Source: Thermoleophilia bacterium
GTDB taxonomy: Bacteria; Actinomycetota; Thermoleophilia; Gaiellales; JAICJC01
Direction of reading: 5' to 3'
NCBI GenBank assembly: GCA_025934255.1
Contig: JAICYJ010000005.1
Coordinates: 3,876-67,875 of the forward strand
Length of the DNA: 64,000 nt
In this document: one piece after another, positions 1-64,000 of the stretch
Numbering within the stretch: the stretch's first letter is position 1
Layout of the letters: the number at the start of each line of letters is the position of its first letter
Made by a program: the position numbers and the translations under genes
The notes under the pieces: generated by a model
The model's database searches: none
What the model was told of the DNA's origin: nothing
The model's input: only the letters and a program-made list of their open reading frames with translations

Positions 1-67
1 CGCCAGCCGCGAATGGGCTTCCGAACCCGGCGGCCTCGCCGCCAGCAGCCCTCAGAAAGGGGTCACG

Positions 68-856
68 ATGACAGACATGATGGATCGGACGCTGACACGG
101 GCGTCCCTCATCCGAGGCGGCGCCGCCGCGGGTGTCGGGCTCGCGGTGGGTGGCCTGATGGGTGTGGCGCCGTCGTTTGCGTCCGGAGCCACCCAGGGCG
201 ACGTCGACATCCTGATCGCCGCCGAGATCGCCGAGGCGCTGGCGGTCACGACGTACTCCAACATCATCTTCAACGCGCCGTTCTTCACGCGCCTCGCGGA
301 CGACGATCAGGGGTACCTGCGGGCGGCACGCCAGGAGGAGATGTCGCACTACCTGCTGGAGAAGTCGGCAACCGGCAAGGACTCGCCGTACACGGCGTTC
401 TTCTACCCGCACCACATGTTCCACAACGCCCGCGTGACGCTCAACACGCTGGTCTCGCTGGAGGACGCGTTCATCGCCGCCTACCTGGTCGGCGTCCGTG
501 ACTTCTCGAGTGCCGACCTGCGCGTCACGGCCGCTCGCATCATGGGCATCGAGAGCGACCACCGCACGCTGGCGCGTGTCGTCGCACCCGGCGTCGCGGC
601 CAGGGACGGCGGCCCGATCGAGCGTGTGAAGGGCATCCAGGGCGTCCGCGAGTCGGTCGACCCGCCCAACAACAACGGCTACGAGCGCACGCTCGGCCTC
701 ACCAACATCAGCCAGGCCGTCGACGCGCTGCTCCCGTTCGTCGATGCCTCGGCCGCGGCCAAGGCCGGGTTCAACACCCGCAGGGCGTTCAAGTTCCATC
801 CGTTCACGCCCCACCTGCCCACCGAGCTGGGCGCGTTCCACAGCTTCGCCGGTTGA
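68..856 (+). CDS. Ferritin-like (di-iron four-helix bundle) domain protein with Tat-like N-terminal leader
   Basis: Carboxylate/His pattern AAEIAE...EEMSH...LEDAF...IESDH; leader TLTRASLIRGGAAAGVGLAVGG...APSFA. Confidence 0.78.
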   Translation: MTDMMDRTLTRASLIRGGAAAGVGLAVGGLMGVAPSFASGATQGDVDILIAAEIAEALAVTTYSNIIFNAPFFTRLADDDQGYLRAARQEEMSHYLLEKSATGKDSPYTAFFYPHHMFHNARVTLNTLVSLEDAFIAAYLVGVRDFSSADLRVTAARIMGIESDHRTLARVVAPGVAARDGGPIERVKGIQGVRESVDPPNNNGYERTLGLTNISQAVDALLPFVDASAAAKAGFNTRRAFKFHPFTPHLPTELGAFHSFAG

Positions 857-861
857 CCCCA

Positions 862-910
862 GACGGCGCCGCGGCACGGAGCCTGACACCGCTCCCTGCC
901 GCGGCCCGTC
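862..910. terminator. GC-rich hairpin between convergent genes (probable bidirectional terminator)
   Basis: GACGG-C-GCCGCGGCA-C-GGAGC / loop CTGACACC / GCTCC-C-TGCCGCGGC-CCGTC. Confidence 0.6.
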
Positions 911-917
911 GCTCGGG

Positions 918-2171
918 TCAGGGCATCGGCACCCGGTAGTTCGTCCGGCCCCAGGCGCGGGCGACGGTCTTGGGATCGGTCACGCGCACGCCTGACGGGA
1001 TCGCGTTCAGGATCCGCCGGTAGTCGTTCCAGCAGTACCGCTCCGCATCGTCCGTCCAGTGGTCCTGCCAGTGACGCGCGTTGCAGCGCCAGTGGCCCTT
1101 GCGGTCGCCGGTCACGAACACGTAGCTCTGCAGCGTGAGCCACTGGTTCGGCGCCAGCCGTTGCAGCGTCTGGATCAGCGCGACCGGCGAGTGGTAGGTG
1201 GTCGCGGTCGCCAGCTTCGAGCACGGCAGAGCCGGGTCGTTGCAGCGGCCGCCGCCGATCCCGGTGGTACGTTGCCAGTGGGGAAATGTCATCGCCTCTG
1301 CGCGGGTGGTGGGGCCGCCCGCGTAGCGCCTGCCGAACGCGAAGCACTTGGAGACGACGGCGGTCTCGACCTCCGAGCTCCACTTGTTGTCCGGGTAGGC
1401 GAATAGCCCGTCCCCGCTCCAGTGGCCGTGGCGCTCGAGATCGAGCAGGCTGCCGCAGGTTTCCGACCACTGCTGCTTCGGTGTCATCGACGCGAGGTTG
1501 GTCGCGAAGGTGCGGCCGTGCGACACGAACTTCCAGCCGTAGCGGTCGCGCAGCCGTGCCAGATCGGCCCACGACGCGGTCAGCGACCGTTTGTAGTGCA
1601 CGCAGGCGCGGGTCGCGGCCCGGGTGATGCCGGTCTCGACCGACCCGGTGGCGGCGATGCCGCGGCGTGCCAGCTCAGGTGCCACCTGGGTGATCAGGTT
1701 GACGGAGCCGGTGCGGTCGGGTCGGCAGTCCGCGGCGTTCATGATCTCCGACCGTGAGAACAGCAGGGTCAGGAACGGCGTCGCGGGCGACGGACGCTGG
1801 ACGGCGTCGGCGTCGAACACTAGGCGAAACCGTGAGTGCCCGCTGGCCGCGCGCACCCGCAACCGGTAGCGGCCGGGACGGGCCGAGCGCAGCACCAGGT
1901 GCTTGGGGTGGGCACGGCTGACGGCCGCCGCCACCGGCAGCCACCTGCCGCTGCGGGTGTGCCTGGCCAGGTACAGCCGCAGGTTGGCGTCTGCGTTCAG
2001 CCAGTGCAGCGTGGCCGTGATGTCTCGCGTGCGCTGGGTATGGAACACGGTGTCGGCCCGGCGTGGTGCCAGCACGGCGGTCGAGTCCACGCGGCCCGTT
2101 GTCGTCTGGGCCTGGGCGATGCCGGTCCACGCACAGAACAGAACGAGCGCCGCGGCCAACGTGCGTCTCAT
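918..2171 (-). CDS. Secreted protein: beta-sandwich (PPC-like) region plus degenerate polysaccharide-deacetylase (NodB)-like domain
   Basis: Signal peptide MRRTLAAALVLFCAWTGIAQA after GGAGAAGG RBS; FVSHG and FAYP segments resemble NodB motifs; several Cys. Confidence 0.55.
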   Translation of the reverse strand: MRRTLAAALVLFCAWTGIAQAQTTTGRVDSTAVLAPRRADTVFHTQRTRDITATLHWLNADANLRLYLARHTRSGRWLPVAAAVSRAHPKHLVLRSARPGRYRLRVRAASGHSRFRLVFDADAVQRPSPATPFLTLLFSRSEIMNAADCRPDRTGSVNLITQVAPELARRGIAATGSVETGITRAATRACVHYKRSLTASWADLARLRDRYGWKFVSHGRTFATNLASMTPKQQWSETCGSLLDLERHGHWSGDGLFAYPDNKWSSEVETAVVSKCFAFGRRYAGGPTTRAEAMTFPHWQRTTGIGGGRCNDPALPCSKLATATTYHSPVALIQTLQRLAPNQWLTLQSYVFVTGDRKGHWRCNARHWQDHWTDDAERYCWNDYRRILNAIPSGVRVTDPKTVARAWGRTNYRVPMP

Positions 2172-2276
2172 GCCTTCTCCTGGGTTCAGCTGTTCGAGCG
2201 GGGACACGGAGCGGCCCGCCACGGGTATCCCCACGACGCTAGCAAGACCGCGCGCGCCGGTAAACGGTAAAGATCG

Positions 2277-3008
2277 CTATTTCCGGGAATCTCGTTCGCC
2301 GGCCATCAGCTGCTCGAGCCGCCGGGCCATCCGCGGCCCCGCGGCCGAGTCCTCGTGCTTGAAGTAGCAGTAGACGTCGCTGCCGGCGTCCAGCGCCGCC
2401 TGGATCCGCCCAGCCCACCCGCCCAGCTCGGTGTCGCTGTAGGCCGTGCGTCGCAGTCGCAGGTACCCGAACGGCTGCCACACCAGCTCGTCGGTGCCGG
2501 CTGCGGCTTCGTCTGTGTCGGCGACACAGCGTGCGATCTGCCGCTCCGCCAGGAACGGCCAGGCTGCACGCCAGCTGGGGTGGCGGAACTCCATCACCGC
2601 CGCGATCCCCGGCGGCAGCCCGTCGGCGAACGCCGCCAGCAGCAGCTCGTCGTACTCCACGGTCGGCGGGCACTGGAACAGCACCGGTCCCATCCGGTCT
2701 CCGAGCACGGCGGCCTCGTTCATGAACGCGCGCACCTCGCCGGCGACGTCGCGAAGCCGTCGCACGTGCGTGATCCGCTGATTGGCCTTGAGCGTGAACC
2801 GGAACCCCTCCGGCGTCTGCAACAGCCACGAACCGAGCACCTTCTGCGACGGAAACTTGCGGAACGTGTAGTTGATCTCGACCGACCGAAACAGCGTTGC
2901 GTAGTACGACAACATGCGCGAGGCGGGCAGACCCTCCGGATAGAAGACGCCGTGGCGCCACTCGTCGTACCCGAACCCGGAGGTGCCGAGGTAGAGCGTT
3001 CCGGCCAT
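2277..3008 (-). CDS. DUF72 (YecE-like TIM barrel) protein
   Basis: LYLGTSGFGY, SVEINYTF, FTLKANQRITH, LFQCPP, EFRHPSW, YLRLR, YFKHE motifs; start placed at ATG 3008. Confidence 0.85.
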   Translation of the reverse strand: MAGTLYLGTSGFGYDEWRHGVFYPEGLPASRMLSYYATLFRSVEINYTFRKFPSQKVLGSWLLQTPEGFRFTLKANQRITHVRRLRDVAGEVRAFMNEAAVLGDRMGPVLFQCPPTVEYDELLLAAFADGLPPGIAAVMEFRHPSWRAAWPFLAERQIARCVADTDEAAAGTDELVWQPFGYLRLRRTAYSDTELGGWAGRIQAALDAGSDVYCYFKHEDSAAGPRMARRLEQLMAGERDSRK

Positions 3009-3028
3009 GGCTGGCATCATCCCACCCC

Positions 3029-3673
3029 GTGGCCGCCGATCACGATCATGAGCTGACGCTGCACCCGGCCGGAGCGACGGCGATGCTGGTGCTCGGGCAC
3101 GGCGCCGGATCATCGATGACATCGCCGTTCCTGACCGGGTTCAGCGAGCAGATCGCCGAGCTAGGCGTGGCCACGCACCGCTTCGACTTCCCCTACATGC
3201 GTGCCGGTCGCCGGGCGCCCGACCGCGCGCCGGTGCTGATCGCGGCCTACCGGCAGGCGTGGTCGCGGGCGGTCGAGCTGGCGGCGGGACTGCCGGTGTT
3301 CGCCGGTGGGCGCTCGATGGGCGGTCGCATCGCGTCGATGGCGGCAGCCGAGGGCATGTCCGCCGCTGGGCTCGTGTTCCTGGCCTACCCGCTGCATCCG
3401 CCCGGCCGGCCCGAGAAGATCCGCGATCAGCACCTGTACGGCCTGCCGATGCCGATGCTGTTCCTGCAGGGAACCCGCGACAGCTTCGCGCAGCCGGCGT
3501 TGCTGGCGGGCGTGCTTGAGCGCCTCGGTTCGCGTGCCCAGCTCGTCTCGATCGAGGGCGGCGACCACTCGTTCGCCCGGGCCGGGGCCAGCCGCGACGG
3601 GCGCCGCATCGGGGCTTCGCTGGCGCCGCTCGCGGCCGCCTTCGTGGAACGGGTGGTGGCCGGCTTGGGTTGA
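3029..3673 (+). CDS. Alpha/beta hydrolase (KANL3/Tex30-like)
   Basis: LGHGAG, nucleophile GGRSMGG, GTRD, GGDHSF triad; GTG 3029 start inferred. Confidence 0.8.
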   Translation: MAADHDHELTLHPAGATAMLVLGHGAGSSMTSPFLTGFSEQIAELGVATHRFDFPYMRAGRRAPDRAPVLIAAYRQAWSRAVELAAGLPVFAGGRSMGGRIASMAAAEGMSAAGLVFLAYPLHPPGRPEKIRDQHLYGLPMPMLFLQGTRDSFAQPALLAGVLERLGSRAQLVSIEGGDHSFARAGASRDGRRIGASLAPLAAAFVERVVAGLG

Positions 3674-3718
3674 CGGCTACCCGGCGGGCGCTGCTGAGGC
3701 CTGCGGTACAGTCGCCCC

Positions 3719-5164
3719 ATGTTCAGCCTCGACACCGGCCGCGACGTGCTCACTACCGACCAGCTCGATCAGGTGCACGAGCGGGCGATGACGGTGCTCG
3801 AGGAGATCGGCACCGACGTGCGCCACCCGGCGGCGCTGGAGATGCTGGCCGGACTCGGGCAGAAGATCGACGGCGAGCGTGTCCACTGGGATCGCGAGTT
3901 CGTGATGGAGATGCTCGCCAGGGCGCCGCATGCGTTCACGCTGCGGGGTCGCAACCCCGAGCGAGCGGTGCGGCTGGGCGACTCAAAGCCGGTGCTGACG
4001 CCGGTGGGCGGCTCGCCCTTCTGCTCCGACCTCGAGCGCGGACGCCGGGACGGCACCTACGCCGACCACGTCGAGCTGATCAAGATGGCGCAGGCCGCCG
4101 ACCTGATCACGTGCAACCAGAGCGGCACCGTCGAGGCCGGCGATCTCGATGAGAACAGCCGGCACATGGACATGGACTACTCGGTGCTGCGGTACTCCGA
4201 CAAGCCGCACGTCTGTTACGGCACCTCCGGGCCGAAGGCGCGGGACGCCGTCGCCCTGGCGGCGATCGCCTGCGGCGGCCGCGAGGCGATCGAGCAGACA
4301 CCGGCGCTGATGGGGATCGTCAACCCCAACAGCCCGCTGGTCTGGGACTTCCTGATGGTGGACGCGTTGTCGGAATGGGCATCGGCAGGCCAGCCGGTGG
4401 TGATCACGCCGTTCCTGCTGGCCGGGGCGACGGCGCCGATCACGATCGCCTCCGGGCTGGTGTTGAAGGTGGCGGAGGCGCTGTCGGGCGTGGCGCTGGT
4501 GCAGGCGATCCGGCCCGGTACGCCCGCGCTGTTCGGATCGTTCTTCACGGCCGTGGACATGCGCACCGGCGGCCCCGCCTTCGGCACGCCCGAGTCGGTG
4601 CTGGGGACGCTCGCCGGCGGCCAGCTGGCACGGCGCTACGGCCTCCCCTACCGGGGTGGCGGCGGCCTCTGCTCGTCGAACTCGCTGGACATGGCGTCGG
4701 CGGCGGAGACGGCCATGACGCTGTGGGCGACGATGCTGTCCGGCTCGCACCTGGTGATGCACGCCGCGGGCTGGCTGGAGGGCGGCCTGACGGCGTCGTA
4801 CGAGAAGTTCGTGATCGACCTCGAGATGCTGCGGATGTTCGCGATGATCGACGAGGGCATCGACACCAGCGAGGAGCGGTTCGCGATCGATGCGATGCGG
4901 GAGGAGGGGCCGGGCGGGATGTTCCTGGCCGCCGACCACACGCTCGCGCACTTCCGTGAGTGGATGTTCATGAGCCCGCTGTTCCGCTCGCAGGCCTACG
5001 TGACCTGGCAGAAGCAGGGCTCCGCCACCACCGCCACGCTGGCCACGGCCGAGTGGAAGAAGCTGCTGGAAAGCTACGAGGATCCCGGCATCGACCCGGC
5101 CGTCGACGAGGAGCTGCAGGAGTACATGCAGCGGCGCAGGGCCGAGATCGAGGCGGCCCTCTGA
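3719..5164 (+). CDS. mttB: Trimethylamine methyltransferase (MttB) superfamily, non-pyrrolysine, copy 1
   Basis: LEEIG, NPNSPL, ITPFLLAGATAP, GGPAFGTPE, GLPYRGGGG, HAAGWLEGGL, YEKFVID motifs; uninterrupted ORF. Confidence 0.92.
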   Translation: MFSLDTGRDVLTTDQLDQVHERAMTVLEEIGTDVRHPAALEMLAGLGQKIDGERVHWDREFVMEMLARAPHAFTLRGRNPERAVRLGDSKPVLTPVGGSPFCSDLERGRRDGTYADHVELIKMAQAADLITCNQSGTVEAGDLDENSRHMDMDYSVLRYSDKPHVCYGTSGPKARDAVALAAIACGGREAIEQTPALMGIVNPNSPLVWDFLMVDALSEWASAGQPVVITPFLLAGATAPITIASGLVLKVAEALSGVALVQAIRPGTPALFGSFFTAVDMRTGGPAFGTPESVLGTLAGGQLARRYGLPYRGGGGLCSSNSLDMASAAETAMTLWATMLSGSHLVMHAAGWLEGGLTASYEKFVIDLEMLRMFAMIDEGIDTSEERFAIDAMREEGPGGMFLAADHTLAHFREWMFMSPLFRSQAYVTWQKQGSATTATLATAEWKKLLESYEDPGIDPAVDEELQEYMQRRRAEIEAAL

Positions 5165-7260
5165 TGGGCCGGGAGCAGCGTCACGACATCCTGTTCGAGC
5201 CGGTCCGGATCGGGCCGAAGACGCTGCGCAACCGGTTCTACCAGGTACCTCACTGCACCGGCTTCGGGGTCGAGAAGCCGTGGACGCAGGCGGCGTTCCG
5301 CGGGATGAAGGCGGAGGGCGGCTGGGCGGCGGTCTGCACCGAGTACTGCTCGATCAGCCCCGAGTCCGACGAGACGCCCTACGTGTCGGCCCGGCTCTGG
5401 GACGACGAGGACATGCGGGCGCTGCAGATGATGACCGACCGCGCGCACGAGCACGGCGCGCTGGCCGGGGTCGAGCTGTGGCACGGCGGCGTCTACGCCG
5501 AGGGCCGCGAGTCGCGGCTGCCGCAGCTGGCGCCGTCGCAGATCAGCAGCGACCTGGACAGCGTGGTGGTGCCAAAGACGATGGAGCTGGCCGACATCCG
5601 GCGAGCGCAGGGGGAGTGGGTGGCGGCCGCGAAGCGGGCACGCGGCGCCGGCTTCGACATCATCTACGTGTACGGGTCGCACACCTACCTGCCCACGCAG
5701 TTCCTGTCGCCTGTGTACAACCGGCGCAGCGACGCCTACGGCGGCAGCTTCGAGAACCGTGCGCGGTTCTGGCTGGAGGCGATCGAGCTGGTCAAGCAGG
5801 CGGTCGGCGACGATGTCGCGATCGCGGTGCGGATCGCAGCCGACACGCTGGAGCTGTCAGGGGTGCCGATCGAGGAGGGGCTCGAGTTCATCCGCGCGGC
5901 CGACCCGTTGGTCGACCTGTGGGACGTGGTGATCGGCTCGATGTGGGGGCCGGGGCGGCTCGACTCGGGCCCGTCGCGGTTCTTCGACCAGGGCTACCAG
6001 ATGACCTGGTCGGGCCGTGCTCGCGAGGCGACCGAGAAGCCGATCGTGGTGGTGGGCAGGTTCACCGACCCCGACCGGATGGCCAACCTGGTGCGGGGCG
6101 GTACCGTCGACCTGATCGGCGCGGCGCGGCCGTCGATCTCGGACCCGTTCCTGCCGGAGAAGATCGAGCAGGGCCGCTACGAGGAGATCCGGGAGTGCAT
6201 CGGCTGCAATGCCTGCTACTCGCGGTCGATCTGGGGCCGGCATCTGGGCTGCACGCAGAACGCCACCGCGGGCGAGGAGTACCGGCGCGGTTGGCATCCG
6301 GAGCGGTTCGACCGCGCCGCGAACGCCGACCGGGCGGTGCTGGTGGTGGGCGCCGGACCGGCCGGCATGGAGTGCGCCACGGTGCTCGGCAAGCGCGGCA
6401 TGGAGCTGGTGCACCTGGTGGACGAGGCCGACGACATCGGTGGCTGCATGAGCTGGATCACGCGCATGCCCGGCCTCGGGACGTGGGGCCACGTGGTCGA
6501 CTATCGCCGCGCCCAGATGGACCGGCTGGACAACGTCTCGCTGGGGCTCGGCACGCGGCTGTCGGCGGCCGACGTGCTCGACTACGGCGCCCAGATCGTG
6601 GTCGTCGCGACCGGTTCGCACTGGGCCGGCGACGGCATCAGCGGCGTCACGCGGCTGCCGATCCCCGGCGCGGATGCCACGCTGCCGCACGTGCTGACGC
6701 CGGAGCAGGTGATGGTCGACGGCAAGCGGCCGCCCGGCGGCCGGGTGGCGGTCGTCGACTACGAGGGCTACTTCGTCGGCTCGGCGCTGGCCGAGCAGCT
6801 GCGCAGCGAGGGATACGAGGTCGAGTTCGTGACCAGCCACGAGGCGGTCGCGCCCTACTGCGATCAGACGCTCGAGGGTCGGCCGGTGCGGGAGCGGCTG
6901 AACGCGATCCGGGTGCCGGTGCAGCGGGCGGTGGTGGTCGATCGGATCGACGAGGGCGGGATCGACCTGGTGGGCGAGTTCCAGGCGACGTCGCGGCTGG
7001 CGGTGGACGGCGTGGTGCTGGTCACGCAGCGGCTCTCGGACGAGGCCCTGTACGGCGAGCTGGCAGGCGACCCGGCCGCGCTCGAAGCGGCCGGGATCGA
7101 GGCGGTCTACCGGATCGGCGACTGCGTCGCGCCGCGCTTGATCGCGGACGCGATCTTCGACGGCCACCGCCTGGCGCGCGAGATCGACTCGCCCGACCCG
7201 GAGCGTCCGCTGCCCTACCTGCGCGAGCGGCCGCTGATGGCGGCAACGCCGGCCGTCTGA
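5164..7260 (+). CDS. tmd: Trimethylamine/dimethylamine dehydrogenase family iron-sulfur flavoprotein
   Basis: HDILFEPVRIGPKTLRNRFYQVPHC (flavinylated Cys), TEYC, YVYGSHTY, CIGCNAC...CTQNATAGEEYRRGWHPE, GAGPAG; ATG overlaps the upstream TGA. Confidence 0.9.
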   Translation: MGREQRHDILFEPVRIGPKTLRNRFYQVPHCTGFGVEKPWTQAAFRGMKAEGGWAAVCTEYCSISPESDETPYVSARLWDDEDMRALQMMTDRAHEHGALAGVELWHGGVYAEGRESRLPQLAPSQISSDLDSVVVPKTMELADIRRAQGEWVAAAKRARGAGFDIIYVYGSHTYLPTQFLSPVYNRRSDAYGGSFENRARFWLEAIELVKQAVGDDVAIAVRIAADTLELSGVPIEEGLEFIRAADPLVDLWDVVIGSMWGPGRLDSGPSRFFDQGYQMTWSGRAREATEKPIVVVGRFTDPDRMANLVRGGTVDLIGAARPSISDPFLPEKIEQGRYEEIRECIGCNACYSRSIWGRHLGCTQNATAGEEYRRGWHPERFDRAANADRAVLVVGAGPAGMECATVLGKRGMELVHLVDEADDIGGCMSWITRMPGLGTWGHVVDYRRAQMDRLDNVSLGLGTRLSAADVLDYGAQIVVVATGSHWAGDGISGVTRLPIPGADATLPHVLTPEQVMVDGKRPPGGRVAVVDYEGYFVGSALAEQLRSEGYEVEFVTSHEAVAPYCDQTLEGRPVRERLNAIRVPVQRAVVVDRIDEGGIDLVGEFQATSRLAVDGVVLVTQRLSDEALYGELAGDPAALEAAGIEAVYRIGDCVAPRLIADAIFDGHRLAREIDSPDPERPLPYLRERPLMAATPAV

Positions 7261-7503
7261 CCCGTCACGGTCCCGTCACGGTGTCGAAACGCCCCGGCCG
7301 GCCGGGGAGGGCTCAGAGGCCGAAACGGCGGCCGTTGCTGAGGTGGGGGGTTGCCGTGGCGAACGTGACCGGTCTGTGACGGCGCGGCGGTGGGTGTCAC
7401 CGGCGGCGTGACGCGGCCGCGATGGTGGCGTGGTGGTTCCTTTGCCGGCGCGTTGCGAAGCGGGGCATTTTGTGTGCAACGGATCGGTCACGGCGGGGTG
7501 ACG
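7261..7503. repeat. Repeat- and palindrome-rich intergenic spacer between convergent genes
   Basis: Tandem CCCGTCACGGT x2 (7261-7282); eight GTCAC/GTGAC pentamers in four pairs; perfect palindrome CCCCGGCCGGCCGGGG (7292-7307). Confidence 0.6.
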
Positions 7504-8319
7504 TCAGCTGGGCGTGATGCCGAGCCGGATCGTGTAGCCGATCAGCATCGGTCGCGGCTCGGGCAGCCGTTCCCGGGCGATGCGCGTGAGCGCGTCCATC
7601 GTCTCCTCCAGCTCCGGCGCGCGGCCTTCGAAGATCGCGGTCGGGCCTCCCAGCGAGTGGGCGAGGTCGGTCACCGCTTCCGCGTCGGCCGTCGTCTCGG
7701 CGTGGCAGTGCACCTCGCGCGCTAAGGCGAACAGCCCGCTCTCGCGCAGCCTGGCCACGTGCTCGCGCTTCGGCCACTGCGAGGCCCCGGCGTGGATGCC
7801 GAGCCGCTCCCGCGCCGCCCAGCGCACGTCGATCACCGCGGCGAAGGCCGCGTCGACCTGCGGCTCGATCACCGGCACGACGTCGTAGTCGTACGCGCCG
7901 AACACGCCGCCGGGACGGAGCACCCGCGCCACCTCGGGCAGCACCGCGGCCGGATCCATCCAGTGGAACGACTGCGCGCAGGTGACGATGTCGGCCGATC
8001 CGGCCTCGAGGCCGGTCGCATCGGCATAGGCCTCCACGAACGTGACGTTGGCTTCGGCGGTCGTCGCCCGCGCCCGGGCCAGCATCGCCGGATTCGCCTC
8101 GACGCCGACCACCCGCTCGGCGCGGGCCGCCCAGGCACGGCTCGAGAGCCCAGTGCCGCTGCCCAGGTCGACCACCAGCTGCGGCCGGCCGCCCGCGCAG
8201 CGTGTGAGCACGTCCAGCGCGACCGCCGGAGGACTGGGACGGGCACCGTCGTAATGGTCGGCGAACCCCTCGTTCGCGTACCCCGACCGCCCGATCAGAT
8301 CGCGCGAGAACGTGCTCAC
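7504..8319 (-). CDS. Class I SAM-dependent methyltransferase
   Basis: VVDLGSGTG motif I, VGVE, ADIVTCAQSFHW, RVLRPGG; GTG start 6 nt after TAGCAT. Confidence 0.88.
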   Translation of the reverse strand: MSTFSRDLIGRSGYANEGFADHYDGARPSPPAVALDVLTRCAGGRPQLVVDLGSGTGLSSRAWAARAERVVGVEANPAMLARARATTAEANVTFVEAYADATGLEAGSADIVTCAQSFHWMDPAAVLPEVARVLRPGGVFGAYDYDVVPVIEPQVDAAFAAVIDVRWAARERLGIHAGASQWPKREHVARLRESGLFALAREVHCHAETTADAEAVTDLAHSLGGPTAIFEGRAPELEETMDALTRIARERLPEPRPMLIGYTIRLGITPS

Positions 8320-8353
8320 ACCTCAATGCTAGACGGCCACTAGGATCCCGGTG

Positions 8354-8638
8354 ATGGCGGAGTACCGGATCACTTACTGGCGTGAGATCCCCTCGATGGT
8401 GACCGCCCGCGACGGTGCGGCCACGTCCAAGGCGGCGCTGCCCGACCGCTTCCAGGAGGCCATCGACGAGGCCGCCATGCGCCAGGGCATGGCCGGCTCC
8501 GACGCCTACCTGGAGCAGTGGCATCACGGAGCATGGGAGCCGGCGGACGGTACGCCCGACGAGCTGGTCGCCACCCTCTCGGAGCAGCTCGACAACGACT
8601 ACGACGCGGCGCGCCTGGAATCGCTGCTGGAGGTGTGA
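8354..8638 (+). CDS. Small conserved protein of the so-called 'virulence factor' (PF13769-like) family
   Basis: YWREIPSMV...LPDRFQEAIDEAAM...SDAYLEQW pattern; translationally coupled to the Hcy methyltransferase; start 8351 or 8354. Confidence 0.72.
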   Translation: MAEYRITYWREIPSMVTARDGAATSKAALPDRFQEAIDEAAMRQGMAGSDAYLEQWHHGAWEPADGTPDELVATLSEQLDNDYDAARLESLLEV

Positions 8639-9540
8639 TGGAACAGATCGCAACACTGCTGGGAGACACGCGGCCGGCGCTCAGCGACGGTGCCATCGGC
8701 ACCATGCTGCAGGCGGCCGGTCTCATGCCCGGCGCCTCCCCCGAGATCTGGAACGTCGAGCGGGCCGACGCCATGCGCGTGATCCACACCGCCTACGCCG
8801 ACGCCGGCGCGCGCCTGCTCACCACCAACACCTTCGGCGGCACCCGCCCTCGCCTGGCCCTGCACGGCCACGAGGATCGCGTGCACGAGCTGAACGAGGC
8901 CGGAGCCCGCATCGCCCGCGACGTGGCGGACGGCTGCGATGCGCTGGTGCTCGGCAGCATCGGCCCCACCGGCGACCTGATGGAGCCGCTGGGGCTGCTC
9001 AGCCACGACGACGCCGTCGACCTGTTCGCCGAGCAGGCCGGCGGCCTGGCCGCCGGCGGCGCCCACATCCTGCTGTTCGAGACGTTCAGCGACCTGGGCG
9101 AAGTGCGCGCCGGCGTCGAGGGGGCGCACCGCGCCGCACCCGACCTGCCCGTGGCCGTGACCATGACCTTCGACCTGAAGGGCCACACGATGATGGGTGT
9201 CAGCCCGTCCCAGGCGCTGGCCGAGATATCCGCGCTCGACGTCGAGCTGATCGGCGGCAACTGCGGCAGCGGGCCCGACGAGATCGAGGCCGTGATGGTG
9301 ACCATGTCCGCCGAGCGTCCGGACGGCGTGCTGCTGCTCGCTCAGAGCAACGCCGGCCTGCCGCAGCTGGTCGGCGACGAGTTCCGCTACGGCGGCACGC
9401 CGGAGGTGATGGCCGACTACGCCGTGCGCATGCAGGAGCTCGGTGTCGACGTGATCGGTTCATGCTGCGGCAGCACGCCCTCGCACACGGCCGCGATGCG
9501 CGAGGCGCTCGGCCTGCACGTCCAGACCGCGCGTGGATGA
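8638..9540 (+). CDS. Homocysteine S-methyltransferase domain protein (stand-alone MetH N-terminal/Bmt-like)
   Basis: LSDGAIGT, TTNTFG, GSIGP, LFETF, Zn ligands GGNCG and GSCCGS, SNAGLP. Confidence 0.9.
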   Translation: MEQIATLLGDTRPALSDGAIGTMLQAAGLMPGASPEIWNVERADAMRVIHTAYADAGARLLTTNTFGGTRPRLALHGHEDRVHELNEAGARIARDVADGCDALVLGSIGPTGDLMEPLGLLSHDDAVDLFAEQAGGLAAGGAHILLFETFSDLGEVRAGVEGAHRAAPDLPVAVTMTFDLKGHTMMGVSPSQALAEISALDVELIGGNCGSGPDEIEAVMVTMSAERPDGVLLLAQSNAGLPQLVGDEFRYGGTPEVMADYAVRMQELGVDVIGSCCGSTPSHTAAMREALGLHVQTARG

Positions 9541-9546
9541 TTGAAT

Positions 9547-9735
9547 CTAGCCCTCGATCGTGATCGACATGGTCGGGCACGCGTCCGCGGCCGCCTCCAC
9601 CTCGTCGCGCAGCGACTCGTCCACGGCCGCCTGGTAGCGCAGCTCCTGCGGCGACACCAGCTGGAACACCTCCGGGCACTCGATCATGCACTGCCCGTGG
9701 TGCTGGCAGGTCCGCTCGTCCACCACAACCCTCAT
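9547..9735 (-). CDS. P450-associated [3Fe-4S]-type ferredoxin
   Basis: CQHHGQC (CxxHxxC)...ACP; 62 aa; ATGA overlap with the P450 stop. Confidence 0.88.
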   Translation of the reverse strand: MRVVVDERTCQHHGQCMIECPEVFQLVSPQELRYQAAVDESLRDEVEAAADACPTMSITIEG

Positions 9736-10949
9736 CGCACGCGCTCTCGGTCGAACGCGATCGGCAGCTCCACCGGCCCCGTCAGCCCGCTCACGGGCCG
9801 CACCACCGGCTCCGCGGTGTAGCGCGGGTTCGGCATCCGGCGCGCGATCAGCGGTAGCGCCTCGCGCATGTCGATCCGTGCCAGCCAGTGCCCGATGCAG
9901 TGGTGCGCACCGCCGCCGAACCCGAAGTGGGGCGGCCGCTCGGCGGTGATGTCGAACCGCCCGTCCTCGCCCACCGCCAGCGGGTCGGTGTTGGCCGGGT
10001 ACGACAGCAGGTGCAGCGTGGTGCCCTCGGGCAGCGCCAGCCCGCCGAACTCCATGTCCTCGGTGGTGCGCCGCGTCGCCCACATCACCGTCGGGTTCCA
10101 GCGGATCAGCTCCTCGACCGCGTTCGGCGCCAGCTCCGGCCGCTCGGCCAGAAGCGCGCACTGGTCGGGGTGCTCGACGAACAGCTGCATCGCCAGCCCC
10201 AGCTGGTTCTTGGTCGTGTCCATCCCCCCGAACACGATCAGCGACACCATCGCCAGCAGCTCGATGTCCGACAGCGACCCCTGCTCGGCGTCGTGCGCCT
10301 GCACCAGGCTCGAGACGACGTCGTCGCGCGGCCGCACCCGCCGGTCGGCGATCAGCTCCTCCGACACCGCATACAGGTTCTGCAGCGCGTCCTCGATCCG
10401 GCCCTGGTGCTCGCGGATCGTGACGCCGAACGACAGCCCCAGGTCGGTCGACCATCGCGCCAGGTCGTGCCAGCGCGCCTCGTCCATGCCGATCAGCTTG
10501 CACAGCACCCGCGCAGCGTACGGCTCCGCGAACTGCGAGACGAACTCGCAGCTGCCCGCGGCCGCGTAGGCGTCGATCAGCTCGTCGGCCAGCGCCCGGA
10601 ACTCCGGGCCCATCCGCTCGATCAGCGTCCGCGAGAAGGCCGGGTTGGCCAGCTTGCGCAGCCGCCGGTGGTCGTCGCCCTCCTTGCTGAGCATGATCTC
10701 GGCCCACCATTCCGACAGCAGCCCCTGCTCGATGCCGTTCTGGGCCGGCCAGGCAAAGCTGCCCTGCCGCAGCCGCCGGTCCTTCAGAAGCGCGCTCACC
10801 TCGTCGTAGCGCAGCACCGCCAGGCCGAAGTTGGTGCGCGCCCACCAGCTCTGCTCGCGCGCCGCGGCCACGGCCGCGGACGAGGCCGAGAAGAACGGAT
10901 CCGAGATGTCGAACGACGGGACATCGGCGGTGTCGATCGAGAGCGTCAT
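9732..10949 (-). CDS. Cytochrome P450, CYP151 (PipA/MorA)-like
   Basis: FGGMDTT I-helix, EELIR, FGFGGGAHHCIG heme motif; GLAVLRY, LRQGS.AWPA.NG, FAEPYAARV, TERPPHFG-type segments recall CYP151A. Confidence 0.9.
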   Translation of the reverse strand: MTLSIDTADVPSFDISDPFFSASSAAVAAAREQSWWARTNFGLAVLRYDEVSALLKDRRLRQGSFAWPAQNGIEQGLLSEWWAEIMLSKEGDDHRRLRKLANPAFSRTLIERMGPEFRALADELIDAYAAAGSCEFVSQFAEPYAARVLCKLIGMDEARWHDLARWSTDLGLSFGVTIREHQGRIEDALQNLYAVSEELIADRRVRPRDDVVSSLVQAHDAEQGSLSDIELLAMVSLIVFGGMDTTKNQLGLAMQLFVEHPDQCALLAERPELAPNAVEELIRWNPTVMWATRRTTEDMEFGGLALPEGTTLHLLSYPANTDPLAVGEDGRFDITAERPPHFGFGGGAHHCIGHWLARIDMREALPLIARRMPNPRYTAEPVVRPVSGLTGPVELPIAFDRERVR

Positions 10950-10965
10950 GCCCCGGGATTCTGCC

Positions 10966-12405
10966 TCAGTCGCCAAGCTCTTTCCGGCGCCGGGTGACGT
11001 AGTCGGCCAGCTCCTGGCGCAGCTCCGGGTTGATCGCAGGCGGCTCGTACTGCTCCAGCCGCTCGCGCCAGATCTCGCCGGCCCGCGCGGTCGCGTCGTG
11101 CTCGCCCAGCCGCTTCCAGCGCTCGAAGTTCTCCGTCGACGACAGCAGCGGCCGGTAGAAGCAGTCGCGGAACCGCTCCAGCGTGTGCGCCGCGCCCAGG
11201 AAGTGCCCACCCGGGCCGACCTCCTCGTGCGCCCCGAATGCGAGCGAGGCCTCGTCCACCTCGAGCGGGGTGAACTCGACCTTCAGCATCCGCAGCACCT
11301 CGACGTCGACGATGAACTTCTCGTAGCACGAGACCAGGCCCGACTCCAGCCAGCCGGCCGAGTGCATGACCCAGTTGGTGCCGGCCAGGAAGGTCGGGAT
11401 CATGGTCATGCAGGCCTCGTAGGCCGACTGCGCGTCGACCGTCTGGCTGGACGTGAAGCCGCCGCCCGACCGCCACGGCAGCCCGAAGTGACGCGCGATC
11501 TGGCCGGTGCAGAACAGGCCGGTGGCCGACTCCGGCGTGCCGAAGCTGGGCGACCCCGACTGCATGTCGGTGTTCGAGAGGAACGACCCGAAGATCACCG
11601 GCGCGCCCGGCCGCAGCAGCTGCGCCAGCGCGATCCCCGCCAGCGCCTCGGCCATCTGCTGGACGAGCGCCGCCGGGATCGTCACGGGCGACATCGCCCC
11701 CATCAGCAGGAACGGCGTGATCACGACCGGCTGGCCGGCGCGCACGTACTCGAACATGGCCGCCAGCATGCGGTCGTCGTAGCGCAGGGGCGAATTGACG
11801 TTGATCAGCGCGATCACGCCCGGCGTGCGCTCGATCGACTCGCGGCCGCCGAGCAGCATCTCGGTCATGCGCAGCGAGTCGGCCGCATTGGGCCCTGAAG
11901 TGACGGATCCCATGTAGGGCTTGTCGGTCAGGGTCTGCAGCGCGAACACCATGTCCAGGTGGCGGGAGTCGAGCGGCCGGTCGTTGGGCTCGCAGATGGT
12001 GCCGCCGGCCGAGTCGAGCTCGTCGAAGGACTGGGACAGCATGGTGAACCGCTCGAAGTCCTGCATCGTGGCGTCGCGGCGGACGTCGCCCTCGCGCACG
12101 AACGGCGGCCCGTAGACCGACGCGAATGCCATGTGATCGCCGCCGATGTGGATGCTGTGCTCCGGGTTGCGGGCCTGCACGTCGAACTCGTGCGGCGCCT
12201 TCGCCACCTGCTCGAGCACGAAGTCGGGGTCGAGGAAGACCTTGTCGCCGTCGGTCTTCTGGCCGGCCTGGGCGAACACCTCGACCGCCTCCGGCAGGAT
12301 GAACTCGACGCCGATCTCCGAGACGATCCGCCGCCAGCCCGCATCCAGGGTGACGATCGCCTGCTCTGACAGAATCTCGTAGCGCGGCATCCGGTTGACG
12401 AACAT
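10966..12405 (-). CDS. mttB: MttB superfamily methyltransferase, non-pyrrolysine, copy 2
   Basis: NVNSPL, ITPFLLMGAMSP, SGSPSFGTPE, GLPWRSGGG, HSAGWLESGL, YEKF; GAGAGG RBS before ATG 12405. Confidence 0.92.
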   Translation of the reverse strand: MFVNRMPRYEILSEQAIVTLDAGWRRIVSEIGVEFILPEAVEVFAQAGQKTDGDKVFLDPDFVLEQVAKAPHEFDVQARNPEHSIHIGGDHMAFASVYGPPFVREGDVRRDATMQDFERFTMLSQSFDELDSAGGTICEPNDRPLDSRHLDMVFALQTLTDKPYMGSVTSGPNAADSLRMTEMLLGGRESIERTPGVIALINVNSPLRYDDRMLAAMFEYVRAGQPVVITPFLLMGAMSPVTIPAALVQQMAEALAGIALAQLLRPGAPVIFGSFLSNTDMQSGSPSFGTPESATGLFCTGQIARHFGLPWRSGGGFTSSQTVDAQSAYEACMTMIPTFLAGTNWVMHSAGWLESGLVSCYEKFIVDVEVLRMLKVEFTPLEVDEASLAFGAHEEVGPGGHFLGAAHTLERFRDCFYRPLLSSTENFERWKRLGEHDATARAGEIWRERLEQYEPPAINPELRQELADYVTRRRKELGD

Positions 12406-12417
12406 TCGTCCTCTCCC

Positions 12418-12451
12418 TAAGATCTTAATATGTGGAACGATCGTTCCACAT
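12418..12451. promoter_or_regulatory. Divergent promoter with perfect 22-bp palindrome (candidate IclR operator)
   Basis: ATGTGGAACGATCGTTCCACAT (12430-12451) is a perfect palindrome; TAAGATCTTA (12418-12427) gives a TAAGAT -10 on both strands. Confidence 0.7.
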
Positions 12452-13232
12452 GATGAGTCGAAAAGCAATGACCGGAACCCAGGCGATCGATCGTGCCGCC
12501 CAGCTGCTCGTCCTCGTCGTCGAGAACGAGTCGTCGAGCAGCGTCGGCGAGCTGGCCGAGGCGGCCGGACTTCCCAAGAGCACCGTATCGCGCGCAGTGT
12601 CGGCGCTCGAGCGGCAGGGCCTGGTGCAGCGAAGCAGCGCCCGCGGCAGCATCCGTCCGGGGCCGGTGCTGCTGGGCCTGGCCCGGCGCGGCGTCGGCGA
12701 GCAGGACATCGCCGAGCTGTGCCGCGAGGCGCTCGAAAACCTGGCCGACGCCACCGGCGAGACCGTCGACCTGGCGGTCGCCGTGCCCGGCGGCTCCGAG
12801 CAGTACATCGCCCAGGTCGACAGCCGCCACATCCTGGGCACCACCAACTGGGTGGGACGGCGCCTGCCCCACCACTGCACCGCGGTCGGCAAGGTGCTGG
12901 TCGCGTTCGGCGCGGCGCGCCTGCAGCGGGGCGCGCTGGAGCGGCTCACGCCGGACACCATCACCGATCGCGACACGCTGTCGGCAGAACTGGATACGGT
13001 GCGGGCATGCGGATATGCGACCGCCGTGGGCGAGCTGGAGCCGGGCTTGGTGGCCGTTGCGGCGCCGGTGCTTGACGCCGACGGCCGGGCGGTGGCAGCG
13101 ATCAGCATCTCGGGGCCGCAGTTCCGGATACCGAGCGATCGGCTGGACGGGTTTGGCAAACTCCTGACGAAGGAGACGGAAACGCTTTCGGCGCGCCTGG
13201 GATACCGGCCGGCCGGGGAGGGAGCAGCATGA
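12450..13232 (+). CDS. IclR family transcriptional regulator
   Basis: QAIDRAAQLL HTH, GLPKSTVSR, GETVDL, LPHHCTAVGK, ELEPGLVAVAAPV, AISISGP. Confidence 0.9.
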   Translation: MMSRKAMTGTQAIDRAAQLLVLVVENESSSSVGELAEAAGLPKSTVSRAVSALERQGLVQRSSARGSIRPGPVLLGLARRGVGEQDIAELCREALENLADATGETVDLAVAVPGGSEQYIAQVDSRHILGTTNWVGRRLPHHCTAVGKVLVAFGAARLQRGALERLTPDTITDRDTLSAELDTVRACGYATAVGELEPGLVAVAAPVLDADGRAVAAISISGPQFRIPSDRLDGFGKLLTKETETLSARLGYRPAGEGAA

Positions 13233-13897
13233 CCACCGACGAGATCCTGCAAGGCCTGTTCGACAACACGCTGATCGGAAACGCGCCGGCCGTCAAGGAC
13301 CTCACCAACGAGGGCCTGGCCATGGGCATGGACCCCGAGACGCTGCTCTACGACGCCCTGATCCCGTCGCTGGAGGAGGTGGGCGCCCGCTTCGAGCGCG
13401 GCGACTTCTTCGTCCCGGAGATGCTGATTGCCGCGCGGGCAATGCAGGGCGCGCTGGACATCCTGCGCCCACTGCTGGCAGAGACCGGCGCCAAGCCGAT
13501 CGGCACGTTCGTGATGGGCACCGTCAAGGGCGACGTGCACGACATCGGCAAGAACCTGGTCAACATCATGCTCGAGGGCGCCGGCTTCACCGTCTACGAC
13601 CTGGGCGTGAACGTGGCGCCTGAGAAGTTCGTGGAGCAGGTGCAGGAGCACGAGCCGGACATCGTCGGCTTCTCGGCCTTCCTGACCACCACCATGCCGA
13701 TGTTCAAAGCCAACATCAACGCGCTCGAGAAGTCGGGCCTGCGCGACCGCGTGATCGTGATGGTGGGCGGCGCGCCGGTGACCCAGGAGTACGCCGACGC
13801 GGTCGGCGCCGACGGCTACGCCGCCGACGCGTCCACCGCGGTGCGCCTCGCCAAGGCCCTGATCGAGAACCGCCGATCGGCGGCTGCGCCGGCATGA
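13229..13897 (+). CDS. Cobalamin-binding corrinoid protein (MttC/MtgC/MetH cap plus B12 domain)
   Basis: FERGDFFVPEM cap; GTVKGDVHDIGKN (DxHxxG), DLGVNV, SAFLTTTM, VGGAPV. Confidence 0.93.
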   Translation: MTTDEILQGLFDNTLIGNAPAVKDLTNEGLAMGMDPETLLYDALIPSLEEVGARFERGDFFVPEMLIAARAMQGALDILRPLLAETGAKPIGTFVMGTVKGDVHDIGKNLVNIMLEGAGFTVYDLGVNVAPEKFVEQVQEHEPDIVGFSAFLTTTMPMFKANINALEKSGLRDRVIVMVGGAPVTQEYADAVGADGYAADASTAVRLAKALIENRRSAAAPA

Positions 13898-14775
13898 CCC
13901 AGGCCGTCTCCGACCGGTTGCGGTCGCTGGCCGCCACGGCCAGCATCGAGGTGACGCCGCGCCACGCGGCCGCCGTGACCGAGCTCGACGGCGTGTTGCC
14001 CGCCGGGACATCGGTCTACATCACGGCGCTTCCCGGAGCCGACCCGTTCGACCTGGTGACGGCTGCCGCGACCATCCGCGCCGCCGGCCACGTGCCGGTG
14101 CCGCACCTGACGGCGCGCGCCATCGCCGGCGACGAGGCGCTGGATGCGCTGCTCTCGCAGCTCCGCGAGCGCGCCGTGGTCGACGACGTGCTCGTGATCG
14201 CGGGCGGAGGGGCGACCGTCGTCGGCGACTACCACAGCTCCATGGACGTGCTGCGGTCGGGCCTGCTGGAGCGGCACGGCATCATTCGCGCCGGCGTCGC
14301 CGGGCACCCCGAGGGCAGCCCCGACATCTCACCCGAAGCGATCCTCGAGGCCCTGGTCGAGAAGAACGCCTTTGCCGCCGCATCGGCGATCGAGCTTCGC
14401 ATCGTCAGCCAGTTCGCGCTGGCCGCCGAGCCCTACGTGGCGTGGGAGCGCGGGCTGCGCGAGGCGGGAAACCGGCTGCCGGTGGTGGCAGGCATCCCCG
14501 GCGTGACCTCGCCTCCGTCGCTGCTCAAGTTCGCGCTGGCCTGTGGCATCGGCCCCTCCGTGGAGGTGCTCCGCAAGCAGTCGGGCGGGTTGCTGAAGCT
14601 GGCAACGACCCGGCTGTGGCGGCCCGACCAGCTGGCCGAGGGCATCGCCCGGTCGACCGTCGACGATCCCGGCAGCCTGATCCAGGGGCTGCACCTGTTC
14701 CCCTTCGGCGGGGTCGAGCGGTCGGCCCGATGGCTGGCCGAGATGCGCACCGCGCCGGCCGCGGTGTCGGCATGA
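13894..14775 (+). CDS. metF: Methylenetetrahydrofolate reductase family protein
   Basis: SIEVTP, VYITAL, VPHLTAR, VAGHPEG, IVSQF, GLHLFPFGG. Confidence 0.78.
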   Translation: MTQAVSDRLRSLAATASIEVTPRHAAAVTELDGVLPAGTSVYITALPGADPFDLVTAAATIRAAGHVPVPHLTARAIAGDEALDALLSQLRERAVVDDVLVIAGGGATVVGDYHSSMDVLRSGLLERHGIIRAGVAGHPEGSPDISPEAILEALVEKNAFAAASAIELRIVSQFALAAEPYVAWERGLREAGNRLPVVAGIPGVTSPPSLLKFALACGIGPSVEVLRKQSGGLLKLATTRLWRPDQLAEGIARSTVDDPGSLIQGLHLFPFGGVERSARWLAEMRTAPAAVSA

Positions 14776-14793
14776 GAGCCGAAAGGACGCGGA

Positions 14794-15666
14794 ATGCAGA
14801 CCACCATTGAGTCGCGGTCACGCACGGTCGTGATCGGGGACGGCGCGCCGTTCTGCGTGATCGGCGAGCGCATCAACCCCACAGGCCGAAAGGCGTTCCA
14901 GGCGCAGCTGCAGGCCGGCGACCTGTCCCAGCTCGAGATCGACGTGGCCGAGCAGGTGGCCGGCGGCGCCGACGTGCTGGACGTCAACGTGGGCGATCCG
15001 CTGGCCGACGAGATCGAGCTGATGCGGGCGGCCGTGCCGATGGTGCAGGGCCTGACCGACCTGCCGCTGTGCATCGACTCCTCCATCATCGAGGCGCTCG
15101 AGGCCGGCCTGGGAGCCTACGAGGGAAAGGCGCTGGTCAACTCGGTCACCGGCGAGGACGAGCGGCTGAACCTGATCCTGCCGATCGTGGCCCGCCACGG
15201 TGCTGCGGTGATCGGCCTCGCCAACGATGACGAGATCCCGATGGAGCCGGAGCGGCGGCTGGAGGTGGCCCGCAAGATCGTCTCGGTCGCCGGCGACCAC
15301 GGCATCCCGCCGCAGGACGTCGTGATCGATCCGCTGGCGATGCCGGTCGGCGCCGAGCCGCGCGCGGTCACGCTGTTCCTGGAGACGGTGCGGCTGATCC
15401 GCGACAACCTGGGCGTGAACATGACCTGCGGCGCCAGCAACACCTCGTTCGGGCTGCCCGGCCGCCACGCCCTGGGCGCCGCCTTCCTGGCCGTCTCGCA
15501 GAGCCACGGGCTGACCAGCGCCATCATGGACGCGCGCGCCCGCGAGTGCGTCGAGTCGGTGCGAGCCACCGACTTCCTGCTCGGCCAGGACGAGTGGGGC
15601 GCCCGCTGGATCGCCGCGCACCGGGCCAAGCTGGCCGCCCAGGCCGCGCAGGCCGCGACAAGCTAG
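14794..15666 (+). CDS. Pterin-binding methyltetrahydrofolate:corrinoid methyltransferase (MetH pterin domain/AcsE-like)
   Basis: VIGERINPTG, LDVNVG, LCIDSS, LVNSV, IDPL, CGASNTSFGLP. Confidence 0.88.
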   Translation: MQTTIESRSRTVVIGDGAPFCVIGERINPTGRKAFQAQLQAGDLSQLEIDVAEQVAGGADVLDVNVGDPLADEIELMRAAVPMVQGLTDLPLCIDSSIIEALEAGLGAYEGKALVNSVTGEDERLNLILPIVARHGAAVIGLANDDEIPMEPERRLEVARKIVSVAGDHGIPPQDVVIDPLAMPVGAEPRAVTLFLETVRLIRDNLGVNMTCGASNTSFGLPGRHALGAAFLAVSQSHGLTSAIMDARARECVESVRATDFLLGQDEWGARWIAAHRAKLAAQAAQAATS

Positions 15667-15668
15667 CC

Positions 15669-17528
15669 GTGTCGGTGAACGCCGAGACGATCGAGCCAGG
15701 CACCGGCCGCGTCCGGCTGACGTTCGCGCCCGACGGCGGCGAGGTGCGCGTGCCGGCCGGCACCACCGTGTTCGACGGGGCCAGCTGGAACGGCATCGCC
15801 ATCGACTCGACCTGCGGCGGCCACGGCACCTGCAAGAAGTGCAAGGTGCGGATCACCGACGGCGATGTGCCGGTCGACACGCTGGATCCGCGCGCCTTCA
15901 GCCCCGACGAGCTGCGCGGCGGCTGGCGGCTGGCCTGCCGCGCGATCGCCACCCACGACCTCGCCGTCGAGGTGCCGCCGCTGCAGACCCGCCCCAAGGC
16001 GGCGCTGGTCGGCGTCGGCCGCCACGTGATCCTGCGCCCGTCCGTGCAGAAGCGCTACCTGGAGCTGAAGGAGCCGTCGCTGGAGGACCAGGCGTCCGAC
16101 ATGGAGCGCGTGGTCCATGCCGTCGAGGACTTCGAGCTGCGGGTGGAGCTGGGCGCCGCTCGCGGCATCGGCCGCACCCTGCGGTCGTCCGACTTCAAGG
16201 TCACTGCCGTCATCTGCGACGACGTGCTGATCGACGTCGAGCCCGGTGACACCACCGAGCGGCGCCACGCGATCGCCTTCGACCTGGGCACGACCACGGT
16301 GGTGGCGACGCTGCTCGACCTCGCCACCGGCCAGCCGCTGGCCGTGCGCTCGATGCTGAACCGCCAGCAGCCGTTCGGCGCCGACGTGATCTCGCGCGTG
16401 TCGGCCACGATGATGGACCCGGACGCGCTGGAGATGCTGCAGCAGCGGGCGCATGAGACGATGAACGGCCTCGCCGGCGAGGTCTGCGAGGAGGCCGGCC
16501 TGTCACCGGCGGAGGTGTACGAGATCGTGGTCTGCGGCAACGTCACGATGATGCAGCTGGCGCTGGGCATCGACCCCGAGCCGCTGGGCATGTCGCCGTT
16601 CATCATCACCGCCCGGCGGCTGCCGCCGGCGGTTGCCTCCGACTTCGGCGTGCGCGTGCACCCGCGCGCGCCGGCCGCCGTGTTTCCCGCTCTGGGCGCC
16701 TACGTGGGCGGAGACATCGTGGCCGGCATGCTCGCCACCGGCCTCACCCGCGACCGCCGCGTGCGCCTGTTCATCGACGTCGGCACCAACTCCGAGATCG
16801 CACTCGGTTCCAGCGAGCGGGTGGTCGCGACCGCCGCACCGGCCGGCCCCGCCTTCGAGGCCGCCCAGATCCGCTGCGGCATGCGCGCCGCTGAGGGCGC
16901 GATCGAGGGCGTCGCGATCAGCGGCGAGGAGATGACGCTGGAGGTGATCGGCGACGCCGCGCCGGTCGGCATGTGCGGCTCCGGGCTGGTGGATGCGGTC
17001 GCCCAGCTGGTGTCGGCGGGCCTGCTCGACCACTCCGGCCGCTTCATCCCCGACGAGGACGCCGCCGAGCTGCACCCGCAGCTGAGCACGCGGCTGGTGA
17101 AGGTGGGCGAGGAGCGGGTGTTCGTGCTGGCATGGCGCGGAGACGACCCAGCGAACGCGATCTACCTGTCGCAGCGCGACGTGCGCGAGCTGCAGTTCGC
17201 CAAGGCCTCGATCGCGACCGGATGGCGGATATTGATCAAGGAGCTCGGCCTGGACGAGGACGAGATCACCCAGGTGCTGCTGGCCGGCAGCTTCGGCAGC
17301 TACCTCTCGCCGGCCAGCGCCGTGCGCATCGGCCTGGTGCCGAAGCTGGCGCTGCCGCGCATCATCTCGGCCGGGAACGTGGCCGGCGAGGGCGCCAAGA
17401 TGGCGGCGCTGTCGCTGCGGGAGCGGGCGGCAGCCGACGCCATCCTGGATGAGGTCGAGTACGTGGAGCTGTCCGGGCGGGCAGACTTCAACGACATGTT
17501 CATGGACGAGCTGGCGTTCCCGGGATGA
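15669..17528 (+). CDS. ASKHA (DUF4445/RACo/RamA-like) ATP-dependent corrinoid reductive activase with N-terminal 2Fe-2S
   Basis: CGGHGTCKKC...RLAC; FDLGTTT, FGADVISR, DVGTNSE, AGPAFE, GMCGSG, DVRELQFAK, LAGSFG. Confidence 0.9.
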   Translation: MSVNAETIEPGTGRVRLTFAPDGGEVRVPAGTTVFDGASWNGIAIDSTCGGHGTCKKCKVRITDGDVPVDTLDPRAFSPDELRGGWRLACRAIATHDLAVEVPPLQTRPKAALVGVGRHVILRPSVQKRYLELKEPSLEDQASDMERVVHAVEDFELRVELGAARGIGRTLRSSDFKVTAVICDDVLIDVEPGDTTERRHAIAFDLGTTTVVATLLDLATGQPLAVRSMLNRQQPFGADVISRVSATMMDPDALEMLQQRAHETMNGLAGEVCEEAGLSPAEVYEIVVCGNVTMMQLALGIDPEPLGMSPFIITARRLPPAVASDFGVRVHPRAPAAVFPALGAYVGGDIVAGMLATGLTRDRRVRLFIDVGTNSEIALGSSERVVATAAPAGPAFEAAQIRCGMRAAEGAIEGVAISGEEMTLEVIGDAAPVGMCGSGLVDAVAQLVSAGLLDHSGRFIPDEDAAELHPQLSTRLVKVGEERVFVLAWRGDDPANAIYLSQRDVRELQFAKASIATGWRILIKELGLDEDEITQVLLAGSFGSYLSPASAVRIGLVPKLALPRIISAGNVAGEGAKMAALSLRERAAADAILDEVEYVELSGRADFNDMFMDELAFPG

Positions 17529-18103
17529 CGACGGCCGTGATCGCATGCGGCGCGCTCGCCTTGCACGTGAACGCCATCGCCGAGCGGCGCGGCTGGGAGA
17601 TCGACGTGCACCCGCTGCCGCCCGAGCTGCACAACCGCCCGGAGCAGATCGCGCCCGCCGTCGGCCGTCTGCTGGACGAGCTGGCCTGCCGCTACCAGCG
17701 CGTGGCGGTCGCCTACGCCGACTGTGGCAGCTACGGCGCGCTCGACCAGGAGCTCCGCCGGCGCGGCGTCGAGCGGCTGGAGGGCGACCACTGCTACGAC
17801 GTGTTCGCGAAGCCGGAGGTGGCGGAGGCGATGGCCGAGCAGCCCGGCACCTACTTCCTGACCGATTTCCTGGCGCGCACCTTCGACCGCACGGTCTGGC
17901 GGTCGCTCGGCCTCGACCGCCATCCCGAGCTGCGCGACGACTACTTCCACTCCTACACCCGCGTCATCTGGCTGGCGCAGCGGCGCACGCCCGAGCTGCT
18001 GGAGCTGGCCGAGCGGGTGGCGGCCATGCTGGGGCTGCCGCTGGAGGTGCGCGACGTGGGCGAGTCGGGGCTGGAGGCACAGCTGGAGCGGCTGGCGGGA
18101 TGA
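17525..18103 (+). CDS. DUF1638 domain protein
   Basis: VIACGAL, LHNRPE, AYADCGS, DHCY, YFLTDF pattern; coupled to RACo. Confidence 0.78.
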   Translation: MTTAVIACGALALHVNAIAERRGWEIDVHPLPPELHNRPEQIAPAVGRLLDELACRYQRVAVAYADCGSYGALDQELRRRGVERLEGDHCYDVFAKPEVAEAMAEQPGTYFLTDFLARTFDRTVWRSLGLDRHPELRDDYFHSYTRVIWLAQRRTPELLELAERVAAMLGLPLEVRDVGESGLEAQLERLAG

Positions 18104-19230
18104 GCGACGCGACCTCGATGCGCGCGGCGCTGCTGCCCGCTCCGGGCACGCCGCTGCGCGTGGTCGAGCTCGACCTGGCCGCGCCCGGCCCCGGTGAGGT
18201 GCTGGTGCGGCTGCGCTCCAGCGGCGTCTGCCAGGACGACCTGAATCTGCTCGACGGCACGGTCGACGTGCCTGCCCCGGTCGTGCCCGGCCACGAGGGT
18301 GCCGGCGTCGTCGAGGCGCTGGGCGAGGGCGTTCAGGGGCTTGCGCCCGGCGACCACGTGGCGCTGTCCTGGGCCCCCTACTGCGGCAGGTGCGAGGAGT
18401 GCCTGCGCGACCTGCCGCACCTGTGCGGCACGGCCTGGCCGCTGATGCTGGCCGGCGGCCTGCTCGACGGCACCACCCGGCTCCGCTTCGGCGGGGCGGA
18501 GGTGCACCACTACTGCTTCCTGTCCACCTTCGCGGAGCGCGCGGTGGTGCCGGCCCGGTCGTGCGTCCAGATCCCGGCCGACGTGCCGTTCGAGGTGGCG
18601 GCGCTGCTCGGCTGTGCGGTGACCAGCGGCGTCGGCGCCGTCTGGCGCACCGCCGGCGTGCGGCCGGGAGAGCGGGTGGCGGTGATCGGCACCGGCGGCA
18701 CCGGGCTCTCGGCCGTGATGGGCGCGGTCGCCTCGGGTGCGTCGCAGGTGATCGCCGTCGACCGCCGGCACGAGCGCCTCGAGCGCGCCCAGCAGCTCGG
18801 GGCAAGCGCCGTCGTGGTGTGGCAGGGTGAGCCGGAGCAGGTGGCCGAGGCCGTGGTGTCGGCCAGCGGCGGCGGCGTCGACTACGCCATCGACTGCACC
18901 GGGCGGCCCGGTCCGATGCGGGCCGCGTTCCTGTCCACGCGCAAGCGGGGAGCGGCCGTGATGGCCGGCATCCCGCGCGCCGAGGCCGAGCTGACGGTGC
19001 CGGCGCGGTCGATCCCGCGCATGGAGCGACGGGTGCTGGGATCGATCTACGGGTCGGCCCGGCCCGACCGCGACTTCCCGCTGATCCTCGACGCCTACCG
19101 GCGGGGACGGCTGCCGCTCGATCGGCTGATCTCACACCGGCTGAGCCTGGACGAGGTCGGCGTCGGCATCGACGCCGTGCGCTCGGGCGATGCAACGCGG
19201 GTGGTGCTCGACCTGGGAGGCGACGCGTGA
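18100..19230 (+). CDS. Zn-dependent medium-chain alcohol/aldehyde dehydrogenase
   Basis: GVCQDD, GHEGAG, structural Zn CGRCEECLRDLPHLC, LGCAV, GTGGTG. Confidence 0.88.
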   Translation: MSDATSMRAALLPAPGTPLRVVELDLAAPGPGEVLVRLRSSGVCQDDLNLLDGTVDVPAPVVPGHEGAGVVEALGEGVQGLAPGDHVALSWAPYCGRCEECLRDLPHLCGTAWPLMLAGGLLDGTTRLRFGGAEVHHYCFLSTFAERAVVPARSCVQIPADVPFEVAALLGCAVTSGVGAVWRTAGVRPGERVAVIGTGGTGLSAVMGAVASGASQVIAVDRRHERLERAQQLGASAVVVWQGEPEQVAEAVVSASGGGVDYAIDCTGRPGPMRAAFLSTRKRGAAVMAGIPRAEAELTVPARSIPRMERRVLGSIYGSARPDRDFPLILDAYRRGRLPLDRLISHRLSLDEVGVGIDAVRSGDATRVVLDLGGDA

Positions 19231-19655
19231 GCGAGCCCGCAACCGGCGGTTGCCTGTGCGGCGCCGTGCGCTACGAGGTGCGGGGGCCGCTGCGCGACAT
19301 CCTGATCTGCCACTGCGTCGAATGCCGGCGCTGGCACGGAAACGCGGCGGCCAGCACGGCGGCCGCCCGCGCGGATCTGGCCCTGACCGGGCAGCGCGGG
19401 CTGCGCTGGATCGCCAGCCCCGAGAGCGACGCGCATGCGCGCCGTGGCTTCTGCGGCGAGTGCGGCTCCAGCCTGTTCTGGGACGCGCCTGGACGCGACT
19501 ACGTCGCGATCGCGGCCGGCTCGCTGGACGGCGAGACCGGGCTGCGCATCGCCGGCCACTGGTTCACTTCCCAGAAGGGCGACTGGTACGAGCTGCCCGT
19601 CGACGGCCTGCCGCAGCACGAGCGTTCGGCCGCGACCGAGGGCAGTGCCCCCTGA
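19227..19655 (+). CDS. GFA (glutathione-dependent formaldehyde-activating enzyme/CENP-V) family protein
   Basis: GGCLCGAVRY, CHCVECRR, FCGECGS. Confidence 0.85.
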   Translation: MSEPATGGCLCGAVRYEVRGPLRDILICHCVECRRWHGNAAASTAAARADLALTGQRGLRWIASPESDAHARRGFCGECGSSLFWDAPGRDYVAIAAGSLDGETGLRIAGHWFTSQKGDWYELPVDGLPQHERSAATEGSAP

Positions 19656-19663
19656 ACACCGGG

Positions 19664-20104
19664 TCAGGGTGCGGGAGTGAGCCCGTGCTGCCGCATCACC
19701 GCGACCATCGCGGCCGGATCTGGCGGGCCGCCGGCCGAGGCCAGGACGACGGCCTCCAGGTCGCGGAAGTATTGCGGGCCGAGCACGCCCGGCGTAACGA
19801 TCGCGAGCGCCGTTGCGTCGGCGTCGTACCCGTTGGCGAAGTGGTGGACGACGCCCCGCGGGATGCAGAGCACCTCGCCCGGGCCGACCTCTGATGCCTC
19901 ACCCGCGACCGTCCAGCTGAGAGTGCCGGCCAGCCCGTAGACGGTCTCTTCGTACCCGTCGTGGCTGTGTGCGATCGGTACCCGCGCACCTGCCGGCACG
20001 TCGAACTCGAACATCGCAACCGCGCCTCCGGAGGCCTCACCCTCCAGCAGGAAACGGACCCCGATCTGCCCCACGTGGATCTGCTCGTGCATGTCGGTTC
20101 CCAT
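19664..20104 (-). CDS. Cupin domain protein
   Basis: AHSHDGYEE and IPRGVVHHF cupin motifs. Confidence 0.82.
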   Translation of the reverse strand: MGTDMHEQIHVGQIGVRFLLEGEASGGAVAMFEFDVPAGARVPIAHSHDGYEETVYGLAGTLSWTVAGEASEVGPGEVLCIPRGVVHHFANGYDADATALAIVTPGVLGPQYFRDLEAVVLASAGGPPDPAAMVAVMRQHGLTPAP

Positions 20105-20125
20105 GGGTATTCCCCTGTCGTGGAT

Positions 20126-20179
20126 GGTAAAGTGACTTGACGATACATGAACCAGGAGACTTCGTCAAGTCGCTTTACC
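20126..20179. promoter_or_regulatory. Two inverted copies of an 18-bp site (candidate MarR operators)
   Basis: GGTAAAGTGACTTGACGA (20126-20143) and TCGTCAAGTCGCTTTACC (20162-20179) are 17/18 reverse complements; each is itself a GTnAAG-N3-CTTnAC palindrome. Confidence 0.62.
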
Positions 20180-20623
20180 GATGGCGTCGCGGAGCGCGAG
20201 CCGTTGGGCCCGCCTCTGATCGGGGCGCTGCTGCGCATGCCCGTCGACGCGGTGCGGCGGCGAATGATCGAGCGGCTGCACGAGCACGGGTTCGACGACA
20301 TCGACCAGGCCCACCTCACCGTGCTGCGCTATCCCGGCCCGCAGGGCCGGCGCCCGTCCGACCTGGCGGCGGAGTTGGGCATGAGCAAGCAGGCGCTCAA
20401 CTATCAGCTGGGCGAGCTGGAACGGCGCGGCTATCTCGAGCGCCGGCCCGACCCCGAGGATCTCCGCTCCCGGCGGATCGTGCTGACACGGCGCGGCGTC
20501 GCCGCTGCCCACGTGATCCGTGACGCCGTGGCCGAGCTCGAGACGCTGTGGGCGCGGGAGCTGGGAGCGAAGCGGTACGCGCAGCTGCGGGGCCTGCTGG
20601 TCGAGCTCAACCGCGTGATCTAA
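20147..20623 (+). CDS. MarR family transcriptional regulator
   Basis: SDLAAELGMSKQA, LERRGYLERRPDPEDLRSRRIVLT winged helix. Confidence 0.88.
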   Translation: MNQETSSSRFTDGVAEREPLGPPLIGALLRMPVDAVRRRMIERLHEHGFDDIDQAHLTVLRYPGPQGRRPSDLAAELGMSKQALNYQLGELERRGYLERRPDPEDLRSRRIVLTRRGVAAAHVIRDAVAELETLWARELGAKRYAQLRGLLVELNRVI

Positions 20624-22599
20624 GGAGGGTCTCCGACTATCGACTCGGCCAGCAGCGTGGCCACGTCCGCCACCCGCAGCTTGCTGCCGCTGGTGCGTAC
20701 GCCGTCGTCGAGCATCACGGTGCAGAACGGGCAGGCCACCGCCAGCGTCTCGGCGCCGGTCTCGTCGGCCTGCCGCACCCGCTCCTCGTTGATCGCGCCG
20801 CCGCGCTCCTCCATCCACATGTGCGCGCCGCCGGCGCCGCAGCAGAACGTGCGCTTGCCGCTGCGCTCCATCTCGACCGGCGTGCCCACCGCCTCCACCA
20901 GCTGCCGCGGATCGGCCATCACGTCGTTGTGGCGGGCCAGGTAGCAGGAGTCGTGGTAGGTGATCTGCGCGTCGCCTGGCTTCGGCTCGATCCGGCCATC
21001 CCGCACCAGCTCGGCCAGCAGCTCGGTGTGGTGCATCACCTCGTAGCGGCCGCCGAAGTCCGGGTACTCGTTGGCCAGCGTGTTGAAGCAGTGCGGGCAG
21101 CTGGCCACGATCTTCGTCACCCCGGACTCGTTCAGCGTCTCGACGTTCTGCTCGGCGAAGGCCTGGAACACGTACTCGTTGCCCATCCGCCGGGCCGGGT
21201 CGCCGGTGCACGACTCGCGCGGGCCCAGGATCGCGAAGTCGACCCCGGCCGCCTGCAGCAGCTTCGCCGTCGACACGGCGGTCTGCCGTGCCCGCTCGTC
21301 GAACGAGGCGGCGCAGCCGACCCAGTAGAGCACCTCGGGCGCCGGATCGCCGGGCTCGAGCACCTTCACGCCCAGGCCATGCGTCCAGTCGCCGCGCTCC
21401 TGCTGCGCCTTGCCCCAGGGGTTGGACGACCGCTCGACGTCGCGCAGCATCGGCTCGGCCTCGGCCGGGAACCGCGCCTCGGCCATCACCAGGTGGCGGC
21501 GCAGGTCGACGATGTGGTCGATGTGCTCGATCGAGACCGGGCACTCGTGCACGCAGGCGCCGCACGTCACGCAGTCCCAGACGACGTCGTCGGTGACCGC
21601 GTTTGGCACCAGCGGCTGCGGGTCGGCGCCCTCCGCGCCTGATAACAGCTTCGGGCCCACTTCGAGCAGGTGGTCGCGCAGGCCCATGATCAGCAGCTTG
21701 GGCGAGAGCTCCTTGCCGGTCGCGTAGGCGGGGCAGACGTCCTGGCAGCGACCGCATTCGGTGCAGGTTGCGGTGTCCACCATCTGCTTCCAGGTCATGT
21801 CGGTGAGCGTGCCGGAGCCGAGCCTGATCTCGTCTTCCGGCACGTCCGGGTCGTCGAACACGAGCGGCTCAAGCCGGCCGCGTGCGCGCGTGCGCCCGAA
21901 GAACACGTTGACCACGGCGGTGATGATGTGCAGGTGCTTCGAGTAGGGCAGGTAGGCCAGGAAGCTCAGGATCAACAGCACGTGCGCCCACACGAACACG
22001 CGCTCGAGCAGCTTCGTGCCGTTCCCGCCGCCGAACAGGTTGGAGAGCGCGTTTGCGACCGGCGACCACGACGCCGGCCACTCGTTCAGCCCCAGCGCGA
22101 TGCGGGTGGCGTGCCACAGCAGCAGGGTGGTGACGATGCCCGCGATCATGGCCAGGATGAAATCGGCCTCGCCCATGTGGCTGCCCTCGAACCGCGCCGG
22201 CCGCTGCACCTTGCGGATGAAGAAGGCCGCGCACACGCTCAGCAGCACCAGCAGCGCGAACAGGTCGACCAGGAACGCGAACCAGCCCTGGTGCCCGAGC
22301 CAGGGCAGCGTCGCGTCGCGATCGACGGCTCCGATCATGGCCATGATGATGGTCGGGAACAGCACGATGAAGCCCCAGAAGATCAGCGCGTGCATCACCC
22401 CCGGGCCCAGCCGTTGCAGCAGCTTGCGCTGCCCGATCGCGACCACCGCCTCCTGGCGCACGCGCTGCGGCACGTCGTCGAACCTGGGCGCGGGCTTGCC
22501 CAGGCGCATGATCCGGACGAGCAGCCGGGCGCGACGGGCGAAGATGCCGCCGGCCACCGCCAGCGCCACCAGCAGCGCGATCAGGGCGACGGGCTCTAT
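20620..22599 (-). CDS. Membrane-bound Fe-S oxidoreductase (FadF/EtfD/HdrD-like; TM + 2x4Fe-4S + CCG domains); start uncertain
   Basis: About 5 TM helices with His; CTECGRCQDVCP, CVTCGACVHECP, YWVGC, CPHC, YHDSC, CCGAGG, ACPFC; start ATA 22599 or GTG 22569. Confidence 0.85.
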   Translation of the reverse strand: MEPVALIALLVALAVAGGIFARRARLLVRIMRLGKPAPRFDDVPQRVRQEAVVAIGQRKLLQRLGPGVMHALIFWGFIVLFPTIIMAMIGAVDRDATLPWLGHQGWFAFLVDLFALLVLLSVCAAFFIRKVQRPARFEGSHMGEADFILAMIAGIVTTLLLWHATRIALGLNEWPASWSPVANALSNLFGGGNGTKLLERVFVWAHVLLILSFLAYLPYSKHLHIITAVVNVFFGRTRARGRLEPLVFDDPDVPEDEIRLGSGTLTDMTWKQMVDTATCTECGRCQDVCPAYATGKELSPKLLIMGLRDHLLEVGPKLLSGAEGADPQPLVPNAVTDDVVWDCVTCGACVHECPVSIEHIDHIVDLRRHLVMAEARFPAEAEPMLRDVERSSNPWGKAQQERGDWTHGLGVKVLEPGDPAPEVLYWVGCAASFDERARQTAVSTAKLLQAAGVDFAILGPRESCTGDPARRMGNEYVFQAFAEQNVETLNESGVTKIVASCPHCFNTLANEYPDFGGRYEVMHHTELLAELVRDGRIEPKPGDAQITYHDSCYLARHNDVMADPRQLVEAVGTPVEMERSGKRTFCCGAGGAHMWMEERGGAINEERVRQADETGAETLAVACPFCTVMLDDGVRTSGSKLRVADVATLLAESIVGDPP

Positions 22600-23564
22600 C
22601 CGGCGCCCGCCTTCCGCAGCTCGGCCGTGATCGCCGGGATCACCTCGTGCAGGTCGCCGATCACGGCGTAGTCGGCGTTGGCGATGATCGGCGCCTCCGG
22701 GTCGACGTTGACCGCGATGATCCGCTTGGCACCCTTGCAGCCGGCCATGTGCTGGGTGGCGCCGCTGATGCCGCAGGCCAGGTACACCTCCGGCGCGATC
22801 TTGGTGCCGGTCTGACCGACCTGGTCGGTGTGCGACCGCCAGCCGGCGATGGTGACGGCCCGCGAGCACCCGACGGCGCCGCCCAGCAGCGCGGCCAGTT
22901 CCTCGGCCGGCGCGAAGCCCTCCGGAGAGCCGGCACCGCGCCCGCAGCTGACCACGAACCTGGCGTCCGCCAGGTTGACTCCGCCCTCGCTGCTCTGCTC
23001 CACGGTCTCGACCACCCGCACCACCAGGTCGGCATCGGCCAGCGACGGAGTGAAGCGCTCGAGGGTCGCCGGCCCGGCGCCCACCTCGGCCGCCTCGACC
23101 GTGTGCGGCGCCACCGTCAGCAGCTTGACGGGGCCGTGCAGGCGCGCGTCCTCGAGCAGGCTGCCGCCCCAGCGGATGCGGGTCACGGTGAGGGGGTCGC
23201 CCGCCTCTGCGGCGACGCAGTTCGCGGCCAGCGGCAGGTCGCCGAGCGCCGCCGCGTGCGCGAGCACCTCGTTGCCGCGCTCGCTGCCGGCGGCCGCCAC
23301 GGCGGCCGGGGACAGCCGCTCGATCAGCTCGCCGATGCAGCGTGCCAGGGCCACGGGCGCGTGGCTGGCGAGCGCCTCGTGCTCGGCGATGTGCGCCGTC
23401 GCCACCCCGTGGGCGCCCAGCCCGGCGGCCGCGTCCTCGGCGCCCGGGCCGGCCAGCAGCGCGTGCAGCGGTGCGCCGCCGGTGATCTCGCGGACCAGTG
23501 CGATCGCCTGCAGCGAGGCATCGTCGGGCCGGCCGTCCTGATGCTCGACGTAGACCAGCGTCAT
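22596..23564 (-). CDS. etfA: Electron transfer flavoprotein alpha subunit
   Basis: ARFVVSCGRG, GAVGCSR, QVGQTG, GISGATQHMAG, AVNVDPEAPI, YAVIGDL. Confidence 0.92.
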   Translation of the reverse strand: MTLVYVEHQDGRPDDASLQAIALVREITGGAPLHALLAGPGAEDAAAGLGAHGVATAHIAEHEALASHAPVALARCIGELIERLSPAAVAAAGSERGNEVLAHAAALGDLPLAANCVAAEAGDPLTVTRIRWGGSLLEDARLHGPVKLLTVAPHTVEAAEVGAGPATLERFTPSLADADLVVRVVETVEQSSEGGVNLADARFVVSCGRGAGSPEGFAPAEELAALLGGAVGCSRAVTIAGWRSHTDQVGQTGTKIAPEVYLACGISGATQHMAGCKGAKRIIAVNVDPEAPIIANADYAVIGDLHEVIPAITAELRKAGAG

Positions 23565-24325
23565 GTCACCAGCCCCGCCCGGCGCAGCACCTCGACGACG
23601 GCCGGAGCAGCTTCGGGCCCGTGGCCCAGGATCTCCGCCTGCTTGCCCTGTCCGGGCGGCAGCCGCAGCCGCAGCTTCTCGACGCCCGCGTCGCGGCGCT
23701 CCGGAGCGCTCGCGGCCAGGGGCTTGCGCTTGGCCCGCAGGCGGCCCGGCACCGATGGGTAGCGGGGCAGGTTGAGGCCCTCCTTGACGGTGATCACCGC
23801 CGGCAGCGGCACGTCGTAGACGTCGCGGCCGGAGGCCGTCTCCTGCTCGCAGCGGGCGCGGCCGTCCTGCACCGTGATGCCCTTGACGCCGGTCACGCAG
23901 GGCCGCCCCAGGGCGTGGGCGACGCGGATGCCGACCTGGTAGTTGCCCGAGTCGGCGGACTCGTTGCCGAAGAAGATCAGGTCGAACTCGACGCCCGCCG
24001 CCCGCTCGGCCTCGATCGCGGCGACGATCGCCGCGGCCGTGGCCTGGCCGTCGACCTCGTCCGCCGTCTCGAGCAGGATCGCGCGGTCGACGCCCAGCGC
24101 CATCGCGTCGCGCAGCTGCTCCTCGGCCTCGGACGGGCCCAGCGCCAGCACCACCGACTCGCCGCCGTTCGCTTCGATCAGCCGCACCGCCTCCTCGACG
24201 CCGCACTCCTCATGGGGGCTGATGGTGAAGCCGAGGTGGCGCGTCTGGATCGACTGCTCGTCCTCTGTCAGCACGATCGTGCCGCCCGTCATCGGCACCC
24301 GCTTGGCGCAGACGAGGATGTTCAC
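23561..24325 (-). CDS. etfB: Electron transfer flavoprotein beta subunit
   Basis: ILVCAKRVP, VEEAVRL, ALGVDRA, DLIFFGNESADSG, PRYPS. Confidence 0.92.
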   Translation of the reverse strand: MNILVCAKRVPMTGGTIVLTEDEQSIQTRHLGFTISPHEECGVEEAVRLIEANGGESVVLALGPSEAEEQLRDAMALGVDRAILLETADEVDGQATAAAIVAAIEAERAAGVEFDLIFFGNESADSGNYQVGIRVAHALGRPCVTGVKGITVQDGRARCEQETASGRDVYDVPLPAVITVKEGLNLPRYPSVPGRLRAKRKPLAASAPERRDAGVEKLRLRLPPGQGKQAEILGHGPEAAPAVVEVLRRAGLVT

Positions 24326-26841
24326 GACCGGATCCGTTCGTTGTCGGGATCGAAGATCGGCGTCGAGCCTGCCACCGCCACCGTCACCGGGTAGCGCTCG
24401 TTCAGGTACTCAACGGCCAGCTCGGCGCCGACCTGCGCCTGCTCGGGCGGCAGATAGGCCATCAGCAGGTGCTTGCCGACCGACGGCCCGGCGCCGGCGC
24501 TGGTCACGTACGACCGCCGGCCCCTGCTGTCGGTGAGGGGCTGTCCGTCGCGGGTCTGGATCGGCTCGCGGCCCAGCATGTACCGCTTCACGCCGGAGGC
24601 GGAGGTGTGGTCGTCGACGGTCAGCGTGCACATGATCGCGGCCGGCTGCTCGTCGCGGTGCCGCAGGTGGGCCTGCTTGCCGACGAAGTCCTCGTCCTTC
24701 ACCTTCGGCCCGGCCATGCCCGCCTCGCACACGTTGTACTCGCTCTCCAGCTCGAAGCCGTAGGCGCGGTAGCACTTCTCGAGCCGGCCGGTGGTGCCGT
24801 AGACGCCGATCCCGACCGGCGCGAGGCCGTGCGGCCGGCCGGCCTCCGCGATCACGTCCCACAGCTTCTGGCCCTGCTCGATCGGCACGTACAGCTCCCA
24901 GCCGAGGTCGCCCACGTAGGAGATGCGGGAGGCCAGCACCCGCAGCGTGTCGATCTCGATCGTCCGGCAGCTGCCGAAGCGGAAGCCCTCGTGGGAGACG
25001 TCGTCGCGGGTCACCGAGCCCAGGATGTCACGCGCGCGCGGGCCCCAGAGGCCGAGCGTCGTCCAGGCCGAGGTCAGGTCGGCGATCTGGGCGGAGCCGT
25101 CCTGCGGCAGGCGGTCGGCGAACCACTTGCGGTCGGCGGGCCCGTGGGCGCCGCCGGTGACGACCCGGAACAGCTCGTCGTCCAGCCGCATGATCGTGAG
25201 ATCGGCCTTGAAGCCGCCGCCCGGCGTCAGCACCGGCGTGTAGACGACGCGGCCGACCGGCACGTCCATCTGCCGCACCGCCACGCCCTGCACGGCCTCG
25301 AGCGCGCCGGGGCCGGCGACGTCGAAGATGGTGAACGCGGACAGGTCGACCATGCCGGCGCGGTCGCGCATGGCCAGGTGCTCGGCGTTGATGATCGGCG
25401 ACCACCAGCGCGCGTCCCACTCGGCCTCGCGCTGGTTGATGCGGTCGGCGTACTCCTCCAGCAGCGGCGCGTTCGACTCGTACCAGTGCGGCCGTTCCCA
25501 GCCCGCGGCCTCGAAGAAGACGGCGTCCAGCTCCCGCTGGCGGGCGTGGAAGGGCGGCAGGCGCACGTCGCGGTTGGAGGCCCACTGCTCGGACGGATGG
25601 ATGATGCCGTAGGTCTTGTTGAAGCCCTCCGAGGTGCGGGCGCGGACGTGGGCGCGGGTCTTCTGGTGGTCCCAGAAGCGGGCGATGTCGGACGAATGCA
25701 GGTCGATCTCCGACTCGCCGTGCGTCATCCACTCGGCCACCGCCTTGGCGATGCCCGGCCCCTCCTTCACCCACACGGCCGCGCACGACCAGAGGCCGCG
25801 CACCTCGTGCGTCTCGCCCAGCAGCGGCATCCCGTCCGGCGTCAGCGACAGCAGGCCGTTGATCGCGTACTTCACGCCCACGCTCTCGTCGCCCACGATC
25901 TCGGGCATCAGCTCCAGCGCATCCTCCATCTGCTTGTCGAAGTCGGCCTGCGTGAAGGGCAGCTCGGTGGGCGACAGGGCCGCCTGCTCGATCGAGGGGA
26001 TCTCCTCCGGATCGTGCAGGATCGGCCGGTGCGCGTAGGAGCCGATCTCGAGGCCGATGCCGTCCTGGCGCTCGTACATGAAGGTGTCCATGTCGCGCAC
26101 GATCGGGTACTCGATGTGTCTTGTGGAGCTGGCGAAGCGCGGCACCGGCCCGATGTCGATCATCTGGTGGACGGCCGGCGTGAGCGGGATCAGGGCGCCG
26201 GCCATCTGCGCGATCGCCGGGCTCCAGACGCCGCAGGCCACGACCACGACCTCGGTCTCGATGTCGCCGCGAGTGGTGCGCACCCGGCGAACGCGGCCGC
26301 GCTCGACGTCGACGCCCAGCACCTCGGTGTTGGCCGAGATCGTGAGCGCACCGGCCGCGACGGCCCGCTCGCGCATGATCGTGCCCGCCCGCAGCGAGTC
26401 GACCACACCCACGCCCGGCGAGGAGAACCCGCCCAGCAGGATCGTCTCGTCGATGAACGGCACCATCTGCTTGATCTCGGCCGGCGTCACCATCGAGACG
26501 CGGTCGATCCCCCAGGCGTGCGCCGACGACATGCGCCGGTGCAGCTCCTGCATGCGCTGCTCGGTGCGGGCCACCTCGATGCCACCGCTCTCGGTGAACA
26601 CGTCCAGGTCCTGGTACTGGCGCATGCTGTCGAGCGTCAGCGCCGTCATCTCCTTGGAGTGGTCGACCGGGAAGATGAAGTTGGATGCGTGGCCGGTGGA
26701 GCCGCCGGGGTTGGGGAACGGGCCCTTGTCGAGCAGCACCAGGTCGCGCCAGCCCAGCTCGGACAGGTGGTAGGAGATGCTGTTTCCGACGATGCCGGCG
26801 CCGATCACGACGGCGCGGGCAGATGTGGGCAGATCGCTCAT
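24322..26841 (-). CDS. Dimethylglycine oxidase/dehydrogenase-like GcvT-family FAD/folate enzyme
   Basis: VVIGAGIVG, GGSTGHA (flavinylated His), GSYAHRP, TPDG.P..G, GWERP, SRISYVGDLGWE, YRAYG; C-terminal GcvT domain. Confidence 0.9.
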   Translation of the reverse strand: MSDLPTSARAVVIGAGIVGNSISYHLSELGWRDLVLLDKGPFPNPGGSTGHASNFIFPVDHSKEMTALTLDSMRQYQDLDVFTESGGIEVARTEQRMQELHRRMSSAHAWGIDRVSMVTPAEIKQMVPFIDETILLGGFSSPGVGVVDSLRAGTIMRERAVAAGALTISANTEVLGVDVERGRVRRVRTTRGDIETEVVVVACGVWSPAIAQMAGALIPLTPAVHQMIDIGPVPRFASSTRHIEYPIVRDMDTFMYERQDGIGLEIGSYAHRPILHDPEEIPSIEQAALSPTELPFTQADFDKQMEDALELMPEIVGDESVGVKYAINGLLSLTPDGMPLLGETHEVRGLWSCAAVWVKEGPGIAKAVAEWMTHGESEIDLHSSDIARFWDHQKTRAHVRARTSEGFNKTYGIIHPSEQWASNRDVRLPPFHARQRELDAVFFEAAGWERPHWYESNAPLLEEYADRINQREAEWDARWWSPIINAEHLAMRDRAGMVDLSAFTIFDVAGPGALEAVQGVAVRQMDVPVGRVVYTPVLTPGGGFKADLTIMRLDDELFRVVTGGAHGPADRKWFADRLPQDGSAQIADLTSAWTTLGLWGPRARDILGSVTRDDVSHEGFRFGSCRTIEIDTLRVLASRISYVGDLGWELYVPIEQGQKLWDVIAEAGRPHGLAPVGIGVYGTTGRLEKCYRAYGFELESEYNVCEAGMAGPKVKDEDFVGKQAHLRHRDEQPAAIMCTLTVDDHTSASGVKRYMLGREPIQTRDGQPLTDSRGRRSYVTSAGAGPSVGKHLLMAYLPPEQAQVGAELAVEYLNERYPVTVAVAGSTPIFDPDNERIRS

Positions 26842-26888
26842 GTGGTCTCTCCCGCGCAGGTGCGCGTGGGGGTTGCCGGGAGGGCTCC

Positions 26889-26917
26889 GGTCTGGTAGAC
26901 AACTCATATATCAGACC
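26889..26917. promoter_or_regulatory. Imperfect inverted repeat in the divergent dmg/gntR promoter (candidate GntR operator)
   Basis: GGTCTGGTAGA-N7-TATATCAGACC; 9 of the outer 11 positions pair. Confidence 0.5.
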
Positions 26918-26918
26918 C

Positions 26919-27563
26919 ATGCAGACCCTGCAACTTCCCACCGAGCTGCTCTCCGACCGCGCCTATGCTGCCCTGCGCGACCGGCTGGTGTCGCTCGAGA
27001 TCCCACCCGGGGCGCCGATCGACGAGGAGGCGCTGACCGGCCAGCTGGGCGTCGGGCGCACGCCCGTGCGTGAGGCGATCCGGCGCCTGGCGCTGGAGCG
27101 GCTGGTGGTCGTCTACCCGCGCCGCGGCACCTTTGCAGCGGCCATCAACATCACCAGCCTGACCGACATCACCGACGTGCGGGTGCAGCTCGAGGCGCGC
27201 GCCGCCGAGCGTGCCGCGACGCTGGCCGACGCCGACGACCGCCGCGAGGCCGGCGAGCTGATCGCGAAGCTCGATGCGGCCGAGTCCGGCCAGCGGCGGC
27301 TGATCGAGCTGGACGCGGAGGTGCACCGGTTCATCTACCGCTGCTCTCGCAACCCGTACCTGGAGCAGGATCTCGATCGCTACCTGAACATGTCGCTGCG
27401 GATCTGGCACCTCACCTGGGACCGGCTGCCGCCGCTGGAGCAGCGGATGCGCGAGCACGGCGAGCTGCTGGAGGCGATCCGGCAGGGCGACCGGGAGCGG
27501 GCGCGCGAGATCGCCGCGGCGCACGTGCTGGCGTTTGCCGAGGAGATGCGGGCGGCGCTGTGA
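26919..27563 (+). CDS. GntR (FadR/FCD) family regulator
   Basis: LSDRAYAALRD, LGVGRTPVREA, PRRGTF, EHGELLEAI. Confidence 0.9.
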   Translation: MQTLQLPTELLSDRAYAALRDRLVSLEIPPGAPIDEEALTGQLGVGRTPVREAIRRLALERLVVVYPRRGTFAAAINITSLTDITDVRVQLEARAAERAATLADADDRREAGELIAKLDAAESGQRRLIELDAEVHRFIYRCSRNPYLEQDLDRYLNMSLRIWHLTWDRLPPLEQRMREHGELLEAIRQGDRERAREIAAAHVLAFAEEMRAAL

Positions 27564-28456
27564 CGCTGCAGGCGGCACCGGGCGATTGGCTCCCCGGCCG
27601 CAGGCTGCTCCTCAAGCGCGAGGACGACCACGAGCTGGGCGCGTTCAAGTGGCGGGGGGCGCTGCCGGCCGTGGAGCAGTACCGCGAGCAGGGCCACGCA
27701 TGCGTGGTCACGGCCTCGACCGGTAACCACGGCGCCGCCACCGCCTGGGCGGCCGCCCGGCACGGCATGACCGCCGTGGTGTTCGTGCCGGAGCGGGCAA
27801 GCGCCGCGAAGCTGGAGCTGCTGCTTGGCCTGGGCGCCGAGCTGGTGGTGGGGGGCGCCGACCTGGACGAGGCCAAGGCGGCGGGGATCGAGCACGCGCG
27901 GGCGCAGGGGCTGCCGTTCTTCCAGGACGGCGCGGAGCCTGCTCAGTACCGGGGCTACGGTGGCATCGCCGACGAGATCCTGGCCGAGGTGACGCCCGAT
28001 GCGGTGCTGGTGCCGGTCGGAAACGGCGCATTGCTGGCCGGGATCGGCCTGCGTCTGGGCTCGCGGTCGCCGGCCACGCGGCGGATCGGCGTGGTCGCCT
28101 CCGGTGCGCCGGTGATGGCGCGCAGCTTCGAAGCAGGCCACGCGGTGGAGTCGTCCCGAAGCGACACGTTTGCAGATGGCATGGCCGTGCGAGTGGCGAT
28201 CCCCGTCGCCGTGGAGGCGCTGGCGACCGCCGCCGACGAGATGGCCGAGGTCACCGATCGCGAGATCGCCGAGGCGGTGGGGGTGTTCGCGGAGGCCGGT
28301 ATGCGGGTCGAGGGCTCCGCGGCGGCCGCGCTGGCGGGCGCGCGCCGGCTGGACGGCCGGCTGGAGGGCGTCGTCGTCCTGATCGTGACCGGGCGCAACA
28401 TCGACGACGACCTGTGGAAGCGCGCCGTCGAGCGGCCCCAGACGTTTCCCGGCTGA
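27560..28456 (+). CDS. PLP-dependent serine/threonine dehydratase (PALP) family enzyme
   Basis: LKRE...GAFKWRG (PLP Lys), ASTGNHG, VPVGNGAL, ADGMAV, EGSAAA, TGRN. Confidence 0.82.
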   Translation: MTLQAAPGDWLPGRRLLLKREDDHELGAFKWRGALPAVEQYREQGHACVVTASTGNHGAATAWAAARHGMTAVVFVPERASAAKLELLLGLGAELVVGGADLDEAKAAGIEHARAQGLPFFQDGAEPAQYRGYGGIADEILAEVTPDAVLVPVGNGALLAGIGLRLGSRSPATRRIGVVASGAPVMARSFEAGHAVESSRSDTFADGMAVRVAIPVAVEALATAADEMAEVTDREIAEAVGVFAEAGMRVEGSAAAALAGARRLDGRLEGVVVLIVTGRNIDDDLWKRAVERPQTFPG

Positions 28457-28485
28457 CCGTCCCCGTGCCCTGCTAGCGTCGCCGC

Positions 28486-29148
28486 ATGAGAGTCGGGTCA
28501 GCCGTCATGGTCGTGGTGCTGCTGGCTCTCGTGAGCGCGTGCGGCGGTGGCTCGTCGGCGAGCGACCGCGTTGCCGCCTGCCAGCAACGCTATCGAGCCG
28601 GCCTGACCGATACCCCGGCCGCCCGCCGGGCGGTATCCCAGCTGTGCACGCAGGCCGAGCAGGCCGGCCTGCTGGACGACCACGGCGGGACGACGGCCGA
28701 CCAGCTGCGCACGCTCTTGAAGACCCACCCCGATGCGCTGTCCCCGCTCTGCCAGCTGAGCCTGCAGAGGAGCCTCGGCGCCGACACGGCGGCGGCTGCG
28801 CGCTACCTGCCGCCGGGCGGCCTCCACGCCCTCACCGCCAGGGCCTGCCAGAACCTCGGCCCGTTCCTGACCGACGACGGGCTCGACCAGCACGCGCTGT
28901 TCCGCGCCCGCGGGCGAGGGGTGCTGGTGCCGGTCTGCGTGGCCGGCTCGCTGGCGTCGCCCCACAACCAGTCGCTGCCCTACAGCAATGCCGACACGCG
29001 CAAGCTGCTGACGCGCATCTGCCAACAGGCCTGGTCGCACGGGCTACTGCACGCCGATGGATCGGTCGACTCGGCCGCGCTGGCCGCGCTGGGCACGAGG
29101 ATCAGCCGCCAGATGCTGGCGTCCGGCCAGATCACGCCTCAGCAGTAG
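28486..29148 (+). CDS. Hypothetical lipoprotein
   Basis: Hydrophobic leader with lipobox LVSAC; six further Cys; TAGCGT 6 nt before ATG. Confidence 0.6.
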   Translation: MRVGSAVMVVVLLALVSACGGGSSASDRVAACQQRYRAGLTDTPAARRAVSQLCTQAEQAGLLDDHGGTTADQLRTLLKTHPDALSPLCQLSLQRSLGADTAAAARYLPPGGLHALTARACQNLGPFLTDDGLDQHALFRARGRGVLVPVCVAGSLASPHNQSLPYSNADTRKLLTRICQQAWSHGLLHADGSVDSAALAALGTRISRQMLASGQITPQQ

Positions 29149-29153
29149 ACCTG

Positions 29154-29411
29154 CTAGCGCACCAGCTCCGGCTGGAACTTGCTGACCTCGACGATCTTGT
29201 CGACCGGCACGTTGGCGCGCTTGGCTGCGGTGATGATCTGATCCGGCGACGGCGCCTCATACAGGCAGTACGACCTGCGGCGGTCGGCGCTCAGAAAGGA
29301 GAACAGCCAGTTCACACCCTCATCGGCGTTGATGTCCTCGATCACGCGCACGTCCTCGCCGGTCAGGTCGAGCTGCTCCGCGAAGCTCCGTTCGATCAAA
29401 AACAGTGCCAT
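29154..29411 (-). CDS. DUF4242 domain protein
   Basis: FLIER, GVNWLFS, YCLYEAPSPDQI, ANVPVDKIVEV. Confidence 0.78.
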   Translation of the reverse strand: MALFLIERSFAEQLDLTGEDVRVIEDINADEGVNWLFSFLSADRRRSYCLYEAPSPDQIITAAKRANVPVDKIVEVSKFQPELVR

Positions 29412-29433
29412 CCGCCCCCGCTTCTGGTTGGAC

Positions 29434-32418
29434 TCACCCGCGCTCCGTCAGGCCGCGCGTGTGCGCATAGCTTGCCGCTTCGGTGCGGTTCGCGCAACCG
29501 GTCTTACGCAGAATGCTGCGTACGTGGTTTGCAGCCGTGTGCTCGCTGATGTGCAGCGCCCGCCCGATCTCCCGGTTCGACCGGCCCTGCGCGACCAGCC
29601 GCAGGATCTCGGCTTCACGCCCGGACAGGCCGTCGGGCAGCCGCGACACCGCCGGCCCGGCCGGCAGCAGCCCGCGGATGCGGCCGAGCAGGGCCGGCAT
29701 CCCGATCCGCTCGGCCAGGTCGGACGCCTCCGCCAGCGCCGCCTGTGCGGCCGGCTCGCCGGCCCGGCCCTGCGCACCCAGCGTGCGCGCGTACTCGTAG
29801 TCCGAGTGCGCCAGCCAGGTGATCGCGCCCATGTCGCGGTTGTAGTCGATCGCCCGCTGCAGGTGCAGCTCCGCCAGCTCCAGCTCACCGTAGGCGGCCG
29901 CCAGTGTGCCCAGGTATCGCTCGGACGAGCCGTAGCAGGCCACGCCGTGGCCGATCATCACGTTCCGCTCCGCGATCGACAGCAGCTCCCGGTACACCTG
30001 CTGCGACAGGTCGGCGTCGCCCACGGCCACGCAGGCGTCGGCGATGTAGGTCAGCGACCCCACCCACAGCGCGTGCCTGTAGACGCCGAGGCCGTCGCTC
30101 TGGATCAGCGCCAGCTGGGCGCGCGCCTCGTCCAGCATCCCCAGCTCGGCCGTGAGCGCCGCCAGCCCGGGGCGCCACGACCCGCCGCGGCGGTCGCCGC
30201 CCGCCAGCACCCGCACCACCGGCGCCAGCTCGGCCAGCCGTCCCTGCTCGCGGCGGATGCTGAACATCTGCACGCCGTAGACCCCGGATGCGTCGCGCCC
30301 CGTCAGCAGCCGGCTCCACTCGCGTGAGCGCTCGGCCGCCTCCTCCGCCTCGGCCAGACGTCCCTCGCAGAGCGCGATCGCCGAGCGGTAGTGCTCGGCC
30401 ACGTGGATGATGAACGGCTGGTGCATGCGCCGCGAGATCTCCAGCACCTCGGCCAGCTCGCGGCCGGCGGTGCGCAGGTCGCCCTTGCCGATCAGCGCCG
30501 TGATCCGCCACTCGGCGGCCTCCGCCTGCGACTCGATGTCGCCCAGCTCCTCGGCGATGGTGCGGGCCTCGGCCAGCATCTCCAGCACCTCGTCGTGGGT
30601 GCTGGAGCCGCGTGCCCAGTAGCTGCGCATCAGCACCACGGACAGGCCGGGGCGGTAGTCGATCCGCCGTGCGATCGCGATCGCCTCGTCCCGCAGCTCG
30701 GCGCTGGGCTCCGACTCCCCCACCAGCGCGCGCGCCCGCGCCAGCCCCGACAGCAGCAGCACGCGCATCGTCGAGTCGCCGGGATCGAGCGCCGCCAGCG
30801 CCTCCTCCAGCAGCTCGATCGCGCCCTCGTCGAGCATCGCCACACGCCAGCAGGCGGTCTCCACCCCGATCGCGGCGCGCGCCAGCAGATCCGGATTGTG
30901 GAGCCGCCGCGCCGTCTCGGCGGCCGCCTGGAACGCCTCCAGGGAGTCGCCGGACTGGCCGGCCCGGTAGTGGGCGGCCCCCAGCTCCAGCTCGATCTCG
31001 GCGTGCGCGGTCTCGTTGTCGACGCCCAGCTCGAGCGCCGTTCGCAGCGGTCCCACAGCCTCGCCGAACGCCAGCGCGGCATTGGCTGCGTCGGCCGCCC
31101 GCAGGTTGTACTCGACCGCCCGCTGGGGACCGTCGATGGGCGCGGCCGCGGCGAAGTGGTGGGCGAGGTCGGCCAGTCCGCGCGCCGTGTCGGCGGCGCC
31201 GGATGCCTCCATCGACTCGGCCACCTGCAGGTGCAGCTCCGCCCGGCGCAGGCCCGCCAGCCGGTCGTACAGGGCGCGGCGCACGAGCTCGTGAGAGAAC
31301 CGGTAGCGCAGCTGCCTGGCCGGGATCTCCTCGATCATGCCGCTGCGCAGCGACTGCTCCAGCGCGGCCGACAGCCTGGCGTCGGTGAACCCGCCGCCGC
31401 GCAGCACGGACAGGTCGAACTCGGGCCCCGTCACCGCGGCCAGCTCCAGCACCAGTGCCGTCTCCGGCTGCAGCCGCGCCAGCCGCTGGTTGACCACCTC
31501 GCGCACGCTCTCGGGTGTGCCCAGCGCGCTCAGCGGCCGGGTCAGGATGGCGACGCCGTCCACGATCTCGAGCGCTCCTGTCTCCACCAGCTCCCGCCAG
31601 AGCTCCGTGACCAGGAACACGTTGCCCTGGGTGAGGCTGGTGATGGCGCCCGCCAGCTCCGGCAGCGCCGGGCCCAGCGGCGCCCCGGCCGCGCGCTCGA
31701 CGAACTCCGAGACCTGCTCGCCCGTGAGCGCGCCGACCCGCACCCGCACCACGCCCTCCGAGCGCCGCATGTCGATCAGCGCCTCCGACAGCTCGGCCGG
31801 CACGTCCGCCTCGGTGTCGCGGAACGTGGCCACCAGCAGCATGCGCGCCTCGCTGGCTCCCGCCGCGAGGTGCCGTAGCAGCAGCAGCGTCGGGGTGTCC
31901 GCCCAGTGGCCGTCCTCGAACACGAGCAGCAGCGGTCGCCGGCGGCCGGCCGCCACCAGCAGGTCGCTGACGGCCGCGTTCAGGCGATGCCGCTCGGTGT
32001 CCTGGTCGGCCACGACCGGCTCCGGCAGGTCGCCGACGTGGCTGCGCAGGTCCGGCAGCAACCGCGTCAGCTCGCCCCCGGCCGGCCCCAGGTCGTCGCG
32101 CAGCTCGGCCGGATCGCTGGCCCGCACCAGCTGGTCGAGCGCCTCCACGAACGGCCGGTAGGGGGTGCGCACCACGGCGTCGCAGGCGCCGTACAGCACC
32201 AGTGCGCCCTCCTTCGCGGCCTGGTGGGCGATCTCGCGCACCAGCCTGCTCTTGCCCGACCCGGGCTCGCCGCCGACCAGGGCGATGCGGCGGCCCTCGC
32301 TCTGCGCGCGCGGCAGCAGCGACCGCAGCGTGGCCATCTCGCGGGGGCGGTCCACGAACGGAAAGGACGGCTGCAGGCGCAGCGGCCCGGGCAGCGCGGA
32401 GTGGGCGATGACGTCCAT
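29434..32418 (-). CDS. Large ATP-binding LuxR-family regulator (AAA ATPase + TPR-like + LuxR HTH)
   Basis: GEPGSGKSRL Walker A, FEDGHWAD Walker B, GNVFL, LSGREAEIL...SNREIG...HVRSILRK. Confidence 0.88.
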   Translation of the reverse strand: MDVIAHSALPGPLRLQPSFPFVDRPREMATLRSLLPRAQSEGRRIALVGGEPGSGKSRLVREIAHQAAKEGALVLYGACDAVVRTPYRPFVEALDQLVRASDPAELRDDLGPAGGELTRLLPDLRSHVGDLPEPVVADQDTERHRLNAAVSDLLVAAGRRRPLLLVFEDGHWADTPTLLLLRHLAAGASEARMLLVATFRDTEADVPAELSEALIDMRRSEGVVRVRVGALTGEQVSEFVERAAGAPLGPALPELAGAITSLTQGNVFLVTELWRELVETGALEIVDGVAILTRPLSALGTPESVREVVNQRLARLQPETALVLELAAVTGPEFDLSVLRGGGFTDARLSAALEQSLRSGMIEEIPARQLRYRFSHELVRRALYDRLAGLRRAELHLQVAESMEASGAADTARGLADLAHHFAAAAPIDGPQRAVEYNLRAADAANAALAFGEAVGPLRTALELGVDNETAHAEIELELGAAHYRAGQSGDSLEAFQAAAETARRLHNPDLLARAAIGVETACWRVAMLDEGAIELLEEALAALDPGDSTMRVLLLSGLARARALVGESEPSAELRDEAIAIARRIDYRPGLSVVLMRSYWARGSSTHDEVLEMLAEARTIAEELGDIESQAEAAEWRITALIGKGDLRTAGRELAEVLEISRRMHQPFIIHVAEHYRSAIALCEGRLAEAEEAAERSREWSRLLTGRDASGVYGVQMFSIRREQGRLAELAPVVRVLAGGDRRGGSWRPGLAALTAELGMLDEARAQLALIQSDGLGVYRHALWVGSLTYIADACVAVGDADLSQQVYRELLSIAERNVMIGHGVACYGSSERYLGTLAAAYGELELAELHLQRAIDYNRDMGAITWLAHSDYEYARTLGAQGRAGEPAAQAALAEASDLAERIGMPALLGRIRGLLPAGPAVSRLPDGLSGREAEILRLVAQGRSNREIGRALHISEHTAANHVRSILRKTGCANRTEAASYAHTRGLTERG

Positions 32419-32549
32419 AGTCAGGATTGATCATCGTACTCGGCGAATACATGCGCACGAAGTGGATCAATCCCGGTCATGCGATCCCCTACCACCTTCG
32501 GTACCGTCGGCCTCCATAGGCACAAGCGATACAGACCATCGGAGGTCAC

Positions 32550-33944
32550 ATGAGCACGATCGCAACACTTGCCGCGGAGGCTCGCTCGGCACTGGCCGGC
32601 AGCTTCAACGGCACCCTGACGGGGCCGGACGACGCCGGATACGACGAGGCGCGCTCGGTCTACAACGCGATGATCGACCGGCGGCCGGCCCTCGTGGCCC
32701 GCTGCACCTCGGCCGCCGACGTGGCGGCCGTGATCGGCTTCGCCCGCTCGCAGAACGCGCTGATCGCGGTCCGCGGCGGCGGCCACAACGGCGGCGGCCT
32801 GGGCGTCTGTGATGACGGCGTGGTCATCGACCTGGCCGGGATCAACAACACCGACGTCGATGCCGCAGCCCGCACGGTGCGGGTCGGCGGCGGCTGCGTC
32901 TGGAAGGACGTCGACGCCGCCACGCACGAGGCCGGCGGCACCGTGCCTTGCGGCATCATCGGCACCACCGGCGTCGGCGGCCTGACCCTGGGCGGCGGGA
33001 TCGGGCACATCGCCCGCTCCGGCGGCCTCACCATCGACAACCTGCTCGAGGCCGAGGTCGTTCTCGCCGACGGCTCGATCGTGCGCGCATCGGCCGACGA
33101 GAACCCGGAGCTGTTCTGGGCGCTCCGCGGCGGCGGCGGCAACTTCGGCGTGGTCACGGCGTTCACGTTCAGGATGCAGCCGGTGAGTATGGTCGTGGCT
33201 GGTCCCACCTTCTGGTCGCTGGACGACGCGGCGGCCGTGATGCGGGCCTACCGGGAGTTCCTCCCGGCGGCGCCGCGCGAGCTGAACGGTTGGTTCGCGT
33301 TCGTGACCGTGCCGCCCGTGCCGGTGTTCCCCGAGGAGCTGCACGGCCGCAAGATGGCGGCCATCGTGTGGTGCCACACGGGCAGCGAGCAGGAGGCCGC
33401 GGCGGCGATGGCGCCGATGCTGGACGCGGTCGAGCCTGTGCTGCACGCGGCCGGCCCGATGCCGTTCCCGGTGCTGAACGGGTTCTTCGACGCGCTCTAT
33501 CCGAAGGGCGACCAGTGGTACTGGCGGGCCGACTTCGTGCGCGAGCTGCCTGACGCCGCCATCGAGCAGCACGTCAGGTTCGCGAACGAGATGCGCCCCG
33601 GCCAGTCGACCATGCACATGTATCCGATCGACGGAGCCGTGCATGACGTCGGCTCGGGTGACACGGCCTTCAGCTACCGCGACGTCACCTGGGCGCAGGT
33701 GATCGTGGGCGTCGACCCCGATCCCGCCAACGCCGAGGCGATCAAGCAGTGGACGATCGACTACTGGGATGCCACGCACCCCTACTCGGCCGGCGGCGCC
33801 TACGTCAACTTCATGATGGACGAAGGCCAGGAGCGGGTGAGGGCCACGTACCGGGACAACTACGACCGGCTGGCCCGCGCCAAGGCGCAGTACGACCCGG
33901 ACAACGTGTTCCGGGTCAACCAGAACATCAAGCCCGCAAGCTGA
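32550..33944 (+). CDS. FAD-binding oxidoreductase, berberine-bridge/6-hydroxy-D-nicotine oxidase-like
   Basis: RGGGHN (covalent-FAD His), GLTLGGG, WALRGGGGNFGVVT, YVNF...YDPDNVFR; GGAGG RBS. Confidence 0.9.
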   Translation: MSTIATLAAEARSALAGSFNGTLTGPDDAGYDEARSVYNAMIDRRPALVARCTSAADVAAVIGFARSQNALIAVRGGGHNGGGLGVCDDGVVIDLAGINNTDVDAAARTVRVGGGCVWKDVDAATHEAGGTVPCGIIGTTGVGGLTLGGGIGHIARSGGLTIDNLLEAEVVLADGSIVRASADENPELFWALRGGGGNFGVVTAFTFRMQPVSMVVAGPTFWSLDDAAAVMRAYREFLPAAPRELNGWFAFVTVPPVPVFPEELHGRKMAAIVWCHTGSEQEAAAAMAPMLDAVEPVLHAAGPMPFPVLNGFFDALYPKGDQWYWRADFVRELPDAAIEQHVRFANEMRPGQSTMHMYPIDGAVHDVGSGDTAFSYRDVTWAQVIVGVDPDPANAEAIKQWTIDYWDATHPYSAGGAYVNFMMDEGQERVRATYRDNYDRLARAKAQYDPDNVFRVNQNIKPAS

Positions 33945-33955
33945 GGGCAGGCCGT

Positions 33956-33986
33956 GGCCGGGGGGTGCGTCGGGCACCTTCCGGCC
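33956..33986 (+). terminator. Stem-loop after the FAD oxidase gene
   Basis: GGCCGGGGGGTGC-GTCGG-GCACCTTCCGGCC (two G-U pairs). Confidence 0.45.
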
Positions 33987-34003
33987 CTCGGTACCCTCCA
34001 ACC

Positions 34004-35068
34004 ATGGATCCCCAGCCAGCCGGCATCAGCCGCGAGGAGCTGCAGCTCGCCGCCCGCAACCACGGCATGCCGCTGGAGGCGCTGCGGCATGAGATCACTC
34101 CGGTGGGCCTGCACTACCTGCTGGTGCACTACGACATCCCGGCGGTGGGCGAGGAGTGGAGGCTGCGGGTGGACGGCCGCGTGCGGCGTCCGCTGGAGCT
34201 GGGTCTGGACGCCGTCCGCGCCCTCCCGTCAGTGACCCAGCCGGTCACGATGGAGTGCGCCGGCAACGGCCGCGCGGCCATGGAGCCGCACGTGACCAGC
34301 CAGCCGTGGATCCTGGAGGCGGTGGGCACCGGTGAGTGGACGGGCACGCCGCTGGCGCCGCTGCTGGAGCAGGCCGGCCTGCTGGACGACGCCGTCGAGA
34401 TCGTGTTCGAGGGCCTCGATCGCGGCCTGGAGGGCGGCGATGAGCAGACCTACGGGCGCAGCCTCACCATCGAGCAGGCGGTCGAGGACGGCGCGATCCT
34501 CGCCTACGAGCTGAACGGCGCGCCGCTGCCGTCGCAGCACGGCTACCCGCTGCGGCTGGTGGTGCCGGGCTGGTACGGCATGACCAACGTCAAGTGGCTG
34601 TCATCGATCACGGCCGTCAGCGAGCCGTTCGCGGGCTACCAGCAGGCGCAGTCCTACCGCTGGCGCCGGGAGGAGCACGAGGCCGGCCGGCCGGTCACGC
34701 GCATGATGCCGCGGGCGCTGATGGCGCCGCCCGGTATCCCCGAGTTTCTGAGCCGCGAGCGCACCGTTTCCGCCGGCCAGCCGGTTGCGGTGCAGGGGCG
34801 GGCCTGGTCGGGGTGGGGGCCGATCGAGCTGGTCGAGTTCTCGGCCGACGGAGGCGACAGCTGGCGGGCGGCGGAGCTGGGCGAGCAGGCCGGCCCGCAC
34901 GTCTGGCGCGGCTGGTCGGTCAACTGGCAGCCGGCCGGGGCAGGTCGCTACGAGCTGTGCTGCCGCGCCACCGACGCGACCGGCGCCTCCCAGCCGCTGC
35001 ACCCGGAGTGGAACCTGGGCGGCTACGAGAACAACGCCGTTCAGCGCGTCCCCGTGACTGCTAGATAG
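34004..35068 (+). CDS. Sulfite oxidase family molybdopterin enzyme
   Basis: HYLLVH, MECAGNGR (Mo-Cys), HGYPLRLVVPGWYG, VKWL, C-terminal dimerisation domain. Confidence 0.88.
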   Translation: MDPQPAGISREELQLAARNHGMPLEALRHEITPVGLHYLLVHYDIPAVGEEWRLRVDGRVRRPLELGLDAVRALPSVTQPVTMECAGNGRAAMEPHVTSQPWILEAVGTGEWTGTPLAPLLEQAGLLDDAVEIVFEGLDRGLEGGDEQTYGRSLTIEQAVEDGAILAYELNGAPLPSQHGYPLRLVVPGWYGMTNVKWLSSITAVSEPFAGYQQAQSYRWRREEHEAGRPVTRMMPRALMAPPGIPEFLSRERTVSAGQPVAVQGRAWSGWGPIELVEFSADGGDSWRAAELGEQAGPHVWRGWSVNWQPAGAGRYELCCRATDATGASQPLHPEWNLGGYENNAVQRVPVTAR

Positions 35069-36248
35069 CCTCGCCGGTGTCCCGGTCGAAGAAGTGCAGC
35101 CGGCGGTTGTCCACCTGCAGCGTGATCGGCTGTCCCCGCTGAGCTGACGTGCGCGGGTTCAGCCGCGCCACGAACGAGGTCTGCGCGCCGCCGTCGACCT
35201 CGGGCAGCAGCTCGGCGTCCGCAGCGAGGTCGATCGTATCGTCGGTGATCACCGGCGGGGCTTCCACGCCGAAGTGCACGTAGACCTCCGAGCCCATCGC
35301 CTCGCGAATGTCGACGACCACCCGGATGTCAGACCCCTCCAGGCGGTCGTTGATGAACTGCGGATCCTCGATGTCCTCCGGCCGGATGCCCAGCACCACC
35401 CTGCTGCCGTCCCGGGCGGCCAGCGCCGGCCGCTGCTGGAAGGTCTCCTCGGGCACGCGCAGGCTGGTGCCGGCGAACTCGACCGAGCCGCCGCCCTCGG
35501 AGCGGCGCAGCACCACGTCGACCATGTTCATGGCGGGCGAGCCGATGAACCCGGCCACGAACAGGTTGGCGGGGCGGTCGTACATGTCCTGCGGAGCATC
35601 CACCTGCTGCAGCACGCCGCGGTTCATCACGGCCACCCTGTCGCCCATGGTCATGGCCTCGGTCTGGTCGTGGGTGACGTAGATCATGGTCGTGCCCAGG
35701 TCGCGCTGGATCCGCGAGATCTCGGTGCGCATCTGCACGCGCAGCTTGGCATCCAGGTTCGACAGCGGCTCGTCCATCAGGAACGCCTGCGGCTCGCGCA
35801 CGATCGCGCGGCCCATCGCCACCCGCTGCCGCTGGCCACCCGACAGCGCCCGCGGCTTCTTCGTGAGCTGATCCTCCAGCCCCAGCGTCCTCGCCGTCTC
35901 GCGCACGCGGCGGTCGATCTCCTTGCGCGGCACCTTGCGCAGCTTCAGTCCGAAGGCCATGTTGTCGTAGCAGGTCATGTGCGGGTAGAGGGCGTAGTTC
36001 TGGAACACCATCGCCAGGTCGCGGTTCTTGGCCTCCACGTCGTTGATGACGGCGTCTCCCAGGCGGATGCTGCCGCCGGTGATCTCCTCCAGCCCCGCCA
36101 CCATCCGCAGCAGCGTGGTCTTGCCGCAGCCGGAGGGGCCGACCAGCACCATCAGCGTGCCGTCGTCGATCGTGAGATCGACGGCGCGCACGGCCTCCGT
36201 GCCGTCCTCGTAGACCTTGGTCACCTCGTCGAAGCCGATCTGCGCCAT
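35061..36248 (-). CDS. Sugar ABC transporter ATP-binding protein (MsiK/MsmK/UgpC-like), orphan
   Basis: GPSGCGKT, VFQNYALYPHM, LSGGQRQR, MDEPLSNLDAKLR, TOBE-like C-terminus. Confidence 0.9.
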   Translation of the reverse strand: MAQIGFDEVTKVYEDGTEAVRAVDLTIDDGTLMVLVGPSGCGKTTLLRMVAGLEEITGGSIRLGDAVINDVEAKNRDLAMVFQNYALYPHMTCYDNMAFGLKLRKVPRKEIDRRVRETARTLGLEDQLTKKPRALSGGQRQRVAMGRAIVREPQAFLMDEPLSNLDAKLRVQMRTEISRIQRDLGTTMIYVTHDQTEAMTMGDRVAVMNRGVLQQVDAPQDMYDRPANLFVAGFIGSPAMNMVDVVLRRSEGGGSVEFAGTSLRVPEETFQQRPALAARDGSRVVLGIRPEDIEDPQFINDRLEGSDIRVVVDIREAMGSEVYVHFGVEAPPVITDDTIDLAADAELLPEVDGGAQTSFVARLNPRTSAQRGQPITLQVDNRRLHFFDRDTGEAI

Positions 36249-36295
36249 TGAGCCCCCATAATACGGTCGCACCGAGTCCACCAGGAGGAGCAGCG

Positions 36296-37462
36296 ATGAG
36301 CGCAGAGCCGGCCGCCGACGTGGCCGTTGTCGGATTGGGCGGCCTGGGCAGCGCCGCGGCCTGCTGGGCGGCGCGGATGGGCGCGCGCGTGGTCGGCCTG
36401 GAGCAGTTCCCGCTCGGCCACGATCGGGGCGGGTCGCACGACCATTCGCGGTTGATCCGGCTGGCCTACCACCACCCGGACTACGTGCGGCTCGCGGCCA
36501 CCGCGTACGACGTATGGGGCGAGGTCGAGCGCGCTGCCGGCGAGCAGCTGGTGCACCTGACGGGCGGCATCGACATGTTCGGCCCGGACGCGCCGCTCGG
36601 CCGCGACGTGTACGCGGCCGGCATGATCGAGGGCGGCGCCGAGGTGGAGCTGCTGACCGGCGCCGACGTGTCGTCCCGCTGGCCGCAGCTGGCGCCGCCC
36701 GGCGACGTGCCCGCGCTGGCCCACGCACGGGCCGGGTTCATCGCCAGCGAGCGCGCCACCGCCGCCCACCAGCGGCTGGCCCGGGAGGCCGGCGCGCAGC
36801 TGCAGGACGGGTGTGCCGTCACCGCCGTGCGACCCTCCGGCCGCGACCTGCTGGTGGAGGCGGGCGGGCGCACGATCCGCTGCCGGTCGGTGATCCTCTC
36901 GGCGGGAGCGTGGCTGAACGAGCTGTTGGAGCCGCTGGGCGCGAGCCTGCCGCTCACGGTCAGCCGGGAGCAGATCTCCTACCTGGCCGCCGACGACCTC
37001 GATCGCTTCCGTCCCGACCGGTTCCCGGTCTGGATCTGGCACGGCGCCCGCACCTACTACGGGTTCCCGGCCTTCGGCGAGCGGGCGGTGAAGGCGGCGG
37101 AGGACCAGGGCGGCCCCGAGGTGACCGCGCGCACGCGCAGCTTCGACCCCGACCCGGAGGCGACCGCGCGCCTGCACCGCTTCGTCTCGGAACTGGTTCC
37201 CGGGCTGGGGCCGCCGGTGCTGACCAAGACCTGCCTGTACACGATGACCCCCGACCGCGACTTCGTGATCTCGGCGCTGCCCCGGCACCCCGGCATCGTG
37301 GCGGCGGTGGCCGATGGCCACGGCTTCAAGTTCGCCTCGCTGCTGGGCCGGATGCTGGCCGAGATCTCCCTGGGCCGCACTCCCTCGCCGGACCTGGAGC
37401 GGTTCCGTGCCGACCGGCCGGCGCTGGCGCCCGGCCGCGACCCCAGTCCCGCCCGCGTCTAG
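36296..37462 (+). CDS. solA: Monomeric sarcosine oxidase / N-methyltryptophan oxidase family
   Basis: VVGLGGLG, GGSHDHSRLIR, KTCLYTMTPD (flavinylated Cys), GHGFKF; AGGAGG RBS. Confidence 0.83.
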   Translation: MSAEPAADVAVVGLGGLGSAAACWAARMGARVVGLEQFPLGHDRGGSHDHSRLIRLAYHHPDYVRLAATAYDVWGEVERAAGEQLVHLTGGIDMFGPDAPLGRDVYAAGMIEGGAEVELLTGADVSSRWPQLAPPGDVPALAHARAGFIASERATAAHQRLAREAGAQLQDGCAVTAVRPSGRDLLVEAGGRTIRCRSVILSAGAWLNELLEPLGASLPLTVSREQISYLAADDLDRFRPDRFPVWIWHGARTYYGFPAFGERAVKAAEDQGGPEVTARTRSFDPDPEATARLHRFVSELVPGLGPPVLTKTCLYTMTPDRDFVISALPRHPGIVAAVADGHGFKFASLLGRMLAEISLGRTPSPDLERFRADRPALAPGRDPSPARV

Positions 37463-37471
37463 GAGGTTGAC

Positions 37472-37882
37472 GTGCCGTCCCTCTTCCTGTCGCTCGACTT
37501 CCTGTACGTCCCCACCGCCGACGTGGACGACGCCGCCCGCCGCTACCTCGACGAGCTCGGTGCCGAACTGGTCTGGAAGGTGCGCGGCATGGGCACCGTC
37601 GTCGCCTGCCTGCGCGTCTCGGAGTCGGGTCCGGCGATCCTGCTCAGCGGCCATCTCGAGGGATCGGCTCCGATCCTCGTCTACCGGGTCGAGAGCTACG
37701 ACCAGGCGGTGGGCGAGCTCGAGCGGCGCGGTGTCGGTGCGCTGCACCGGCTCGAGATCCCGCACGGCCCCTGCGCCAGCTTCACGGCCGCGGGCGGCCA
37801 GCGGATCGCGGTCTACGAGCTGGTTCGCCCGGGTGCGGCCGCGCACTTCGACGGCCGTTTCGACGAGCCATCAAGTTCCTAG
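37472..37882 (+). CDS. VOC/glyoxalase-like protein
   Basis: FLYVPTADVD...YRVESYD...EIPHGPCASF...IAVYE; GGAGG RBS. Confidence 0.6.
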   Translation: MPSLFLSLDFLYVPTADVDDAARRYLDELGAELVWKVRGMGTVVACLRVSESGPAILLSGHLEGSAPILVYRVESYDQAVGELERRGVGALHRLEIPHGPCASFTAAGGQRIAVYELVRPGAAAHFDGRFDEPSSS

Positions 37883-39936
37883 CGCCGCCGCGCGAACGCC
37901 GCCCAGTCGCCGTACCGGAACACCTCGCGCAGGCCGGGATCGGCGGACAGCGCCGCAACCGCCCGCGGCGTCGTCTTCGTGTTCACCAGCAGGTAGCGGA
38001 CGTGGAACCGGTCGAGGATGGCGGCGCGGGCGGCCGGCGACGTGCCCGGCTCAAGCGCGATGTTGACCGCCCGCTTGCGCGCCGCCGGCATGTTGCGCGG
38101 CTCGCCCCGTGCCCGCTCCAGCGGCAGCGCCATCGGGTAGACGGTGGCCTCGCCCGCCAGTTGGTAGCCGATGTACGACTCGGCCAGCACCACCGGGAAC
38201 GGCGCCCCGTCGTGCTGGCGGAAGAACCCGATCACCGGTTCCGGCAGCCGCGGCTGCGCCTGGCTGACGCCCGGCCCGTGCCGCAGGTCGGAGACCACCT
38301 CGCTCCGCTGCGCCCGCACCGACCCCGCGATCAGGGCGGCCGCGAGCAGGACGACCGCGCCCAGCGCGGCAGGTGCGGCGGCGTTCATCCGGGCGTTGCG
38401 CCCGCGCATCGCCGGCCATGCCGACACCGCGACCCCGGCCACGGTCAGCGCGGCGATCGCGAACGTGAGCGGATCGCCCTCGGGCACGTACGCCTGGTAG
38501 CCCAGTGAGGCTACCGCCACGGCCAGCGCGGCGGGGACGGCCATCCTGCCGCCCGCCACCGCGGCCACCTCCACCACCACGATGGCGGCGGTCAGCGCCC
38601 ACGGCAGCCCGCTGCGAGGGAACCGCTTGACCTGGCCATAGCCGAGCACCGACGTGAGCAGCGCCGGCACCCAGGGGAACGAGCAGAGCACCAGCGCGGC
38701 GCCCATGATCGCGGCCGGCACCGCGTGGCGGCGCCGGAACAGCAGCATCAGAGGCACGACGGCCAGCACCCCCACCGCGATCTCGGGCCGGCCGTCGAGC
38801 ATCCAGCCGGCCCGGGCGATGACCGGATTCCCGTGGACGACCACGTAGACGGTGTCCAGCACCGGTGGCCGCGGCAGCCTCGTCCCGCCCCGCAGCGCCA
38901 CCGCCCAGATCACACCGTAGATGACGCCGGTCAGCGCGACCGACGCGGCCAGCAGGCGCCAGCCACGCAGCATCACGATCACGACTCCCGCGACGCAGGC
39001 CAGCACCAGCACCGTGTAGCTGGCGTGGATCAGGGTGACGGCAAGCACGCCGAGCAGCACCGCCCGGCTCAGCCGCCGGTCGAACCCGCCGCGAGCAGTG
39101 GCGGCGAGCAGGGCCAGGAGGGCGGGGATGAGGACGTAGAACGTGAACTCGGGCGGCTGCTGCACTACCTCCAGCGACCCCCGTGCGAGCGCGTCCCAGC
39201 ATGCCAGAAACGCGGCCGCGGCTCCGACCGGGCGGCCCGCTGCGGCCGAGCCCAGGGCGTAGGCGGCCAACGGCAGCAGCAGCGCGCAGCCGGGCGCCAG
39301 GCTGGAGTAGGCGGCCGATGGCTCCGAGCCGGTGATCCGGATCGCGACCGCCTCGATCGCGTGCAGCACCGGCACCACGTAGCCGGCGTGGGGTGAGCCG
39401 TGCCATACCGAGGACAGGCCGCTGAGCGTCAGGTGCGGCAGGTCGAGCAGCTTGCGCACGCGCCCGGCATGGAACAGCGCGTCGCCGTGCAGGACGGTCT
39501 CGTAGCGCGATGCCAGCACCGCCATCAGCGCACCGGACGCGGCCACGCCGGCCAGCTGTGCGCCGCTGCCGGACGTGTGGATGCGCGGCGTAGACGCGGC
39601 CAGCGCGACGGCGCAGGCCAGCCCCACCAGCACCGCCAGCGCGGTCAGCGGCAGGCCCACGATCAGCGCCGCCATCAGCGCCAAGCACCAGACGGCGCAG
39701 CCCAGCGGGATCGCCGCCGCCAGCAGCACCGGAGCCTCCAGCTGCTCGTCCACGCCCAGCACGCGCGCGCAGGCCAGGCCGGGTACCAGCAGCACACCCA
39801 GCAGGGCGACGGCCAGCGGCAGGCCCAGCGGCAGCACCTGTGCGGCGCCCCGAAGCAGCAGGACGGCGGCCGCCAGCGCCGCCACCAGCAGGGCCGCTCG
39901 GATCGCGAACCCCCTGTCGGGCAGCGCCGGCCTCAT
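37879..39936 (-). CDS. Large polytopic membrane protein of unknown function (possibly GT-C-like)
   Basis: More than 12 hydrophobic segments; GDALFH loop; soluble C-terminal domain ending RFHVRYLLVN. Confidence 0.62.
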   Translation of the reverse strand: MRPALPDRGFAIRAALLVAALAAAVLLLRGAAQVLPLGLPLAVALLGVLLVPGLACARVLGVDEQLEAPVLLAAAIPLGCAVWCLALMAALIVGLPLTALAVLVGLACAVALAASTPRIHTSGSGAQLAGVAASGALMAVLASRYETVLHGDALFHAGRVRKLLDLPHLTLSGLSSVWHGSPHAGYVVPVLHAIEAVAIRITGSEPSAAYSSLAPGCALLLPLAAYALGSAAAGRPVGAAAAFLACWDALARGSLEVVQQPPEFTFYVLIPALLALLAATARGGFDRRLSRAVLLGVLAVTLIHASYTVLVLACVAGVVIVMLRGWRLLAASVALTGVIYGVIWAVALRGGTRLPRPPVLDTVYVVVHGNPVIARAGWMLDGRPEIAVGVLAVVPLMLLFRRRHAVPAAIMGAALVLCSFPWVPALLTSVLGYGQVKRFPRSGLPWALTAAIVVVEVAAVAGGRMAVPAALAVAVASLGYQAYVPEGDPLTFAIAALTVAGVAVSAWPAMRGRNARMNAAAPAALGAVVLLAAALIAGSVRAQRSEVVSDLRHGPGVSQAQPRLPEPVIGFFRQHDGAPFPVVLAESYIGYQLAGEATVYPMALPLERARGEPRNMPAARKRAVNIALEPGTSPAARAAILDRFHVRYLLVNTKTTPRAVAALSADPGLREVFRYGDWAAFARRR

Positions 39937-40159
39937 GCCCGCACCAGCGCCGCGCCCGGCAGGCAGATCAGCGCGGGGAGCCAGAGCGGATCGAGGGCCA
40001 CGGCGGGTGACGATACAGGCACTTCCGCCCACCCGCGATTGACCTTGCCGCCAACATCTGGTGGGGTGGGGGCGTCACAACCTTCAAGACGGTCCGGCCT
40101 CGCAGCCGGACACCTGGGGACGTCGTCCCGCGCTGGCGGGACCGAGAGGAGGACATATC

Positions 40160-41770
40160 GTGCGGACACGCACTTCACGTGGCTTGCGCCTGTTCGTGTT
40201 GGCGGCTGCGGTGGTCGCGCTGGCGGCCGGTTGCGGCAGCTCGAGCGGCTCGTCGAGCGGCGGCAGCGGAGGCGGCGGTGGAAACAGCGACGCCACCATC
40301 ATCATGGGCACCACCGACACCGCGATCCACTTCGATCCGGCCAACGCCTATGACCTGCACTCGTGGAACATCATCTACAACGTGTACGACGAGTTGATGA
40401 CCATTCCGGCGGGAGGGAACAAGCCGGTGCCGTCGCTGGCCACGTCCTGCGGGTGGGACGACCCGAAGACGTACACCTGTCACCTGCGGTCGGGTGTCAA
40501 GTTCCAGAACGGCGATCCGCTGACGTCGAAGGACGTCGAGTTCTCATTCCAGCGCAGCATCGTCATCAACGGCGATCAGGGCGCGTGCTACTTGTTCTCA
40601 TCGCTGGCAACATGCGGCAAGTGGAAGGGGGACGAGATCTCCACTCCCGACCCGCAGACGGTCACCTTCCATCTGACCCAGCCTGATGCAACCTGGCCGT
40701 TCATCCTGGCCACCGGCGCGGCGGCGATCGTGCCCTCGGGCGTGTACCCGGCGACGAAGCTTCAGCCGGACGACCAGCCGATCGGCACCGGCCCGTACAA
40801 GCTGGTCAAGTATCAGCCGGGCGTTCAGACCGTGCTCGAGCGCAACGACGCCTACTGGGGAACGCCCGCCAAGAACGCTCGCGTTCTGGTCCAGTACTAC
40901 AAGGACACGCCGTCGCTGAAGCTGGCCATCCAGGGTGGCGACGTCGACATCGCGTTCCGCAACCTGACGCCAACCGACATCTCGTCGCTGCGGGGGCAGA
41001 GCGGTTTGCAGGTGGTCGAAGGCCAGGGCATCGAGATCCGCTACCTGGTGTTCAACGTGAAGCTGCCGCCCTCCGACCAGCTGGCCGTGAGGCGGTCGAT
41101 CGCCTATCTGATCGACCGGCAGTCGATCGCGCACAACGTCTACAACGACACGGTGCAGCCGCTCTACTCGATGGTCCCGGCCGGGCTGTTCGGCCACATC
41201 GACTCGTACAAGACCGAGTACGGTGCCACGCCGAACCCCGATCTGGCCAAGAAGGAGCTGACCGATGCCGGCATCGCCACGCCGGTGCCGATCACGATCT
41301 GGTGGACGCCCACCCACTACGGCGGCGGCTCGGCCGACGAGTACACCGAGATCAAGCGCGAGCTGGAGGGCAGCGGCCTGTTCAAGGTGACGCTCAAGTC
41401 GGAGGAGTGGGACCAGTACGCCGTCGACCGCGGCAAGGACATCTTCCCGGCCTTCCAGCTGGGATGGTTCCCCGATTACCCGGACGCCGACGACTACTCG
41501 GCCTACTTCTATCCCAACGGCGGGTTCTGGAACGGGCACTACGACAACCCGCAGATCGACAAGGCGATCGACCAGGAGAAGGCATCGACCGACCCCTCGG
41601 TGCGTGAAGCCGCCTTCGCGAAGATCCAGCAGCTGGCCGCCAAGGACGCTCCCACCATCCCGATCTGGCAGGGCAAGCAGATCGCGGTGGTGCGCGACGG
41701 GGTGTCCGGCGTCCAGGAGACGTTCGATCCCGCGTATATCTTCCGGTTCTGGCTGATCAGCAAGACCTAG
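40160..41770 (+). CDS. dppA: Peptide/nickel ABC transporter substrate-binding lipoprotein (family 5)
   Basis: Lipobox LAAGC, FDPA, LRSGVKFQNG..LTSKDVEFS, IGTGPYKL, VRRSIAYLIDR; AGGAGG RBS. Confidence 0.88.
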   Translation: MRTRTSRGLRLFVLAAAVVALAAGCGSSSGSSSGGSGGGGGNSDATIIMGTTDTAIHFDPANAYDLHSWNIIYNVYDELMTIPAGGNKPVPSLATSCGWDDPKTYTCHLRSGVKFQNGDPLTSKDVEFSFQRSIVINGDQGACYLFSSLATCGKWKGDEISTPDPQTVTFHLTQPDATWPFILATGAAAIVPSGVYPATKLQPDDQPIGTGPYKLVKYQPGVQTVLERNDAYWGTPAKNARVLVQYYKDTPSLKLAIQGGDVDIAFRNLTPTDISSLRGQSGLQVVEGQGIEIRYLVFNVKLPPSDQLAVRRSIAYLIDRQSIAHNVYNDTVQPLYSMVPAGLFGHIDSYKTEYGATPNPDLAKKELTDAGIATPVPITIWWTPTHYGGGSADEYTEIKRELEGSGLFKVTLKSEEWDQYAVDRGKDIFPAFQLGWFPDYPDADDYSAYFYPNGGFWNGHYDNPQIDKAIDQEKASTDPSVREAAFAKIQQLAAKDAPTIPIWQGKQIAVVRDGVSGVQETFDPAYIFRFWLISKT

Positions 41771-41782
41771 ACGACACGCGCA

Positions 41783-41816
41783 GGCCGGGGAGTCCGCGGC
41801 GGCGGGCTCCCCGGCC
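41783..41816 (+). terminator. Intercistronic stem-loop after the binding-protein gene (mRNA stabiliser/partial terminator)
   Basis: GGCCGGGGAGTCCGC-GGCG-GCGGGCTCCCCGGCC. Confidence 0.6.
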
Positions 41817-41821
41817 CGACC

Positions 41822-42850
41822 ATGGCCAAACCGACCACCTCACTTCGCACCTATGCGCTGACCCGGCTGGCGCTGGTGCTGCCGATGTTGTGGATCCTCT
41901 TGACCCTGGTGTTCTTCATGATGCGGGTCGCACCGGGCGATCCGGTCACGGCCGCGCTGGGCGGCCGGCTTCCCGAGAAGGAGCTGCAGGAGCGACGCCA
42001 CGCGGCTGGCTACGACAAGCCTCTGATCGTGCAGTACGTCGACTACCTGGGCGATGTGGCACGGCTCAACTTCGGCACCACCATCACCGACGATCGGCCG
42101 GTGACCGATGTGATCATCGAGAACGGCAGCGCAACGCTTGAGCTGACCTTCTGGGCGATGGTGGTCGCCCTGTCGGTCGGCATCGGGCTGGGCCTGGTGG
42201 CGGGCCGGCTGCGCGACTCCGGCGCCGACGTCAGCATCCGCATGTTCGGCATCGTCGTCTACGCGATGCCCGCCTTCTTCCTGGGCTTCCTCGCACAGCT
42301 GCTGTTCGGAGAACGGCTGGGCTGGCTGCCGACCTCCGGCCGGGCCAGCCCAGAGGTGCAGTTCCTGTTGCCCACGCACACGCATCTCTACCTGATCGAT
42401 GCGATCATCTACGGCGACTGGGCCACCTTCAAGGACGTCGTGCTGCACCTGATCCTGCCCGCGGCCACGCTGGGCCTGATCATCGCCGGCGTCCTGATTC
42501 GGCTGGTACGAGTGAACGTGCTGCAGACGATGAAGGGCGACTACATCGAGGCCGCCCGCGCGCGCGGCATCGACGAGAAGTCGGTCGTCTACCGGCACGC
42601 GTTCAAGAACGCCCTGGTGCCGGTGGTGACGGTGCTGGGCCTGCAGGTGGCGCTCTTGATGTCGGGCGCCGTCCTCACCGAGACGACGTTCAACTGGCCC
42701 GGCATCGGCTTCGAGCTGGTGCGCTACCTGAACAACCGCGACTACATCGCGGTGCAGGGGATCATCACGTTCTTCGCCCTGATCGTGATCTTCGTCAGCG
42801 TGCTGATCGACTTCGTGAACGCCTGGATCGACCCGAGGGTGCGGTACTGA
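41822..42850 (+). CDS. dppB: Peptide ABC permease
   Basis: APGDP, GYDKPL..QY, LILPA.TL, DYIEAARARG, HAFKN, WPGIG, DPRVR. Confidence 0.92.
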   Translation: MAKPTTSLRTYALTRLALVLPMLWILLTLVFFMMRVAPGDPVTAALGGRLPEKELQERRHAAGYDKPLIVQYVDYLGDVARLNFGTTITDDRPVTDVIIENGSATLELTFWAMVVALSVGIGLGLVAGRLRDSGADVSIRMFGIVVYAMPAFFLGFLAQLLFGERLGWLPTSGRASPEVQFLLPTHTHLYLIDAIIYGDWATFKDVVLHLILPAATLGLIIAGVLIRLVRVNVLQTMKGDYIEAARARGIDEKSVVYRHAFKNALVPVVTVLGLQVALLMSGAVLTETTFNWPGIGFELVRYLNNRDYIAVQGIITFFALIVIFVSVLIDFVNAWIDPRVRY

Positions 42851-43806
42851 TGGCGTCGCAGTTGATCGCCAGAGCCGGCCGCGCGTTCGGCCCCGTGCGC
42901 GAGGCGCGCGGCGTGCCGCGCTGGATCGTGTGGGCGGGGATCGTGCTGACGCTGCTGTTCGTGGTGATGGCGCTGACTGCGCCCTGGATCTCGCCCTACG
43001 CCTTCGACCAGTACAAGGACGCCTCCGGACAACGCTTCGTGAAGCAGCAGGCACCATCCTCGGCACACCCGTTCGGTACCAACGTCCAGTCCACCGACGT
43101 CATGTCGAGGGTGATCTGGGGGGCGCGGACGGAATTGAAGGTGGTGCTGTTCGCCGTGGTGGTGTCGCTGCTGGTGGGCCTGCCGCTGGGGCTGCTCTCG
43201 GGCTACTTCGGCGGGCCGGTGGACCGCGTGCTGGTGCTGATCATGGACGCGTTGTTCGCGTTTCCCTACCTGCTGCTCGCGATCGTGATCGCGTTCCTCC
43301 TGTCCGACAAGTTCGGAAGCGGTGTCGCCACCGCGGCCTTCGCCATATCGGCCGTCTACATCCCGCAGTACTTTCGGGTGGTCAGAAACCACGTTGTCAG
43401 CCTCCGTGAGGAGTCCTACGTCGAGGCCGCGCGTGCGCTGGGAGCGCGCCCGCGCACCGTGATCGGCCGCTACGTGTTCCAGAACGTGGTGCAGAGCGTG
43501 CCTGTGATCGCCACGCTCAATGCCGCCGATGCGATCCTGACCCTGGCCGCACTCGGGTTCCTCGGCTACGGCATCCAGCCCACCGACGCCGCCGAGTGGG
43601 GCTACGACAGCTCCCGCGCGCTGTCCGACGCGGGCGCCGGTATCTGGTGGACGGGCCTGTTCCCGGGCATGGCGATCGTCTTGCTGGTGACCGGCCTGAC
43701 GCTGCTGGGAGAGGGCCTGAACGACGTTCTCAACCCGGTGCTGCGGCGCCGCAAGATGGAGCCCGTGACGCTGCCGCCGAGGGCACCGCAGGAGGACCGG
43801 GCATGA
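42850..43806 (+). CDS. dppC: Peptide ABC permease
   Basis: [39 protein letters not shown]. Confidence 0.92.
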
Positions 43807-44834
43807 GCGCCAACGGGCCGGTGCTGGACGTCCGCGACCTGCGGGTCTGGTACGGCAGCACGCGCGGCGCCGTGCGGGCCGTCGACGGCGTCAGCATCCA
43901 GATCCGGGCCGGCGAGGTGCTGGGCCTGGTGGGCGAGTCGGGCTGCGGGAAGTCGACGCTGGGGCGCGGCGTGATGGGTCTGCTGCCCGATGGGTCCGCG
44001 GTCGACGGTCAGGTGCTGTTCCAGGACACCGACCTGCTGAAGGTCAGTGACAGGCAGCTGCGGCGCATGCGGGGGCCGGACATCGCGCTGATCTTCCAGG
44101 AGCCGATGACCCGCCTGAACCCGCTGATGCGGATCGAGGACCACTTCAGCGAGACGATCACGGCGCACGAGCCGAAGCTCAGCAAGGCGGAGGTGCGGCG
44201 CCGCTCGCTCGAGGCGCTGGGCGGCATGGGCATCCCGCCCACCCGGTTTCGCAACTACCCGCACGAATTCTCCGGCGGCATGCGCCAGCGGATCATGATC
44301 GCCCTGGCGCTGGTGCTGCGGCCCAAGCTCGTGATCGCCGACGAACCGACCACGGCCCTGGACGTGCTGGTCGAGGCCCAGATCCTGTCGATCCTGGCCG
44401 ACCTGAAGCGCAACTTCGACACGGCCCTGCTGCTGATCACCCACAACCTCGGCATCGTGGCCGAGGCGTGCGATCGGGTGGCCGTGATGTACGCCGGGCG
44501 GATCGCCGAGGAGGGGGACGCGCGCACGGTGTTCTCACAGCCCGCCCACCCGTACACGCGCGAACTGCTGCGGTCGGTGATCTCGTTGAACACCACAGGC
44601 CTGCACTACATCCCGGGCGCCCCGCCCAGCCTGATCGACCCGCCGGCCGCCTGCAAATTCCATCCCCGCTGCCCGGACGCGATGCGGGTCTGCGCGCAGC
44701 TGGCGCCGGTGGAGCAGCGGCTGTCAGCCGGGCAGCGCGTGGAGTGCTGGCTGCACGGGCCGGGCGACCGGATCCCCGAGGGCGGGCGGGAACCACTCGA
44801 GCAGGAGCGGATCGCCGTGGCGGAGGAGGCGTAG
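43803..44834 (+). CDS. dppD: Peptide ABC ATP-binding protein
   Basis: [42 protein letters not shown]...C...C. Confidence 0.92.
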
Positions 44835-44836
44835 AC

Positions 44837-46138
44837 GTGGCCGACGCCGGCGCGCTGCTCGAGGTCGAGGACCTGCAGGTGCACTTCCCGCTACGCGGTT
44901 CGTTCGGTGCGCGCCTGGTCGGCAAGGACGTGGGCGCGGTGCAGGCGGTGGACGGCATCTCGTTCTCGGTGGCACGCGGTGAGGTGCTGGGCATCGTCGG
45001 CGAGTCGGGCAGCGGCAAGACCACGCTCGGCCGCGCCCTGCTGCGCCTCGTCGACCCGACCGGCGGCTCGATCAGGCTCGAGGGCGAGGACGTGTTGGGG
45101 CTGCGCGAACGCGAGGTGCGCGCGATGCGGCGCAAGGTGCAGATGGTCTTCCAGGACCCGCACGCCTCGCTGAACCCGGCCATGACGATCGAGACGGCGG
45201 TCGGTCATCCGCTGCGCATCCACGGCGTCACCCGCGATCGCGCCGACATCCGCAATCGCGTCTCCGCGGTGCTGGAGCGAGTCGGGCTGTCGCCCCCGGA
45301 CCAGTACCTGGGCAAGTACCCGAGCGACCTGTCCGGCGGTCAGAAACAGCGGGCGGTGCTGGCGCGTGCGGTGATCCTGAGCCCCAGCCTGCTGGTCGCC
45401 GACGAGCCGGTGTCGATGCTGGACATGAGCGTGCGGGCCAAGATCCTGGAGCTGATGCTGGGCCTGAAGAACGACCTCGACCTGACCTACGTCTACATCA
45501 CCCACGACCTGGCCACGGCGAAGTTCTTCTGCGACCGGGTGGCGATCATGTACCTGGGCCGGATCGTCGAGATCGGCGCCACCGAGGAGATCTTCGCGAA
45601 CCCGCGTCACCCGTACACGCAGTCGCTGCTGCGGGCGATCCCCGACCCCGACCCGTCGCGCAGCATCCCTCGCGATCTGCCTCGCGGCGAGGTGCCCGAT
45701 GCCGCGGAGCCGCCGCTCGGTTGCCGGTTCCACCCCCGCTGCCCGAAGGCGTTTGCACCGTGCGGGTGGGAGGCGCGTGACCTGCACGACATGCTCGAGC
45801 AGCGGTGGGCGGTGGGCGGCCAGGAGCTGTTCGAAGCCGAGCGGCTGCAGCTGGGCGACCTGGCCGGGCTCGACCAGCCCGGCTCGCGCGCGACGGTGCC
45901 CTCCGCGACCGGCACCGGCGACGATGTCGCGACGCTGCTCGACCGCATCCGCGAGGACGACTCCCGCGAGCGAATCTGGCACGGCATCGAGTCGATCACA
46001 CCGCGGCCGGGCGGAGCCGTGATCGAGTTCCATCCCGGCCACGATCCCGTCCTGCGGCCCGTGGGCGGTGCCGAGGTGGCCTGTCATCTGTACGACCCCG
46101 AGCTGGCGGAGGTGCCGGAGCAGGCGCCGCCTGCCTGA
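44837..46138 (+). CDS. dppF: Peptide ABC ATP-binding protein with C-terminal insertion
   Basis: GESGSGKT, VFQDP, LSGGQKQR, ADEPVSMLD, CRFHPRC...C...(long insert)...CHLY. Confidence 0.9.
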   Translation: MADAGALLEVEDLQVHFPLRGSFGARLVGKDVGAVQAVDGISFSVARGEVLGIVGESGSGKTTLGRALLRLVDPTGGSIRLEGEDVLGLREREVRAMRRKVQMVFQDPHASLNPAMTIETAVGHPLRIHGVTRDRADIRNRVSAVLERVGLSPPDQYLGKYPSDLSGGQKQRAVLARAVILSPSLLVADEPVSMLDMSVRAKILELMLGLKNDLDLTYVYITHDLATAKFFCDRVAIMYLGRIVEIGATEEIFANPRHPYTQSLLRAIPDPDPSRSIPRDLPRGEVPDAAEPPLGCRFHPRCPKAFAPCGWEARDLHDMLEQRWAVGGQELFEAERLQLGDLAGLDQPGSRATVPSATGTGDDVATLLDRIREDDSRERIWHGIESITPRPGGAVIEFHPGHDPVLRPVGGAEVACHLYDPELAEVPEQAPPA

Positions 46139-46239
46139 TCAACGCCGGCAACCCTGGCGTTCCGCTCGTTACCCTCGCACGCCGCCGGGCCCGGCAGCGG
46201 CGCGGCCACGAGGGCACGCCACCGCCGAGCCCGGCCTGC

Positions 46240-46623
46240 TCAGGATTCGCTTCCGATCGTGAGCCCGTAGATCACGAGACCATTGATGATCACAGCGATC
46301 ATGGCTCCCAGGGGAGCGGTGAAGAGGAAAAAGAACCACATGAACATGGCGAACGATGCGACCAGCACGCCGAGCATGTAGCCGCTCGGGTTCCCGCTGA
46401 ACACCATGAATCCGGCGAACAGCTGCACGATCGCAACGATCAGCAGCACCCAGCCCCAGAACTTGAGGTTCTGGAACAGGAATGCGGAGCTGATGTTGTT
46501 GGCCTGGTGGATGGACGTGAGCCCCTCGACCAGGTTGAAGGCACCGGCAACGACCAGCCAGATCGCGGAGAACATCGACCAGCCGGTAAGTCCGTTGGAT
46601 CGGTCATAGGTGCTTGACGACAC
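46240..46623 (-). CDS. Small 4-TM membrane protein (DUF7144-like)
   Basis: GW..F....L...G.FN..EGL, WGW..LI motifs; AGGAAGGAG RBS before GTG. Confidence 0.62.
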   Translation of the reverse strand: MSSSTYDRSNGLTGWSMFSAIWLVVAGAFNLVEGLTSIHQANNISSAFLFQNLKFWGWVLLIVAIVQLFAGFMVFSGNPSGYMLGVLVASFAMFMWFFFLFTAPLGAMIAVIINGLVIYGLTIGSES

Positions 46624-46739
46624 GTGACACCTCCTTCCTGTCGACGTCAGCTAGGGGCCGGTTCTTCGGGCGCTGGTGAATTCCTGCGGCGCCGGACATG
46701 CGATGTCACCAGGGATCAGCCGTGTGGCAGAGTGTGGCG

Positions 46740-47147
46740 GTGGCGACGATGGCCGACCTCGACCAGCTGGCACTGGCGATGCCGCAGACCGTCAGGGAGG
46801 AGGCCGGCGGCCGGCCCCGGTACCTGGTGCACGGCAAGCTCTACTGCTGCCACCGCGGCCGCCGCCCCGACGCGGTCGACCCGGACACCGGCGAGCGCAT
46901 GGACGACGTGCTGATGTTCCGCGTCGCCGACGTCGGCGTGAAGGAGCTGCTGCTGGCCGACGATCGCGGCGTGTTCTTCACCACGCCCCACTTCGACGGC
47001 TACCCGGCGGTGCTGATGCGGATCGGAGACCTCGCCCGCATCGACCGCGAGGAGCTGGCCGACACGATCGCCGAGGCCTGGCTGACGCGGGCGCAGAAGC
47101 GTGTGGCCCGGGCCTGGCTGGAGCAGCAGGCGCCCGCAGAGGAGTAG
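46740..47147 (+). CDS. MmcQ/YjbR family protein
   Basis: ALAMP, HGKLY, FFTTPHFDGYPAVL, EAWL; CAGAGT 6 nt before GTG. Confidence 0.8.
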   Translation: MATMADLDQLALAMPQTVREEAGGRPRYLVHGKLYCCHRGRRPDAVDPDTGERMDDVLMFRVADVGVKELLLADDRGVFFTTPHFDGYPAVLMRIGDLARIDREELADTIAEAWLTRAQKRVARAWLEQQAPAEE

Positions 47148-47228
47148 ATGGGTGTTTCCAGCCCAGCGATGATTTCGCTCGTCCCGGCGGATCTCTGGTG
47201 GTGACGAGGATCAACAGGAGGTGCTGAT

Positions 47229-47549
47229 ATGCGACGCGTGATGGTTCGCTACACGGTCAGGCCCGACCAGGCCGAGGCCAACGAGGCGCGGGTGCGCGAG
47301 GTCTACGACGAGCTGGATCGCACCCGCCCCGACGGGCTGCGCTACGCGACCTTCCGGCTGGACGACGGCGTCAGCTTCGTGCATGTCGCGTCGGTCGAGA
47401 CGCAGGACGGCCACAATCCGCTGTCGGGCGTGCAGGCGTTTCAGCGGTTCACGGAGACGATCGGCGAGCGCAGCGACGAGCGGCCGGTGACCGTCGTGCT
47501 GCACGAGGTCGGCTCCTACCGCTTCCTGGACGGAGCGGGTGTCGCCTGA
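47229..47549 (+). CDS. Hypothetical dimeric alpha-beta barrel (ABM-like) protein
   Basis: VMVRYTV, PDGLRYATF, SFVH, FQRF; AGGAGG RBS. Confidence 0.62.
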   Translation: MRRVMVRYTVRPDQAEANEARVREVYDELDRTRPDGLRYATFRLDDGVSFVHVASVETQDGHNPLSGVQAFQRFTETIGERSDERPVTVVLHEVGSYRFLDGAGVA

Positions 47550-47550
47550 G

Positions 47551-47916
47551 ATGGGACCGCAGCGCCATCCGGTCGTGCATCTGGAGCTCCACACCGGCGA
47601 CCTCGCGGGTGCGGCCGGGTTCTACTCGCAGCTCCTGCGCTGGCGCCCGACCACGATCCAGGCCGGCTCCGCCTGCTACACGGCCATGGAGCTGGGCGGG
47701 CGGCTGGGCGGAGGCATCGTCCAGTGCGGCAGCGAGCGCCCGATGTGGCTGCCCTACGTCCAGGTCGAGAGCGTCGAGCGGGTGACCGCCTGCGCCTGGG
47801 GGATGGGGGCGACCGTGCTGCTCGAGCCGCGCGAGGGGCCGGCCGGCTGGCGCAGCGTGGTGTCGGTGCCCGGCGGCGCGGAGCTGGCGCTGTGGCAGCC
47901 GAAGGGGGCGACGTGA
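47551..47916 (+). CDS. VOC family protein
   Basis: VVHLELHT.D..AA..FY..L, WLPYVQVESV, GAELALWQ. Confidence 0.8.
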   Translation: MGPQRHPVVHLELHTGDLAGAAGFYSQLLRWRPTTIQAGSACYTAMELGGRLGGGIVQCGSERPMWLPYVQVESVERVTACAWGMGATVLLEPREGPAGWRSVVSVPGGAELALWQPKGAT

Positions 47917-48944
47917 GCCTCGCGGACGCCGAGCTGGAGCTGCTGGAGGCCGCCCGCCGCGGCGACGAGGATGCCTACGCCCGGCTGATCGGCTCCCACC
48001 GAGCCCAGCTGCACGCGCACTGCTATCGGATGCTGGCGTCGGCGCCGGATGCCGAGGACGCCCTGCAGGAGGCGCTGCTGGGGGCGTGGCGGGGGCTGCC
48101 CCGGTTCGAGGGGCGAAGCTCGCTGCGATCGTGGCTCTACACGATCGCCACCAACGCCTGTCTGAAGGCGATCGAACGGCGGCCCAAGCGGGTGCTGCCG
48201 GTCGATTACGGGCCGGCTGCCGATCCTCACGACGGCCCGGGCACGCCGCTGGTCGAGTCGGTCTGGGTCACTCCCTATCCCGACCGTGAGGTCGTGTCCG
48301 CCGATCCCGGGGTCGCGCCCGAGGCGCGCTACGAGCAGCGCGAGAGCATCGAGCTGGCGTTCATCGCGGCGCTGCAGCAGCTGCCGCCGCGCCAGCGCGC
48401 GACGCTGATCCTGCGCGACGTGCTGGGCTTCTCGGCCCGCGAGGTGGCCGCGGTGCTCAACACCACGACCGCTTCGGTCAACAGCGCGCTGCAGCGCGCC
48501 CACCGGCTGGTCGACGAGCGGCTGCCCGAGCAGAGCCAGCAGGCGGCGCTGCGGGCGCTGGGCGATGATGGGCTGAGCGAGATCGTCAACGGCTACGTCG
48601 ACGCCTGGGAGCGGGGCGACCTGGACGCGGTGGTGGCGATGCTGGCCGAGGACGTGACTCTTACGATGCCGCCGATGCCGACCTGGTTTGCGGGACGGGC
48701 GGCGGTCGCGGGCTTCTTCGGACGCCTGCCGCTGCGGGCCGGCCGCCGCTGGCGCCTGCTGCCCGTGGGCGCCAACGGCCAGGTCGCGCTCGCCCACTAC
48801 GGCTGGAACGAGCGCGCCGGCTGCTTCCTGCCGCACGGCGTGAACGTCCTGGCCCTGAGCGGAGCGCGGGTCAGCGAGATCGACGCGTTCCTGTACCCGG
48901 AGGACTTCGCGCGGTTCGGCCTGCTCGATCGCCTGCCGGCCTAG
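47913..48944 (+). CDS. sigG: ECF sigma factor with C-terminal SnoaL-like domain (SigG/ECF56 type)
   Basis: HCYRML...DAEDALQE, WLYTIATN, WVTPYPD, LPPRQRA, SVNSALQRA, FGLLDRL. Confidence 0.85.
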   Translation: MSLADAELELLEAARRGDEDAYARLIGSHRAQLHAHCYRMLASAPDAEDALQEALLGAWRGLPRFEGRSSLRSWLYTIATNACLKAIERRPKRVLPVDYGPAADPHDGPGTPLVESVWVTPYPDREVVSADPGVAPEARYEQRESIELAFIAALQQLPPRQRATLILRDVLGFSAREVAAVLNTTTASVNSALQRAHRLVDERLPEQSQQAALRALGDDGLSEIVNGYVDAWERGDLDAVVAMLAEDVTLTMPPMPTWFAGRAAVAGFFGRLPLRAGRRWRLLPVGANGQVALAHYGWNERAGCFLPHGVNVLALSGARVSEIDAFLYPEDFARFGLLDRLPA

Positions 48945-48945
48945 G

Positions 48946-49389
48946 CTAGGACAGCTTGTCGTATGTGCGCCCGCTGCGGACGCTCGCGGGCTGCTCGGCG
49001 GTGATGTCGGAGCCGGGCCGGGCCTGCTCGTCTCGGGCCTTGACCAGGATCCACCGCCGCTCACCGGTGCGGGTCAGTGCGAACCCGCCCGCGAGCTTGT
49101 GGCCGTGCACAACGAACGAAAGGTGCTCGGGCTCGTTTCGCACCAGGTCGACGGTGCCCTCGTCCCAGATGATCACGGCGCCGCTGCCGCGGGAGCTCCC
49201 CTCGTGCACGCCTTCGAACTCGCCAGCGGCCATCGAGTGGTCCTCCACCGGCACCGCCAGCCGGCGCACCGCCGGGTCCATCGATGGCCCCTTCGGCACG
49301 GCCCACGAGCGCAGCACGCCACCGTCTTCGATCCGCAGGTCGAAGTGCAGCGTTGTGGCGTCATGTTGTTGGACGACGAACCGTGGCAC
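48946..49389 (-). CDS. Stand-alone LigD 3'-phosphoesterase (PE) domain protein
   Basis: FVVQQHDATTLHFDLRIE, SWAVPKGPS, VEDH, IWDEG; start 49389 or 49395. Confidence 0.82.
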   Translation of the reverse strand: MPRFVVQQHDATTLHFDLRIEDGGVLRSWAVPKGPSMDPAVRRLAVPVEDHSMAAGEFEGVHEGSSRGSGAVIIWDEGTVDLVRNEPEHLSFVVHGHKLAGGFALTRTGERRWILVKARDEQARPGSDITAEQPASVRSGRTYDKLS

Positions 49390-49444
49390 CGGCACGGCAT
49401 ATCATCGCAATCGTGGTTGCCGGCGCCCGCACTCAAGCGTCCCA

Positions 49445-50021
49445 GTGGCCGTGGGCCGGCAGCGGGTTCGGCCCGCTGCCGCCGCTGCTGGTGGTGATGA
49501 CGGTGGTCACCGGGATCGTCGACGCGGTCAGCTACCTCGCGCTCGGGCACGTGTACGTCGCCAATATGACCGGCAACGTGGTGTTTCTCGGGTTCGCGCT
49601 GGCGGGAGCGGGCGGGCTCTCGGTGCCCGCCTCGCTGGTGGCTGGCGGCGTTTCTGTGCGGAGCGGCCGCCGGCGGCAGGATCGGCGCCCGCTTCGGCGA
49701 CCGGCGGATCGCGCACCTGCCGGCGGCGTACTCGGTCACCGCCACGCTGCTGGTCGCGGCGGCGATCGCCGGGCTGCCCGTGTCGTCGTGGCAACGCTAC
49801 GCGCTGCGGCGTTGCGGCCGACTCGACCGGCGGAACCGGGTCGGGCGGCCACATCGGCCGGCGTCTGATCTCGGTCGGCGCGATGTTCGGTGGGGCGCTG
49901 GTCGGTGCGCTGCTCGTGATCCACGTCGACATCGCGCTGCCGCTGGCGATCGCGGCCGCCCCTGCTGGTGGCGACCCGTGTGCTCGCGCAGGTGCTGAGG
50001 CCCGACCTGACCGGCCGGCAT
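49445..50021 (+). pseudogene. Frameshifted, internally deleted DUF1275 (YoaK) membrane protein
   Basis: GIVDAVSYL..GHVYVANMTGNVVFLG in one frame; ARFGDRR..., then ADST...RRLISVGAMFGGALVGALL in other frames; the MGLQN/TTTVLT segment is missing. Confidence 0.7.
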
Positions 50022-50825
50022 CTAGGGGCTGAGCGGCACCGCGGCCTCCGGCGTCACCACGCGGAAGCTGAAACTCTCTTCCAGGTAGAGCTGGACGGCG
50101 TCCGCGTCGTGCGCCAGGTAGCCGATCGAGATGTCCTCGCCCGAGTCGAACAGGAAGTCGCCGCCGCGCAGGCTGACGACCACCGCCCCCTCGACGCCGG
50201 GCGCCCACACCAGCGGCCCGCCCGCGATCTCGCGCAGGTGCTCCAGCAGCGGATAGCCGCCGTGCTCGCTGGTCTCCAGCACGCGCGTGTAGGCGACGGG
50301 GCCCAGCGCGATCCCGTAGGGGCAGTCGATGCCCGCCGACAGCAGCGCCTCGACCGCCTTCGCCACGTGCAGCGGATACCGCTCGCAGTCCTCGCCCAGC
50401 GCGATCGCCCGGTGGGTCGACGCCTGCGCGATCCCGGTGATCCCCGCCCCCTTCCAGCCGTGGAAGACCGCCGTGTTCTCGCCGACGGCCAGCGCACGCG
50501 CCGCCGCGTCCAGTGCGGCGAAGTCGATGTCCTCGGCGCCGCGGTCGGCGTCCGCGAGCTCGACGCGTGACACCGCAAACGGCGCGCGCAGCTCGGCCAG
50601 CGGCAGCACCTCACGCTGGACGGCGGTCAGTCCCTCGGCCGGCGGCTTGGTCACTCGCTGGGTGCGCCCCAGGTTCGTGGCCGAATGCTGCCAGCCGTGC
50701 GGCCCCGCGAAGTCGATCAGCTTGCGCGCCGCCAGCGCCGGGGTCAGCCGCTCGCGCGCCTCCTCGTCGATCCGATCCCATCCGGTGGCGGTGATCGGCG
50801 CGTGCTCGCGCAGCAGATGGCTCAC
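50022..50825 (-). CDS. Family 1 encapsulin shell protein (Linocin M18/Cfp29-like)
   Basis: LLREHAPIT..GW..I..EA, AARKLIDFAGPHGW, ELRAPF, ENTAVFHG, GEDISIGY, LYLEESFSF. Confidence 0.92.
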   Translation of the reverse strand: MSHLLREHAPITATGWDRIDEEARERLTPALAARKLIDFAGPHGWQHSATNLGRTQRVTKPPAEGLTAVQREVLPLAELRAPFAVSRVELADADRGAEDIDFAALDAAARALAVGENTAVFHGWKGAGITGIAQASTHRAIALGEDCERYPLHVAKAVEALLSAGIDCPYGIALGPVAYTRVLETSEHGGYPLLEHLREIAGGPLVWAPGVEGAVVVSLRGGDFLFDSGEDISIGYLAHDADAVQLYLEESFSFRVVTPEAAVPLSP

Positions 50826-51214
50826 GACGCCACCGCCCTCACGCTGCCGATGCCGAGCGACTCGGAGCCGGCCAGCGGCTCACCGCGGTCGGCCGCACCC
50901 TCGACCGCCGACTCCTCGGCCGCCTCGCCGTGGGCGACGATGTCGCCGCCCTGGAACAGGATGCCCTGCGCGATCTCGCGCCAGAGCGGGGTGCGCCGGA
51001 GCAGGAACTCGAGGTCCATCGAGAAGTGCTTGAACTCCTCGCCCTGGGCATCGCGCATGATCGCCGCAGCCTCGGCGTCGGACTCGACCGCCAGGCGCTG
51101 CTCGTACCAGCCGATCGCCTCCGCCTCCTCGGTCAGCGAGGCGCACAGGCGGGCGAACGTTCGTGTCGCGGCCGGCAGCTCGTCGGGTGGTTCGTGGTAC
51201 TGATCGAATCCCAT
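50822..51214 (-). CDS. Encapsulated ferritin-like protein (Flp/EncFtn) with cargo-loading peptide
   Basis: YHEP, EEAEAIGWYEQR, EEFKHF ferroxidase motifs; C-terminal SLGIGSVR; 4-bp overlap with the encapsulin start. Confidence 0.9.
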   Translation of the reverse strand: MGFDQYHEPPDELPAATRTFARLCASLTEEAEAIGWYEQRLAVESDAEAAAIMRDAQGEEFKHFSMDLEFLLRRTPLWREIAQGILFQGGDIVAHGEAAEESAVEGAADRGEPLAGSESLGIGSVRAVAS

Positions 51215-51271
51215 GGGTGCGCTCCTTCGGGTTGCCGCCTGCAGCCTACCCAGACGTGACAGAGTTGGCGC

Positions 51272-52090
51272 ATGCCATATATCAACGGATCCGAGGCGAC
51301 CATCGCCTACGAGCAGTCGGGGCAGGGCCCCGACCTGGTGTGGGTGGCCGGCGGCGGGTCGCGCGGGGGCGACTGGCGTCTGTTCCAGACGCCGTTCTTC
51401 GACGACCGCTACCGGTCGACCACCTTCGACGGGCGCGGCATCGGCGACACCACGTGCGACGTGCCGCAGCCGTGGCCGATCGAGGCATTCGCCCGCGACA
51501 CGGCCGAACTGATCGAGGCGGTCTGCGAGCCGCCGGTGGCGATCGTGGGCAGCTCGCTGGGATCGGCGATCGTCCAGCAGGTCGCGATCGACCGGCCCGA
51601 CCTGCTGCGCTGTGCGGTGGTCATGGGCACCGGCGCCTGGAGCACCGGCTGGGGCTGGGACTACCAGGAGGCGGAGATCGAGTTCCGCCGCGCGGGAGGC
51701 AGCCTCGACGGCATGATGGGCGTCACGCACTACGCGTCGATGTGCTACCCGGCGCGGGCGCTGGGCGACCGCGAGCTGTGGCCGAAGCTGCGCGAGCTGC
51801 TGCTTGCGTGGATGGACTCCGGGGAGAACGAGCGGTCGCTGATCCCGCAGTGGGAGGCGTCGCTGGGCTACGACCAGCGTGTCCTGCTGCCCTCGGTGCG
51901 GGTGCCCATGCACGTGATCGCCTTCGCGGAGGACGTGCAGGCGCCGCCGCAGGACGGCCGGGAGATGGCCGAGATGATCCCGGGCGCGGAGTTTCACCTG
52001 CTCGCGGACATGGGCCACGCCTCCTGGTACGGCCACGCCCACGACACCATCAACCCCTACATCCTGGACCTGCTCGAGCGACACTGCTGA
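51272..52090 (+). CDS. Alpha/beta hydrolase
   Basis: FDGRGIG, VGSSLG nucleophile, EDVQAPP, MGHASW. Confidence 0.85.
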   Translation: MPYINGSEATIAYEQSGQGPDLVWVAGGGSRGGDWRLFQTPFFDDRYRSTTFDGRGIGDTTCDVPQPWPIEAFARDTAELIEAVCEPPVAIVGSSLGSAIVQQVAIDRPDLLRCAVVMGTGAWSTGWGWDYQEAEIEFRRAGGSLDGMMGVTHYASMCYPARALGDRELWPKLRELLLAWMDSGENERSLIPQWEASLGYDQRVLLPSVRVPMHVIAFAEDVQAPPQDGREMAEMIPGAEFHLLADMGHASWYGHAHDTINPYILDLLERHC

Positions 52091-52107
52091 GCACGGCCAC
52101 CGCCGGT

Positions 52108-52683
52108 CTAGAGCTCGACGCCGGGCGGCTGCACCAGCCCGGGGTGGGCGGCCTCGAACTCGCGCGAGCGGCTGACCGTGCGCATCCACTCGTAGTGGAG
52201 CTGCTTGGTGACCACCGCGATCGCGCCGGCTCGCCGCATCCGCTCGATGCCCGCCGCGTGCGCGCTGCCGGGTGAGGCAACGGCGTCCTCGACGACCACC
52301 ACCCACAGCCCTTCGTCGAGCAGCCCCAGCGCCGACTGCGCGACGCAGACGTCGGTCTCGAGGCCGGCCAGGACGGCCGTGCCGCGCCCGGTGTCGCGCA
52401 CCGCCGGGCCGGCCAGCGGATCGCCGGCCAGGCCAAAGACGGTCTTGTCGATCACCGGCGCGTCGCCCACCGCCTCCAGCAGGCCGGGGTGCAGGCCGCC
52501 CCAGTCCCGCGGCGACTCGACCGTCGCGACCACGGGGATGTCGCAGAACCGTGCGCTCAGCGTCAGGAACGCGATCCGCTCGACCAGGCCGGCCTTCGCC
52601 TCGGGCTCCACGCGCTCCAGGAACCCCTCCTGGACATCGACCAGGATCAGGACGCAGTCGTCGGCATCGATCAGGCGCCCCAT
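52108..52683 (-). CDS. Isochorismatase (cysteine hydrolase) family protein
   Basis: LVDVQE, IDKT.F, GLETDVCV (D-K-C triad). Confidence 0.85.
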   Translation of the reverse strand: MGRLIDADDCVLILVDVQEGFLERVEPEAKAGLVERIAFLTLSARFCDIPVVATVESPRDWGGLHPGLLEAVGDAPVIDKTVFGLAGDPLAGPAVRDTGRGTAVLAGLETDVCVAQSALGLLDEGLWVVVVEDAVASPGSAHAAGIERMRRAGAIAVVTKQLHYEWMRTVSRSREFEAAHPGLVQPPGVEL

Positions 52684-52685
52684 GG

Positions 52686-54044
52686 CTAGCGGCCGCCCGC
52701 GGCGGCGGCCTGAGCATCGGGTGGAGCGGAGCGCGGCGCGTCCGGCAGCGGTGTCAGGCGTGCCGACGCAACGTAGGCGACCACCACGGCGACGATTACG
52801 AGCGGGGTCAGGGCGAGGCCGTCGGCGCTCAAGAAGAGCGCGGGGAGCAGCACCGAGGTCATCGGCAGTCTCAGCATAACGACGGTCATCGCACCGATGC
52901 CCATCGCGGCGCCGGCGATCATGGGCAGGCCCGGCAGGTGTGATAGCGCTATCCCGCCGGCGGCGCCGATGAACATCGAGGGGAAGACCGGGCCGCCGCG
53001 AAAACAGCTGAGCGCGAGGCTGTAGGCGACGCCCTTGCAGATCACGAGCAGCACCAGCGCGCCGACCGTCCAGCCGGCCGCGCCCTCGATCAGCGAGGGC
53101 AGGGCATCCTGGCCCGAGAACAGCACCTGCGAGGAGCCATGGGTGGTGAGCTCGCCGAAGACGACCGCGGCCGCTCCGATCCCGAGTCCGACGACCGGCG
53201 TCAGCATCACCATCTGCCGCTCAACGATCGGCTGCAGCCGAAGCGCCGGTCGCCCGATCACCGTGCCGATCACAGCGGCGGTCAGGCCGATCCCAACCGC
53301 CCACATGAACTCGGCGAGCGTGGGCGTCGTGAACGGCGGGATGTTGGGGATCGACAGGGAGAACGTGCCATAGCCGGTCCAGTTGTCGAGCCCGACGAAG
53401 ATCAGGGTTCCCACTCCCGCGGCGAGCATCCCCGGGATCAGGATCACTCCCATCATGCCGCCACCGATCCCCGACGCCTCCATCAGCAGGAACGCCCCGG
53501 CCAGCGGCGAGCCCAAGAGCGTGCTGACGGCTGCGAAGCTTCCGGCGGCGCCGATCACGACCACCGCGGTCTGGGGGGCGTCCCGCTTGAGCAGGTGCAC
53601 CGCGAGCACCCCCAGCCCGCTGCCGATCGCGATCAGGGGCGCTTCGGGACCGAGCACCACCCCCAGGCTGAGCGTGGCGAACGACGCGATCATGATGCCC
53701 GGCAGCTCGATCGGAGGCACAGGCCCGGACGCCTTGAACCCCTCGGCCGGCTTGTGCCCGCCGGTTCCAGGCAGATAGCGAAGCGTGAGCCCGACCAGCA
53801 GGCCGCTCACCGTCAGGGGCAGCAGGGGCCACAGGGCCGGCTCCCCGCTGAACCCGAGATCGCCGGGCAGCGTCGTGAACACCCAGGTCTGCGCCTCGGC
53901 CACGCCCTTCAGGAAGAAGTAGGCGACGGCCGCCACGGGCACCCCGATGATGGCACCGAGCAGCAGCACCAGCACGTAGGCGCGGCTTCGCAGCAGCTGG
54001 GCCGGATCGGGCGGGGATGCGCCGCCGGGGGTGGGGTTGCTCAC
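52686..54044 (-). CDS. ClC (voltage-gated chloride channel) family protein
   Basis: GPEAP (GREGP equivalent), FRGGPVFP, FSGQ; many TM helices. Confidence 0.8.
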   Translation of the reverse strand: MSNPTPGGASPPDPAQLLRSRAYVLVLLLGAIIGVPVAAVAYFFLKGVAEAQTWVFTTLPGDLGFSGEPALWPLLPLTVSGLLVGLTLRYLPGTGGHKPAEGFKASGPVPPIELPGIMIASFATLSLGVVLGPEAPLIAIGSGLGVLAVHLLKRDAPQTAVVVIGAAGSFAAVSTLLGSPLAGAFLLMEASGIGGGMMGVILIPGMLAAGVGTLIFVGLDNWTGYGTFSLSIPNIPPFTTPTLAEFMWAVGIGLTAAVIGTVIGRPALRLQPIVERQMVMLTPVVGLGIGAAAVVFGELTTHGSSQVLFSGQDALPSLIEGAAGWTVGALVLLVICKGVAYSLALSCFRGGPVFPSMFIGAAGGIALSHLPGLPMIAGAAMGIGAMTVVMLRLPMTSVLLPALFLSADGLALTPLVIVAVVVAYVASARLTPLPDAPRSAPPDAQAAAAGGR

Positions 54045-54059
54045 GTGGACGCGGCCCGC

Positions 54060-55175
54060 CTACCCGCCCTCATCGGCTTCATCCAGGCGCACCGTCGTGC
54101 CCGCGAGCATGTCCTGAATGGCACGGCGACGGCGATCGAACAAGATCGGCAGGAACCCGGCGAAGAACGGCACGATCGCGATCACGAGCCCCACCACCCG
54201 CAACAGGGCGCGGCCGGCGCCCGGGCGCTGGTTCCCGTCCCGGCTCACGACCAGGCGCAGGCCCATGGCGCGCATGCCCGGCGTCTGGCCGGCGACCGTC
54301 CAGAACACCACCAGGTAGGTGACGGCGCCGACCGTCGCGCCGACGGACGCGATCGCCGCTTCCAGCCACGACGGCCGCAGGCCGCCGACCAGGTTGGACA
54401 CCACGTCGACCATCGCGGCGCCGCCCAGGAAGACGACTGACATCAGCGCCAGGTCGAGGGCGCCGGCGATGAACCGTCCCAGCAGGCCGGCGTAGGGCGA
54501 CGGCACTTCGGACGTCGTGCCCTTGGTCACGGTGATGCGGTCGTCGATCCGCTGCGTGCGGTGCCGCACCTCGCCTGCCACCTCGGAACCGAACGACGCC
54601 GACTGGCGGGCGAGCGCCGTTCGCACGGCGTCGCTCGCGATCACCTCCTCGATCAGCCGCTGCAGCTCCGGGCTCGAGACGACGCGTTGCGCGATCTCCT
54701 CGGCCGCCGGGCTTCTGGCGGCCTCGCCCACGATCTGTTCGAGCCGCCCCTCGGCATGCTCGCGCTCGAGAGCGGCCGTGATGGCTGCCTCCATGTCGAC
54801 GTTCGCCAGCACCTCGGCGACCACCCGCTGCACAACCCGCTGCTCGACGGCGGCGTTGGCCACGTGCTCGGGCAGCGGCCCGGCGAATGCCCGCCCCACC
54901 GCCCGCTCGACCCCACGCGATCCCAGCACCTCGCCGGCGGCTTCCTCCAGCCGGGCCTCGCCGTAGGCGCGCGTGGCGCGGGCGCCGCCGGCCACCCGTG
55001 CGCTTCCCCGCGCCACCACCCATGCCATGCCGGGTGCTCTGCGGGCGACCCGCAGCGGCAGCAGCAGGGTGACGCGGGTTGCGCTCGCGCCCGCCTGGCG
55101 GATCGCGATCGTCAGGCCCGGGGTGGAGCGGCGGCGCGCGCCGGGCGGTCGATCCTGGTCGGTCGGCTCGCTCAT
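54060..55175 (-). CDS. RDD family membrane protein with long helical N-terminal extension
   Basis: YAGLLGRFIAGALD, GQTPGMRAMGLR, RRAIQDMLAGT; TACGAT 6 nt before ATG. Confidence 0.72.
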   Translation of the reverse strand: MSEPTDQDRPPGARRRSTPGLTIAIRQAGASATRVTLLLPLRVARRAPGMAWVVARGSARVAGGARATRAYGEARLEEAAGEVLGSRGVERAVGRAFAGPLPEHVANAAVEQRVVQRVVAEVLANVDMEAAITAALEREHAEGRLEQIVGEAARSPAAEEIAQRVVSSPELQRLIEEVIASDAVRTALARQSASFGSEVAGEVRHRTQRIDDRITVTKGTTSEVPSPYAGLLGRFIAGALDLALMSVVFLGGAAMVDVVSNLVGGLRPSWLEAAIASVGATVGAVTYLVVFWTVAGQTPGMRAMGLRLVVSRDGNQRPGAGRALLRVVGLVIAIVPFFAGFLPILFDRRRRAIQDMLAGTTVRLDEADEGG

Positions 55176-55215
55176 GACGCGATCGTATCGGGCGGGCGCG
55201 GTCCGGGCTGACCGG

Positions 55216-56796
55216 TCAGCCGGCCGCGACCTGAGCGGCGCCGGCCACGCCCAGCCGCTCCAGCAGGTGGTCGCCCACGCGCAGCGCGTTGGCCATCGCC
55301 GTCAGCGCCGGGTTGACCGCGCTGATGCTCGGGAAGAAGCTGGTGTCGACCACGTACAGGTTGTCCAGCTCGTGGGCGCGGCAGTTGGGGTCGAGCGCCG
55401 AGCTGTCCGGGTCGTCGCCGAAGCGGCAGGTGCCGGCCTGGTGGGCGACTCCCGCAACCGGGATCGCCGTCTTCAGGTACGCGTGGCGTGGCACCAGGTG
55501 GTGCGGGTGCATGCCGAGGTCGCCCAGCATCGACTTCAGCTGGTGGTACAGCCGGTCGCGCGCCCCCTCGTTGGCAGGGGTGTATGCCAGGTGGATCCGG
55601 CCCTGGTCGTCGACCGTGACCCGGTTGTCGGCCGACGGCAGATCCTCGGTCGAGAGCCAGAAGTCGACGGCGTGCTCGGCGATGTTGCGGAGCGTCCGCT
55701 CCGGTGCCAGCGTCGTCTCCAGCGGCTTCTCGCCGCGGTACATCTCGGCCGTGGACTTGCCCACCATCTGGATGTTGCCCATCGGGAAGTCGAAGCCGTC
55801 GCTGCCGAAGTAGAAGTCGTTCAGCCCCAGCGTCTTCTGGAACACCGTCGGGTTCGGCTCTTCCGAGAGCGCCAGCACGGCCTGGCTGTTGTGGAACATG
55901 TAGTTGCGGCCGACCTGGTCGGAGCCGTTGGCGAGGCCGCGCGGGTGCTTGTCGCCGGCCGAGGCCAGCAGCAGGGCGGCGGTGTTGGCCGCGCCGCACG
56001 ACACGACCACGATGTCGGCCGAGTACTCCTCGCGCTGCTCCCCGCGCATCGCCACGACGCGGGTGACCTGGCGGCCGCCCGCGTCGGTCTCGAGCTTGAC
56101 GGCGCGGGCGTTCGTCAGCATCGTCACGTTCGGGTGCTCGAGCGCAGGCCGCACCGCCATCACCTCGGCGTCCGACTTCGCGTGCACCAGGCAGGGGAAG
56201 CCGTCGCAGGTGCCACAGCGCACGCAGCGGCTGTAGGGCATGTCGGCCTCGTTCAGCAGCACGCCGCAGGGGGCGTGGAACGGGTGCAGCCCGATCCGCT
56301 CGAGATCGTCGGAGAGCTGCTGGATGCGCGGCTCGTGGCTGAGCGCGGGGAACGGGTAGGGGGCGCTCGAGGGCCCCTCGGTGGGATCCTCACCGCGCGC
56401 CCCGTGCACGCCGTAGAGCTGCTCGGCCTGGGTGTAGTAGGGCTCCATCTGGTCGTAGGAGATCGGCCACGCCGGCGACGTGCCGCCGTGGTGCTGCAGC
56501 TCGCCGAAGTCCTCCGGCCTGAACCGGTAGAGGGCCGCCCCGTACAGCTTGGTCGCGCCGCCCACGAAGTAGTGCACCTGCGGTTGGAACTGCTTGCCGT
56601 CGCGATCGATCCAGGTGTCCGGCGAGATGTAGCGGCTGTCCACGAACACGGCGTGGTCCGACCAGTTCGGCGGCTCCCGTGCCAGCCAGTCGCCGCGCTC
56701 GAGCAGCAGGATGCGCTTGCCGGACGGGGCGAGGCGGTGCGCGAGCGTGCCGCCGCCGGCGCCGCTGCCGATGATGATGACGTCGTAGGCATCCAC
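55216..56796 (-). CDS. GMC family oxidoreductase
   Basis: IIGSGAGG, VGGATKLYG, CVRCGTCDGFPC, HQAGT, YVVDTSFFP, NPALT. Confidence 0.9.
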   Translation of the reverse strand: MDAYDVIIIGSGAGGGTLAHRLAPSGKRILLLERGDWLAREPPNWSDHAVFVDSRYISPDTWIDRDGKQFQPQVHYFVGGATKLYGAALYRFRPEDFGELQHHGGTSPAWPISYDQMEPYYTQAEQLYGVHGARGEDPTEGPSSAPYPFPALSHEPRIQQLSDDLERIGLHPFHAPCGVLLNEADMPYSRCVRCGTCDGFPCLVHAKSDAEVMAVRPALEHPNVTMLTNARAVKLETDAGGRQVTRVVAMRGEQREEYSADIVVVSCGAANTAALLLASAGDKHPRGLANGSDQVGRNYMFHNSQAVLALSEEPNPTVFQKTLGLNDFYFGSDGFDFPMGNIQMVGKSTAEMYRGEKPLETTLAPERTLRNIAEHAVDFWLSTEDLPSADNRVTVDDQGRIHLAYTPANEGARDRLYHQLKSMLGDLGMHPHHLVPRHAYLKTAIPVAGVAHQAGTCRFGDDPDSSALDPNCRAHELDNLYVVDTSFFPSISAVNPALTAMANALRVGDHLLERLGVAGAAQVAAG

Positions 56797-56798
56797 CG

Positions 56799-58690
<1,892 letters not shown>

Positions 58691-58694
<4 letters not shown>

Positions 58695-60121
58695 GTCGCC
58701 ACCCACGGGTCGTGCCAGCGGCCGTGTCCGGCGATCAGGTCGTCGGCCGCCTTCGGGCCCCACGATCCCGGCGTGTAGGGATGCACCGGCGGCGGGTCAT
58801 CCAGCAGCGGCTGCATCACCCGCCACGTCTCCTCGACGCAGTCCTGCCTGGTGAAGCGCATGCTGTCACCCTGCATGGCCGCGTGCAGCAGCACCTCGTA
58901 CGGCGTCGGGCCCTCGCCGCCCTCCGCACCGAACTCCATGTCCAGCGTGATCGGCGCGATCCGCGTGGCGTCGGCGCGGTGCGCGTCCAGCACGATTCGC
59001 ACGCCGGTGGACGGGTCGAGCTTCATCACCAGCTGGTTGGGCTCCGGGCCGGGATTGCCGCGCTCCGCGTAGCCGAGCTTCGGCGGCCTGCGGAACACCA
59101 GCCGCATCTCGGTCTGGGTAACGGGCAGCAGCTTGCCGGTGCGGATGTAGAACGGCACGCCCGCCCACCGCCAGTTGTCGATGTCGAGGCGCAGCGCCGC
59201 GTAGGTCTCGGTCGACGAGTCCTCGGCCACGCCGTCGATCGAGCGGTAGCCGTCGTGCTGCCCGCGCACGTAGTGCGAGGGCGACGCCGGGGCGATCGCC
59301 CGGAACAGGGTCAGCTTGGCGTCCTTCAGCGTCTTTGCGTCGGTCCCGGCCAGCGGCTCCATGGCGGTGGCAGCCACCAGCTGCATCAGGTGGTTCACCA
59401 CCACGTCGCGCAGGGCCCCCACCGGATCGTAGAAGTGCCCGCGATCCGCGACGCCGAACGACTCCGCCATGGTGATCTGCACGGATGCGATCTGCTGCCG
59501 GTTCCACAGCGGCTCCAGCATCGAGTTGCGGAAGCGCAGGATCAGCAGCTCCTCGATGCCCATCTTGCCGAGGAAGTGGTCGATCCGGTAGAGCTGCGAC
59601 TCGTCAAGGTACTGGTGCAGCTCGGCCGCGAGCGCGCGCGCCGACGCCAGGTCGTGGCCGAACGGCTTCTCGACGACCACCCGGGCGCCGTCAAGCAGCC
59701 CCGCCTGGGACAGGCCGCCCACCACACGGCCGAACAGGAACGGCGGGATCTCGAGGTAGAAGACGGGCGTCTCGATGCCGGACAGGGCCTGTCCCACCTG
59801 CTCGTAGATGGCGGCGTCGTTGAAGTCGCCCTGGTGGTAGGAGAGCCGTGCGGCAAACCGGTCGAACACGGCCTCGTCGACGGTCTGTTCGATCGCCGCG
59901 ATGCATTCGTGGGCGTGCTTGCGGAGGCGGTCGATGGTCCAGTCGTCGGCCGCGACGCCGATGATCGGGCAGTCCAGCAGGCCCCGTGCCTCGAGACGGT
60001 AGAGCGAGTCCAGCGTCATCACCCGGGCCAGGTCGCCGGTGATGCCGAACACCACGAGTGCCCCGGCCTGTGCCGTGCTGTCGTGGGCTGTGCGTGTGCT
60101 GAGTGTCTGTGTAGTGGTCAC
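58691..60121 (-). CDS. zwf: Glucose-6-phosphate 1-dehydrogenase
   Basis: FGITGDL, VEKPFG, YRIDHFLGK, RDVVVNH, RWAGVPFYIRTGK; GTG 60121 start inferred. Confidence 0.92.
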
Positions 60122-60206
60122 GCGGGCACCGTGCCACCCGGCCGATCGGGCCGCGTCATCCAACCGGGATGAAGCGGTATGACCCAACTCGGTTCACCAT
60201 CACCGC

Positions 60207-61511
60207 ATCGCCGCCAACGCACCACAACGCTCGCGAGTCGTCATCGTCGGAGCCGGCTTCGGCGGGCTGTTCGCGGCTCGCTTCCTGCGGCGGGCTCCGG
60301 TCGACGTGACGGTGGTCGACAAGACCAACCACCATCTGTTCCAGCCCCTGCTCTATCAGGTCGCAACCGGCATCCTGTCGGAGGGGGCGATCGCGCCCGC
60401 CACCCGTGACGTGCTGCGCCGCCACCGCAACGTCTCGGTGCTGATGGCCGAGGTGACCGGGTTCGACCTGGAGGCGCGGGTGGTTCGCTGCCGGCAACCG
60501 GACGGACGCCCGCTGACGCTGCCGTACGACAGCCTGGTGGTCGCGGCCGGCGCCGGCGGTTCGTACTTCGGGCACGACGAGTTCGCGGAGTGGGCGCCCG
60601 GCATGAAGACGCTGGATGATGCGGTCCGGCACCGCACACGGATCCTGGGCGCGCTGGAGATGGCCGAGCTGGAGGAGGATGACGACGTCCGCGCCGCCTG
60701 GCTGACGTTCGTGATCGTCGGCGGGGGCCCCACCGGGGTCGAGATCGCCGGGCAGATAGCGGAGCTGGGTCGCCGGGCGATCGGCCACAGCTTCACCCGG
60801 TTCGGGCCGAACGACGTGCGGGTGATCCTGTGCGACGGCGGCAAGGAGATCCTGGCCACCTTCGGCGACCGCCTGTCGCAGCACGCAACCCAGGGCCTGG
60901 AGCGCACGGGCGTCGAGATCCGCACCGAGGCGATCGTCCAGAACGTCGACGCGACGGGCGTCGAGGTCCGCTCCGCCGACGGGTCGACCACGAAGATCGC
61001 TTCCAGGACGGTTATCTGGGCTGCGGGCGTCGCGGCCTCGCCGCTGGCCCGGATGCTGGCCGACGCGTCCGGTGCGCAGTGCGACCGGGCCGGCCGCATC
61101 GCGGTGCAGCCGGACTGCTCGCTGCCCGGGCACCCGGAGGTGTTTGCGATCGGCGACATGATGTCGCTGAACGGCCTGCCGGGGGTGGCCGAGGTGGCCA
61201 TGCAGACGGGCATCCACGCCGCCCGCACCATCAGCGGACGCCTCAAGGGCCAGGAGGCAAAGCCGTTCAAGTACCGCGACCTGGGCAGCATGGCGACCAT
61301 CTCACGCCGGCGGGCGATCGTCAGCTTCCGCGGCATCCGGCTGCATGGCTACCTGGGCTGGCTGGCCTGGCTGACGGTGCACATCACGTTCATGACCGGC
61401 TTCAAGAACCGGTTCGCGGCGCTCGTGTCCTGGAGCTTCGCGTTCCTTGGTCACAGCCGCCCGCAGCAGGTGATCGACGAGCAGCGGATGCCCGGGCGGA
61501 CGCCTAGATAG
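60207..61511 (+). CDS. ndh: Type II NADH dehydrogenase; no canonical start upstream of the first Rossmann motif (ATC at 60207 proposed)
   Basis: RVVIVGAGFGG, HLFQPLLYQVA, IVGGGPTGVE, AIGD, AMQTG, YRDLGSMATI; in-frame TGA at 60180. Confidence 0.82.
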   Translation: MAANAPQRSRVVIVGAGFGGLFAARFLRRAPVDVTVVDKTNHHLFQPLLYQVATGILSEGAIAPATRDVLRRHRNVSVLMAEVTGFDLEARVVRCRQPDGRPLTLPYDSLVVAAGAGGSYFGHDEFAEWAPGMKTLDDAVRHRTRILGALEMAELEEDDDVRAAWLTFVIVGGGPTGVEIAGQIAELGRRAIGHSFTRFGPNDVRVILCDGGKEILATFGDRLSQHATQGLERTGVEIRTEAIVQNVDATGVEVRSADGSTTKIASRTVIWAAGVAASPLARMLADASGAQCDRAGRIAVQPDCSLPGHPEVFAIGDMMSLNGLPGVAEVAMQTGIHAARTISGRLKGQEAKPFKYRDLGSMATISRRRAIVSFRGIRLHGYLGWLAWLTVHITFMTGFKNRFAALVSWSFAFLGHSRPQQVIDEQRMPGRTPR

Positions 61512-63165
61512 CCGCGGCCGACGTCACCCGGCCGGCATCCAGCGCGACCACCTGGTCGACGGCGTTCAGGCCCTCGCTGCGATGCGTGATCAAGAGCACC
61601 GCGGCGTCCCCGGCGGCTGCGAACACGTCGGCCATCAACGCCTCGGCGGTGGCGGCGTCCAGATGCGCGGTCGGCTCGTCCAGCACCAGCACGGGAGCGT
61701 CCCGGAGCAGCGCTCTCGCCAGCACCAGCCGCTGGCGCTGGCCGCCCGAGAGCCGGCGCCCCTCCTCGCCGACAAGGGTGTCGATCCCGTCCGGCAGCCC
61801 GTCCACCCAGGCCGCCAGCCGCGTCCGTGCCAGGACGGCCCGCAGCTGATCCTCGGTGGCGTCCGGCCGGGCGAGCAGCAGGTTGTGGCGGATCGTCGAG
61901 TTGAACAGGTGGGCGCCCTGGCCGACCAGCGAGAACATCGCGCGCACGTCCGACTGGCGGTGGTCGCGCGCGTCGTTGCCGTCGAACAGGAGGGCGCCCG
62001 CCTCTGGATCGAGGAACCGCAGCAGCACGTTGGTGACGGTCGTCTTACCGGATCCGCTGGTGCCGACCAGCGCCACGCGGCCACCAGGCTCCAGCCGCAG
62101 ATCGACCTGCTCCAGCACCGGCCGTGGTGATCCGGGGTAGCGGGCGGTGACGCCGGCCAGCTCGATCGTCGCGTCGCGGGGCGGCGACGGCAGCTGTGCG
62201 CCGGGGTCGGTGATCACGGGCCGCCGGGAGGTGAGGTCGAGCACGCGCCGCCCGGCCGCGGTGATGACGGCCAGCTCACGTGCGGCCCGAGGGACCGGCG
62301 CGACCGCCTCGAACGCCGCCAGGGCGAGCAGCGTGACGGTCGCGACCAGCACCGGGTCGAGCGACCCGCTCGCCCGTGCCCCCACCGCTGCGGCCAGCAC
62401 GGCTGCGGTCGTGAGGCCGGCGGCCAGCATCACCAGCGCATCTGCCAGGCCGGCCCTGACGGCATCGCGCCGGGTCAGCGCCGCCAGCTCCCGGTCGAGC
62501 TCCGCGACCGCCTCGGCGCGTGACCCGGCCGCGCCGAAGGCGACGATCTCCGGTGCGGCACGCAGCAGCTCGACCAGCTGGGAGGACAGCTGCGCCCGAG
62601 CGGCCGCCAGGCGGGCGGACGGCTCGCGGCTCCAGCGTGCTGCCAGCGCGGGCACCGCCAGGCCGGCGACCGCCAGTCCGGCCGCCAGGATCGCGCCGGC
62701 GGCCGGCAGCATCACGGCCGCTGCGACGACGCACAGCGCGGCCACGGCGAGGCCGCTCAGCGGCGGGCACAGCCCGCGCACGTAGAGCCCGTCCAGCCGG
62801 TCGACGTCGCCGACCATGCGAGCGACCAGGTCGCCCCGGCGGAAGCCGTCCAGCTGGCCGGGGGCGAGCGGCTCGATCCGCGCGAAGAAGCGCGACCTGA
62901 TCGTGCCCAGCGACCGCAGCGCCAGATCGTGTGACACCAGCCGGTCGATGTAGCGCGCCAGCGGACGGGTCAGGCCCAGGAACCGCACGATCACGATCGT
63001 CACGGTCAGCGCCAGCACCGGCGGCCGCTCCGCCGCGCGCGAGATCAGGTAGCCGGAGGTTGCGATCAGCGCGACGCCGAGGGAGGTGGCCACCGCACCC
63101 AGGGCGACCACCACGCCCAGCCGTGGCCGCGACACGCCCGACAGGTCAACCAGCCGGCCGATCAT
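61504..63165 (-). CDS. cydC: Thiol-reductant ABC exporter subunit CydC
   Basis: SGYLISRAA, RYIDRLVSHD, GTSGSGKT, LSGGQRQR, LDEPT; ATGA overlap with cydD. Confidence 0.88.
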   Translation of the reverse strand: MIGRLVDLSGVSRPRLGVVVALGAVATSLGVALIATSGYLISRAAERPPVLALTVTIVIVRFLGLTRPLARYIDRLVSHDLALRSLGTIRSRFFARIEPLAPGQLDGFRRGDLVARMVGDVDRLDGLYVRGLCPPLSGLAVAALCVVAAAVMLPAAGAILAAGLAVAGLAVPALAARWSREPSARLAAARAQLSSQLVELLRAAPEIVAFGAAGSRAEAVAELDRELAALTRRDAVRAGLADALVMLAAGLTTAAVLAAAVGARASGSLDPVLVATVTLLALAAFEAVAPVPRAARELAVITAAGRRVLDLTSRRPVITDPGAQLPSPPRDATIELAGVTARYPGSPRPVLEQVDLRLEPGGRVALVGTSGSGKTTVTNVLLRFLDPEAGALLFDGNDARDHRQSDVRAMFSLVGQGAHLFNSTIRHNLLLARPDATEDQLRAVLARTRLAAWVDGLPDGIDTLVGEEGRRLSGGQRQRLVLARALLRDAPVLVLDEPTAHLDAATAEALMADVFAAAGDAAVLLITHRSEGLNAVDQVVALDAGRVTSAAAI

Positions 63166-64000
63166 GACGCCGCCGCCCCCAGCCGCACGATGCGGTCGGC
63201 TCGGGACGCGAGCTCGTCGTCGTGTGCGATCACCAGTACCGTCCGGCCCTGCCGGCAGCGGTCGACGGCCGCGCGCACGAGCTCGGCGCTGGCCGGATCG
63301 AGGTTGGCGGTCGGCTCGTCCAGGATCAGCAGCGGCGCGTCGCGCAGCAGCGCCCGGGCCAGGGCGATCCGCTGCGTCTCCCCGGCCGACAGCGGGCGGC
63401 CGCCGTCTCCGACCGTCGTCTCGTATCCGGCCGGCAGCTCCGAGATGAACTCGGCGGCACCGGCCGCCTCGGCGGCGTCGCGCACGAGCTCGTCCCCGGC
63501 GTCCGGGGCACCCAGCCGGATGTTGTCGGCGATCGAGCCGTGCAGCAGCGTCGGATGCTGCGGCAGCCACGCGATCCCTCGCCGCCATTGATCCGGGTCG
63601 CAGGCGGCGATGTCGGTGCCGCCGGCCAGGATCCGCCCCTCGCTGGGCTCCGCCAGGCGCAGCAACAGGCGCGCGACCGTGCTCTTGCCGCTGCCGCTGG
63701 AGCCGACCAGCGCAACCGTCTCTCCCGGCGCCAGCTCGAGCCCGACCTGCTCGAGCGCCGCCCGGCCGGCCCGCGGATAGCGGAAGCTGACCCGGTCGAA
63801 ACGGACGGTGGCCGCGGCCGGGATCGGCGACGATGCCGCCACGGGTGCGGGCAGCGCGGCGGCGTCCAGCAGCCGCCCGGCCACCGCCGTCCCGTCGGCC
63901 CCGGCATGGAACTGGGACGCCAGGTTGCGCAGCGGCAGGTACAGCTCGGGCGCCAGCAGCAGCACCGTCAGCGCCGCCTCGAATTCGATGTCGCCCTCCA
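63162..64000 (-). CDS. cydD: Thiol-reductant ABC exporter subunit CydD (5' part outside window)
   Basis: LLLAPELYLPLR, GSSGSGKS, LSAGETQR, LDEPTANLD; frame open to the window edge. Confidence 0.85.
   Translation of the reverse strand, partial: EGDIEFEAALTVLLLAPELYLPLRNLASQFHAGADGTAVAGRLLDAAALPAPVAASSPIPAAATVRFDRVSFRYPRAGRAALEQVGLELAPGETVALVGSSGSGKSTVARLLLRLAEPSEGRILAGGTDIAACDPDQWRRGIAWLPQHPTLLHGSIADNIRLGAPDAGDELVRDAAEAAGAAEFISELPAGYETTVGDGGRPLSAGETQRIALARALLRDAPLLILDEPTANLDPASAELVRAAVDRCRQGRTVLVIAHDDELASRADRIVRLGAAAS

Follow-up and report, generated by a model that had tools for sequence, protein, structure and literature searches.

A P450-ferredoxin gene pair next to mttB within a predicted aerobic betaine-demethylation cluster of a soil Gaiellales bacterium

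Results

Gene organization around mttB_A

The window, a stretch of 64 kb that was analyzed as a whole, belongs to a soil actinobacterium of the order Gaiellales, and carries on its minus strand the gene mttB_A followed by the genes of a cytochrome P450 and a ferredoxin (Table 1). A previous sequence-only reading described these three genes as tightly linked behind an IclR palindrome, and direct inspection of the minus strand confirmed this arrangement; the start codon of the ferredoxin gene overlaps the stop codon of the P450 gene as ATGA, and both products are predicted to be translationally coupled. The next gene, which encodes a homocysteine methyltransferase (SMT), is convergent on the ferredoxin gene and their stop codons are 6 nt apart. 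No intrinsic terminators or other terminator-like sites were found between positions 9300 and 12700, and no promoter-like sites were found on the minus strand within the mttB_A, P450 and ferredoxin genes. Given the 16-nt gap that follows mttB_A and the lack of a detectable promoter or terminator, the spacing suggests that one transcript, started at the IclR-operated promoter, covers mttB_A and the P450 and ferredoxin genes. Neither Rfam nor tRNA scans gave a hit in the window.

Table 1. Features of the mttB_A region (positions in the window)
Feature	Position	Strand	Evidence and remarks
Small PF13769 protein	8351..8638	+	Always ahead of the homocysteine methyltransferase gene
S-methyl_trans, BHMT/MtgE-like homocysteine methyltransferase (SMT)	8518..9540	+	PF02574, E=9e-62; NF005718, 299 bits
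3Fe-4S-type ferredoxin, 62 aa	9547..9735	-	ATG 9735-9733; TAG ends at 9547
CYP151-family P450, 405 aa	9732..10949	-	ATG 10949; TGA 9734-9732; p450 PF00067, E=1e-16
mttB_A-P450 spacer	10950..10965	-	16 nt
mttB_A	10966..12405	-	ATG at 12405, preceded by GGGAGAGGA; TGA 10968-10966 (strand read directly)
Perfect 22-nt palindrome, putative IclR operator	12430..12451		ATGTGGAACGATCGTTCCACAT; between mttB_A and divergent iclR
IclR-family regulator	12432..13232	+	PF09339 and PF01614; divergent from mttB_A
MtgC-like corrinoid (B12-binding) protein	13229..13897	+	PF02310 and PF02607; NF047996 MtgC, 209 bits
Divergent MTHFR-like protein, MetF2 position	13894..14775	+	PF02219, E=1e-4; placed as in Ruegeria mtgD-metF2 (PMC12478193)
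MtgD/MtgA-like methyl-THF:corrinoid methyltransferase, pterin-binding	14794..15666	+	PF00809; NF005719, 294 bits (cutoff 259)
RACo/RamA-type reductive activase of corrinoid proteins, 2Fe-2S and ASKHA	15546..17528	+	PF14574, PF17651, PF17650, PF00111
DUF1638 protein, corrinoid-system accessory	17525..18103	+	PF07796; PMC12478193
Class III Zn alcohol/formaldehyde-dehydrogenase-like (ADH)	18109..19230	+	End of the divergent operon

The ferredoxin carries the CxxHxxC...CP motif, of which the CxxHxxC part had been noticed before (MRVVVDERTCQHHGQC...ACP, read as CQHHGQC...ACP in the translation), and it matches Fer4_13 (E=7.5e-11) and Fer4_15 (E=8.4e-10) of Pfam as well as the ferredoxins 1siz and 8amp of the PDB (E about 1e-4 to 1e-5). 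Its single-cluster fold of about 60-70 aa, its motif and the position of its gene immediately after that of the P450 are those of the 3Fe-4S ferredoxins that serve as P450 partners in Actinomycetota, and the P450 and the ferredoxin are paired in every context examined. The statement that no ferredoxin reductase gene is present in the window is essentially right; the sole candidate, a generic Pyr_redox_2 gene at 60306..61511, was rejected as the missing reductase because its matches are weak and non-specific and it lies 50 kb away. In NCBIfam its product is matched, weakly, by pyridine nucleotide-disulfide oxidoreductase families only; no ferredoxin reductase model recognizes it.

A conserved palindrome core upstream of mttB_A

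The arms of the putative operator, ATGTGGAACGA and TCGTTCCACAT, are 100% self-complementary, and its core, GGAAC-N4-GTTCC, occurs only once in the 64-kb window. The exact palindrome GGAACGATCGTTCC was discarded as a conserved operator, given that it is present in none of 77 loci. When the pattern was relaxed to GGAAC-N4-GTTCC after inspection of the sequences, it was found upstream of mttB_A in 53 of 75 orthologous loci, out of a total of 58 occurrences in their 575 kb, a placement that is far beyond chance. The iclR gene adjoining mttB_A is also conserved in the metagenome loci.

The corrinoid methyl-transfer cluster

The core formed by iclR, the divergent mttB_A, and the genes for the corrinoid protein, the MTHFR-like protein, the pterin-binding methyltransferase, the RACo activase and the DUF1638 protein is conserved over 80 metagenome loci, in which MttB_A is 75-99% identical. 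The true start of the activase gene is probably near 15666. Aerobic demethylation of glycine betaine by MtgB/MtgC/MtgD(/MtgE), together with a split methionine synthase, has been demonstrated experimentally in Ruegeria pomeroyi (Mausz et al. 2025, PMC12478193). According to Pfam and NCBIfam, the parts list of an MtgBCD(E) system is complete in the window: the corrinoid protein, the pterin-binding methyltransferase, the MetF paralogue, the RamA-type activase and the DUF1638 protein are encoded at 13229-18103, and the homocysteine module at 8518-9540. The earlier reading regarded a Co(I) system in one operon with an O2-requiring P450 as unusual; this conflict does not hold, since an aerobic MtgBCD(E) system with RamA and DUF1638 is established in R. 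pomeroyi (PMC12478193) and every component is encoded here.

Predicted substrate of MttB_A

MttB_A (479 aa) is a full-length protein of the MTTB family (PF06253, E=7e-184, residues 3-478). Its reading frame is uninterrupted, with no in-frame amber (Pyl) codon, and it scores 267 bits against the Pyl-MttB equivalog model TIGR02369, below the cutoff of 525 bits. From its sequence, MttB_A is assigned to the non-pyrrolysine MttB superfamily, and is probably a betaine:corrinoid methyltransferase. It is 41% identical to MtgB of D. hafniense (PDB 2qne/9yce), in which R312 and H348 bind the carboxylate of the substrate; the Arg at position 312 is conserved in all the characterized members that act on acidic quaternary amines (PMC13080624). 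MttB_A keeps Y98, R312 and H348, and so do all 80 orthologues, whether or not their loci carry the P450. The full glycine betaine motif of MtgB includes Y97, F356, R312 and H348, and three of these four are found in MttB_A, where Gly replaces F356 and a Trp is present at 352; its GWLE(S/G)GL motif is also found in PDB 4yyc.

Since R312 and H348 are retained, an acidic betaine is the likely substrate, and not dimethyl-pyrrolidinium; the non-acidic N,N-dimethyl pyrrolidinium or piperidinium compounds that were proposed previously are at odds with the carboxylate-binding residues of MtgB (PMC13080624). Glycine betaine is the leading candidate, with other betaines possible, among them a stachydrine-like betaine whose N-methyl cyclic product might conceivably then be taken by the P450. 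Other catabolic genes in the window (DgcA/DgcB-like, ETF, DMGDH-like and MSOX-like) point to the pathway from glycine betaine to dimethylglycine, sarcosine and glycine.

The P450 belongs to the CYP151 family

The P450 has intact motifs, i.e. the heme-thiolate loop FGFGGGAHHCIG (FGGGAHHCIG), EELIR (ELIR), and the I-helix GGMDTT. Its best match in the PDB is AurH (CYP151A), with 266 bits versus 180 for the next, and an identity of 38-39%. The named CYP151C1 and CYP151C2 sequences were obtained from supplement file 2 of PMC8197338, and the comparison comprised these two proteins and AurH. The P450 is 45.0% identical over 400 aa to CYP151C1 from Salipiger profundus, which itself is only 37.7% identical to AurH, and 47.0% identical over 355 aa to CYP151C2. 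By the Nelson rule, a family requires more than 40% identity to a named member and a subfamily more than 55%; the identity to CYP151C1/C2 thus places the P450 in CYP151, whereas values below 55% to AurH and C1/C2 leave it in neither subfamily A nor C, so that by this rule it would represent a new CYP151 subfamily. Of the likeness to PipA (AAD28344.1) and MorA (AAV54064.1) claimed before, the affinity to CYP151 is borne out through C1/C2 (45-47%), but a place in subfamily A is not (39% with AurH); the P450 does not fall outside CYP151, the finding that would have spoken against that claim.

Distribution and history of the mttB_A-P450 linkage

Sequence downstream of the mttB_A orthologue is present in 64 metagenome loci, and the P450-ferredoxin pair is found there in four of them, all with MttB_A at least 90% identical. 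Two of the loci that lack the P450 (L055 and L069) have the SMT gene directly after mttB_A, convergent and 11-21 nt apart. P450 orthologues were also detected in about 20 other Gaiellales genomes with no mttB nearby. A search for the adjacency elsewhere, as had been suggested, therefore speaks against a conserved mttB-P450 pairing. A literature search for MttB together with a P450 found nothing relevant.

The arrangement of the window (class A) is present in several independent assemblies (L007, L008, L032, L013, L041-L044). In class-B relatives the homology to the window breaks immediately past the mttB_A stop codon, at the spacer. Compared with one of these, L011, the window shows 96.3% and 95.4% DNA identity in the flanks and only 83.0% in the P450-ferredoxin segment, and in L011 the same slot additionally holds a 468-aa glutamine-synthetase-like (GS-like) gene and an SBP_bac_3 gene. 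Between the window and L011, dS is 0.12 for MttB_A and 0.50 for the P450, which indicates an exchange of the cassette; the corresponding figures for L013, 0.47 and 0.44, point to a long co-inheritance of the adjacency. The dN/dS of the P450 is 0.22-0.27; the cassette is under purifying selection and has co-diverged with mttB_A. A deeper link between the P450 and the homocysteine methyltransferase, considered on account of an SMT::methyltransferase fusion located by class-D P450s, was rejected; the fusion shares just 24% identity with the SMT of the window and is hence a different paralogue.

The recurrent partner of the P450 orthologues is a GS-like gene, in Gaiellales, Streptomyces, Gordonia, Ruegeria and Paracoccus. 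It is found by the P450 relatives of class B (L004, L010, L011), of L012, and of four plasmid loci (S. clavuligerus pCLA1, Gordonia pGKT2, and plasmids of Ruegeria and Paracoccus). A tblastn search across all 64 kb of the window detected no GS-like sequence (best E=0.17), and consequently the gamma-glutamyl route cannot run from this locus alone. Searching the literature for GS-like enzymes with P450s was unproductive.

Discussion

The reading that we favor is that an accessory amine-oxidation P450 cassette was captured into an IclR-controlled aerobic betaine-demethylation operon, so that two known modules are juxtaposed; taken as a whole, we consider it somewhat more probable than improbable. 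MttB_A would demethylate an acidic quaternary amine and load the methyl group onto the MtgC-like protein in its Co(I) state, and the MtgD-like enzyme would pass it to tetrahydrofolate for oxidation by the MetF2-like enzyme; alternatively, the MtgE-like enzyme could transfer it to homocysteine. Oxidized corrinoid would be re-reduced by the RACo/RamA-type activase and the DUF1638 protein. In one Gaiellales sublineage, the P450-ferredoxin pair was inserted into the space that separates the stop codon of mttB_A from the convergent homocysteine methyltransferase gene; it would be expressed on the mttB_A transcript from the IclR-operated promoter, and a ferredoxin reductase encoded elsewhere would supply the P450 with electrons. 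As in other CYP151 enzymes, the P450 may hydroxylate the carbon adjacent to the amine nitrogen, so that the amine is N-dealkylated or its C-N bond is cleaved. The probable substrate is an alkylamine or a cyclic amine, possibly gamma-glutamylated, catabolized under the same conditions as the betaine. We read the P450 as accessory to the MttB system and not an intrinsic part of it; a metabolic link with the substrate of MttB_A, if any, is one that we infer. The gene linkage is real yet confined to one lineage, with no evidence of new chemistry, and the proposed mttB-P450 pathway is weakly supported. Nevertheless, the adjacency kept over a dS of about 0.45, and the presence of a P450 cassette in the slot of both classes, could equally reflect a real metabolic dependence on MttB_A.

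An alternative is a hybrid, sequential N-demethylation, in which MttB_A removes the first methyl of a betaine by the corrinoid route and the P450 oxidatively removes another from the tertiary-amine product, for instance from dimethylglycine to yield sarcosine and formaldehyde. The presumed single transcription unit under one regulator, the alpha-carbon hydroxylation beside nitrogen that is typical of CYP151A, and the ADH gene that ends the divergent operon would fit this scheme. However, the ADH was rejected as a P450-specific formaldehyde sink given that it also occurs in loci without the P450 (L048, L053, L064), the DgcA/DgcB-like, DMGDH-like and MSOX-like enzymes already provide demethylation in the window, and the GS-like partners of the P450 need primary or secondary amines; we regard this alternative as unlikely.

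In the two-step route of the earlier reading, taken as obligate, a cyclic quaternary amine (stachydrine-like or N,N-dimethyl-pyrrolidinium/piperidinium) would lose a methyl group to MttB_A, and the P450 would then open the ring of the product or N-demethylate it; we regard this route as very unlikely. It draws on the tight linkage and probable co-transcription of the genes, on the co-divergence of the adjacency with mttB_A, on a very weak hint from a proline-racemase-family gene near a class-C P450 orthologue, and on membership in CYP151, whose subfamily A takes pyrrolidine, piperidine and morpholine as substrates (PMC9477822, PMC10382289). Against it, the P450 is absent from 60 of the 64 mttB_A loci while the active-site residues of MttB_A are invariant, mttB is missing from the neighborhood of most P450 orthologues, and R312 and H348 speak for a substrate with a carboxylate, which rules out simple dimethyl-pyrrolidinium or piperidinium (PMC13080624). 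The DgcA/DgcB-like, ETF, DMGDH-like and MSOX-like genes also suggest that it is glycine betaine that is broken down.

That the cassette is a neutral hitch-hiker in a permissive site, without a role tied to the locus or decaying after the loss of its GS-like and SBP genes, would suit its insertion exactly between two convergent stop codons, the variable presence of GS and SBP among the cassettes of close relatives and the recombinational exchange, but it is decidedly improbable in view of the intact catalytic motifs, the low dN/dS, and the class A arrangement retained in independent assemblies with P450 and mttB_A co-diverging.

As it stands, the locus represents an annotation refinement and not a discovery. 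It is improbable, in our opinion, that one IclR-controlled transcript couples two chemistries of opposite mechanism, the Co(I)-corrinoid first demethylation of a betaine and the O2-dependent dealkylation or ring opening of the tertiary-amine product by the P450; if it did, this corrinoid-then-P450 route would be a hybrid not described for any quaternary amine, and the CYP151C-like P450s, an uncharacterized clade, would gain a function and their first physiological substrate. Should the P450 act on what MttB_A produces, an aerobe would for the first time be seen to treat a methylated amine with a corrinoid methyltransferase and a P450 in succession. Whether or not that link exists, the aerobic MtgBCD(E)-type system, described recently from marine α-proteobacteria, is both widespread among soil Actinomycetota and tightly clustered there, its clusters carry a conserved putative IclR operator, and close relatives exchange alternative amine-catabolic cassettes in a slot at the 3' end of mttB.

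Comparison with known systems

At the family level the P450 is similar to PipA and MorA-MorB-MorC (CYP151A, which act on secondary cyclic amines) and to CYP151C1/C2 of the Roseobacter group, and as in the mycobacterial and Roseobacter-group systems, a small 3Fe-4S-type ferredoxin gene is located immediately downstream. A GS-like gene is part of the mycobacterial CYP151 operon pipA-fdx-glnA (PMC10516948), and of the operon in close relatives of the window P450. Unlike the mycobacterial systems, the window has neither a reductase gene equivalent to morC nor a GS-like gene, and the gene upstream is mttB.

P450-bearing clusters for gamma-glutamyl-alkylamide catabolism are represented by ipu in Pseudomonas sp. 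KIE171 and pip in Pseudomonas sp. KU43P. In gene content, relatives of the window P450 resemble them, being accompanied by GS-like ligases (class B, L012, S. clavuligerus, Gordonia, Ruegeria, Paracoccus), a glutamine amidotransferase or gamma-glutamyl hydrolase (Gaiellales L002, Ruegeria, Paracoccus), solute-binding proteins (class B, L002, Ruegeria) and aldehyde dehydrogenases (L002, Paracoccus); in contrast, the window copy is without the genes for ligase, hydrolase and binding protein, which it either lost or never acquired.

The P450 WP_014924762 of the cyp151C-glnA::xplB-xplA region on pGKT2 of Gordonia sp. KTR9, whose gene was reportedly named "cyp151C" by Indest et al. 2010, is 53-55% identical to the window P450. 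A GS-like sequence with 53% identity to the class-B GS comes after it, and ahead of it lies a GntR/FCD regulator, which Gaiellales class C also has in that position; unlike the window, that locus is plasmid-borne and linked to the RDX-degrading XplA/XplB, with no ferredoxin gene and no corrinoid system.

The R. pomeroyi system (PMC12478193) has the parts list of the window; it shares with it a non-Pyl MttB-family methyltransferase, a separate B12-binding protein, a pterin-binding methyltransferase with an adjoining MetF paralogue gene, a RamA/RACo activase, DUF1638, a BHMT-like homocysteine module and an aerobic host. The window differs in that it is actinobacterial (Gaiellales), with a substrate that is only predicted, with all the parts grouped around one IclR regulator, and with a P450-ferredoxin pair inside the predicted mttB transcription unit.

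Organization of the operon and its control region

Read directly, the minus strand carries mttB_A (the mttB gene of the operon), the P450 gene and the ferredoxin gene (fdx), and this reading bore out all the structural statements of the sequence-only reading. The products match the Pfam families MTTB (E=7e-184), p450 (E=1e-16) and Fer4_13/Fer4_15; the translated ferredoxin includes the motif CQHHGQC...ACP, and its gene ends 6 nt from the stop codon of the convergent homocysteine methyltransferase gene (SMT). No terminator-like sites, and no promoter-like sites on the minus strand, were found within the three genes. The inverted repeat (T)GTGGAAC-N4-GTTCCAC(A) is located upstream of mttB_A in 53 of 75 loci (window 12430..12451 and the surveyed loci L041-L120), and is nearly absent elsewhere in 575 kb. 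This conserved repeat is the phylogenetic footprint of a putative IclR operator, which would control a corrinoid methyltransferase regulon.

Features of the window
Feature	Position	Strand	Remarks
Second non-Pyl mttB	3719..5164	+	Gly at the MtgB Y97 position
Oxidored_FMN/OYE-type Fe-S flavoprotein, 698 aa	5164..7260	+	DgcA/TMADH-like architecture; directly after second mttB
Class I SAM methyltransferase	7504..8319	-	divergent from PF13769-SMT pair; conserved in related loci
PF13769 ('Virulence_fact') protein, 95 aa	8351..8638	+	convergent on fdx
BHMT/MtgE-like homocysteine methyltransferase (SMT)	8518..9540	+	convergent on fdx
fdx	ATG 9735-9733, end 9547	-	ATGA overlap with P450 stop
P450	ATG at 10949, stop 9734-9732	-	16 nt after mttB_A
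mttB_A	12405..10966	-	GGGAGAGGA precedes ATG; TGA stop
Perfect 22-nt palindrome	12430-12451		between mttB_A and divergent iclR
MtgC-like corrinoid protein		+	downstream of iclR
Divergent MTHFR-like protein	13894..14775	+	between corrinoid protein and pterin methyltransferase; Pfam MTHFR E=1e-4 only
Pterin-binding methyl-THF:corrinoid methyltransferase		+	downstream of iclR
RACo/RamA-type reductive activase		+	downstream of iclR
DUF1638		+	downstream of iclR
Class III ADH-like		+	downstream of iclR
DgcB-like CCG/4Fe-4S protein	20620..22869	-	
ETF subunit	23561..24325	-	
DAO+GCV_T DMGDH/SARDH (dimethylglycine/sarcosine-dehydrogenase)-like enzyme	24322..26907	-	
Serine/threonine dehydratase	27560..28456	+	
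MSOX/N-methyltryptophan-oxidase-like enzyme	36248..37462	+	
Encapsulin shell protein	50022..50825	-	Linocin_M18 E=3e-79

Assignment of the P450 to a family

The best PDB match of the P450 is by far AurH (3p3l/3p3o; 266 bits, the next reaching 180), a protein listed under CYP151A (PMC7369989) that is 38-39% identical to it. The named CYP151C1 and CYP151C2, whose sequences were taken from a paper supplement, show 45.0% and 47.0% identity to the P450 and only ~37.5% to AurH. Under the nomenclature rules of 40% for a family and 55% for a subfamily, comparison with these three proteins makes the P450 a CYP151 member, placed outside subfamilies A (judged by AurH) and C (judged by C1 and C2); the CYP151 affinity proposed earlier thus stands for the family and fails for subfamily A.

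The pairing of mttB and P450 is lineage-restricted

P450 orthologues were surveyed at 27 genome and 6 metagenome loci, all from Gaiellales/Thermoleophilia, and sort into five gene contexts. The class D operon is linked to the methyl cycle: diverging from it are genes for a fusion protein (homocysteine S-methyltransferase::class I methyltransferase), MetK, adenosine kinase and SAH hydrolase. At 24% identity the fusion protein was ruled out as an orthologue of the window's SMT.

Gene contexts of the P450 orthologues (GS, glutamine synthetase)
Class	Gene order	Loci	P450 identity to window
A	iclR<>mttB_A-P450-fdx><SMT	window, L007, L008, L032; L013	98-99%; L013, 82%
B	mttB_A-GS-like-P450-fdx-SBP_bac_3><SMT	L004/5, L010, L011	84-85%
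C	GntR<>P450-fdx-cupin	including L012, which has a GS-like gene before P450	79-83%
D	cupin-P450-fdx-unknown (308 aa); without mttB	~20 genomes (L001, L006, L016-L031, L033)	67-72%
E	glutamine amidotransferase-P450-ferredoxin reductase-SBP-fdx-SDR-aminotransferases-aldehyde dehydrogenase	L002	61%

In a second survey, covering MttB_A orthologues of 75-99% identity at 80 metagenome loci, the conserved unit was iclR<>mttB_A with the corrinoid cluster. Among the 64 loci with at least 300 nt of sequence downstream of mttB_A, only 4 have a P450 next to it, each with an MttB_A identity of at least 90%; in L055 and L069 mttB_A is adjoined at 11-21 nt by SMT, which converges on it. The P450-fdx pair was therefore inserted, within a single sublineage, between the stop codons of two convergent genes. 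The mttB-P450 pairing is lineage-restricted.

The window and L011 (class B) share 96.3% DNA identity through the final nucleotide of the mttB_A stop codon, 95.4% in the SMT flank and only 83.0% across P450-fdx (window 9517..10965; L011 8550..12120), where L011 carries an extra 1.45 kb encoding a 468-aa type III GS/gamma-glutamylputrescine-synthetase-like protein and a further 0.7 kb corresponding to SBP_bac_3. Given this sharp break and the discordant dS values (0.12 for mttB_A, 0.50 for P450), the P450 cassette appears to have been swapped by recombination between backgrounds that are nearly identical in other respects, in versions that include or lack the GS-like and SBP_bac_3 genes. Against L013, the more distant class A locus, both genes have co-diverged (dS of 0.47 for mttB_A and 0.44 for P450), pointing to an old adjacency, stably inherited within the sublineage.

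Recurrent partners of the P450 outside Gaiellales

The nearest relatives of the P450 in annotated records beyond Gaiellales are 50-57% identical to it. On S. clavuligerus pCLA1 a GS-like gene, 55% identical to the class B GS, lies directly downstream of the P450; on Gordonia KTR9 pGKT2 the P450 has a GntR/FCD regulator upstream and, downstream, a GS-like sequence that is the glnA part adjoining XplB/XplA. On a Ruegeria and on a Paracoccus plasmid alike, the P450 is accompanied by two GS-family genes and a glutamine amidotransferase; the Ruegeria plasmid adds an ABC transporter and a 2Fe-2S ferredoxin, the Paracoccus plasmid aldehyde dehydrogenases and a gamma-glutamyl-GABA hydrolase. From these four records, the recurring associate of the P450 clade is predicted to be a gamma-glutamyl-amine ligase and not MttB; a mycobacterial CYP151 operon has the order pipA-fdx-glnA (PMC10516948). 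No GS-like gene was found within the 64-kb window. On Paracoccus sp. TOH plasmid p2 (L037), tblastn revealed a P450 with 50% identity to that of the window at 7935..9110, where the plasmid table lists no gene. The gene after it encodes a CPR-like 'sulfite reductase flavoprotein alpha', so that the redox partner may be another one in Alphaproteobacteria.

The substrate of MttB_A

MttB_A shares 41% identity with D. hafniense MtgB and 43% with the second MttB of the window. In MtgB the cation of glycine betaine is held by Y97 and F356, and its carboxylate by R312 and H348 (PMC13080624). MttB_A has Y98, R312 and H348, whereas position 356 is Gly and position 352 is Trp; these five residues are invariant across 80 orthologues. 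R312 is common to every characterised member, and each of these acts on an acidic quaternary amine (PMC13080624); the substrate of MttB_A is therefore most likely a betaine with a carboxylate group, and glycine betaine, proline betaine and similar compounds are compatible. Among the cyclic substrates proposed earlier, stachydrine-like ones (proline betaine) would still fit, while the retention of R312 argues against simple N,N-dimethyl pyrrolidinium or piperidinium.

The surrounding betaine island

The window has a G+C content of ~70%, and its proteins have their closest named relatives in Gaiellales MAGs. The second mttB and the DgcA-like, DgcB-like, ETF, DMGDH/SARDH-like, MSOX-like and dehydratase genes are predicted to form a glycine betaine -> dimethylglycine -> sarcosine -> glycine island. 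The slot after the second mttB is occupied in close relatives by the 698-aa flavoprotein (97% identity) or by a different 896-aa form (82-88% to that of L004, a class B locus), and looks like another exchanged cassette. The MTHFR-like gene is the least conserved member of the corrinoid cluster among orthologous loci (60-95%), being undetected in several. In the window and all related loci the PF13769 gene is directly upstream of the MtgE-like gene; its product is probably a small subunit or accessory protein, hitherto unrecognised, of a split methionine synthase or Mtg system. For the class I SAM methyltransferase, NCBIfam gives a weak score of 45 bits (cutoff 180) against CpaM, the 'corrinoid protein-associated methyltransferase'.

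Proposed mechanism and comparison with known systems

With slightly better than even confidence we favor MtgB-type betaine demethylation accompanied by a captured CYP151 cassette. The IclR-controlled system would demethylate an acidic betaine, passing the methyl group to the corrinoid protein and then to THF or homocysteine. The P450 and its ferredoxin would serve as an accessory cassette for amine oxidation, which the mttB_A transcription unit has captured and which is expressed in response to the same inducer; the ferredoxin would be reduced by a ferredoxin reductase encoded elsewhere, and the P450 would hydroxylate the carbon adjoining the amine nitrogen of its substrate.

A hybrid scheme, sequential N-demethylation of the MttB product, seems doubtful; the DgcB-like, ETF, DAO+GCV_T, MSOX-like and dehydratase genes would already equip the window with a complete downstream pathway for both dimethylglycine and sarcosine. 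The obligate cyclic-amine route put forward in the sequence-only reading is still less probable: in the metagenome survey, mttB-P450 adjacency is limited to those four of the 64 mttB_A loci, and the class D P450s occur without mttB. Equally improbable is a neutral hitch-hiker, the catalytic motifs of the P450 being intact and its dN/dS 0.22-0.27.

No description of a P450-fdx pair embedded in an mttB operon was found in the searchable literature; both modules, the Mtg-type corrinoid system and the CYP151 P450-fdx pair, belong to known kinds. An aerobic MtgB/C/D(/E)-MetF2-RamA-DUF1638 system has been demonstrated genetically in Ruegeria pomeroyi (PMC12478193), with the same parts list as the cluster of the window. 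Given this precedent, there is nothing unusual in itself about an aerobe having a Co(I) enzyme, and the paradox earlier seen in its association with an O2-requiring P450 dissolves.
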